Origin: Catajapyx aquilonaris
Lineage: Eukaryota
Reading direction: 5' to 3'
Assembly: GCA_000934665.2 (NCBI GenBank)
Contig: KZ538604.1
Location: 1-59,439 of the forward strand
Length of the DNA: 59,439 nt
The position numbers were made by a program, and so were the translations under genes. The notes under the pieces were generated by a model, which did no database searches, was not told where the DNA came from, and was given only the letters and a program-made list of their open reading frames with translations. Within the stretch, counting starts at the first letter, position 1. Each line of letters begins with the position of its first letter. Of the stretch, positions 1 to 59,439 are shown piece by piece.

Positions 1-275
1 CTATGGAACAAAAGCCCAAGTCCATCGTTCCCAACGAACAAAAACCCAAGTCCATTCCCCACGGAACAAAAGCCCAAGTCCAAATCAGTAAATTGCAACA
101 TACGGTTCCCCTGATTGTTGTATCGATGCGGGAATCTCACCATATATTCGGGTGGCCTTTACGGCCCTGTTTCACGAAGTCAAATGCCTAGGCCTCATTG
201 CCATTCCCAGGAAAAAAATATTTCCTTCGTACCCACCCATTTCTTGGACTGGACTTGGGCTTTTGTTCCAGAGGG
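1..275. repeat. End of a probable non-autonomous DNA transposon with subterminal repeats (truncated by the window edge)
   Basis: Three ~29-bp tandem copies of GGAACAAAAGCCCAAGTCCA (5-82) and an inverted copy TGGACTTGGGCTTTTGTTCC at ~250-269. Confidence 0.5.
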
Positions 276-530
276 CCATTCAGTTCATTAATTTGAGTCG
301 GATAAAGAAAGGTCAAAAAAGGGCCTGCCGTCTTCATCTTTATGCTCACGGGGGTACATAAGGATATGGAAAGCAGAAAACTTTGTGTAATAGTTGCAAA
401 AGTGGCGATTTGGCTATAACATACTTTTTCCATGGTCCCCTGTTATATCCTGAGTGGCTGAGTCAACTGTGATTTGTAAATTAAACTTGTCTTAGGTATG
501 TATGTATGCTTAAAAAATCATATGGATATA

Positions 531-972
531 CAGGGTGAAGGGAAACTCGCGCCCAATCACCAGGCAGACTTATTGTACTCGCAAGACTAATATGGGGATG
601 TGCAATTAGTTTTTGGCTCCGTTGGGTAGTTAATGAGTACGGTGCCCTTAAAGTGTAGAGGGCCGGATGGTGGAATATGAGGCAAAAAACGACCAGTGCA
701 TGGGTGTCGTACCCGGATTCTTACTCGTACGGGATTTGATCACCTTTTGCACATGGACAATGTGTTAGGGGACCAAGGCAAGGGACCAGAGGCCCTCGAA
801 CTGACTTGCGCTTCTTAGAAGCTGACAGAACGGATGTGACATCACGAAACTTTGATGGTGCTGTACGCATTAACTATGCAACGGAGCCCAAAACCAATTG
901 CACATCCCTATATTAGTTTTACAAGTACTATCAGTCTACCTGGCGATTGGGCACGAGTTTCCCTTCACCCTG
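531..972. mobile_element. Tc1/mariner-type MITE with ~125-bp TIRs
   Basis: CAGGGTGAAGGGAAACTCG... at 531 is inverted at 972. Imperfect TIRs continue ~125 bp, with TA on both flanks (529-530, 973-974). Confidence 0.85.
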
Positions 973-1581
973 TATAGGGTTTGGATTGTCTACAGGGTGG
1001 TGGGCTTGGGACCAATTATTATACCACAGATAATTGGGCCTCGCAGTATTTTTGCCATAGTCATAAGACCTACAGTATAGTACCTCAGTCACTGGCAAAA
1101 CAAAATCCCTATTGCCATCACCATATATGCAGATTGAAAAGTCTCTTTTTTCTCTCAACTTCACTGCAAGTTCACATTAGATGGCAGGTGTCACATTGAC
1201 CAAGTCATATTGCAGAAATCTCAAGGATTCATTTTATTGGGCCAGAATGCCAAAAAAAAAAAACTTACTGATTGCTACTTCCACATATACGTACTGCTAC
1301 TCTCCATCATTTTACTTAGGAGAATGAGTAGTAATCATGGAACGTTTCTTGAATGGCTAGTTTCTTATTAGATGCAAGTACTGCAGTTGCTTAGGGATAA
1401 TTAAAAAGTTGGTCTCTTGAGTATGAAGGAGACATGATGTATGCATGGCATATCTTAATGCATATTTTGAAAGCCTTCAAAGTGATACAGTTTTTGTTGC
1501 AGTACATAAGATAGTTAGTGAAAATGAATTCAAGGTTTTGATGGACAACAACATCCAGTGATTGTAACATGTAATGATCTA

Positions 1582-1937
1582 TATAATAATAATAATAATA
1601 ATAATTTGTGGGTAATGCTTTCACCCCTTCCGGGGTATATAGCATGGACCTTTATTGTATTTTAGGTTGTTAAGTACATGGTGCCTATTTAATGAAAGCC
1701 CGGGCCCACGGGCAGGGTGACAGGAGGGGATGTGCAAGGTGCAGTGCAAAGTCGTAGCTGTTGTCATTTTGTGAACTCCCCCGGGTGGTTTAGTCAATTG
1801 GAAATACCACCCGAGACGAAGCCAGAGATGACCCCAAACTCTGCACGAGATGAAGGGGGTGTCCCCGGGCTGGGATCGAACCCGGGACCTTAACATCCGT
1901 GGGCGCATACGTTACCGCAGCACCACTCCGCCTCCCC
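1582..1937 (-). mobile_element. Full-length tRNA-derived SINE
   Basis: Minus strand shows an A-box-like TGGTGCTGCGG, B box GGTTCGATCCC, a 3' stem-loop ACCCC-GGAA-GGGGT and a (TTA)n tail. Perfect 12-bp TSD TGTAATGATCTA at 1570-1581 and 1938-1949. Confidence 0.9.
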
Positions 1938-3868
1938 TGTAATGATCTAGAATTGGCTGCTAATAATACATATCCTAAATATAAAAATTATTTACCAAAT
2001 GTTTTTAATCCTGACTGCAAATGAAGCAAGTTTGCAATTTGTTCGAATTGAATAGGGGTGATCCCCAGACAGCTGTAATAGTGACAAGAAGAAGGAATGA
2101 GCCAATAAAATTTGCAATCGATGCAACTCCAGAAGTCCTCAATATTTATTTCATGGAATCATTGCACTGACAGTTTTGCTGACACATTAAAGAGTCTGAC
2201 CAGCCTGTTCAAATAATACCCCATGTCAAATGTTGATCTTCACAGTGACTAGTAATTAAACATCATTCTGACCCTTCCTGCTGGCTAGTGGCTACCCCCT
2301 CATGGTAGACATAACATGTCACACCCATATATATTAAAGCTACCTTTAATATGTATGGTCACACCATTAGTGGTGTTTCATATTCAATATTCAGCTCAGA
2401 ACGGCTGACATACGCTCATCTTGCATCAGGTGATTTTTTTCTTGATTTTTTTCCTCCCTTGACAACTGTCCTGTTGCATTGCTATTGAAATTAAGATTGC
2501 AAGGCTTGGAAATATGTTGTGGTAATAACTCATTTTTGACCATTTTAAACATGTTGTTTTTGCAGAGGGGGTGGGGGGAAGGATTAATTTGAATTTTCAT
2601 TCTTGTATCTCATCTTAATATTCTGGGCATGGATCTGTTGACTTTCCTCATAGCATTGTCCATAAGGTACTTGACCCCTCAAAAAACCGAGAGTAGGCTA
2701 TGCATCTGGAAGACTGATTCTTGCAAATTGTAGTTCACGTATAACTTGCTTGATGTTTGACCTTCATGTTACTGCCTAGTGTCAGGCAATTAGCAAAATC
2801 ATTAGGGCTTTCAATATCTACATTACTGCATTCATGAACTGGAACTGATCGTAAAATCGATGAGGTTACCTAGGATACAGGTTGCCTCATCAGTCATCAC
2901 TGCTCATAATGAAACAGACAGTATACATAGGTGCAACAAGCAAGTTCTCAGATGAAACAAGGTGTATCAGGGGTTCCTGCTGTGTGAATCCATTCAGGCC
3001 AGGGGCAGGGATCAGCAACTTTTCCAACACACGAGAAGTCAAAATTTGTGATTAAGCACGTGCATTGCCCATGGTAAAAGTAAGCTCATCTTTATCAATG
3101 GAAAAGTCGCGGTCCGCTCTTATATCAGCTACTTCTGTGGTCTGAGAATCGGAATGGGCTCACACCCTTACACGATATTGGCTTATAAATACGTGTATTT
3201 TATGAGTGTGACCTTTGCACACCTACCTCCCAGGAGATTCGCGCTTTCCAACAGTGCATGTTGCTCACTGCCACAAATGCAGGTGGCGACAGGATCGAGT
3301 GGAAACATGATCGTCCGCGAGATTTTTACCGATGTGAGCTCAGTTCTGATATATGGTGTACTGTACAATGACGCTAATACTTACGGATCCCGACATTTCA
3401 TTTAAAAATATTTTAACGGCACACCAGGGGAATATTTCGAGAATGTTCTCCCTTCTGAAGGATATACAGTATCCTTGCAGTATGTTGCAGTGAGCACGAC
3501 TTTATTGTATTTCCATTTAATATACATAAAAAAGCTTTTTGTATTACCCCAGTTATGTCTACGAGTTACCATTTCACCGACGATTAGCATATCATGCTAT
3601 AACAATGGTTTCATCGAATAACAGGCACTTTGGGAGACATTTTTGTTATGGGTATACCTCATGATCAAAATAAAGATCGCGGAATTGTATGATACGGTGC
3701 AAAATTAGGCAACATACTTTCACTAGTTTATATTTCTTCTCCAATGAAATGCTATTTGCAGAGAAATAAATAGTCTTGCAATAATTGGTTTTTTCAAGGC
3801 TGAAGGGAACGGAATCTCCCGCAATTTGGCTAGGTTGTAGAGATATGTTATACGAAGCTAGTAGCCTA

Positions 3869-3950
3869 CAGTAGAACCCCGCTTATCCGCCACCCACGGG
3901 ACTGGAGCATCGTCGGATATAAACCGAAAAGGTCGGATAATCCGAGGAGC
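3869..3950 (+). mobile_element. Tigger/pogo-like MITE left end (fragment)
   Basis: TA-CAGTAGAACCCCGCTTATCCG...TCGGATAATCCG is a typical pogo-family terminus. No matching right TIR found. Confidence 0.45.
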
Positions 3951-4480
3951 AAGAAAGCCTGAATGAAACACACCAAAAACATTCTCTGGGTTCGGAAAGG
4001 GCTTTTAAGCGTCGCGTCGCATTGTTACTCCTGATACCTGCACGACAATAAGATCTCTGTCTTGAGTGGTGCACTCAGCTCAGTTGATGGGTGAAAAATA
4101 ATCGTACTCTTAGGATATTTTTAGTGTGCTATTACATCTTGATTTCCATCCGTATAAGAAAATGCACTAAATATTCGTAGGAGAAGCGACTTGCTGACTG
4201 TATTATGGCGACAGTACAGTACACAATCGAGTACATCTTCATTTCAGGAAGGGAAAAAATTGGGCAATGTTTTTCAACTATAAAGTAGCCTGCATAAATA
4301 TCCGTGACTTTCTTTTCAATTAAACTTACATCACTGTCCAGGGAACGTGTTCTGTTATAAATTGGTGCCCTCACACTATCGTTTATGAAACGATCCAGGC
4401 CGACAAGTAGCCTAATAAAAAAAGAACCCAGCTTATGATCGTGCAATGGCCTTAACTTATTCAGAAACACAAATGAATTC

Positions 4481-5392
4481 ACTTACCCTTGAATGCGTTC
4501 TGGCAGACTAATTTAATAACCATGCGGGAGAAAGGATCGGCCTCAATCTGGAAATGACCACTTTATATCCTGTCTGCAAGTCTCATAACCCCAATATCTG
4601 CGTCCAAAGTTTGTATGAGGCAAGATCAGTAGCATTTTATGAGGTTGATGGGAACAGACATGTGTAAAGTCTCGAGAAAACTACAGTGGCTAGATTGTGA
4701 AACGGTGTGAGTGACCTTGCATGTACAAATCACCTAGGCTAAATCTGACCCACATTCAAAGTATAGAAAATGCCAGGCACGTGATATGTTTAACCTTTGG
4801 CGCACCTATGGAGCTGTTAGCCAGAAAAGGAGGGTGGAAACGAAAACAAACGATAGAAGTATTGTCAACATGGGAGGTACCTTGTAGTTATCCTTGGAAA
4901 TGACGACCAAACATCGCTGATTTTGATCAGGGTATCTTGACGCCCAACTAGTGGAGCATCCATTTCTGTCACGGGTTATTTGCGTGGTTATTTTTGCCTC
5001 AAGTTTGTTGTCTGGTGAACGGCTCGGACTTTTGGCTCGATCCTCAAAGCTACGTTTTCCTGGCAGATACTCTTGCGCTGCTTTTCAAGGGTCACCTATC
5101 AACTTACCATGCAACAGTATTGTTTGATTCTGATTAAATCCGAACCCTTTCTCGAGGACTAGATTCGCAATTGGAATCTGTATGTGCATACGGGACTATA
5201 TACCTAAGCTCTTCAGCATCTTAATTCTCTATTCCAATGAACACAGATTAATATGTACTATGGCGAGCTCAAGGACACTTCCTGCAGTATGCTAACGAAT
5301 AGACGATCATTCAGATGACGAGCCCCCTTTGGGTGCAATTGCACCACACGACATTTGTAACAGCTGTTCAATTTGTAAACAGTCCAAATCAT
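4481..5392 (-). pseudogene. Degenerate centromere protein L (CENP-L)-like sequence
   Basis: Collinear motifs spread over several frames: MIWTVYKLNSCYK (ATG 5392), LVVISK (~4895), PPFLANS (~4830), AWHFLYFEC (~4775), KLWTQ (~4605), GHFQI and FKGK* (~4556-4481). These echo vertebrate CENP-L WTLYSLTPLYK / LVQIVSK / PLFLANG / TWFQKTFDC / KALW / RHFKI / DGK as recalled. Frameshifts and stops are present; the 5' part can be spliced through ~45-50-nt GT-AG introns. Confidence 0.45.
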
Positions 5393-5649
5393 GACGTAAC
5401 TAATACAACTGCATTATTGCAAAATTCAGTTCGGACAATCCGGATTTATTAAAAACAGAGTAAAATATAATTTGCCTTCGTACACTTCCCTTTTATATGA
5501 GCAACAGAAAGACACGACAGTGCTGGACATGAAACAAGACTAACAAGCACTTAACCTAGTCAGTTACATCAATACACTTTAAATACGGCGACACAAAGGC
5601 TCAATACTGTTTAGCGTTGGTCAGGCTTATATAAGCAATGTCTCTCAAT

Positions 5650-6384
5650 TTACAAACACCACTGTTTGCCGTTGGGTACAGATTCCTTGTAAGAGATCTT
5701 CATCGGCCCACAAAACACATGGCAGTTCTGTCCGACCAAGGAGGATCCCAGATACTTCTGGATGACCATATCTGCCTTGATTCCCTTGTACACGTGCTCC
5801 GTCACGAAGGATACTTCCTGGTCCTGGAAGGTGCATATCTGGCCGTTACGACCTTTGACTCGGGGCAGAACGATGTCCGAATCAGTGTCATGGTCCACCA
5901 GTGTGACGCTATACTCCACCGGGATTCCGGCATCTGGATTCTGCTGGTCACACGTGGTTTTGGGTGGGGACGTTGAGATGCATTCCCGTTCGGTGAAAGG
6001 ACTCTGCAAATAACTATAAATATCAAAACAATGGCCATTTTTTCGCACATTTGTGCTCTAAACACTATATGGCGAAGGGCGCGGAGAGGTTCCTGCGGAG
6101 TTATTTTACTACATAATGTGGCCAAAACTTACCGATGAATGTTCGAAAGAGTGGTTGCACCACTTGTGGATGCCAATGTCGTGTGGTACACCGTCGTCCT
6201 TCTTGATTCTTTTACCCCGGATGGTGTAAGAAGAGTCATCCGGTGTTGACAAATAGCCTTGGAACCAGGAGCCATCCTCGCTGAAACATAGGTAAGCTTG
6301 GCCTTTGACCTGCTGGATGGACTCGCTGCAGCTGCTCCGCTCGCTGTCCGTACGTCGTCGCCTGCTGACCATCTTGGTGGACAT
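5650..6384 (-). CDS. Uncharacterised protein (~219 aa), exons 6384-6133, 6092-6049 (uncertain mini-exon), 6013-5650; non-coding upstream exon ending at 6885
   Basis: ATG in aacATG context after the acceptor at 6418-6420; donor GTAAGT at 6132; a protein-like continuous frame MSTKMVSRRRR...GPMKISYKESVPNGKQWCL*. An alternative single intron 6132-6004 also keeps frame. Family not recognised. Confidence 0.7.
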
Positions 6385-7004
6385 GTTTGACGATGATCTC
6401 ACACAACAGGGCGGCTCCTGTCAAACAGGATTTCATACAAAAGTGAGTTGTAATGCAACTGCAGCTACAGCCTCGGGACTCTCATATTACTACTTTGCTA
6501 GGTACACGTACACTCGTTTGGAATTTTAAGTGAGTCAGCGCATTGTATTGTGCACATAAACAGCGAACGTGACACTCGCATTTACAAATATAGCAAATTG
6601 TATAATAGCAAATTGTGCATGATCGATAAAATTAATTCCTAACTAATAACTTCTTATCTATATCAGTTGGCAGTTATAGATAGACTCTGGTAAGCGTATA
6701 TCAATCAGTGCGGAAATTGCTCGAGTTTCGAAATATCCTGGCCGGGAAGCAGTAAAACGCAGTTATTTCTACGCGTGTTTTCGACGCCGTGAGATACCAA
6801 CGCTGCGGTTACATAACCTAGCATATCGCACCTAATTTAGATGGGTCGGTACACCCAAGCACACATAATGAGGGATTAACTAACCTGTCGGAAGTAATCT
6901 TGGTACACGTCTCTTGCAAGAGGTTCAAGCGCTTCTTCCAGCTATAGCTTATCTCCGTCGACTAGCTGTTTCTTCTCGATCAATCCACACCCACCACACC
7001 CCCC

Positions 7005-7028
7005 TGCGCAAATGACGTCACATGCGCA
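7005..7028. promoter_or_regulatory. CRE palindrome flanked by TGCGCA half-sites upstream of the 5650-6384 gene
   Basis: TGCGCA-AA-TGACGTCA-CA-TGCGCA just 5' of the non-coding first exon. Confidence 0.5.
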
Positions 7029-7807
7029 GATTTTTTTTCCTGCAGACCTTGCGAAGGTCGAGTCTGGTCTATATATGAGATCGATAGTGTTAAACTATGA
7101 CACACACACGTCTTATACACTATGTAGCTTGTTCCGCGTTATACAACATGCGAGTTCCTTGTCTTGCGAAACCGTTGAACCCTGAACTCTAGGGTGATTT
7201 GAATTCTGCTTGATAGTACTGGTAGATATCTGATGTGTATAGTCACTTCCTATGAAGCTTGTCTCCTTATCGGTAGCTCTTTTTATCGGAGGACAATGTA
7301 CAATGTCAGGTGCAGTTTCCACTGTCAATATTGTTGCATTGTATCACTTTATGCAACTTGTGATAGTTGGAGGTGGAAGTGCCTACTTAAAAAAAAAGTA
7401 CGGTGCTGCCTCTTCCTATTGTGGTATAGATCATTACTCCGCACTTAGGTAGAGCAACGAAATTCAACTACAGGTTGTGCTGTCGGCATTTGTTCAAATA
7501 TTTGGCCGACCTCCGTTTCTTAAAATATACTAATGGAATGTTCCGCAGTACGTTTAGTAGCTACATGCCTGCAGGTGGTGGTCGGTTAACTGCTAAACTC
7601 TATCAGTAATGTTTAATAATAACAAGCAATATCATTCAACAAATATGGCCCTTCATTTTTTACATCAACTACATACCGAACTTCAGCCCTTGCAAAAGTG
7701 TCACTTTGACCTTACATGATATTTAAAATACCGTTATCATACCAAGCAGCGATCATCACGCAATCGCATTAGCAATAAAATATTTACCCTGCAAGACGTG
7801 TAGTGTA

Positions 7808-7979
7808 CAGTGAAACCTGCTGATAGTGGAATCACTTCGTTCCGCATTTTTCTTGTGTACTCAACAGATTTTCGCTGCATAGTGCATGCGACGTAAATAC
7901 ATCGAAAACCCTGCTCCGAACAAAAATTTCATAACTTTCAAACCTTGATCCCATGATCCTTTATAGAAAGGTTTCACTG
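7808..7979. mobile_element. Short pogo/Tigger-like MITE
   Basis: TA-CAGTGAAACCT ... AGGTTTCACTG-TA. Confidence 0.7.
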
Positions 7980-10399
7980 TAGCCTAGCTACCAAAGAAAT
8001 AAGAAAAATTGATCTTACGGACTGAATTCCCATGGAGAACATCGGATGAAGGAAAGTATGCAGCAGCAGTATCCCAGGGTCAAAAAAAAACTGATCTGAA
8101 ACTTAAGGCATCCCTCCTTCACTTTTATTTACACTTAGCGACCTCGTGCCCGGATTGGTCGGCCTCCAGTGACACGCCTTCTTCGCCACCAATCCTGCTT
8201 CCCGAAGGCTCACACACACATACGTCTACATGACTTTTCCCCTACTCGCCTTGNCCACCTACCATCCCTTGTCTCTAGCCCTACGTGCTATTGCTCAGCA
8301 CCGATGAGTGACCCACAAACTAGTAAACAGGGGTCATCGTTGTGAAATGGTCCGGTCCAGCCAGGACTTCCATTCGACAGATACGACAGTAAACAATATT
8401 CGAGATGCTTCTATTTGCACGAGAGATAATATTGTTTAAGCTATGCTAAGTGGCCTTCGTGTATATCTGCTGGTATTATGTACTAGTCTAAAATAATAAT
8501 AGAATATGCATGATACTGTGCAGCGTCACATCGACATTCTCACCATCTGAAGCATGGAAGAAGGCAGCTAAATGGTGATTAAAATGAGGAAGTTTTTGAA
8601 GACATCCATAGAACTCCCAACAGTGCCGACAGACTATACTGACACATTATGGTGTCTTTAAAACACACAGACTATATTAAGTTTTTGCACCCATCAGCAT
8701 GCGACTTATACGGTACTGCCACTGTATACAGTACTTACAGTATACAAATTACATAATGCGAGATAATTCCGCTACTTATTTTCTACTATCGCAGGAGAGT
8801 GGTAGATTAACCGTATACAGTGCATATCATGTAACACTTACTCTCACCTTGCTCTCACATATTATAGTGAAGGTATTTGGCAGTTCACCGCAGAAGATGC
8901 TGGGACATATGCCTGTACTACAGATCAGTTATAATACTGGTGTGTAAGTCATGTATACCAGTATCTCTAAACAAGTACACTCATTGTAAGCTGAACTTAT
9001 ACCGTATGTTTCATATAGTTAAGCTTGCATTCGTGTCGGTGAGTATCCGATGGAAAAGGGGGGAAGATACTAAACTTGTGTTCACTGCAGTAGGATTTGC
9101 GTCAATTGTTTTTATCTAAAACTCCATACGGCGTCAGCAATTTGTACACAAAGTGTTGTTCAGGTTCATCAAAAAGTCGTGACAGCAACCAATGGGGTGA
9201 CGCAACTGATTAATCTCTTGATACGATTATAATGTCATACATAGGACGATATACTGTAATGCACTGCGTACAGGACTTGAGCGGGAAACCCGGTACTGGC
9301 CGAAGCACAATCAATAATATTATTAGTTTTAAACCAGTGTGAGGCTATTGCGACAACAACATAACAGCTCGTGGCAATTAGCCAATGACTAATAGACCTT
9401 AGTGCTGTACAATAATCGGAAAGGTCGAAGAAAAGGTCTCTTCGCTATTCTTTGTAAAGTGTGCCAATTAGTCAAAATTATCAACATTCCCCTTTCACCC
9501 CTTGTTCCCCGCCGTTTATATAGGTAACAAAATTAGTGTTTCGGTAGTTTGTTAAAATGTGGCAGAATAACGGGACATAAAGGGGTGTAAAATACCACAT
9601 TGAGAAGGGTGCCCTATTTCCGCCGGTCCTCTGATCAAGATATAATATTATCATCATGTACTGATATCAAGCCATTCCTTGCTCATTTCAATTCCTTAAT
9701 GTGCAGTATACTGTCTATCTGAAAGTGAGAAAAAGGTTTTCATTCTCATTTTTTATTAATCAATGTGCGTGAGTCGCTCTGTCGCTGACGTTTTTCTGCC
9801 AGGGACGCAACACATTATCGCCCAATAAATAATTCCCATATACAGGTGTTAAAATTCCAAATCCGGTTGGTCTAATTAATAACGTTAGTTTCTCTCATTT
9901 GGAACGCTGCAAAATAATAATATTGTATAAAGTCCTTAAATATATATGGGCTATCATTAGGAACATTATATTTACAGATAACTTTGACAGGATCACATCA
10001 ATTACCTCGTAGCATTTTCAATAGCGGAAGGGCATCAGTCAAAATATCATTTTATAGGGTATGGTAACGATAATATTGTCAGCATTAGTATCTAATATGC
10101 AATGTAGAGTACATTCAACCTTATACACAACATCCAGTCGGATTGGTTCATCGTCCGTTGACGTCAGCATTGCGACCCTTAACCGGATTTTTACTGTACA
10201 TAAGCATATATCTAAGAATGTATACGTGCACTAGAGCACGTTTTGTGGACAGTGATACTTAACATTCCACTTTCTCCTTTGGTGCTCTCAGAATATGTTA
10301 TGCAGTAAAGAAGTGGTCCTCAACCTGGGGGGGAGGAGAAGGGCAACCTTGATGGTGTCAGGGACTTTCAAAGGAAGGTAGGTGTGTGCGTGAATCCAG

Positions 10400-10506
10400 A
10401 TGATGATGATAATGATGACGATGGATACATCGACGCGAGGGGATCGAATTCGGGTCACCTCAGAGGTGAGGGCAATGGCCTAAACCACTATGCCACAGTG
10501 CAACCC
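10400..10506 (-). mobile_element. tRNA-derived SINE head (older family)
   Basis: Minus strand GGGTTGCACTG-TGGCATAGTGG (A box) ... GAATTCGATCC (B-box-like), followed by (CAT)n. No cloverleaf or acceptor stem. Confidence 0.55.
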
Positions 10507-10911
10507 GAAAAAAAAATTGTGATAAGATTAATAGGCCTACATATTAAGATAACTTATGTTTTAATCTTATTAGCGTTCTTAAAATGGTGAGTATGCACCA
10601 ATGTACGAGTAAAAAGTTTCATACCAAACAAGAGAATGCAAACCTTTGGCTAACCATAATGAAGGAGCATGTGACAGTGGGAGAGCTGATGTCACTTAAG
10701 AAGTGCAGCTGTCGAGTGTATCATATGACACACAGAAATAGATAGGTGATTCACAAAAATAACACGATGTTATTTTACTAGTATTTATAAAAACATAAGA
10801 ATAGTATTGGCGATACTTTCTTACTTGTTAGCTTAGTTGCATTATAATAATATTATTTGCTTGCATAGGGCCCTGCGTACTTTGAAGCCTACATATGCTA
10901 GCTGCGGCTAT

Positions 10912-10963
10912 CACACATCCTCTTAAGCGACGAACACACATCCTCTTAAGCGACGAACACATC
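10912..10963. repeat. 23-bp tandem duplication
   Basis: CACACATCCTCTTAAGCGACGAA x2 plus a partial third copy. Confidence 0.9.
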
Positions 10964-12088
10964 GGCTCTGAACCGTCTAATAGAGTCAAGACGTATCACG
11001 TGCTCTCAGTGTGGCGTACACATATGGCACATGACCAAAAAAGTTCTTCAGACGCCACCAAAAAATAGAGGAAGAGTTCATTAACACTGCCGCTAAACGG
11101 ACGAAGACTGATGATGTGGGCCAGGAGCAGGCGACTACTGATGGCAATATCAGGCGCTGACCTGTTTCTCTGAGTGTTAAAAACTTATGTCCCCACGGGA
11201 TCACTTACTATGTTGAGTAGTAGCCGCATTTTGTGAGTATGCAGGCCTACTTTATGCGTCCTTGTCATGACTGGATCTGGATTATATATTAATTGTACCC
11301 AAGGTTAAGGCCATGGTTGAAAAAGGATGCCATCACTTAAAGCAAGGTGCTATGGGAGTTATGGTCACAGCTGTAAAAAGTCACGAAGGTGACATGTTTG
11401 ATCGTGGAGAATTGGCGGTACTTTGATATGAACAATATGTGTTCAATACGACATCACGATCATAATTACTGAACCTCTATGGCACTAATAGCATTGCGCA
11501 TATATGGAGAAACAGAATAGGACTGATAAAAGGCCAACAAATCACGCATTTAAATCTTAACAAATTTAAATATACTTTGATAGACGGTGGAAACGTAAAT
11601 AACGTCCATGAAAAATCACCACATTACCAGGGACGTGTAACTGTAATTTTATCAATCAACTATAAGAAAAATGCAATGCTTTATGGCCAATCATTCCATA
11701 ATTATTAGTTGTTGAGAGTGTCTAAGCTCTAAGGTGCATCATCTGCAGTTATTCTAGAACAAATAATGATTGATCTTTATTGCTATACTTTGCTGGTAAC
11801 AATATTTTTTTTTTAAATGACAAACATTGATCAACCACTTGTTCTGGGCCGAAAGCGCTTAGGCCCGTATACAAAAAATTGCTGCTTCCCCCATCTACAA
11901 GTTATATCACCTTAATTGTTCTCTCGTCATTGCTAGTATGGGTGCAGTTGTCTCAGTTACACTCGGCACTATATATACATACAGTCTGGCAACACATCTG
12001 TTTTTTGGTCATTTCTTTTGCCTACCCGGGCCATTCTACAAGGATACGACTTCTTCGCACATTCACATATACGCATTGAGAGCTGGTC

Positions 12089-15000
12089 ATGGTTGACCTT
12101 ACGAAGATGGAACTGCTCGCTATTCTGGTTTGCGCATTTGTGAGTTGCTCTGGGAATGACACTACAAGTACCACAGAGAGCCTTCTGTCAGCGACCACAG
12201 TGAGGAGTTCAGAAGTGGAGTATCGCTTGATTCCGAGCGAAGACAGAAAAGGACAGGTGGTGTCACCACCATCCAGTAGTGAAGGCAGCGGTCACGTCGA
12301 AAATGATTCTGATTTTGAATCGACGACCAGCACCATCACCCCTACTACTGTTGGACCTCTGGGAGTACCTAACTACATCTCATTGTTTTTCCATCAATGG
12401 AAAGAAGACACATCTAAGAATATGACACATCAGATCCCATCACCTACCCGTGGAACGACGGCGATCCCTGCTGTGACACATCAGATTCCTGCATCTTCCC
12501 ATGGGACTACTGCGATCCCCGTGACATTGGCACAAAAGAAGATCAGGGTTATCGAAGAAGGATTTACTCCTGATGAAGAACAACTTCTTCTTCGGCTGCG
12601 GAAAGAAGAAGAGGAGAATCCTACCCGTCTGTTTCGTTGGGAAAAACCTGGATATTCGCCCACCTTGCCACCGACTACCATTCCACCCACGTGAGTTGGT
12701 TGTTAAATCAGTTCTCATTATTTTCTTTTCAAATAACCTCATAACTGCCTTCTGGCGTTTCTCACTAATTTTGATGAGTTGATCAATGTACATAATTTTG
12801 GTGACACTATTCAGATGTTTCTAGGGCTCCTCCGCCTCCTGGATATCCAGCTGTGTGTTCTCCAAACTGCCCGACATACACAGTTATTGAGGTTAGACGT
12901 CAATATGAGCTTCGCAAGTATCCAGCTATCACATGGGTATCTCATGTAGCCATCAACGACAATCGAGTCCTGGCTGAACTAGAGGGTTATATGAGGCTTC
13001 ACGATTACTTTCGTGGGCTCAACGAAAGAGGTGAATCTTATAACCTGACAATACCCTATTTGACGCAACTGAGGTTTTCGAGACATCCAGGAGTCCTCAA
13101 GGAGGTGTTTGATTACACAATTTCCATGTATCTTCCGCCTTTGCATGGTGCAGATCCCCCCAAAGCCCTCACGAGCGAGGTGAGTTAGTGACAATGTGTA
13201 ACCATCATGCTTTATATCATAGATTCCATAACTTTTTGTATTACTCTTTTTGAGGTCTTGATTGACGGAGTCGAGAGCAGCCTAGTATTTGTCCAGACTT
13301 TTGAAGCTTGGTATTGGGAACTGACGGATAAATCAATTCGGCAAAGAGCTACTCGCTTGATGGACCATCTCAGGAGTAACGGAGAGGCGTTTTTCGATCG
13401 GTATATCTACCTGGCTGCATATGAAAGGTGTGGGCATTGACAACAAGTTATGTATCACTGTTGAAGGCAGACCCGAAATGTTCCAGGCTACCAGATACGA
13501 GCTGTGGATTTACGCCACAAGAAATCGAGGTCGTTCAGAAGCAAAGCCAAGACATCCGGAGACTAAAGAGCAGGTTTCCAAACTGACTGCTCAAGTTCGA
13601 CGACGACTGTGTCGAGGTCTGTAGGATAATGAACTATTAATTGATTATGCCTGACAGAATTTAACAGTATTTCTTTATTGTGGTAGCCCTCTTCCTCGGA
13701 GAAGTGAATTCCTTGTTGCAGTTTCCAGGGCAAATATGAACTGTCCACTATTATTTAGACTCGGTATTTAAATAGCACGTTTGTTTTGGTCAGGTATCAT
13801 CACTGTGTCAACAGGGTGAAATCAAGTTGAAGATTCAAGTATGTTGTGCTCGTTGCATTTGGGTGTACTGCATTCTGATAAGTTCATTGAAATGGTTTTT
13901 AAATTGTTAGAGATACCTGGGGTCGTTCACCTGGGGGGATGTTGATGGTCTGATGATCAAAGATTACAAATGCGAGGAGGGGGGAGGTCCATCAAGGGAT
14001 GACTGCATTTTTTTTATACTTTGAACGATTATATCGATTGAAATCACAGGAGCAGTACAAATTTTGAAGGGAAAATTTTTGCGCCAAAGGCAACAAGGTT
14101 CCAGCATATTTTTTTCTTGAACTCCACAATTTTTCTTGGACGTTGTTCCTAATCAGTAACATAAAATGAAAAGTGAGACGCACAAATCAATTCTGAAACA
14201 TCTGTTCTCTGAGTATAGTAAAAGTCTGGGATCGAAAATTATTGAGAATTTACCATTTTCTCGCTTGAAATGGCCACACAGCAAGCCCTAGGAACATTCC
14301 AGAAGGTCAATTTTATTTTTTCTGACAATGACAGAAGATTGCCAATCTTTTGAGTCACATACTGAATTCACGAACGAAAATTTTAATAAAACTAAAATTC
14401 GCATAATTCCACCGTTATGCCCCACTTGAGGTGATGCTACATTGTTTAATATGATTGATATTATTAAGTTTTGCTTTCAGTGAGCAATATGCGAATCAGA
14501 TGACCATTAGCTACTATTATCAGCAAAATTAAAATTAAAATTTTGGACGGTTCTTGATGCCTGCAGTTGTCAACTTCAAATGCAAAAAATGGCACATTCT
14601 GAATTTTCTAGCTCAGATTTTCACTACTCAGAGTACAGATAATTACTGTATTAAAAACTTAGCTTCATTTTTCATATAATATTATTAGGAACAACTGCCA
14701 ATACAAATTGCTGTGGACCACTGCAAAATCTATCTTTTCTGAATTTTTCCGATTTAAAAATTGCCATAGGAGACTCCAGTAACTTTAAATAATCGTCATT
14801 TACTTTTATAGCAGTGTTACATAACGCCCGATCTTAGTGTTGCACACGATTTATTAAAATTGCTATCAAATGAAATTAATTATTTTGGAACACTACATAA
14901 AATAAGGCCTCTTTAAACAAGGTTATACAGCAACTTTGGGGAAATATACTAATCTTTTGAACATAATAATTTTATTAATTACGATTTTAGTGAGCAATTG

Positions 15001-17151
15001 GCAATTACAAAAATCAGTCATCATCTACCATTGTCATAAAAATGAACAGAAACATTATCCGCCTTGCATATCTGGTGGTGATGATAAATCGTTAAAAAAA
15101 AGTGCAGTATTGGGAATAATTTCAAATGCCGATTTCCGCAATACTGCAATAGCGTAGATCAGAACAAATATGCGTTTCTATTTTCATCTCACATTGTCAT
15201 GATCCTCATGAACAATTTTCGCTAAATATATTGTGGCGGTTCAAGGAAAAAACGATCCTGGATTTTCAGAAAGATACCCCCTTGGACCTTGGTGAATGTG
15301 AGTGATGACTACAGCTACAGTATTACAATATCAGCGCTTATTCTGTTTTCTGTATGTTGAGGAAAGGGTCTGAAAAGGTTTCTTAAGTGTCATTGTGCAG
15401 CATATGGAGGTAGCGTGTTAATACGCGTGAATTTAAAAAAAAACATAACATTGTTTTTTGTTATTATATATCTACTGCGATAACGTCCACTATAAAGAGG
15501 AAGCCTGGAATATTCATGCTATCAAAAATGGTCTGTAATACTGTAAGTTAGATTTTCCGACAAGTGTATCACCACCAGCAAAAAAAAAAACAACCCCAGG
15601 AGCGTTGGAAAAAAAACTATAATATATCGGAAAAATGTCATGACGTAATATATTGCATAAAATTGCAGACAATTCTAACCTTGTTACGTTGCACAGGATG
15701 CCGAGACACCAATACCATATATACTAATTACTGAAACTTACTGAACTACATCATTCAATTAGAATTGAATTCAATGAAAGTCCTAAACTAGTCCGGGCTC
15801 GTGACTTTAATCAAGGGCGGTTTATTCACAGTTCGTTTATAATATTAATTTAAACTAATCTGAAATCATTTTCATTCTTATTCCTTTCCTCGATCAAAAT
15901 GTATTGCTGAAGTAGGCATAATGTACAGATCTACGGAATGATTAATTTTTGTAACTGCCAATAATGATTAAATATCTCCGGCTTATTAAACTCACTCTCA
16001 GTGGAGTGGACGTCATCGTCACTCAAGGTCATTTTTCTGGGAGATACCGGTACTGTATGCGACTTTATAATTATGTGACAGTAGAGCACATACAGCATGT
16101 AGGAGTATACGTAGTTTTCAGGAAAATGTAATGACAAACGTTGGCTAATGAAGTGTCATAAATTGGCAGTTTGAGAGATGCGTTGAATTGTCTTTGAGAG
16201 CCTCTTACTCGTAGCATCAATAATTTACTTTTGATGTGTAGTGCGGAACACTCAATCAAAATTGCGACACTTTACTCCGTCACATTATTGCTTGAGTGTT
16301 ATTCTTTCTGTTACGGTTGAGTGTTTAGCAATAGTTGGCAATAGTAACTTACACATATCTTGGTTCATTTTTGTTAGGAGTGGAGTGTCCGTCATTCCAC
16401 GTTTTGAGAGTGTACAAATATGGCATTCAGAAGAGAAGATACTATGATGGAGTATATGTAACATCATCCGTGGAAGAGTGCCATTTTTCCACTATGGTTG
16501 TTTGGAAAGGATTTATGCCACTGCATCTGTATAAGCACGGTATGGAAGGTGGTGGTATGGATGCAGTATCTCATGTAACAAGCGCGCAATTTACTTGCAG
16601 GCATAAATTCCCACATGGAAGTGCTAGAAGCCACGAGGCCTATTGGTGTGGTTCATGTTAAGGAATTTCAAGTGGATAACATCAACACGTGCCCTCAAAA
16701 TATGTCTGTTTCCCTCTATCTGCCTCAGAGATTGCACAACAATCCTCCGGTCACTGGACCTGCAGCGGTAATACTGTTTTTGGGTGTAATAATATTCTTG
16801 ACAGAATCAACAACAGACTATAATAACACTGAGTAATATTTTTAATCTCCACAGCCGACTGTGAGAATAACACGTATCAACGACTTATTAGTTTATGTGC
16901 AGCCCGTAGGAGGATATCTTCTGGACCCGATCAGGGTCTCTACAGAGGTATTTATAAATTATTATTTTTAGTTTGCTGCCTTGTAATCAAAAATTATCAT
17001 GCAGGTTGCTGATTTCTCGTATCGACTGACTCAGCTGGGACTGTGTTTTCGTCAAAACGAGTACTTCGTTGTCATTTATGATTTCATAGTCCGATTCCAT
17101 GGCCGACAAAACGAAATATGGATGGTTGCTGAAAACTGCCCAAATCAGTGA
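12089..17151 (+). CDS. Secreted mucin-like protein with two tandem SOUL/heme-binding-protein domains; exons 12089-12690, 12825-13179, 13255-13427, 13471-13616, 16378-16539, 16601-16767, 16855-16947, 17005-17151
   Basis: Signal peptide (MELLAILVCAFVSCSG) and a S/T/P-rich stalk. SOUL motifs CPTYTVI..YELRKYP..WVS, RLHDYFRGLN, TISMYLP, PPK...V, VFVQTF, RYELWI. Second copy CPSFHVL..KRRY, LHLYKHGIN, VSLYLP, VYVQPVGG, RQNEIWMV. All splice phases are compatible. Confidence 0.88.
13992..14788. mobile_element. Old foldback/non-autonomous DNA element in SOUL-gene intron 4
   Basis: Diverged inverted repeats ~14140-14310 versus ~14540-14695 (e.g. GTTGTTCCTAAT/ATTAGGAACAAC, CTCTGAGTA/TACTCAGAG). Right end CTTTAA; boundaries approximate. 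Confidence 0.55.
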
Positions 17152-17559
17152 TATGAAAAGTACAGTACAAATATTGTTTAGTTCCTTGTAAGATTTTCAT
17201 ATAAATGCTGACTTCTTCAGTACCAATTATTTTATTGTGTAGTTGTGGCGATAGATTTGGAAGGCATGCATTCACTCATGACATACATGAACACAGTAAT
17301 TAATGACAATGAAATGCGTGCGAACTGAATGTAACAGTCAAGGTTTGGTATTATTCGAAATGTAAAGACGGATAGACATACAGTATGAAAGCAATATCCG
17401 AACACTCCATTAGCCTATAACTATATGACTGACCACAAACACACAGTGAAAAAAGAATGGTCATTCGAACAACACAAACACTGAAACATACTGCCATAAG
17501 GACACTTAAAAACGAAGGGTTCATGTCCATATTGTATAAAAAAGAAGGCGGCCAAAACT

Positions 17560-20500
17560 CTAAACCTTGGTGACTTTCGGTTCGGAATTTTTCTCTTCAT
17601 TCTTTTTCTGCATAACTTCGGATACTGCAAAAAACGAAATCGGTATTAAAATTTTCTACTAGAGCTTAACATTATTTCAACTTACATGAGTCTTGTACCA
17701 TACAAACGCCATATTTGATACTCCAAATCCAGCCGAATATAAGTGGCGTGGTTATTAATTGTAGAAGAGCAGCCAACACACCATATTTCACACCTCGTTT
17801 CTTGGTTTCATGCTTGGTTGTACCGCAGCACAAAACACAAAGAGCTCCGAGGAAGGATCCTATAAATCAATCACATCATCAGTAATAAACCCAGGACTTA
17901 ACGATATAGTAGTGTAATAACTTGATGGATACGGTAGAGGTAGAGGACGTGTCCAGCAAACAGTTCGAATTGTATGGGTCCAAAATGAAGAGGCACTCGC
18001 CATTACCAATATGTAAAACGGTAATGACAGTAGATAGATATGTCCTGGCACATTGGCAGATGGTAATACAAAGAAAAGATAAAGAACAAAAAATATATGA
18101 CGATAAGGTAGAGCCTCATAGTCGTATCTACATAATATCAAGTATAAGCCCGTAATAGAGGTGTAGGATCTTGGGATTTTTCATGTCATTATTAATTTCG
18201 TGTTCAGTAAACAGTGAAATAATAGAAAACTTCTTAATTAGATGGAGAAATGTTCCCATTAGTAGCTTGCTCAACTTTTATTTCCTTACGTGCCTAAAAA
18301 TTATGTGTTGCATTCAGCTATCCAAGTGTATTCCCTCGTAGGTGCGTCATTTTTCAATTTGGCTGACCAGATCCCTGAAGACACATTGGTGTCACGCGCC
18401 GGGTGTCATTTTGTGCATCTAAATTTTTACTGCATTTTATCATCATACATTATATACCCAGTCTCGTCGACTCACATGTCGGTATACGTGCCACTTGAGC
18501 CATGGGCATATTCATCCACGTCAACTGTACAATACTTGGTGAGTACCTTGCATTTACATAGTAACTCTGCTTGGATGACCATCTTTTTTTTTACACAGTG
18601 GAGGTGCATTGCCTAAGTCACCAGTTCTAGACTGGAGTAGGTGAAGATGTTATGGAAGTTTACTCCAGCAACCGGAGAAGCAACTACCATAACTGAATGT
18701 GCCCTGATTATTCCTTTCAGTGGTTTGCTTCTCCCTATAGTTTCTGGACTGAACAATCCGTAACTTATTCACTGCGACCCTGTTGAATTACCATCTTTAT
18801 AGTGTTCACTAGTCGATAAAATAACTGGGTAAAAGTGATGGTTTACGACTGGTTATATCCAGAACACTGCACTGGATTGAAAAATTGAATTTTAAAATGT
18901 CATTATTTACATCTAGTTTAATTGCTCCCCCACTGCTTCAGAGAGTTTTTATACAAATGGGGTGCATGGGTTCATTAACCTATGCACTCCCTTGGAGCAA
19001 TTCCCAACCAGTAACGGGTATGTTTGACCGAATTAAAGAGTGTAGCCTCTTCTTCGCAGTATTTTGGCAGTCAGTGGCATGGACTTACCTAACCCTGGAA
19101 GGCAGACGTTGAAGATACAAAAAAAGATCGCCAAAGGCACAGGAAGGGCGGGTACAGCTTTTCGGAAATTGCCTTGCTTCTCAATCACATCTATAATCTC
19201 CACTTGGGTTTTTTGACCATCAGGCGTTTCTAGAACCATCTGTAAGTAAAAAAATTAAGCACTGTATAACGATGCATTTTTAAATACCACAAGTGCATGA
19301 TAAGGATGCTAAGCCAAGGTGGCATCCAGGAGAAGGAGCCAAATGTGTGTGTGAGTGTGTATGTTTGTTTGAGGTGGGAGGGTCACTGGTCTTGGCTCGG
19401 TGTGTAAAAGAAGTAGCGAATTTGCTGGCAATAATTGCCAAAAGGTGGGGGTGGAGGCGGGAGAGGGGGACAAGTGTTGAGGGAGTTATTTGGGAAGTGT
19501 GGATAGCCAGATCCAGGCAATCCAGACAACTTGAGCCTTTTTTGAGACCAGGCGGAAAGAGCTTTTACTTTTACCAGAGCCAAGCCCAGTTGTTCGCAAA
19601 ATCTGGATATGATTTATCAGTTGAGAGCATATGTAGGCTACTGTCTGCAGAATCTGCCTTCAGAAGCGTTGCCAAACATTTAACGGTTCTTTGAGCTTCT
19701 TCATATCTAGAGATCGAAACTTTTTACACCCGTACGCATCAGGTCCGAAAACGAGAGTTTTCTGGTTTTCTGGCTGGTATCCCGTCATTTATGCCAACTT
19801 GCGCAGGCTGCTGGTCTTCCTTTTAGCCGACAGTGTGAAAAACAGAACGACCGTGACCTGCAGCTGACTCCACTGTATACTTGCGCTTTCTAATGTCCAC
19901 TCTGTCCTCGGTTTACTCTTAGCCTATAACAACGCCTTCACCTCCCAGAAACTATGCTTGCGTAACCACACTGTGTCAGAGTTACGGCGACCCGACCATA
20001 AAGGCCCCGCGCCAATGTATCTCATCATCCACAATTATTCAAAAGCTAATCAAGAACAAGAATTTACATTTACTGTCCTCACAAAAGGAACTCCAACTTA
20101 CCACCCGAACAGTGCGTAACCACACTGTATTTCGTCTCTAATTTACAAGTGCGTAAGAATCCCCACGGGAAGAGATAATGGTCTTGAAATGTAACGTTAC
20201 ATTATGACAGAATAATTTTTAAAAACTGTAACAAAACATAAGTGCCGTATAAAATCAATGGGATATATTCGGTGGCAATAATTGTATGGAAGTATATAGG
20301 TCGTTCAAAAATGATTAAATATAGTTTTCACTAAATATTATTAAGGCATTTTCCACTACTTGAAACTTATCACATCATATAAATCAGGGAAAAATCCATT
20401 CCCACTTGTAGTATACAGCAGTTAAAAATGATAGTGTATGATATGTTGAATGATTCAAGTATTCATTCCGTTTTCGTTCCTTTACTGGGCAAGCACATTC

Positions 20501-22472
20501 CTGAGCACCACTCGATTTTATGTGCCGCAAATATTCCGCACGGGATCTTAAAATGTTACGGCATTTCTGAAATAACTTGATGTGTTTTGGCATCAATATA
20601 TCAAGCGTGAAGGGCAGCTCTAAAGTGTGGCATTCCAAAAGGATAAGTATTAAACTATAAAAGTCAGCTTCTCGAAGCATAACTGCTAAGAATAGTCAGG
20701 TATATGAGCTGTACCAGGCAGTAACTACGCGGCAACGATTTATGAGAAATGTATCGTATACAAACTGCAGGAAGTTTGCACAGCAGAGATTTACAACCTT
20801 GCAACAAGACACATTGGTTCTTGCCTGTCAATCAAGTATGAAAGACCTCTTTCGCTTAAAAATTCAGTTCAGCTCCCTCTACTAACAATTATCTGTCTCT
20901 ATCCAAACAAAGCAAGATTTATACTTTAAAAACCGATCCATCTTTTTAGACCGCTACACCTGTGTCTTGGATGCTAATTTCTAAATTGCTCGGGACCTGT
21001 TGTAGTGACTGAAGTGTTGCCAACAGACGTCACCCTTCGCAAAAGACGTGTCGACAGGCTCACTGACATGCCTCATTAACCACGTTCATTATATGCAGTA
21101 CCGGTACCTATTGCTTGTGAGAACTTTCTCATGGTATTCTTGTAATGGTTACACATTAAGCACACAAGTGACTTAAGCGGTATCGTTGAATAATATATGA
21201 ATGAAAAGGCCTCCAGTCACAAGAAGAAAGTAGCCTGCAGTATATGACCAAGATATGACCAATATTTTCCCTGTAGGATTTTATGTTATATAGAGAAACC
21301 CGCTGTACAACCTGCTGTACAAGACATGAAGTTACTTGGGTCACAGTATAGCCTACATGTATAAAACAGCTGACAGGTACAATACTGACAGCCAAAGTAC
21401 ACGAATTAAGTTTTAAATGTAAAAATGAGAAATATACTGGACAAAAAATGCTGGGAATTATTTCATATCACTCAACTGTCGGTCGCTCCGGTTTTTTAAA
21501 ATACAACCTAGCCTACATAGATGTCCCTAGACTAAGTAGCACATCTGGGCTGTGGAGATCACACGATACAGCGTAGGCTACTTATACTGTACCAACCCGC
21601 ACGTGTTGACTTCCCCACTAATAAGAAAAATGCAGCATGTAGGAATCTTCCGTAAAAGAACTCGCCTAGAAATTCATAGTGAGGGTAACAACCATGACTT
21701 TGTTTTCCTATGCACTGGATGCGTATAAATATTCAGGGTAAGGGCCAACGTGCGATAACCGTGGACGCCCCCCCCCCCTCCTTCCCCCCCAAAAAATCCG
21801 TGACAAGTTTCGCCTTCCCTTTGGCTAATGGCTCTCAGCCAGTTCTTGTCATGTTGCTCCGACTATTTCTGTCCTTCCATTGTACCCCAGAGAGGCTGGT
21901 CTCGGAAGCAATTTTTTCTCGGGAAATCCGCCGAATTTTAGTGTCGGCCCAAGTCCAAAATATGCCACGTCATTTTCAAGCTTTTTCTGCCCGGATGTGT
22001 CATCTCCGAGATTTGCAGTTTCCGTAACACATCCACTACTTTACCCACATATATGCTTTCTGAAGTCGTTCAACTCTCATTACCCAAGATTTGTACTATA
22101 GTCTACTCGACAAAAGGCAGGAACATAGATATTAAAGGTGCTACCTCTAATATCTATGGGCAGGAATAAATTATATGTGCACATAAGTGTTAAATTGATC
22201 CGCAATATTCCGTATAATAGTTTTGCATATTAATAAGTCTTTGGCATGTACTGTTATGGAATGCTAACCTGATTGTCTTCCATCCTAATCTGTGACATGT
22301 TGGCACTGTTCTTTCTCCTCTTCTCAATTCCTACACCGGCTGCTTTGAGAAGGTTGGAACTCTTCTTCTTCTTTTCCGGCTGTCCATCTTCGTCCGCCAT
22401 GGGTGCGTCCAAGCCCAGTGCATGCCCTTCGTCTGTGTCCGTGACATTCATGGAGAAGGCAGGCGCCGCCAT
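17560..22472 (-). CDS. stum/SPEC3-family membrane protein (197 aa); exons 22472-22269, 19239-19089, 17859-17686, 17624-17560
   Basis: FRKAVPALPVPLAIFFCIFNVCLPGLGSFLGALCVLCC ... AALLQLITTPLIFGWIWSIKYG is the stum/SPEC3 signature. GT-AG junctions in phase, aatcaatATGG start, ends VTKV*. Confidence 0.88.
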
Positions 22473-22495
22473 ATTGATTTTTTGTGTTGTCCTTA

Positions 22496-22675
22496 TTACA
22501 CCTGTAAGTCTTTCTCGGGGTCGTCGTCCTTGTCTCGCTGAGTCAGAAGAACCCAAATGGCCCCAAATAAGATAAGAGGGCCAACACCAAAGTAGAAGTT
22601 ATTGTGGTTGAGGATATTCAGCCAGTTCCCTGGATTCAAACCCTGGGAGAGGACGCTAATGGCTGACCAAAACAT
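22496..22675 (-). CDS. 59-aa single-pass transmembrane micropeptide (uORF in the same exon as the stum-like start)
   Basis: MFWSAISVLSQGLNPGNWLNILNHNNFYFGVGPLILFGAIWVLLTQRDKDDDPEKDLQV followed by TAA TAA. The ATG lies 10 nt into the exon after acceptor cttgcag (22686-22688); the stop is 23 nt before the stum ATG. Confidence 0.5.
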   Translation of the reverse strand: MFWSAISVLSQGLNPGNWLNILNHNNFYFGVGPLILFGAIWVLLTQRDKDDDPEKDLQV

Positions 22676-25600
22676 GCCGTAGAGCCTGCAAGAAAGATAA
22701 AGTGTGATTGAATTATTTTGGTCATCATTTGGATGATGAGTCACCCTTAATAATTTTAAGTATGATATGTGCTTACAGTACGGCCTATTGATGCTCAAGT
22801 ACAACTCCATATATCAGTCAGTTCCCGGATGCAGTCATTTCCTTTTTTCATGCATTGCTCGCGCAATAATAGATAATGTACCGCCAGTACCGGTACAGAT
22901 GTCGTGACAAATTTGCAAAGCTTTGAAGCTCTTTGACTAGTACGCAGGAATATGTAATGAGATGGTTATCCACTACTTAGATGGAAATATGATTTACCTC
23001 TTGTAAGCAGTAAAAGGAAAAACAAAATTGGAATTAATATACATCGGGGAGGTAATGGGATATGAGAACGGAGCTTACAAAAAATGAACTTGCGGTTAAA
23101 TTCATAATTCTCAGAAACGAATAACTAAATACGAATGTGGCTTACAGTTCCTTAGTGTGCCTCTGCATCAAAATTGCGATTATCCCAACGTGATAATCTT
23201 CCTATTGAAATAAAATTTAGCATTTGAATTTCAACGCCTTATAATGAAAAGTCACTAACGCACTTGTAGCTTCAATGTGCTTATAACTGTCAACAGGGTG
23301 GATTTTTCTCAAATGAACTGCCAATATCACGTTGGAGCTAGGTAATCTTTTGTTTTAGCATGGTTTTAGTGTGCAGGGGAGGTCATGTCAGATCAGCGTC
23401 CTTGAGGCAATTCCCAGGTCTGTGAATCAACTTTAATGAGGCACAGAAGGAAAGATTGTATGCACTTATTTTAAACTTTAGTAGGTAAAAAAGTTACGTA
23501 GGCATATACATTCATTTCAAATGCAAATAATATACGCCTACCTCAAAAATGAATTTAAATTGCCTTAAAATCGTACACTTTTCAGGGTAAAGTACTACGC
23601 GAGACTTTCAGTACGTTCAGATACAATTTTTTTTTTCGCAGAACTTTTGCTTTTCAGCATATAGCTTTCAGTTTTATTATTGCTGTCTCTCCTAAACCTA
23701 AAAGCTGCTCTTACATTTATTCTAGAGCCATGACTATTTTACAAACACAGTAGTCTAGTAATGGAGCTAACTGGAGTGGGAGAAGGGGAAATGCGGGTAC
23801 TTAAACGGAAGGTGCCGTTTCCAGACCTCAAGGGAATATACGGTCCCGCATGCAACCACCTTACTCCACGAGTTAATTAATCAAATGCACGTAAAGATAC
23901 TGGGTCTCGTTTTACACATGTAACATGCATAATGAGGTCTTATGTTGACAAAATTGTGCGAGAGAGCAGTTTAATATCAAATAGCGTGTGTTTTGCACAA
24001 TCATTGTAAGGCAATGCGTTTATGCTTTGATATACATTGTAAGTAGGCTACCGGTAAGTGTTTAAGACATTTTTCCAGGCAGGAATCGCATAATGAGCAC
24101 TCAGTCGATTAAAAATTAATTACCCAAAGTACACCTCGAAGATTTTGTACGAGGAAGAGTTCTGTTTTAAAATGTAATTATAATTTTTGTGTTATTCCTA
24201 TATAAGGGGTGTTAGGCACCTCCGTGTTTCGAGGTATGACGGGCACGTTGCTATGAATAACTTGTTTAAAGTTGCACTTTCAAACTGACGTTGACTAATA
24301 TTCTTACATGCGGAATAGTGTACCCCATAATGACTGTTCTAAACTGATCAAATTTTGATGACAACACGTACAAAATTATGAAACACTTTCTACCGTATAT
24401 ACCCGTCATCAATCCGGAAATTTTTTACTCCTCCCGCAATTTAAACAATAATAATAATTAAAAACTTGCCTCCTCGAGCATATAATTATGAAGAAACAGT
24501 AGGCTACCCTTCGCTAGATTCTTGATTACAACCTACAATTAGCACGTCCTTTATAAAAGTTAGAAGAGCATGTCAAAATCTGTCACTTGAATAATTACAG
24601 TGAGACAGTAGCCACAAGGAAATGGGGTAACAAACACGAAAAATTGAAAAGAAAGACATCCTACTCAGCACGTGCATTTGGATGCGACAGGTGGCACTTT
24701 ACCTGTGTTTGACATTCCATCCCGATGTCGGATGGGATCCAAGATGACTATGCTCATAATATTGGCATAAGAGCCAAGCAAGAAAATGACAAGCTCGATT
24801 CTTGTTTCAATCACTTGGGAGCACCAGCTTTTTTTCACGCATGCACTCTTGGCCACAAACCAAAGGTAAATACGGAGAGGGGAAACCCTACAAGACTCCT
24901 CCAGAGGAGCACAACCTCCCAAGTGAAACTGAGAGTTGGCCCATTACCAAACGAACCAATACAACTCCTCCCTTCCTATTTTTTTTTTCTTCTTCTTCCC
25001 AAACTACGGGTGGATCATGGGTATTTTTGTCATGGAAAGGATTTCAGCCCAAATGGTACTTACGAGCACCTTTTGGGTATTATTTTACGGCCAGCCACTT
25101 CCTGACACGATTGAACCCACCTTGCAACATAAGCTAGTGGAACTGTGCAAAGCAATGTCCTATGGTATAAAAACTACAGGACATGCTTTCTAGGTTATGC
25201 CCAAGTTGTTTCTCCTGCACCAGAGTAAATTAGGACCTTTGGAATTCCTTACTGTTCAACAGGCTGAGAAACACCAGGAAGAAATTTTAGGGGACTGCCT
25301 TTAGGCTGCTCAGGGACGTCGACTCAACTAGACAACCCGACTCTTTTCAAATGGACCTCAAGCAACAGTTAGTCAGCCCTGGTCTTGGAATTATGAGTGT
25401 GGCTATATAACCGCCCTTCGTTCATTTGAATTGCACTGGAGTGATTTTAAAATGACAGCTGTATTGCTACACTGGATTTATCAATCAAGAAATCAACAGG
25501 GATATTTGAGAGGGTTAATGAATGTAATTGACACCGTTACCTTTTCTGGGGAGCTTAACTCCAGGCCTGCTCAAAGCTCAATGAGCTTGATGGGCAGTTC

Positions 25601-25950
25601 AATCAGATCCACTCTACATACATAATGGCTGTTGGTGAGACGCAGATTTCCTGTGAGGGGTCATCACTGAAAGTCAACAAGTTTGGCAACGTGCATAACT
25701 TTTATTTTCCAACCCAACAATTCGGTTACACATTTCGAACGGTTCTTTCCCTTTAATAGATGTCTAACACAGGTTCAAATACTTGCATTATTGCACTGAA
25801 TCAGTGGCTTTCATTTGTACAACAAACTGGTTTAGCTCAGGTAACAATACAAAATTAGATTTGATTACATCAATGACTTTCACATTGCATAGGAAAGCAG
25901 ACAGGTGCAGCCTTTAAAAAAATCAGAATTCCATGCTTGATGCTACCCTA

Positions 25951-28900
25951 TTAGGAAGATGCCACTGAAAAGCGGTATACAACATTGTGTGAGTAGACAA
26001 CACCAGGAGCAACAATGCTCTCAGGGAAATTGGCCTGAAACAGTGTAAATAAATACAATAATTAGAATTTTAATAGCATTTCAACAGATCATATTGGAAA
26101 TGCATACGTACCAAATTCACAGCATTTGGGTAGTTTTGTGTTTCTAAACAAAATGCTCCGTGCTTGTGGTAATAAACTTTCCCTTTGCCTGGCATAGAAT
26201 CCTCAGTTGGAAAGTAGTTACTGGTGTATAGCTGAACTCCAGGCTGGTCAGAATATACCTCTAGAACCCGGCCTGATGGTGGGTGATGTACTCTACAATA
26301 ACGAAATTACATATTAAATTTTCAAAACAATGAAAAAAAAACCTGCAATGAAGTCCTTATTTTTTCAAAACAATAGCATCAAGGTATCAATGCACATGTA
26401 CAGTACCGCTCATAAAGAATGGTACGACTCTGTGGACAAATTGTTTATTCTGTTCCCAACCCCTGGGTCACCAGCATGTTTTTAGGGGTCATAAGGAAGG
26501 CTGGGAAAAGGCAATTAAAATCAAGAAAATAAGAGAAGAAAAAACAAGGCAAAGTAAGAAAATTTAAGGGGAGAAATTCATCTCAAATCTATGTAAGCAT
26601 TGTATCATCAGTCCAAAAAGAATTGTCCCTTGCGTCGAGCGGGCAGCCACGCATCAGGATGAAAGGAACCAGTTAACTGGTTGCTTTCATCCTGACGCGT
26701 GGCTGCCTGCTCGACGCGAGGGACAATTCTTTTTGAACCGTTGATACCAGGTTGAACATTTCGGTAATAAATTTTTTTGGAAAAATTCGGGAGGAGGTCA
26801 TATGGGTCGCCAGATATCTAGGCCAAGTTGTCCATAGTGTCGCGATGAAATCAGGTTGGGAATAATGCTGGATAGTCAGAATAAACACGTCGTCTAGAGT
26901 CGTACCATTCTTTATGAGCGGGACTGTACCAGTACTCATACAAGATGTTTCATAACACCTCCAAGAAACTTTTATGGTAAACACCTGATTACCAGAGGAT
27001 CACCACTTTATGTAGAGGTGTCATTTGTTCATTGCAGTGTCTTGACTAAGAAAAGTGACTTTTTATCATTTAGTATAGCATATCCTGGAAGGTTTGCATC
27101 TCACCACCCACAGGGGATGTCTGAATCATTTTCTGTGACCAACTGGTACAATAAGTGAGGGATCAGCAGTGCAAATTAACACTGCATGGTTACATCTGCA
27201 CAACAAATTTAATTATTATCATCAGAGTAATTTTTGAAAAGGGAAACATGTGCAGCAAGGGTAGAAGGGCCCATCAAGACAGGACATAATTAAGACATTT
27301 TCGCCCTTTTATGATGTCCTGTACAGGCGCGCAGGCAGAAAATTTTTCGGAGGGGGCCCCATTTCATAAGCACAAGGTGAACAAGCCGTAAAGGGCAGGC
27401 GAAGGGGAGGGGGGGGGGGGGGGTCGNGAGCTTATGTGAATGTGGGAGATTTGAATGGATGTGTATTTGATGAAATTGATAGCACTTTTTCCAAAAAATC
27501 ATGAATTAGTAATTTATAATGCTATTTCAAACTGTCCTGTATATCGTCGTGGTCCGGACAAAATTGCGGCGCAGTCCGCCAGTTGAATAGCCCTGCACTA
27601 TTGCAATAGCTAAAAAATTCTACCATCAGTGCCAAATTGTAGAGTAAGTTGCACTATGAGCTTGATGCACTATCACGAACACTGCTGAAACAGTCATCCA
27701 AAATGTCCTCCTCAATACTTGTGGCTTGCACACTGCATGGTATTCATGATTCACATTGTAGTTCATGCAGCTGAGCTCCATGTAGTTATAAACTGTTGCT
27801 TCACTTTATCACTCCAAGTAAAAATTAATGCATGTGGATGTCTGCAACTGTCAAATGCATACCCAGCTGATCAAGACACTGAGGTGGGTCATGATCAAGC
27901 CAAGGTTACACAATTGTGTACTGGCAAGTGGTAGGTGTACTCCACATGTGGTCAGACACAAACCTTCCATGATGTGCTATGCTACATATTAAAAGCACAT
28001 TATCTCCCTAACTAGGCTGTAGAGACCAAATGACTCCCCTATCTAAAATGAGCCTCTTGTCCACAGGATATCATTCTATACATGTTGGTCGGAAAAATTA
28101 TGAACATCCTGTAGAATCTGCCTGAAAAAGTTACCTCCTTTTCCAGTCATGGGTTATATTGAGTAATCCTTGTACAAGTTGTTCAAGCAACAAAGAGTTC
28201 CTAGCACCAAATACAGAACATATTGATTGATCCACTCCATCAGTTACATCAATGCAATGGTTTGTTCTATTTGGTCAGTCAATTACACATGTATTCCACA
28301 TAGTAAGAAAACAAGCCGAACCTAGAAACAAATCGCTTTCCTTGCCCCTCATCACCATTGATGCAATAGTTGACATCATAACCGCCACCAGGAACCTCAT
28401 TGATGACATCTCCCAAGCAGCGTGGGATCCTCAAGTCATAAATAGTTCCTCCCACAGACTTGATCTCTCCTAAAATGATGGACTCAATATAGTTACATAA
28501 GAAAATATTGCTTCATTATGTAACTATTGTTTTACCTGTGGCAATAAACTCTTCATTGAGAGGAGTATATTTATCTGCATTGATAGATATCATATGTTCA
28601 TAAATGCCAGCTAATCCTGATGCCTGTGGAAGAGAAATAAGGAATATTACATTAATGTAGTCTCTGGTAAACTAGGGGTCTCTCAGTTTGTCTGCTAAGC
28701 CAGATGACCTCCCAGCGTAAATGAAATAGAGGTACCCTGCAAGGAAGGACTTTCGTAATAGGAGACCGAATGTGGCAGGGGTAGGGGCACACTGCGCCCA
28801 CCTACCCCATGACCTAACCTTTCTTCCCGGCAGTACACATTTATCCTTCAGCAGATACACGCCTAGGAGAGTAGGTAAAAGTGCGGGGTCTCCCGATACG

Positions 28901-31900
28901 AAAGCGTAGCCAGCCTGAAATTACCACACTAAGACATAAGCCAGCTGCTTGTCACATGTCAAGTACTATATCGCTCAAAAAGATAGAGACGATTGGCATT
29001 TGATTCAAGTGCAAGTTGCACTTGAGTCAAATGCAAAATCGTCTCTATCTTTTTGGGCGATATAGTACCTGGCCAAGTGAAATGGAGGGCTTCCCATGCC
29101 AGTGCCCAATTCATTATCTGCCTAATATATTGTTGTGGACACGTCCTTTTCTTATTGTAGCCAGTCAGTACTTCTTCTTCACAGTAATACAGCTCCTCTA
29201 TCATTTGGGCAATTTTGCACTCTGACTAATAGAAATTGTCACCATGTGTAGTTGGTACATTGGCACTGACAGGAAAAAGGAAAAAGCACATGTCTCCAAT
29301 TAAGTCCAATAGTACCCTGTTACCGTAGTGCAGTAGTCCCAACCTTTTCCGGGTCGCGACCCCACCCCCACTCTGCCCCCTCCCCCTCCGAGTGTTAGTA
29401 GGTGTTGAAAGAAACCTTCGTAATGAAATTTCCTAGAAAATTTATTTTAGTTATTTTTTCATTTAAAAATAATCGCAGCGACGCGCAACCCCCTGGAAAA
29501 GGCTTCGCGACCCCCACAGGGGTCACGACCCACAGGTTGGGAACCACTGTCTTAGTGTAAAAGTCATAATTCCCCATTTATGGACTGGAATTAGTTACTT
29601 TGTGGGTGGCATCACCAGCTTAACATGACAGCCCTGACGTTTCAGGGTTCCCTATAGTAATGTTTGCCAGCTGTTATTTTCACAAGTACAGTAAAACTTC
29701 TATAAGTTGAACTTCCCTACGCCGAAGTTCTCTATAAGTTGAAGAAAATGATGAGCTTGGTTGGTCACAATGTAAAATAATAGGAAATAAACTTCCCTAA
29801 CTCGAATTTTTCTATAACTTGAAGTGCAGGCAGGGCCTTACGATGGGATATCAATGCATTTTGAGTCTCCCTAAGTCGAAGGTCATGTTGGCGTGTATGG
29901 AAAATTTTCTCATTTCCCAGCCGAAGGGTCGAGAGTAGGCCACATGTACAGAAAGGCTCGATTTCCTGATCTCCGTCTACCAGACGCACCGAAAGAAGTA
30001 TTTGACTCAATTGTGCCAATTGAATCTAAGAGTAGGCAAATGTCCATAACGGAGTTTTTTTTTACATAAAATCAACGAGGAACATTGTAAGTGTGATAGT
30101 GACAGTTATTTTTAAGTTTTGAACACCTTTCGTCACAGGATATGAAGGTAGGCTTCCTTATAGAGTTATGTGCTTAAAAAATTCCAACCTTCTCTAACTC
30201 GAATCTTCTATAACTCGAAGTTTTTTCCCGGTCCCATGGAGATTCGACTTATAGAAGTTTTACTGTATCACATTATGGTTTGTTCACTGCATATTAAAAA
30301 CTGAATCATAACTGTTAAAACTCTATTCAAGCAGTGTAAGATAGTTTTATGAAAAACATCTATCGCACAGTAGTTCAATAAAAATATCATGGGACACCTA
30401 GAATGTCATTTCTGAGTGTCTGGGGTCGGTAGTGAAATCAGAAGCTGGCAAGGACGAAAGGAAGGATATCAAATTCCTTTATAATGCCTCATAAGACGTA
30501 AGTAAATCTCCAGGCAAGAGACCCCAAGAAAAAAAACCTGTATCTCATGAAAATGGAAATTCGGGAACTTTTTCACTTTTCCCAAATCTTTCAAGGCCAA
30601 TTATAATATGATACGGGTACAGTGTTGGACATTAATCGAGTCATACTGCTAGCAACATTTTCCGAAGCGGCATAAGAAAGAATCGAAGATATGGATAGTG
30701 CAAGCCATGCGAGCAAGATTCGTTCTTCTGCTGCTTCAGAAAATGTCGCTAGCAGTATGACTCGATTAATGTCCAACACTGTACAGAGGTACAGTACACC
30801 CTTTATCTTCCATAGCAACAAGCTGTATTAGTACCAGTAATACAAGTGCCAAAATGAAGTCTTATCCCTCAAACACTTGAACTATTTGAAAGGTCTTTGT
30901 ATTCAATTAACACTATCAGAATACTGAATATACAGGGTGTTCCAAGTTGGGGGTCGTTTTTATTTATCACTAATATAACGCCTGAAATATTTATTTTTGT
31001 GTAGCTTGTTGGCCCATATCCAGGTGCCCGAATACTCCCAGGTGGTCAAATGTAGCAGTTGCTATAAAATAGGGCGCCTGGATAAGGGGCACAACATGCT
31101 ACACAAAAATAATTGCTTCAAGCGAAATTGCCTATAACTAAAAGTACTAATATACTTGGAACACCCTGTATACAACCAATGAAGGTTCAGGCAATAAAAA
31201 ATGTAGGGGTGCAAAATGGAAGGAGAACAATTATTAATACACAAAAGCCAGACAAATGTCTTCACTGCATGTGTTCATGCAGTTATAAGAATTGAGAAGA
31301 TGAGAAATGGTGCAAAAGAACAAAATTAGAAGAAAATGTAGAGATGAAAAATTCTCAACAGCACCTATAATAACTGCAAACTGTTTAAACCTGTTAGCAG
31401 TTGGTTAGGTCCTAGCACGTTTTTCCAGGTTTGCTTAGGGGTGTGGTTTTGCAATTTTATATCATTTTAACCCTTTGTCTCCCACGACCATGTTGGTTGT
31501 ATGACCAAACAATTGTTTAAAAAATTCACTGGTATAACTCTGACTGAAATTTCTTTCACCATAGCCTCAGGAAATGTTCATAGTTTCCATGTTCATGAGT
31601 ATTTATGCCACTGGCCTGATATTTTTAATGGCATGACGTCATAGGCCAAAGGTCTCATTCATAGTAAACAAACACCTACTGTACGAATTTAAATACACAC
31701 TAGAAAAACCCTCGCTTTGCTCGGATTTTTCTATGGTGCAGGCCCAGAAAACCACTTGCTTCGCTCGCTTTTTTCTAGTTTAAATACACACAGCTCCCTG
31801 CCTGATATTTCCCGGTAAGTGGACGTGCAGCTGAAAACCATATTTAAAATCCCGAAATTCTGTGACTTACTTTTCGCCGGGGAAAAAAATCAGAACGACC

Positions 31901-34900
31901 TGTGAAGGGTAGGCAAACTCCCTTGCCGCCATTTCGGTTGTAAAAAGTGATCTCGCTCCTAATTGGCTGGGCGGACTGCTCCGAGCTCTAGGCAGTACTC
32001 GCTTGCCACCTGAGCCACCTTTTTTTCCACCTGGTGGATCACATTACCTCCTTTTAAACTGGACCTTTAAAAAATTTTTAACAGACACTTAATGTTTTCA
32101 TAATTCATCAGAGGGACTGGGCAATCATATAAAATTATCTTAGATTTTTTCGAGGCGTGAAAGCTGCCTTTAAAACACCCCGTAGATGTCGCAATGGGAT
32201 GACATCACCTTCTTGTGCATAGCATATGAGGCAGTGTATGGCTCTCTCAAGATGCAACTCAGGTTTGTAGGTCTCGGATGCTTCAGCCCCCTTTTGTGCA
32301 TGAATCAAGAGCGAAACCAATGGTGCCAGATCCAGTGATTTTCACCTAGGGCGCTATTTTTATACTCCCCACCGAAAGAGTGCATAATCAAGCAGGAGAC
32401 AAAGGGTTAAACTGGCCCTCAAACTGCCCACAGACAGTGATAGAAACTTATAACAATTTCTATTTCAAGTTTTCTAATGATAGTTGATGATTTTTGAATT
32501 GTATATTGTTCACTGAAACTGACATTCTCAATGAAGTAAATGATTGTGCAGTACTAGTTGCACAGTGCATGATATCCTTTACATGGGATATTACCATGGA
32601 AGCACATTACCCTGTATAACATGTGTTCCACAAAATTAGTTTCAATTACTGATTTTTCCACACTAAGCTGCTTATTATTACGTAGTTACTTTCAGGGGCT
32701 ATTGACTATATTGGCTCATATCCGTACTAGTGACCAGTGTATAGCTGAACTGTCACACCCCATCCCAGTAATTATATTCTCCAATTGTAAGAGAGGAACC
32801 ATTCAGCCAGTGTGATCAACTGGAGAGGCAGGAGAAGAGGTCTTGGGTTCCTGTGCGCCCTGCAGCCTCCTTATCGTAGAATCCTGCCCTGTGTAACATT
32901 CCAGCCAATTAGACAGACAAATATGTTTCTTCCTTTTCCATATTTGAGAATAAAGTCACCTGGCACATGCACGGGTATCACTTCACAGTACTGGGCCAGA
33001 AGTAGTGCGGAACCTTCCATTTAACTAATTTCAACTTAATAAACAAGATTCAGCTGAAAATCTTTGTCCCAAATATGGCTACAATAATTGAGGCGCTCAG
33101 AGGAAAAACGGCACATCCCAACCAACCTCCGATTTTGAGATTGTAGTGCTTTTGAAGCCTTTTTCGTAAAAACAACATATGTCAAAAGTGGTCGAAAACG
33201 AGTTATGGCCACCACCGCTTAGTTCCAAGCCTTGCGCTCTAAATGGTGCAATCGAAACGCAAAAAAGACAGTTGTCAAGGGAGAAAACCAATGTAGAAAA
33301 AATGCCCCTTACGCAAGAACAGCAGACCAGAGAATGTTTTTTTGTGTCTCCTGAAAAGTTCAATTTTTTGACATATGTTGTTTTTACGAAAAAGGCTTCT
33401 TTTGTACTCTCCTGTCATCTACCTTTCATGTGCTGAAGTCCCAAATGAATTGGGGTATGCCAAAGCTCACACATTCCACTTGTAAAATTGGTCCACAATA
33501 GAAAATCCTATTCTCTTGCAACACAAAAAGCCATTTATCTCAAAATGAACTCCGGTTGGGATATGCCGTTTTCCTCTGAGCGCCTCAATTGAAATAAGGT
33601 TATGAAAGAGTTTCTATGTCTTTATAGAGGTATAATAAAGTTGAAAAACTGCAAAATAGCAATTCAAATGCAAAAGATCCCTTCCCAGATCAATTTTAGC
33701 ACTGTGAACCATAATTTTTAGTGATAATTCTACCTAATAATATCAGAAGGAAAAGTTGGAACTCAGTTTTTTCCTGCCGGGTTTTTGAGTGATGAAAATG
33801 ACCATTTAAAATTCAAAAAATTTCAACATTTTCAACATTCATATCGCCACAAGAGGAAATTGGAAGGTTTAGAAATTTTTATTCCAATTTTTCCACAAAT
33901 GGTAGATCATGCCCAATACACTAAAACTCTGATATTCAATTAAATTCATGGGCAAGCAGTTGTAATAGCACATCATAACACCCTACGTCAGGGTTTCTCA
34001 ACCTTCATTCCCGTGCGGAACCCTTAATATAATATTGAAGTCTCAGGGAACCCATACATGAAAATTATTATATATTAATTAATGGCCCAAAAAACATTTA
34101 CATACAGTATGATAAACTTATTCATCCCTATTTCTCATGGAACCCCAGTTGAGAAACCCTGCCCTACATGAAGGGGTGCCACATTGTGTTACCAGCTTCT
34201 GGAACAGATTACCTGCCACACAACAGGTCATACCCCACTCAGCTTAATGCAGCTCCCATGTATAGAAGAAAGTGGATGGGAGCTTACTTATGAAGCTGAG
34301 TGGAACACGTCTTCAAGATCAAAATGAAATGTTGACTGACTGAAGGGAAATGTGACATTTCCATTGCCAGTAAAGCAACTTTACATCTGTACAATATTGC
34401 ATCAAGTTCTTCATAGCATGCTTACAAGTGACCCAAATGTCACTAATGCATAGCCCTCAAGTTCTTGTCATGGAAATTGGCTGAAGAATACCTTGCAATT
34501 TTAATTCGTAAGAGACTTTCCCTATACCATGAATTAAAATACATCCCATGCTGAATAAGAGAAACCAAAATGTGGGAACTATACGCACGTGTCCAGCCAA
34601 ATTGAAATATGCATGATTGGTTAAGTTGACTGGCGTTGGTTTGGTGGCAGTGGCCTTAAACTCAAGTATAAGCTCATTCCCTGGTGTCAACTGGTATGTT
34701 GCATGTGCCATGACTTCTCCTGGATATCCTTCTTCCCCATCCTTGCTCAGGTAGGACATGGTAACTTTGGTGCCCTCCACATGTGACTCCCAAATGGCCT
34801 TATCGAATCCTTTCAGTCCCCCATGGAGGTGGTTATTCCCCACATTCTTGGTTAGGTGATAGCAATTATCGCCAATGTTGAAGGTTGCATTTCCAATCCG

Positions 34901-36096
34901 GTTAGCCACCCGGCCCACAACAGCACCCATGTAAGGGTTTTCACCTTTCAAGCCACGGTAACCTGAGTGAGAAAGACAGGCAACTGAATATTCACAAGTG
35001 ACATCCAGTATTAACCATATGTAATATGATAAGGAAGTGTTTGATGCATTATTATTACAATGGTATACCTTACATTCAATAAACCACATGCAGCTGACAA
35101 TAATGCCTTGTCATTGGGTAGAATGATGGTCCAGGGACGTGAAGGAGATAAAATAACAAAATCTTACTCTTGAATTCATGTACCAGTAATTAAAAATCAA
35201 GTTACCTTACAATTCTAACTGTACAGGATCTGTTCAAGAAACACTTTTGATGAGGATTGCAACAATTTTTAGTGAGGACTGTTCTTCCTAGTTTTAGATG
35301 GAATTGTGAAACCAGTTCTTTCCCTACTCAACTGTGACGCTTAGCTTTGCAAATAGTGAATTTGCAACTCATTTCAGGTTAAAATGGCCATACAATAAGT
35401 TAGGGGATTCTGGCCGATTTATATTTAATGTCTAGGGTTGCATATTATTTGAAATGCATTGCGAATGTGAGTTGTGAACTCGTTTATGTACCGGTACCAT
35501 TAATTATTTATACGTTATTGTTTCAGAATTAGTTACACCTGTATCAGTATCACACATGTGGTGGAGTCTCCAGTCATGTTAGTATTCCTGTACTGCCAAA
35601 TTTTAGTCAGCTAGAAGAACTGAATATGCATTACCCCACATGCATCTCTCGCATCTTTTCCTTTCCCCTCTTGGGCACCAACAGGACTAGTGGGTGTGTG
35701 CAACATGACGTAAGTTTAATTCTGAAACACAGTAATGCACTGTGCAAACTGATTTGCATCATGCATTGTCGAACCCATATGTGAATCTATCCCCAGGTCT
35801 CATCATGCATGCAATCAAGTATCTTGTCAATGACAGAAAGCAATTCTCCAACTACAACTTCACAATATACACCATTTACCATCCAAATCATCAAATCCAC
35901 AGACGACATCATCCCCCTTCCCATCCTTGTCTGGCACCTGGATGGAAGTTATGGCGGCTCCATACGTGATAATTTGTATGGTCATGCCATTTCTATTGGA
36001 AAGCGTAAACCGTCGTATGGGCTCACATATTCCCTGCTCCTTATCTTTCAGGCATCCAAAGCTGTCCTCCACAAGTTCAATCTCCGAGTTATTCAT
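25951..36096 (-). CDS. GALM: Galactose mutarotase / aldose 1-epimerase (363 aa); exons 36096-35880, 34962-34589, 28623-28536, 28469-28322, 26292-26112, 26034-25951
   Basis: Motifs GAVVGRVANRI, NHLHGG, EEGYPG, TPVNLTNHAYFNLAG, QPGVQLYT, FCLETQNYP. All introns GT-AG and in phase. Confidence 0.96.
26401..26926. mobile_element. Tc1-like MITE with a central ~130-bp near-perfect palindrome
   Basis: TA-CAGTACCGCTCATAAAGAATGGTACGACTCT ... AGAGTCGTACCATTCTTTATGAGCGGGACTG-TA. Internal palindrome ~26610-26735 centred on CCAGTTAACTGG. Confidence 0.85.
28958..29073. repeat. ~115-bp near-perfect palindrome (foldback MITE-like)
   Basis: GTACTATATCGCTCAAAAAGATAGAGACGATT...CAAGTGCAA-G-TTGCACTTG...AATCGTCTCTATCTTTTTGGGCGATATAGTAC. 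Confidence 0.85.
29331..29549. mobile_element. hAT (Charlie-like) MITE
   Basis: CAGTAGTCCCAACC ... GGTTGGGAACCACTG, with degenerate 8-bp TSD CCGTAGTG/TCTTAGTG. Confidence 0.8.
29689..30265. mobile_element. Tigger/pogo-like MITE
   Basis: TA-CAGTAAAACTTCTATAAGTTGAA ... TTCGACTTATAGAAGTTTTACTG-TA, with internal TCTATAACTCGAA repeats. Confidence 0.85.
30620..30781. mobile_element. Tc1-like hairpin MITE (162 bp)
   Basis: TA-CAGTGTTGGACATTAATCGAGTCATACTGCTAGC ... GCTAGCAGTATGACTCGATTAATGTCCAACACTG-TA; almost wholly self-complementary. Confidence 0.9.
30933..31168. mobile_element. mariner-type MITE
   Basis: TA-CAGGGTGTTCCAAGT ... ACTTGGAACACCCTG-TA. Confidence 0.8.
31471..32406. mobile_element. 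piggyBac-type non-autonomous element
   Basis: TTAA-CCCTTTGTCTCC ... GGAGACAAAGGG-TTAA. Confidence 0.85.
31700..31778. mobile_element. 79-bp mini-element nested in the piggyBac MITE
   Basis: CTAGAAAAA ... TTTTTCTAG flanked by direct repeat TTTAAATACACA (31688-31699, 31779-31790). Confidence 0.65.
33090..33586. mobile_element. Sola-like non-autonomous DNA transposon
   Basis: AATT-GAGGCGCTCAGAGGAAAAACGGCACATCCCAACC ... GGTTGGGATATGCCGTTTTCCTCTGAGCGCCTC-AATT; 4-bp TSD and GAG termini. Confidence 0.75.
33989..34161. mobile_element. hAT MITE
   Basis: CAGGGTTTCTCAAC ... GTTGAGAAACCCTG, with 8-bp TSD CCCTACGT/CCCTACAT. Confidence 0.85.
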
Positions 36097-36436
36097 TATG
36101 AGAAATCAATCTACCTGCAACAAAGAGAATGTTGAATCAGTAATTCTGGTTCTTAACCCTTAAATGCGCAACATTCCAGAATTCGACTTCCATATTAATT
36201 GCTGCCATAAATTACTAACACATTATGAATCCATCTGTGGCATGCGGACTGCAACTTGCACATACACTAAGAATTACTATAATATTTACAGACACCTGAA
36301 CAAGTCTGAGGCTAAGGTACTGCCCGAGAGATCCACTGTATGAATTTCAGACTGTGACACTTGAGGCCTACTGTGAAAACAAAACCCATTTCATTTACAC
36401 AACATATGCACCGGTATCGCATAAAGAATTGGAAGT

Positions 36437-36872
36437 TACCCAGATTGTGTATTCAAAATTCCAATACAGTACAACTAAGGATTGCCCAGTGCTGCCAGCT
36501 ACAGGCTCATAAGGCTAACGAAACACCACGAAGATCCCATGTCTACTACATCCTTGTGCTCAACAGCACTCAAACAAAAGCATAAATACGTGCTCGAAAA
36601 TTGTACGGTTTATGACCACCAGCAGTCGAGGTTCGTACCGCAAAGTCCAGACGAAGTGTGTACGGACCAGAGAGTCGAAAAACAGCTGTTTAATTCTTGG
36701 CAGGTGCACGTAGACAGACCCGCGCCGCCTTTGAGCTGTCAGAAGGAGCCTAGGGAAGGCGGGTGGCAGGGTGCTAGTGGAGGATAGACAAACGAGATTC
36801 GTGGGGCGCTACGGAAAGTCACGTGGCAACGTGGGCGCCATCTAGCTCCTGTTTCCTCACCGGGCGGGAAGG
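36437..36872. promoter_or_regulatory. Probable bidirectional promoter of GALM and GDPGP1
   Basis: Divergent start codons 36096 and 36873. CpG-rich segment with E-box GTCACGTG (36818-36825) and GC box GGGCGG. Confidence 0.6.
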
Positions 36873-39800
36873 ATGGACGTTGAAGAGACTCTGCGGTATG
36901 ATGAGAAAGACTTCGTTTTTCAGGTTGGTACGGCTGCTGGCCAGTTCTCGGGTTTTGACCTTCTGCTCAGGTCTAAATGGGATGCGGCAGTAGCAAGAGG
37001 AGTGTTCAACTATCTGCTCAGCATTGATAAGACCAAGGTCTTGAATGGCAGATATGGCTTCATTGCGCAGGTGAGTCTTGATTTCCGCTCGTGGGGACTT
37101 GATGGCTCAGCTTTTGTATAGTAATGCTGCTATGCGTAATATTGGTACAGAAATATTTGGGGATAAATGTTATAGATTAGCAAGAGGATTGCTTCATGGT
37201 CTTTTCGACGACGCGAAGAGGCGCGCGGAAATACGCGGTAAATAAATAAATATCAGAATGGCCCATTTACTTTCGATTTGGCACCTTTTGCTGTAAATGA
37301 CCATGTACGATTCCAGTTCAACTCAAAATATCTAAACTGACACAATAGGGGGTGAATGACTCACTCTCAGTGCTCACTCATTTATCAGTGTTGTGAAATA
37401 TCTGTACAGGTGGAGAATGTGAATGTAAAATTAAAGGCCTCGGGGGAAGAACGATCAAGGTCCACCTCAGGTAAAACCTCAGGTATCGTTGGTTCCTACA
37501 CACTATCTTACATTACACCTGTAAACCTATTATTACCATTAGATTCATTTGTCAGTCCAATGAATCTCAAGCAACACTGTGACATTCCACTATACTTCCT
37601 ATATAACTTGTGTAACGGGTAAATGGATAATTTATATTGTAGCCTACGGTATCTAAATTAATAAGCTTTTAATGTTACGTTAATCTTGTGCGTCGTTTTA
37701 AAAAAATGTCAATATATTTTGATGTGCATTGCATACATTCGGTACCGACAGTTACTTCCATTCATATAATGCAATATTGTACTGCTAGTACACAATTTTC
37801 GGCTTTTTCTCTGCAAGTCAACCTGTGACTCCACAAGTTTTTTTTTTACTTTAAATGTTTTCGGGCTGTTTACTTTAGTTTAAATGTTTTAAGTGTTTTA
37901 TTTTAATAGCGTGTAAGCTGAAAAAATCATTCAATTGAGAATTTATCAGGAATTTCCAAGATATACGTTATCACTAGTTCAGTTAACTCTGAAAATAATT
38001 GCCTTGATGCACAAGTGCAGTTTAAGCAAATCCCTTCTGTATAGTTACAGTTGACAGCGAATTTCGCAGTTATGTAATACAAGTAAGTATAGCTAACAGC
38101 AATTCACACGTCGAACTTGAATGTCTTTGAGGCAATAATTATTGTTCTGTGATTACTTTAAAAATAACTACTATCCTGCTTCGCGTGATGCTTTTAATAA
38201 CCTATGAGACGACTTATAGATTAGATTATTGTCAGTCATATCAATACAGTATAGATTTGACGAGGAAAAGTGTCCCATGATATTTTTTCCTGGACTGACG
38301 AGTGAGTCGAACTACTGCAGTAGTTACTTTTAAAAAATTGCTTTAAAGGTGCCTCCTCATCACCAACTTTTACACCAAGCTCGAAAATGGGTCGTTCATA
38401 AATATACAAGTACCGTACGTCGCGCTGCTTTTTCTGCTGTTTATTCCAACCTACCTTCATGTCACGCGCACTCGCGCAAGGCGAGACCTCAAAAGCCCTC
38501 TCAAAGAAGACCCCACGCTGCTGTGCACAACCTTCTCTCCATACCTTATTTCCTTTTTATCTGACATCGTAAACTCGATTTTAGGATTTGGAATTATGAA
38601 CCTAACAAAAGGTTTTTGCTACAGAGTGCATATAAATTATTAGCAAGTGTGTTTCACTGCTTGCTGCTACTTATTGTAATCTTAGCAGTAAGGGCAACAA
38701 GCAAGGGGTAGTCCACGTAACACCCAAGGGATGCTGATTAGGGGTATAGTGACTGTGGTACAGTTACAGTACATGTAGTACGCATAGGCCAGCTATGCCA
38801 TCAACGATTGTGCTGTTGTAGTACAGTAGCCTACTACTCTGCTGACCTATTATTATTTGTGCTTAGTTTTGTTATTAATTACCTCAAATCAGTCATTTTT
38901 AGTAGAATTGCACCTCCAAAGTTGTCCCATACTCAGTGGAGGATCTTAGACGTCGTTATTGTTGGGGGGGGGGGGGGNNNNNNNNNNNNNNNNNNNNNNN
39001 NNNNNNNNNNNNNNNNNNNNNNNNNNNNNNNNNNNNNNNNNNNNNNNNNNNNNNNNNNNNNNNNNNNNNNNNNNNNNNNNNNNNNNNNNNGGGGTGATCA
39101 CCCCGATCACCCCCCCCCCCCCTAGATCCGCCACTGCCCATACTGCTGTGTAGAACATGATACGTTGTGGTTGATTTGTGGCTGAAGTATCCCTTTATGT
39201 TCAATTAGGCTATATTTGTCTTTGAAACTAAACTCCGTGACAATAGTTGTCAGTATAGGGCTATGGGCTATGTCCGAATAAAGTAATTCAATTGGGCCAT
39301 TCAAAATCGGATTAGTTCCGATCACGAGACCTTTGACCTTGTGAATGGCTGTAATATGTGCTCTTGGTTCCCGGAGAATTTGATTCTATGGAAGACGAGC
39401 ACTTTTCATTCCATTGGTTTCGATTGTGTTATTATACATGGGCAATTGCTCAATCTTTCAGCTGAACATCGACCGAGCTGTGAAGCGGCGCCTACCTGAG
39501 AAAATTCAGAGCTTGACGCAACCGTTCGACCCTACCAAGTTTAATTTTACCAAAGTCAAGTCATGCGAGGTTTTAATGCGGCTCCACCCTTTCTACGAGG
39601 ATAATAGACCTGATCACATGATGATAGTCAACGTCAGCCCATTGGAGCATGGGCATTCCTTGCTAGTACCATTTCTGAGTGGATGTGAAGCGCAGGCAGT
39701 CACACCAGAAGGGCTTCGATTGGCAGTTGAACTGATTCTGCTGAGCGCCTCTATGTCAGTATACTGCGCAGTCCATTCTACTCAATATTAAATAGCATTG

Positions 39801-40805
39801 GGTCTAATTACTCTACGGCGTTACTTAATATTGCAGAGATTTTCGCGTCGGTTTTAACAGCCTGTGCGCCTATGCATCTGTGAATCACCATCATTACCAC
39901 ATGTACTACCTCAGCCATCGGTTGTATCTGGAAACTGCTGTAATATTCCATCCTTTTGAATTCGCATTGTAACTAGTATCATTTTCGTGGCACAATGGCA
40001 AAAGTGCACAATTGTATCAAATATAATTTTCACAATAATTAGAAACTGGTTTGCATGTGCCCTTTTACCATTGTCCCACAGTATACTGTGGCCTGACATT
40101 AGCTTTATCCTTTTTCACATTCAGGAAACAGAGCGTATCAGTGGGCCATGTCACATTCTCAAGGATTACCCCGCAAAAGGATTCGCCTTTGAACTTACGT
40201 CACAGGACAACCTTGACAAAAGAGTCCGGTAAACGGGTTAATTTTAAATAACTTATACCACAACTTACCTTATTCTGACTCTATCACGAACGCCACTTTG
40301 ACTGCCGCACCATTTTTATCCACAGGGAGGTGTATTCGCTGATATCATATCTACAGAGCAATAACATTGCGCACAACATTTTTATCGTGCGAGGCCTGCC
40401 GTTTGATAACTCAGGGGACGAGCACGCGGCTGTGAGAATTTTTGTGTGGGCTAGGAAGCATAGCTACGGTAGCCTGCTTTGATTTTGAAGTCAATAATAT
40501 ATGTAATATTATTCTCTACACTTTTTTCTCCCATAGGAGCCAAGTCCCCAGAGGCTTTTAATCCTGCACTTTGTGAACTCGCGGGACACCTGCCAATTAA
40601 AAGTATGCCCGGTTATACAATCATGACATCTGAGTAGGCAGCACAGGTGAAACACCTCTGCCTGTGACTTAACATGTATGTGCTGCTTTCAGCTCAGGAA
40701 GCCTACGAGACACTTACGGAAGAAGGAGTTGTCGATATCCTGCAAGATTTGACCTGTGAATGTTTCGAAGCTGTGAAACTTGCAATTTCGGACATGTATT
40801 CTTGA
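36873..40805 (+). CDS. GDPGP1: GDP-D-glucose phosphorylase 1 (339 aa); exons 36873-37070, 39462-39754, 39837-39939, 40125-40228, 40326-40468, 40537-40602, 40693-40805
   Basis: Motifs IAQLN..R..KRR.P, PFDPTKFNFTKV, INVSPLE-like VNVSPLEHGHSLLVP, FRVGFNSLCAYASVNHHHYH (HIT-like), NIAHN.FI.RG, FNPALCELAGHLP. In-phase GT-AG introns; AATAAA near 41252. Confidence 0.95.
38934..39136. mobile_element. hAT-like MITE spanning an assembly gap
   Basis: CAGTGGAGGATCT ... AGATCCGCCACTG, with perfect 8-bp TSD CCCATACT. Confidence 0.85.
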
Positions 40806-41436
40806 ACACATTCCCTGAAGGAGTATTTCCAGATTGTAAGGTTAAGGCACTTTTATATAAGACCAGGTGCGTCATTTCTGAGCTGTATAACGCATATTTG
40901 TTGCAGGTTTTGTTGCCAGAAGGATTCTATCAAACGCGCCATTGCATGCCTGCTTACCAAACTGCCATCACTGCTTTTAGAGAGTCCAAATTTTGACTTT
41001 TCCACGTACTACTTGGGCACAATCCAAATGAGGGTAATTAAGGACAACCGGAAAGGCGTGGAAAAAGAATGAGGGGGATGCAATTTTGTGCAAGATGTCA
41101 ATCTATGTGGAGCATCGAATTTACTGTCACTGGAGATGAAATAAAAGTAGCAGCAATTTGTCACTTAAACTGCAGACTTAAACTAATGCAACCGGATTTT
41201 CCTTTGAAGCATGATCTATATGTTCCTTATGTTACAGAGGTACACCTAATGAATAAATAAAATGTGTGTTGCATATCTGCCACCGGCTACAGAATCGCCA
41301 GTTACGATGAAGAAATCGCACATCGTCAGATTAGTTTTTTTACTGACAAATGTAGAGATTCAACAAAGAAGTGGAACAAGTGTCATCGATGTGTCCTATT
41401 GTGTACTGGATGTCGCGAGAAATAGAGGGGTTTGAC

Positions 41437-42576
41437 CTACTTGTTGTCGCTGTCGTGACAAGTGCATTTGCAGTCCCGTTTACGACAGGAATTGCTCGTC
41501 GAGAGAACGACGGCCTGTTCTTGGGAACTCGTAAACCACGAGGTGGGTCTTAGCTGTTGGCTCTTAGTCAAACCGGCGGCTTCTTTTGGAGGAAATTTGT
41601 ACCTTTCCACCGGAATTAAGTTCTCGCCTTGTTTGTTTCCGAGCAGAAGCAAATAGCCCGACTCCGGCGCTTCTGTGCTAATCATATCGAGAGTAGTGTG
41701 CAAAAATATATGGTGGTCACTGAACTGCGACTTGTAGGTACCAAAATATAGCGATAGTTTGGTCTCCCCTGAGTTTTCCACTTGTGTCATTATCGGCCGG
41801 GAAGTCCCCCAAGGTTCTTTCACCTCAAGCTGAACTCCTTCCTCTCAGAAACACTATTTCGGGAGTCAGCACTAGCTGTTCCTTAATCACTTAGCCTTCA
41901 TCAGCAGCAGAAACACTGCACAACTTATCTGCAACGCTTCTGTCCATGTTACTCAACGCCATTGCAAGGTTATGCACACCACTTGCAAAGTTCAAGTCTC
42001 ATGTTCCTGCGCCATTTCATTCACCATATATTGGGCCATATTGCGATAATATTGTTGCAAGCAGCTGGGATTCACATTGCTCTTCCTAATCTCTTGACGA
42101 CGTTTCCTCGTGAGGTCACTTGTTCACTCAGTGAATTGAAATAGGTCCCTCCCCTAGTCAGCTGATTAACTGCTCTTATCTCGGGTGTATAAAATCCCCC
42201 CAGCCAGTCCTTTATAGAGGCTTTCATTCTGAGGCCGACGTTTCCGGGATAGCTGGAGCCTAATCTAAAGCAGTAAGTCACTTTCGGAAAACCCTTCTCG
42301 TTTCGGATTTATCGACTAGAAGTTACCCTGTAAAAGCGGCTTCCCAAGCCCCGGAGTTTGCTCTTCCGGGTTGCACTTGGATGTTCGCCAGCCTGAATCT
42401 CCCCAATAGTCAATATTGAGAGAAATAGCAGGAATCGCAACATTTTCATTATGAAAATTTAAAGTTCCGGAGTGGCCAGTCCTTGCATTTCTAGCCTTAT
42501 GGGCAGCAAAGACCGTTTTTATTGACCAATATACACTTCCACCCACGGAGAAAATTTGTAGAAGAAAAGTGGGCAT
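41437..42576 (-). pseudogene. Candidate endogenous viral element: frameshifted orthomyxovirus-like nucleoprotein
   Basis: Intronless coding-like pieces in five frame segments, collinear with influenza/thogotovirus NP motifs as recalled: TVFAAHKARN; SDLTRKRRQEIRKSNVNP; DRSVADKL..EQLVLTPEIVFLRG; HHIFLHTTL..YLLLLGNKQGENLIP. Confidence 0.45.
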
Positions 42577-43414
42577 GGAGTCAAGGCCGAGCTGAAAATT
42601 ATCCGCCGGGATGGTTTTGGAAAAAGGTCGAAGCCAACGTCCTTTGGTATCCTGGGGATTTTGTATTGCCCTTGACGATTAACCCCTATGGATAGGAACA
42701 TATTGCACGTGTCTAATTTTTTAAACTCAGATCGGGCCAAACGCCTCGCACGTGCTGGAAAAAGCTCGGTAAACTTTCCCCACACCCTCCAGCTTGCTAT
42801 GTCGCCGCGAGCCATAATTTGCCCTTTTAAACGACACATTTATTGTAGTCTCTAAGACAAGTGTTGTAAACAGCAGCTCGGGAGAGGACAGAAAGCGTCT
42901 TCCTTCGCCTTGATCCAGTCTCCTCCTTCCCGCCATGCTCCTTGAGCAAGTGTAAAATAGACGGTCCTGAAAGAGATCCACCAAGCGAATAGTAGTAGTA
43001 GCCCGGGAAGAAGCGTCAACTGTTTTGCACTCGGCAAAAAGAGATCTAAGACACTTCAGTCCTCGTGGTTACCTCTGCAACAGGTACACCACACAGGACG
43101 CCAATAGGGCATCAGGACCTTTCAGAACCAACCCACTGCTGTCGGCTCATTTGTCGTTGGTCTCTCCTCAGGAAGAAAAGGTCTGGTGGTGACATTAGTA
43201 TAGCAAAAAGGACACTGTGGTGACCTTTGCGAGCTGTTAAGGTCGTTGTTGGAAGAACTGCAGAGATGTGTCACTGATTGGTGATTCCTCTTGCTGCGAG
43301 GTTCGTCATACCAGCGCTCATCGACCATGCGATTGTGAGTAATTGACTTTTATTTGTTTTGACTGAATGTCAGGTTGGAGTGTTATTCAACTTGAAGTGT
43401 CGAGTAGTATTCAT

Positions 43415-43554
43415 TTGGGTTCACAAGTACAGGACGTCCGTCGTGGTCTTACCTAGGGCGGTTCGTCACGTTTTTCACTAGCCTATAATATTAGCGTTAA
43501 TAGTGGTGAAAAATATGACGAAGAACCGACCCTGATAACTACGTGTGAACCCAA
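43415..43554. mobile_element. Small hairpin MITE
   Basis: TTGGGTTCACA ... TGTGAACCCAA, with inner arms TTCGTCACGTTTTTCAC / GTGAAAAATATGACGAA. Confidence 0.6.
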
Positions 43555-46500
43555 CTTTATGTGAGGGGGCGACAGCTGCATAAATCTGACCATTGTAACA
43601 GCAATGAACTGATCAATTAACATTCTCCTTCACGATTGAGTTGAACCTCATGTCATTTGCCGATATGGCGCGGCGGCGCTTGGTAGTGGCAATGAATACA
43701 AAGGGTTAGTCCAGGCGTGTTTTTTTCCCATTGTTATTGCTTTTTGCATGCAGTAATGGGACTGTCCGTGACACAATAACGTCTTCACTCTGATTCACCC
43801 GGCTTGAGTTTCCGGCAAAAGGATGGTACAAAAAAAAACTGACACCCGGCTGCTGAAATGATGTTTGTAATGGCAAGGAACCAAATCGCACCTCCAGGAG
43901 GTTTACCTCCTCCTAGTTTTTACCTTGTTCCAAGCATCTAAACTAAAGAGCACTAATAGCAACAATACTGGGTGATATGCAGGGAATTTGGCTAGTTTTA
44001 TTTCCACAAGGTTCCACCCACCTACTTTGGAGCTCTGATAGATGACCCTCACCGAGCCAACTTGGCCTTGTGCTTGAAAGCTTGAAAAGTGCAAAGAGGA
44101 CATAATTTTTATTGTTGCGTTTGGGATCCGCCGCCATGCCACTTGCCGCCCATACAGTTTGCAGTCAAGAGTCCGAGGTTGTAGAAGAAACTAGTACAGG
44201 GCCGGAATCGCACGTGAATTTCAGTTGTAATCCGGGAATTCTAGCAGAATCGCCAAGTTTCTCAGCGCGGGGACAAAAATATTCGAATGTCGACCTCCTA
44301 CGTTTTGTATCCTGAAGCTCTCGCGCAACTAGCTTCTCAACGTACAGTGATAGGTTTACTGGGCACGCATACTTTTCCATTACCACTTCTTACGTGACAC
44401 ATGATAAATTGAGGTTTTATTTTGGTGCGAAATGTCCGCCGAATGCCCGGATGAAACGCTCGACTGCTGTATCCATCGACGACAGCACCTGTCAAAGCCC
44501 AAATTTAGGTTGCATCTCAACAACAATGCAGGTCTGTTTTGAAATCCAGCTAACGTCCAAGGTACTGCTGGATGTCCAAGGCCCTGTCAGTTGGTCCATG
44601 CCAAATCTAAACTAGGTATCCCTGGCTGTTTTTGGGTCCAACAGGACCCCCCAAATAATATCTACATATATTTGCTTGGACTCGAGGCGCGAACAAATTC
44701 GCGAACCCCAAAATATATCGGGCGTTTCCTTCCCACCTTTGTGTGTGGGTCTAATTTAGCTGGATTCGATGTCGAGGAGGACTTTCTTGGACGCTTCCCA
44801 AGAGGAAGTAGACACGGTGGACAAAGCATGTGTGCCATTATAGAAATGGTGTCTAGGAGAGCTGGAGCACTGAATCAAGCTAGGCGGCGCGCACGGCGTG
44901 ACGCATGCTGGTTTGGACTTTGGCGTCAAAGATGCCTCGCGTGAACCGCATTTTCCGAACTGTATGAACTGGCGAGAGGAACAGGATTCTGCGAATAGGG
45001 AATGAAGAAAAACACACAGTATGCACCAGAATGAAATAAACCGTAGTTGATGGCCGGTCCCGGTTTTCTCGCTCCGTTTACACTGGCCACTTTGGAAATG
45101 AGGTTTTAGTTGAATTACGCGCCGGTTTTTATTGGAGGGATTGTAGCCTCTGCTTGACTTGTACGGGACTAAATATTTACAACTCAAGAATGGGAACAGT
45201 AAGTGCACAAAATGAAAATCTTGCGTCATTTATGGCAACCTGCGTGCGTCAAAAATTGTCATATAATTGCACTTTGTAACTAGCATGATTTTTTTAATTA
45301 TCTCAATTCGCATTACACAACTTCTAGTTAATTTTTCATAAATAATATGTAATCATGTACGCTACATAAACGTTGGAACTGCGATTGATTCATAAATTAT
45401 ACATTTCCTGGATTTTTTTTCTTCAAATAGAGGATGTTTTTTTTTCAATAACCCCCCCGTCGGCGCTGGCCACTCCGAGGCAAAGGACTGCATAATGACG
45501 GTTAAGATTAAGACTTAAAACCAGCTCTAAAACCGCCTGTGCGGAGACCCATATAGTACACGGCATGGGTGGGATGGACCCAAATAGAACGAAAAATTGC
45601 ACCTGCGTCGTGTTTCTAGGCGTGGTCTCCCCCTCCCATGATCAACAAAGCCCCAAGTTAAACCAATTCCCGTGAAATCACTTTTTCGGGGAAAGAGGAC
45701 AATCCACACGCTCGTGAGAACGAGACTTTACAGACACACATGACCGAATTCGGTGCCTTTGATTATAAGTTACTTAAAAAAAAAATCGCGCAATCGGTCC
45801 TGTCCGATTCACGATGAACATGACCATCAAGCTGATCGGTATTTAAAAATTTTAATACCCGATTTTGAAAGTTTCCGCTTCCTTAGGGCTTCCTGCAGGG
45901 CGCGTTTTGTAAGTCAGACATTCCGCCTAGGAAAGCAGGATGCGTCATTGTGAAATCAGATTGGGGAAGCTTCTCCGGATACACCACATTAAAAAGCTGG
46001 AAAAAAAAAATACAAGCGGCGCATTATGTGGCGCTTGATTACACAACCTGAACGTAAAACCACCAGGTGATTTTCAGAACCATTGAATGTTTTTTTTTTG
46101 TTATTGTTGTTGTTCCTTCCCCGTGCGTCACTAGAATTTTTCTCTGGTCTGAATCGATTCGGGTGCAGCAGCTCTCGGCAAGCGAATTGAGGGCGCGGTC
46201 CGGAAGAGTCAACCAACCTGGGCGCATATGCTGAGCTGGTCACATACCTTTCGGAGTTATGACTCCGAACGTCAGTCAGGAGTGGTCGGTAACAAATAGC
46301 CAGCTCCCCCACTTTTTTTTTCTTCAAGAAATAAAACCGAGGGTGCTATTCTGGCCCGTGCCCAAGGACTTTTCATGCTACCTTTCCGCCGGGGCAGGAG
46401 AAGTACTCTAATATTGATGGGCTCTTATCTGTGGTATAATCTGCAAGGACATCGTCGCCGGAAACTTTTCAGCACTTGGCTCCTTCCTAGTTATGCGCAT

Positions 46501-49500
46501 GGAAATAACTCTATTAGATGGGCATCTCTCTTATTACTTTTCAAGTGAATTTGTGAAGAGGCGTTTGTGATGAAGGCCTTTCTGAGTCAGGTGTTTGTTT
46601 TTGAGGAAATATTATGATTTCGGGTACTTTGACGTATGCACACAAAAAATATCTTACTGGGTTGCTTTGGGAATTTTACATACGAATATGACGTTGAAAC
46701 TTAAAGCACACATAGCACAGTTAGATGAGAATGCCAGTGAATATCTAGATGTGCTATATGCTACATTGAGCCGGGGGGCCGATATGTTATGTATAATAAA
46801 TATTATTCCCTGTATAAAAAGTAGGCATTTTCGTAATGACTTGAGATACCGGTATACGGTATATTGCAATATTGACAAGATTGTTTGTGACAGCAATGAA
46901 TATTTTTGTTTTATAATGCTCACTGTATAAGGATATATATGTAGTGTGTTCAAACGGGTCCATCTATAATATGAAATCGCTACCGGTGCGTGATAGCATA
47001 TTTGTTGAAAGTATCCCACGTAATACGTGGTGGTAGATATTTTTGATTTTTTGATTGTATCATAAGATTTTATATATACCTGTCGTCCGAGAAATGAATG
47101 AGCATTCCCTGCTTTGTATATACACCCCTCATGGTATATACTATGTCATTCTTGTCTTCTGCGTGAGGTTTTAGGCTGAATGAAGTGATTGTAGCGATTT
47201 TCCAACCAAAAACATATTTTCAAAGCTGTTATTTTGGAATAGTTATACTCTTAGTAGTTACCAAAAGTATTATCTTTTAATATTAGGACAGGTAGCAACC
47301 ATTCAAACGCGGAATTTCAATATTAATTTCCGATTGGGAATACCCCATTGGAATAAGTGGCATCAAATGCCAATAATTGAATCAATATATTTTTGCAGGT
47401 TATATCCCTATGCAGGTATAAAATATGGGCTAAGCAACCTAATATTTGTAATGAATATTTGATAACCTCGAAAAGTAGCTGTTTCGAAGTACCATGTTGT
47501 ACTGCATATAAATCAGCACGTTAAATTGAAAAATTGCTAATCACTATGGACATTTAAGTTGGAACACTATCTTTATAGAGGACGTTACGCTGCCCATGCT
47601 GACGGTGTGACACGGGGGAGGGGGAGGTAATGGATTTCTCACCCTTATAGTCTCATTTTAACTCCGGAAGTCCAGTTATGACGGGAAAATGTTGGAGACT
47701 CCAGGAGAGTGGGAGGAAAACTATAAAATAAATATTTTACACATTTTCATTAAATTAATGGTGATCGATTGTACATTTAAATCACAATATTCATGTTCCC
47801 AATCTCCATCTCGAAACACCATGGCGGCATGGCCTAGAGTAGTAGAATTATTACATTTTCTAAGGTACTCTTGCTGGAGCAGGGGAGTTCAGGCGAGATT
47901 TCATTGGAGAGGTGACAAAATGTGTGCTCATACAACGATTTCTGCGTTTACCAGACATTTTGTGCCGAGAAAATGCTGGAATTAGGAAAGATTCACGTTC
48001 ATATACAAATTAAGGAGGAAATCTCAGATTACGGTATATCAGATTATGTTTGTGGCCACCTAGTATGTAGTAGCGGATATTCCCTCATTTTCTTGCATTT
48101 CAACGGGCCTTAAACGCCCTTAAACTCGGCATCTTAGCAGCAAAAAGAAAGCTATTACAACCATATTGCAACACACTGTAAATGAATTTTTAATCACTAA
48201 AATTTTCGACATTGTCATTGAATCACTAACAATACTACTACCCAGTACAGGATTTTTTGATGAATGAGATATGCGAGGAAGTTGTCATGTTGCAAAATCC
48301 AGAGCAGTACAACACACTGCGCTTGTTCATATTATTGAGGTAATAAAAGGTACTGTCTACATAAAAAGGAAAGCAATTTTTTTTACTTCAATAAGAGAAA
48401 ACCCAAGTTAAGAAATGTAAATGAAAATACTTTACAATGATTGAGAGAAATGATTATGCAAAGAAGATATTATTGGTTAAAACAATATACCTTAACGCAT
48501 TTATACTGATCCTATGTTCTACAAGATGCTGTATATTATAATACTGTAGTTGGAATTATCAAGTGAGTCTCCACATCTATTTGTAAAAAGTTGTAAGCAG
48601 TTGTAACTCGTAGTTACTTTTTTGTATAAGCTACATGACATTTTGGTGCATTTTAAAATATAGTGCTGGACTCATGGATGACTAATTGTGTTCTATTTGC
48701 ATATACGACAGGCTGTAGGCAAAATTTCCCTGACAGTGATGAGACCTTTCCTATTAATTGGCATCATTCATGCATTTCCAATATTTTATATTAATGGGTA
48801 GCCTAATATTAGGATATTATTCTGACCCGGTTCTGACCTGTAATTCAAATGGGAACGACTGACATTTATGATATACTATCAAGGAGTATTTAAGAGATTT
48901 AAAAAAAAATGTAAACAACAATTTTTGTAAAACACAAACTTTTTGAGTAAATTAATTCATTTTTAATCACCTTGTAGGTTGCATTAAAATAAGCGAGGCA
49001 TTGCCCTAAGGCTTTGACCTTTGCATTATGCAAGTTTCCACTGTTGTAATTTGCAGTGCAATGCAGTACATATGTTGTTGTTGCATGACATTGAGGGAAC
49101 TATGCAGCTGGGATGCATTTGAGTAATTGCTAGTTAGTACAACATCAGGGGAATCCTGAACCGCACACTGACACACACATGCCCACTTTGTTTAGATTAG
49201 TTCCATTCACGCAATCATTATTTTCTTGTGTCTAAATGAACTTCATAGAATTTCCTTTTTGCATGTAAAATTAGGCTTTTGAAAGTTACTTGGGAAAAAG
49301 AAGTGCTGTGTGAACAGACCATTATTATGCTAAGCTTGCCAATTGTTTTGTGTGTTATTAAGCAGATTTCGCATGCAAAGACTTATGGACTCCAGGTTTT
49401 TTATAACTCGTGTGACTCAGAACTATAGCTATCGTTATTCCAAAGGACTCGGTACACATCAAGGAGAACCCTTGGGTAACTTCTTGCCATAAATTCGGCA

Positions 49501-51399
49501 TGAGATGTTTTAAGGACATAAATGGTACAGTGTGTTCCAACAGAAATGTCTAGTGGTTAGCAATCTTTGGCATTAAAATTAGAGGGGACGTCCTTGGCGG
49601 GGTTGATGAGGTGCAAGGGTGGTGCCATACACGTCGGCGTGGCCAGGGCGTCCGGAGTAGTGGCTGGTGGCAAGGGGGCTTGATTTGGTGAAGTACCATA
49701 TTGCATAGTGTAATATTTAAATTTAATGTTCAGTGTTTGTCATCTGAGATGGGCAGGGGTGGGGGGTGGGACGGGTTGTTTATAGGTTTATTTTCACAAG
49801 TTTTAATTTAGTTCATATGTTGGGTTAGCTTGCATCTCCCTTCATCGCTGACTATACCCCTCATAGGGAAATGTCGTGATGTTGTTGATGATGATGATGA
49901 TAATTAAGCTTTACTTTCGAACAGATATTTCTGGTAGTTATCAAGAATTATTACTAGTGTTTAGTATTAGGTTGAGCAGAAGTATTCAGGACCTGAATTT
50001 CTGCAAAGAATTTGACTAATTATTGAGATAATATTAGTGTACTGGTCTATATCTAATATTTTGATAACTGCTAGAGGTACTGTTCCAGAGCAATTACTTG
50101 ATATAAGCAGCTTATTGCCAAAAATTTCTAACCACTATAGACATTTCAGTTGGAACAAAAACAAACCCAAAAGTGATGCAGACCTGATTATTTTCTTCAG
50201 CACTCTAGGATGATATGAAGAGCAGAAGAGGTGCAAATGTCACCTCAACTAATATGAGGACTTGATAATATTGCTTATTGCCAACCCTGAGACTCATCAC
50301 CCTTGAATTTGAGTTGACTGGGGGTCCAGGCAGACCTCAGGTCTGTAACCTCAGTATTTTGGATCATATACACTGACTTCATAACATAGCATTGCACATT
50401 ATGTTTATGATATGACAGTCAACTTTAGCTATTTAGCTCCTCCAGTAAACCAAACCCAAGTGGGCACTTACTCTGGTATGCCAGTGTACATTATGAGTAT
50501 ACACAAGTATGCCAGGTATGCAGTATAATAATGTTTTAAAAATTAAGATTTCAGTTACCATTGATTCCATTAGTAAGCAAGTGACAATAATGACAACAAT
50601 AAAGGTGATATCAGTCCAAACTGGAACAGACATAAATATTCTGGTATGAAGGTGTTCACCTAGATCTCAGCTGTCTACAGGCAACATTTCTGGCTGGAAA
50701 ATATCTTGAAAGGTTTGCTATTCATTCTTGTCAGTAATGACAGTATATAGTAATCCCTTGACCAAACAATATTTTTATGCCATCAATGCCCAAGTTATTT
50801 TGCCAGCACTAATGATGTAATTCAATATTATCATGCTCCTCTCACTATAGTGACCTAGACAGGCACCTAGACAATACTTGTGCAACATCAGACTGGAAAG
50901 ATGGTCTGATGACAATTGCCCGACCATGACCTGACATTTATTATATGATGTGCATAGAGGGCATGCAAATAATGTTCTGCAAAAAACTAGTAAGAAGTGT
51001 ATTCCCCTTCCGCCATATGTCAGGAGGCCATTGTGTTCCCTTGTCCACCGATAGATGCCGGGCGCGTGGCTAAGATGGCAGCAAAAATCCTTGATCAGTG
51101 CAGCAGTAGGGGGCGTACTGGTGGGAGGGGTATATGGCAGCCAGTCGAGGCGGGGAAGGTAGTGGTGGGGGCTCCTAGGCCAAGATGGCGTCCGGCCTGA
51201 TCCCATTCCAGCGCTGCGACCCACCTGCAGCCGACCCCTCCAATCCTCTCCAGAGCCCCCGGGCGCTCGGGGCAGCCAACAACATCTGAGGGAGCCCGGG
51301 CCCGGACCCTCCCCACCNNNNNNNNNNNNNNCCCCCCCCCCCCCCCCATTCCCCCCCACCGCCATCCTTCCCACCCCCACCCCCTCTCCGGTCGGGGCC

Positions 51400-52950
51400 A
51401 CATTATTGTCAGTGTCATAGAAATCGAACGAAAACAACAGTCTCCAGTGCGGGAGGGGATTTCGGATTTCCTTGTAATTATCGGTAATTTGCGTAATTGT
51501 ACCCCTCTGCATTTTCCAAATTTACCAGTGGCCTTTGAAGAAACGGATTGAGAACCAGTGAAACAGTGAAGGATGGGCAATACCATAGGAGAAGACTGTG
51601 CTTGCATGTAGAGAGGTTGGTTCGTTTTTACTACTTGGTTCAGTTCGTTGGTGGCTGACAGGGGATGGCATTTATAGTTTTTTTTCAGGTCCTATGGATA
51701 GGAGGTACTGATTAATGTTGTCTGGTACATCACAGCTGTTTGGGGGAGGGGTCACTGAACAAATTGCAGTGGTGCATTGCTGCTGCAGTGGGATGCATTG
51801 GGGGGAGATGTGCAGCAACATTTTTAGGTTATGCACATGGTTTTGGAATGGGGTTGTTCACATAGACTGTGAACTAATGGTAGCAATTTGTCAGGTGACA
51901 GCGGAGGCAGGGAGTGCAATTTTTTTTATTTGCGTAGGGAATGTTCCCAAAACCCTGAAGCTAGAAAGGATGAGTTACTGTCAGCAAGTTGAATGTGCGG
52001 AACCATTTGAAGAATCTCGCAGTATTGTTCGAGGCAAAGATTTAATGCTGTTTGAAGTAGTCTTGTGGTGTTTGCGATGCACATAGAATTCTAATGTGGC
52101 CATGTATGCTTATTCAATAGCGAGATTGGTGTCATGTTTGGAAGTCATTTTTGGGAATGCGCCAAATTAGGCTAATGTATAGGCTAACCCAGTGCATGAA
52201 GGGCATTCTATAGAGAACAGGATGCAAGCATAATTTTTATTTGTTGCAAAAGGTGATTTCAGTTATGCTGCCGCCTAATTGGCATATTTATGGATGAAGC
52301 TAAAATGGTTGCAGTCCATGGGCACTAGTAAATATGAAACACGTTGACTCATAGCCACAGCATCAGCCGGCCTTGTCATCAGGCAACTCAGTAAGGAAAC
52401 CAGAAAGTAAAATGAGAGCTTATCATTTTAATGCAACTGGTTAGCAGCCATTGTCTGTGTGGATATCATGTTGTGTTATATAGTGTTGTCAGTGACCAGA
52501 CCTTGATCTTTTGCACAGATTTGAGACTTGGGAACAGAATATATTATGTGGACTATTCCAAAGTGGGGTGGAAGGTACTGAAAATGGATCTCCATAAAAG
52601 GCCTTATTTCCATGCAGCAAGATATAGTGTAAATAGGTCACGTCCGAAGCATTGTATTATTGTTTAGTAAGTCGATGCACTTGTGTGAGTACTTGCTATT
52701 GCTGAGGAACGATGAACTCTCACGAACTATCCTTATTGTCAGATACTTATTGTATTTGTTGAATATGCATTCTATCTGTAGAACATAATGGTAAGCATAT
52801 TGTTATTAATATTATGCCTTTGACCTTGTGCCAATTTACTTGCGCAAATACAGTAAATATTGGAAACAAGTAGGTCTTGGCAGAATGCAAACAGGAAATA
52901 GGAGCACTACATGAGTTTTTAACAACCTGAATATGTTCAGCCACATTTCA
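51400..52950 (-). mobile_element. Decayed L2/CR1-type LINE ORF2 fragments
   Basis: Frameshifted remnants LQQIKNYAC, ALG*PIH and SFLASGFW-NTFPTQIKKLHSL resemble the ORF2 C-terminus. PDNINQYLLSIG..SPVSH.ELNQVVK resembles the pre-RT region. Confidence 0.5.
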
Positions 52951-53339
52951 TAAATATTTTATTATGCTTATAAACTATGTTGTGCTATATAGATTGCTGA
53001 TTTTGCAATGATTAAAAGTATTGCAAATAGTTCAATACCAGTTAATAATGCCATAATCTGAGGCGGAGTTATGGATTACACTTGAATGTTATTTACATAA
53101 CAGTAATCCAGCTAATAATACTACTCAGTTGTAAACATACTTGATCTTATCAGGAGCATGTGCTAATTTTTCCAGCTGTCTGCAACATCAGACTGATGAC
53201 TGACAAAATCATTGCACAATGATTCATGGCTGTACACATGTTATGATCGTGTTATTACATCACAAATGTTGCGGAAATTTTTGCAAGAATCTTCTAGTGA
53301 GAAATATGGTTGCAATAGGACTGAAGATATTGACTGCAG

Positions 53340-56300
53340 CTGTCAGGTTAATGAATGCATAAACCGTGTTGCAATAGTCTGGGGGGCAAAGAGCGTACAG
53401 AATGTAAAAATAACTTGCGCTATGACGCTAAGTCCGAAAAGATCGTCTATTGTGGCTGCTCTGGCACCAGTGCTATCGTATCGGTGCATAGTCTTTTTGT
53501 GGCCTCTGACGCTTCTAGATAGGATCGCCAAAAATTTGGTACACATGTTATTCACAGCTGATGTAGATAATACATCCCCACTGCCCCTACATTGTATAAC
53601 AAGATGTCCTTTGGCTAGTGTTAAGACCCCCCCCGGTGGCATACCATGTGTATGTGAACGTACCCTTTGTCACTGAACCAAGTTCCCCATAAGATATGTT
53701 TATTTACGTTCGACTCTAGCGTAAGGAACGAATCGTTGACCTTTACTGATAAAAAGGTGCCGGAAATAGTTGCACGGCTCTAGACTGCTTGATAAACTCT
53801 TAGCCAGCTCATAATCCCGGAAGAATGAGATGGGATATTATACATAGTGGGCGTGCACATTTTTGAACGAATAGAAGCGAGGCTAGAGCGCAAGGCTATC
53901 TATCGATTGACCTCGACCTCCACGTCACAGAATGGCCGCCCCCATCCTCCAAAAAGCTAGCAGGGAAGGTGCAGTAGTACAGTAGTCTATCATATGCATA
54001 GGGCCCCCCTCGTTTTCCTGTCCACAAGTCGGACAAGTGACCGAATTCAGGGTCATTCATTGTGCTCAGTTTCGAGTTACACGCCGAAATGAATGTGACT
54101 CGATATAGGCTCACACCAGTTCAAGGTTTAAATATAGAATGTGTACACATTACCTGATTCACACCGACAAGGCGGACCCAGTGAGTAACTATTCGGACTA
54201 TTCGGAATTGTTTCGGATACAGATGGACACCTTTAAAATATTCTATTCCTGCCCCATCGTACCTATAACCCCGACTATTTTATTTTTAACTGCTGGAGGA
54301 TATTTTCACAGAGGCTGAGTCTCGCTCTTTGGGATCCAAGGCTGTCTTTCTGCAAGAGGCCGTTCCCCATGTCAAATCGAAACTATTGAACACCGTAGGC
54401 TGCTGCACTGCTAGCCGGGGGAATTTTTGAAACGCGCGAGAGAGAGAAAAAAGTTGCGTCGACTCACGGTCGCAAATGTCACTTTATATGGAGCTTTACG
54501 GCTTTTATGTGCTCCTTGCTGTTTATACAATTCGTTGAAAGCTACGCGAGTAGGCGCCTCAGATCTGCATCACAATGCAAAAAAGGGGTCCTCCGGGACC
54601 CAAAAGACAAGGAAGGGAAGGAACAGACTTCTTTGAGACTCCCCTCCTTTTTTATGTATGTTTCGGACGAAGCTTCTTGCATGCAAATATGGGGGAGGGA
54701 AGTAAATGGTGTTGGCCAGACGCATAAAAGCTCGTCATTGATTGCGCAGACAATTTTTTGTGGGGTTGTTATTTAGTGGGTGGAACTGACGAAGTATATG
54801 GAGACAGTTTCAAAATGGGATAGGCGCCCATTTTTATTTAGTCCGAAAATGTTCCAATTGCTAATGGTTTTTCCCATGGCTCAGGTAGGAAACCATAAAT
54901 TCCCACTTCCACATGATCAAAGGTCAGGAGATTGAAGTGTTTGCACGCCTTGCAATGGGAGGATATTAGGAAGTCGCAATAATTTATGAAGGGGTGCCCG
55001 CGCATGCAAGTGGGGGGCTTCTGTGAAAAGGACCCCATGCCCACCCATCCCCACTCCTTTTGTTTACTGCAATTGATGTCGGGGTCGTAATGGCCAATTG
55101 GTGCCCATGTGACCCCCGCATTATGGTTTGGCCCTATTAGGGGCATCCTTTCAATTTCATTAAAAGTTGTTCAAGGGGAATGAAACCGTCACAAAGACTG
55201 CTGGGCGGAAATGATCGGAGTATATCATTCGGAAGTCGGAAACTGCAATTTCCTATAGGTAATATGCAGCTGCGGTCAGCTCATCTGTGACCTCGTGGAG
55301 TTGGGGCGGAATTCACGTGGATTTCTTTCGGACCTGGCGCAGGCGCTGACCATGTCTAGATTCGAAATGAACTGATATCAGTATATGAATCTGCCAGAGG
55401 TGTTGCAAGTGATTCCTGCCCTTTGTCCAGCCACGTATATGGCACACAAAAGGAATGCGAGGAGAGACCTGCGGCGTGTGAATTATTTTGTGCCAATTTT
55501 TGTTGGCGCCCTTGTAGCCTATGGGTAGTGTCGGCAGTTCCCGACTCACTTTCCAAGTAATATTATTAGAAACGGTGGCGTTATTTTCGGCCATGCCTGT
55601 GGGAAAATGTGGGAAGCACTTGAGATCTCTCGTCAATGTGCAGGTAAACCGCCAGGGTGCCTCTTGACAGCACGGTTCATTCGCACGTGTGCTCTTCAAA
55701 AAGAAATCACCATGTCGGTACGTGACCGACGAACGTGACTGGAACAGCTTCACTTGAACACTTTTTTCACCACTACCGCCAGTGTAATCGGACTGAAATA
55801 GGCTCAGTTTTGTACCGTTGTGAGACTTAGCCGATCACGAAATGCGGCGAGGTAAAATTGGCGTCTTGTTGTTACAAAGGTGACGTGCCATAAGCACGTC
55901 GGCATGCGCATTATATACTGTACGTAGATCCAAGGAGCGAAGTTTCTTTTAGCTATATTAGGTATTTGCGTAGTCTACTATCGCGGCTGAAACGATGGAA
56001 ACGATTCATGTTGCAAGGCCCTACGAATTCCCTGGAAAACCGGTGATGTCTGTGCTCCAACACTAATATACTGTGACGGACTTCATTGGTGTTGACAACC
56101 GATGCTCTATTCGCGTTGGCGAGAACTCATTGGAGCCTTGTAACACTGATCGTCTCCATCACTTTGATAGCGATACGATCAATTATTACAGAAATTGCAA
56201 GGTAAGGAGTGTGAGATTGAATTATTGTGTTTGTGTCGTTTCTATCGGGCTTCTAAAATACTGTTAGGAACATAATTCTTTGTTACAGTGTAGATTATTG

Positions 56301-58094
56301 GGGACAAAAGTAGAATATGATACCAGCAATATTGCCATGTAATCTATTCCAACACCTCATTACCTCTTTCCAGCACCCAGCCCCCGCACCAATCCTTCTA
56401 CCCACGCACATCGCCCACGACCGCAACACACCCAACACCTATATGAACTTGAAGTTGCACGTCAAAGTGTTGTCCGTGTGAACTTGTAGCACATAATGCC
56501 GAGACGGAGGGATGGATTTCTACCCTCGAGGTAACCAAGTATTACATACACACGAGGATAGTGTTTGAGCGGAAATGGTAACCTACATGAATCTAGCCTC
56601 AAACATGTCTTCACAGTAAATTTATAGTAAAACTATTTTAGTGGAACACTCATTACCGAGGTTATGGACTGCAAAAGGACAAACGTCCGCATGGAATGTG
56701 GCTGTGTACGCACACATGAAGAACTCGTGCATTTTATCACCCTTGTGCCGTGATGCGTCAGAACAAATTAAGAGTGGCCCACGCCGGGGTGTTTCACACG
56801 CGAACAAGTATCAACACGCCATCATTACCGTGCTACCACTTTTTTTTGGTTAGTCCCAAGATTTTCATGCTGCTTCTGAGCAATATGATGGAGTAATGAA
56901 AAGGCGATTTATCAAGGGCTGGTGTCAGTGGGCCCGAATGATGTGGGCCAGACGCAAGAGCATTAAGGTTTCATGAGGCAAAGGAGTCGGGATCCGGAGA
57001 GTATTTTTTACCATTTTTTCACGACCCTAGGATCATCTCTGTAATGCCCCCAATCTCAGAAGTTCAAGGCGGGGAAACGCGAGGGAACATTTTTTTTGGG
57101 AGCCAGGTATACCTCAGTGTCGATGCCGACGCACCAATTGCGGCCAATTTTGATGCTGCTATTAGGTGTTATGCAGGCGTTTTGATTTGGTGCGACAAAC
57201 TTGGTCGCATGAATTTCTGGCCAATGGGAGCGTTTCTTGTCGCGTGTCTTTTCCCTGGCTATCAAAAGGTTCATGTGCTGGTAGAGGCCTCTTGCAGCCG
57301 GAACGATTTGCTTTACTCCCATAGTCGTAGGGGCTTAGCCTGTAGATCCCGGTGTTTGCTCTGGGATTACATGGTCCACCTAAACTTGCTGCCAACGATT
57401 AATACGCAGCTGCCAATCTGCCTCAAAAAGCGATGCAATTTTTTTTAAACGTGTGCATACATAAAAAGGATCAACTGCCCATTGGGAACCGCTGTAAACA
57501 CAACAGCGCAGGGGTTGTGAGGATAATTTAGTTCCAATTCGCGACTCTGTATTGACGCTGCATGTTATTGGATTGTGCACACAGTGATGCGCTGTCGCTA
57601 GATCATTCAATCAAACTTGAAATGTAGGGCGATGCTTACACATTGTCTGCTGTTGGCTCCCCTTGTGTAACACTTGACCTGACTGCAACTCTCAACTTGA
57701 TGGGAGTGACGCGGTGTGAATTATCGGGAATCGGGTGCCGGAGGGGGGGTGTCGAAATGAATTGGTAGCCACTAGCGGGGGGAAAAAGCGGTGATATCAC
57801 GAGTGGTAAAGTAGCGTCCGGATCCGTCCCGGAGAGAAGGCCGTCAGGTGATGGCAGCACTTGTATTGATCCGGCATTTTGAAAAGGGCGGAGAGACAGA
57901 GTTGGGGAGAGAAAATGTCCGGAGATGGATGGACCAACCACCCCCCTCCCCCCCACGGATGGATTATCATCACCCATCATTACCACTTGCTGCGGCGTTT
58001 GTTTTAATGGGGGACGCAGGGCTGCCTGACTATAAAAGAAAGAAGGGATGCTAGGAGTCGTCAAGGAGAGGAAATTGGTTTGTCTCCCGGCCAT
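53340..58094 (-). other. Decayed coding-like block, possibly RNA-virus polymerase-derived
   Basis: GC-balanced, intronless and ORF-dense with no TIRs. Weak echoes only: KKRSHWPEI, LF..VTYRHGDFFLKS, LQGRQQKL, PSSL..FIPLEQLLMK, MHRYDS, VMMGDDN. Confidence 0.25.
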
Positions 58095-58764
58095 GGCTTA
58101 GTTCCCCATTAAGAAGGTTTTTGAAAGGCTTCTGTTGGTAGGTTAGTTGCCTGTCTCAGTGGATCGATTTTGTTTCGTATGCACATTTCGCCGAATTGTA
58201 CTGTATAGTAGCAAAATTCTTTGGGGGAAGAAAGAGCTTGGCTTCCTGTGATTTAAGCATATAAAAATTAAGCAGGCTTTTCGGATGAGGTTGTGAATCC
58301 TTAGGAAAAGAGGGTTTTTTAAAACTGGAAATCAGCATGTAACAGATTAAGGCGAATGAAAGGCTCTTTTTCTTCAGGGTAACATAATCGTTGCATTGGG
58401 TATTTATGGTGTATTATTACTTCCGGTAAACTGACAATAAGTCATGTTCCTGATGTCGTAGAATTAAAGATAAGTTACGGATGTTGTATGAACTTCTGCC
58501 AGATAGCTTACTTATAGTATATGCTGATGATCCAGCCAGTGCTCTCACCCAAGTGAGGTATAGTGTCACACGTAGACCATTATTTTGTTGTGCCTTGATA
58601 ACCTTGCTGAAATGGAGGAAGGGGGAAGCATCATAATGGAGGGCACTCCAGGGTAGTTTTCGAGTCATTTCGGACCCTTCGGACCTATTCTCTTGACCCT
58701 GGGCAGTGGGCAGAGAGGGGATTGCAAATGTGCAGCAAAGCGGAAAAAGACTTGACTCAAGCTA

Positions 58765-58830
58765 ATGTGACAGGGACGGGATTTGAACCCCGGATCATCC
58801 GCTTGGCAGGCCAGTGCTGTCTCTCATACC
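58765..58830 (-). mobile_element. Decayed tRNA-derived SINE head
   Basis: Minus-strand B box GGGTTCAAATCCCG, without a complete cloverleaf. Confidence 0.35.
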
Positions 58831-59139
58831 TTGCAATTATAAGCCCGGATTTGCCACTTGTTGTTTGACCTCTGCCAAGGCATTCAGTAAATCGGTATCA
58901 TGATTTTGAATTCTGTATTAAGGATATAGTATTAATTATATCAAAAACTTTCCCTTCAGTAAAAAAAAGAGAAGTAAGACCTCCGCGGCGGAATGAAAAT
59001 ACTGAAACAAGGCAGGCGCACGTAAGACCTTCACCAATTGATTTAAGCTGTACCATAGGTCTTACTCAAGCAATTTCCAATTCACTGCTCATGAAGTCTC
59101 CTTTCTGAAACAAATCTTTGGAATTTCTGTCGTACTACT

Positions 59140-59200
59140 AGTTACTTCTAACTTAGCAGTACCAGTGTAGTGCAATGGTACTGCTAAGTTAGCAGTATCT
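59140..59200. other. Isolated ~60-nt hairpin
   Basis: Perfect 17-bp stem CTAACTTAGCAGTACCA / TGGTACTGCTAAGTTAG with an 11-nt loop, extended by AGTTACT/AGTATCT. Confidence 0.7.
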
Positions 59201-59439
59201 CAGCTCTTATTGGCAGTATTAGTTTTCCATGAGCCACTCCATATTAGTGTTTTATGAAATTAGGAACTTCAATATTAAGGACATTGAATTTCTATGCGAT
59301 TAGTGCGAATTATTGCCATGAAACATTCATGCAGAATCGGCGCACCCCTTTTAGATGCTGATTTTAACTCTAACGTTTAATTTTTCACATATAAACGTTA
59401 ATTGGTGAATTTTAGAGGGTCTTTTTCGATTGGACCAAG

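Follow-up and report, generated by a model that had tools for sequence, protein, structure and literature searches.

A candidate single-pass microprotein encoded upstream of a Spec3-family protein on one spliced transcript of Catajapyx aquilonaris

Upstream peptides in described systems

Bicistronic mRNAs that carry a conserved-peptide upstream ORF (uORF) are a kind already known; the peptide described here was previously unnamed. Sarcolamban, FXYD and similar small proteins are single-pass regulators, which the present peptide resembles in size, in its single helix and in a likely accessory role. To our knowledge, none of them is encoded as a uORF of its target.

In Drosophila, 44 conserved-peptide uORFs with a mean length of 70 aa were reported, corresponding to 0.3% of fly transcripts (Hayden and Bosco, 2008, PMC2276209). 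As described there, they are, like the present uORF, long, conserved between species and carried on the mRNA of the main ORF, and the present uORF is near their mean length. The Drosophila set required Ka/Ks <1, whereas the present peptide was judged by protein comparison. The gene names stum, Spec3 and CG30263 have no match in the main text of that paper. The sloth1-sloth2 transcript, for which leaky scanning is described (PMC9681215), likewise encodes a small membrane product with one helix immediately ahead of a second ORF, with a short spacer and with a weaker context at the first AUG than at the second. However, Sloth1 and Sloth2 are paralogous mitochondrial peptides for which translation and a complex are reported, whereas the present ORFs are unrelated to each other, are known from sequence and RNA alone, and are preceded by further AUGs. 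STREMI, encoded by the SLC35A4 uORF, is also a membrane microprotein; the mRNA that carries it in its 5' UTR encodes a membrane protein, and STREMI has a dual role as protein and translational regulator (PMC13303939). It differs in being mitochondrial and MIC10-like, with a partner that is not the downstream product; database searches with the present peptide showed no sequence likeness to it. In the literature searched on the Spec3/stum family we found no upstream peptide.

Two ORFs on one spliced transcript

The window analyzed here comprises 59,439 nucleotides of Catajapyx aquilonaris (GCA_000934665.2, contig KZ538604.1, positions 1 to 59,439), and the gene lies on its minus strand. The RNA basis is a single run (X1), taken as RNA on the strength of its spliced joints and available as contigs, in which rare isoforms and start sites do not show up. 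Record 2 of this run, 1185 nt long and with 0 differences over the 4 pieces listed, links five exons through GT-AG junctions: a leader exon, a 417-nt exon and three Spec3 exons. Both ORFs, of 59 codons and of 197 aa (Spec3/stum family), are thus found on one spliced transcript.

The leader exon (exon 0, 24703..24917) is connected at confirmed GT-AG sites through the joint 22684/24702, beyond which lie 215 letters; its 5' end, deduced from these 215 letters, is approximate. The 417-nt exon (exon A, 22269..22685) is internal, with AG/GT bounds and both joints in the spliced contig. It contains the entire 59-codon uORF (22496..22675), a spacer of 23 nt including a second TAA (22473..22495, 26% G+C), and codons 1-68 of the Spec3 ORF (22269..22472). 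A sequence-only reading of this DNA had described a 417-nt exon with a 59-codon ORF followed by a stum-like ORF, and the spliced contig together with ORF translation confirmed this arrangement. The exon is not the first of the gene, as the leader exon is spliced ahead of it; nor is it almost filled by the uORF, as had been suggested, since the latter covers 180 of the 417 nt and the start of Spec3 another 204. Read-through from GALM was rejected: the GALM contig ends at 25682, and the last GALM donor is in the wrong phase. The depth over 25032-25695 is 0.38, matching what the last 14 nt of the GALM contig give.

The Spec3 ORF opens at AUG 22472 (A at -3, G at +4), 23 nt past the first uORF stop and in another frame. 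Joining 22472-22269, 19239-19089, 17859-17686 and 17624-17560 yields 197 aa ending in VTKV. Exon B (19089..19239) contains the start of the Spec3 domain and exon C (17686..17859) the remainder. Pfam PF15795 (Spec3) scored 39.4 bits on exon C, above the cut-off of 27, and 19.2 bits, under it, on exon B. Exon D (16902..17624, records 2 and 1) carries the last codons, the stop at 17560 and a 3' UTR reaching at least 16902; below 17396 it was joined by inference, records 1 and 2 overlapping by 30 nt. In a protein search with exon C, 1 of 18 candidates passed 1e-5. The orthologue P0004, from a relative, is identical at 49/50 positions over exon B and 51/58 over exon C, and its nearest Atlas clusters are Spec3 (score 0.93); its predicted fold was too poor for use (pLDDT 53). 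P0004 starts at the second Met of the Catajapyx ORF (22451). The strong context and separate frame attributed to the stum-like AUG stand, but the start called in the relative is this next AUG, of weak context.

A second Spec3 gene is present in the genome, on contig C266. It scores 65.9 bits with Pfam Spec3, against 39.7 for the present gene, and has long acidic and Gln-rich open frames upstream of the domain. The two genes are identical at 16/32 and 20/51 positions and have three intron positions in common. No peptide-like ORF was found in 20 kb around the C266 copy, whose 5' end was not placed. Fly Stum is long and has its Spec3 region at the C-terminus, and the C266 copy is therefore the likelier orthologue. 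The present downstream protein has the PF15795 domain but is short compared with Drosophila Stum; it is probably not the fly stum orthologue. Thus, the mechanosensory role proposed from sequence is unsupported for this gene, one of two in the Spec3 family.

The 59-aa peptide and its orthologue

The peptide consists of an uncharged amphipathic N-terminal part, a GLNPG turn, one hydrophobic helix and an acidic tail ending in DLQV. The predicted transmembrane helix (residues 27-45, 22541..22597) is the best 19-residue Kyte-Doolittle window, at 1.95 (1.83 in the orthologue P0002), and a low-confidence structure model (mean pLDDT 63) places a helix at residues 28-50. There is no charged residue in positions 1-45, basic residues stand just after the helix, and the tail (46-59) has 6 acidic and 3 basic residues. 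A second TAA directly follows the stop. The single helix, acidic tail and double stop noted at first reading are thus borne out. In the sequenced isoform the peptide is not the tail of any protein, because its frame is interrupted upstream by a stop at 24807, and the stretch from there to the peptide AUG contains no AUG in that frame.

A closed ORF of at least 59 codons arose in 333 of 3000 shuffles of the 428-nt leader, and with such a hydrophobic window in 7 of 3000. On a genome-wide scale the 59-codon ORF is uncommon without being conclusive by itself, and the argument depends on the orthologue. The absence of AUGs inside the ORF has no statistical significance (17% of synonymous recodings), four-fold sites are G+C at 13 of 24, and no strong RNA fold explains the conservation (z +1.04).

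Only one orthologue, P0002, was found among 1.84 billion proteins (representatives), with an E value of 4.9e-23; it was the single candidate of the alignment search and was kept. A word-index search gave no candidate even though P0002 is in that collection, which makes blank results weak. For the peptide, Pfam returned just DUF6906 at E 0.14, under the cut-off, and no sarcolamban, FXYD or SMIM-type family at E up to 1; the PDB sequence search gave 0 matches, Foldseek 0 with the weak model as query, and the Atlas clusters a best score of 0.82 with no family match. In its own genome the peptide matched itself once. Two other candidates were discarded: P0003 (4105 aa) has no matched stretch and is spurious, and L009 (1 of 599 pattern matches) is the shadow, in another frame, of the terminal part of a bacterial ORF.

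P0002 is 59 aa long and identical at 42/59 positions, with the same start and end and no gaps. The 17 substitutions have a mean BLOSUM62 score of +0.53, with 2 negative, and none of the 7 changes in residues 26-59 scores below 0. Neutral simulations (intact ORF, 15-19 changes, without indels, assumed d values) reached this mean in 1/397 cases at d 0.08, 9/2771 at d 0.12, 9/3680 at d 0.15 and 3/2009 at d 0.2. The changes are more conservative than under neutral drift (p about 0.003). Conservation at the peptide level, put forward as a check by the sequence-only reading, was thus found over the full length, and the sequence comparison indicates that the peptide is very probably under selection as a peptide. 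Its identity of 71% is no higher than that of the Spec3 tail (15/21). Among the Logan contigs, P0002 is found on 1 of 1515 nt and so is P0004; the equal lengths suggest that this is probably the same contig.

PDZ motif classes include ligands that end in Val and have T or a hydrophobic residue at -2. That both products end in Val was likewise borne out, and it is kept in the relative (DLQV/DVQV for the peptide, VTKV/ITKV for the Spec3 protein); both termini fit a conserved PDZ-binding motif, as a motif match alone.

Translation, alternatives and possible role

We somewhat favor, as best explanation, a bicistronic mRNA yielding a stand-alone 59-aa single-pass microprotein from a conserved uORF and a Spec3-family protein of 190-197 aa. 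The peptide is probably a real second product, and the best reading is a lineage-restricted microprotein whose uORF also dampens downstream translation. Five AUGs of exon 0 (24842, 24768, 24757, 24720, 24715), missed at first reading, precede the peptide AUG, and three of them (24757, 24720, 24715) are in frames overlapping the peptide ORF; peptide translation should therefore be lowered. The two products would arise by competing routes. Ribosomes starting at the three overlapping AUGs would stop 20-40 nt past the peptide AUG and could reinitiate at the Spec3 AUG 163-204 nt further on, with no AUG between. Those starting on the peptide would end 23-44 nt before the Spec3 AUG, mostly without reinitiation, so that the peptide ORF would also limit Spec3 output. 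Once translated, the peptide may insert N-out, C-in, since residues 1-45 carry no charge and basic residues follow the helix, and its valine-ended tail, similar to the one on the Spec3 protein, would then remain cytosolic.

The first alternative is a purely cis-acting uORF. Its nascent peptide would slow ribosomes down or stall them, perhaps by way of the acidic C-terminus with its Pro, and so determine how much Spec3 protein is made; once released, the peptide would be inert. The leader is rich in AUGs, residues 44-59 beside the stop differ at 3/16 positions only, and 7 of 17 tested human conserved uORFs are reported to repress the main ORF sequence-dependently (PMC7530721). However, P0002 also preserves an entire hydrophobic helix and the GLNPGNW turn, both well away from the stop, and the N-terminal amphipathic stretch keeps its character (moment 0.44-0.47). 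A stalling peptide would not need to keep these, and we regard this alternative as unlikely.

Less probable still is use of the uORF as an alternative coding exon. A donor just ahead of its last codon would join the other 58 codons to exon B without a change of frame, adding a membrane helix at the N-terminus of a Spec3 isoform, and the conserved ending Q-V-stop would reflect read-through of that donor. The two donors share phase 0 (174 and 204 nt of coding sequence), Q-V ends both peptides, and 582 of 2,199 human uORFs could be such exons (10.1101/2024.03.22.586333). Against this, the donor-like site after 22502 (22494..22504, phase 0) is weak, with 5/11 U1 matches where 9/9 RNA-supported donors have 6-9, and a score of at least 5 is reached by 262 of 583 background GT sites. 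No fusion joint is among the 15 of 20 joints listed for run X1, whose contigs drop rare variants; the depth over exon B (10.9) is that of record 2 alone (10.94), and the contig of the relative also gives the closed 59-aa form.

It is very improbable that the leader is a neutral one shared by two close species, with the ORF untranslated or translated without purpose. The single orthologue and the blank family, fold and Atlas searches would agree with it, and neutral survival is common at low divergence: an intact ORF with 71% identity was retained in 23 of 100 simulations at d 0.12, falling to 0.035 at d 0.2 and 0.0004 at d 0.3. The substitutions are, however, far more conservative than neutral ones, and the 59 codons hold 0 indels, whereas the adjoining Spec3 N-terminus shows a 5-residue gap and a different start in P0004. 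A frameshift fusion was rejected, as the sole slippery-type heptamer (22643) leads into a frame closed before 22598.

Returning to the bicistronic reading, we consider it likely that the peptide is made as a separate product, and have a modest preference for its acting in trans as a membrane protein. It would most likely serve as a small accessory protein of the membrane, expressed together with the Spec3 protein; direct binding to the latter is doubtful. The fullest version is more speculative and, taken whole, rather improbable: a dedicated accessory subunit, made from the same mRNA in a proportion that the leader AUGs determine, would pack against the membrane helices of the Spec3-family protein or sit beside it on a PDZ scaffold via the two valine-ended tails.

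The weight of the finding is limited: conserved uORFs are already a known class, and to date the peptide has turned up in two related species, from an arthropod lineage with poor sampling. It adds an unannotated microprotein family missed by standard databases, with one match among the representatives searched. Spec3/stum proteins are widespread and molecularly poorly understood, and a co-encoded membrane peptide is a testable candidate partner or regulator. Should the subunit hypothesis hold, Spec3/stum proteins would gain a first molecular partner, and short Spec3 genes in other arthropods might have diverged versions of the peptide concealed in their leaders.

Layout of the peptide and Spec3 frames on one spliced RNA

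The window is the whole of contig C1071 and is arthropod DNA: of 70 candidates for the cuticle family PF00379, 66 matched. Exon A (22685-22269, minus strand, 417 nt) contains a peptide ORF of 59 codons (22675-22496, minus strand), with a second TAA directly after it, and the first 68 codons of a Spec3-family ORF. This second frame continues through exons B, C and D (19239-19089, 17859-17686 and 17624-17560, minus strand) to give a protein of 197 aa, in which a Pfam search found the Spec3 domain; its start lies 23 nt past the peptide stop, in a different frame. This reading of the minus strand agrees with the coordinates and description that a sequence-only reading had given for the exon.

The RNA evidence came from one public run, X1 (0.53 of words), whose kind is unrecorded but which proved to contain spliced contigs; it consists of contigs, in which start sites and rare isoforms do not show. 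In one of them, record 2 (1185 nt), a leader exon of 215 nt, whose last position is 24703, is spliced to exon A, after which exons B, C and D follow; the joints are GT-AG, and the four listed pieces agree with the window throughout. The proposed bicistronic layout was thus recovered, both ORFs being carried by this spliced contig. On the spliced leader, the peptide frame is closed at 24807 and then has no in-frame AUG; in the record 2 isoform the peptide therefore does not form the end of some other protein. The AUG-rich leader region (24703-24944, minus strand) has an extra strong-context AUG at 24944, opening 18 codons, just past the 5' end of record 2, and the bin 24368-25031 has a depth of 16.5, slightly above the 15.5 accounted for by record 2.

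The aldose 1-epimerase gene upstream (25682-36115, minus strand; Pfam Aldose_epim), spliced in X1, belongs to a different contig, ending at 25682. It stands head to head, about 700 nt away, with a gene at 36846-40232 (plus strand) that we take to resemble GDP-D-glucose phosphorylase 1 (Pfam gave a weak unrelated match only); both concern sugar metabolism. On the other side, a SOUL heme-binding gene (Pfam; 12080-16836, plus strand) is convergent with the Spec3 3' UTR, where RNA cover reaches down to 16902; its product shows an apparent signal peptide, its N-terminal part includes a long stretch rich in Ser and Thr, and a hydrophobic segment lies at the C-terminus. Two protein-like open frames of 135 and 103 aa, the first with no Pfam match, lie at 5650-6420 (minus strand).

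Conservation and features of the peptide

Peptide-level conservation, a check named beforehand, was found. Among 1,835,955,588 representative proteins, the peptide gave two matches at E 0.001 or better; one was spurious and was dropped, and the other, P0002, a 59-aa Logan protein of a relative, aligns end-to-end without gaps (42/59 identical, 51/59 similar). The exon C query gave one match out of 18 candidates, P0004, a 185-aa Spec3 protein of Logan, 162/185 identical to the window's protein. Each comes from one contig of 1515 nt, and this equal length makes it very likely that they share one contig; that a complete Spec3 ORF fits on so short a contig suggests spliced RNA in the relative also.

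The peptide begins with an amphipathic first helix, followed by a GLNPGNW turn, invariant in P0002, and one hydrophobic helix (27-45). Basic residues come immediately behind this helix, and the acidic tail has Val as its last residue. The Val-ended termini pointed out earlier for both products are kept in the relative. Basic residues tend to mark the inner side of a membrane segment (the positive-inside rule); since residues 1-45 carry no charge and basic residues directly follow the helix, the sequence suggests an N-out, C-in topology. No Pfam family above cut-off, no sequence or fold match in PDB, no Atlas cluster scoring above 0.82 and no second copy in the 285.6 Mb genome were found for the peptide.

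A peptide acting only in cis, as a regulator, would agree with the conserved C-terminus, but it explains the conserved helix less well, and we consider it rather unlikely. It is more doubtful still that an alternative donor ahead of the last peptide codon joins the peptide and the Spec3 domain into one reading frame, a known pitfall for uORFs (10.1101/2024.03.22.586333): the candidate donor scores lower than 9/9 RNA-supported donors, and bin depths match record 2 alone (exon A 22.32 against 22.3, exon B 10.94 against 10.9).

Identity, at 71% the same level as in the Spec3 tail, is weak evidence if the species are close, as 23% of neutral runs at a simulated divergence of 0.12 stay intact and as similar. 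The 17 substitutions, however, have a mean BLOSUM62 of +0.53, with two negative. Neutral simulations in which the ORF stayed intact and 15-19 changes arose averaged about -0.6, and 9/2771, 9/3680, 3/2009 and 1/397 of them reached the observed mean. This pattern makes it very improbable that the ORF is neutral sequence.

Proposed translation of the two frames

The peptide AUG is the sixth along the record 2 leader, and three earlier AUGs open frames ending 20-40 nt beyond it, 163-204 nt ahead of the Spec3 starts. No AUG occurs between 22675 and 22472, a lack which, inside the peptide ORF, is by itself not significant. The two products would be made by competing routes: Spec3 by reinitiation following short ORFs that overlap the peptide start, and the peptide by leaky scanning to 22675, mostly at the cost of Spec3. 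Leaky scanning was demonstrated for the fly sloth1-sloth2 transcript, as described in the available text of PMC9681215. The spacer and the change of frame had been described correctly; in the relative, protein P0004 begins at the second Met of the window's protein, so the strong-context Spec3 AUG may be particular to this species. The Spec3 frame is also open for 42 codons 5' of its own first AUG (22473-22598, minus strand), overlapping the peptide helix and tail, with only weak near-cognate starts there.

Identity of the Spec3 gene and novelty of the pairing

The genome has two Spec3 genes. The second (contig C266, about 103140-109722, minus strand) has a Spec3 score above that of the window copy, with which it has intron positions in common and 16/32 and 20/51 identical residues. 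Upstream of its domain are long low-complexity open frames, acidic and rich in Pro and Gln, which may or may not be exons. As fly Stum is a long protein, the C266 copy is the likelier orthologue, of the long stum type, and the window gene is likelier a short Spec3 paralogue. Fly stum is required in joint-angle proprioceptive neurons (Desai, 2014, as cited in the available text of PMC10985947; also referenced in that of PMC7184881). The window gene being probably not its orthologue, the mechanosensory role suggested earlier is left unsupported, though not refuted.

That the peptide is a subunit of the Spec3 protein is a tentative idea, which we hold to be unlikely. In a literature search reaching few subscription papers, no publication came up that describes a micropeptide or uORF in stum/Spec3 genes. 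In the available portions of the sources, stum/Spec3 is absent from the 44 fly conserved-peptide uORF cases (PMC2276209), STUM is not mentioned in PMC13303939, and PMC12054790 and PMC5315463 yielded no relevant content on a stum/Spec3 uORF. The arrangement of a uORF peptide with a main ORF is already known; the peptide itself and its pairing with Spec3 appear to be new.
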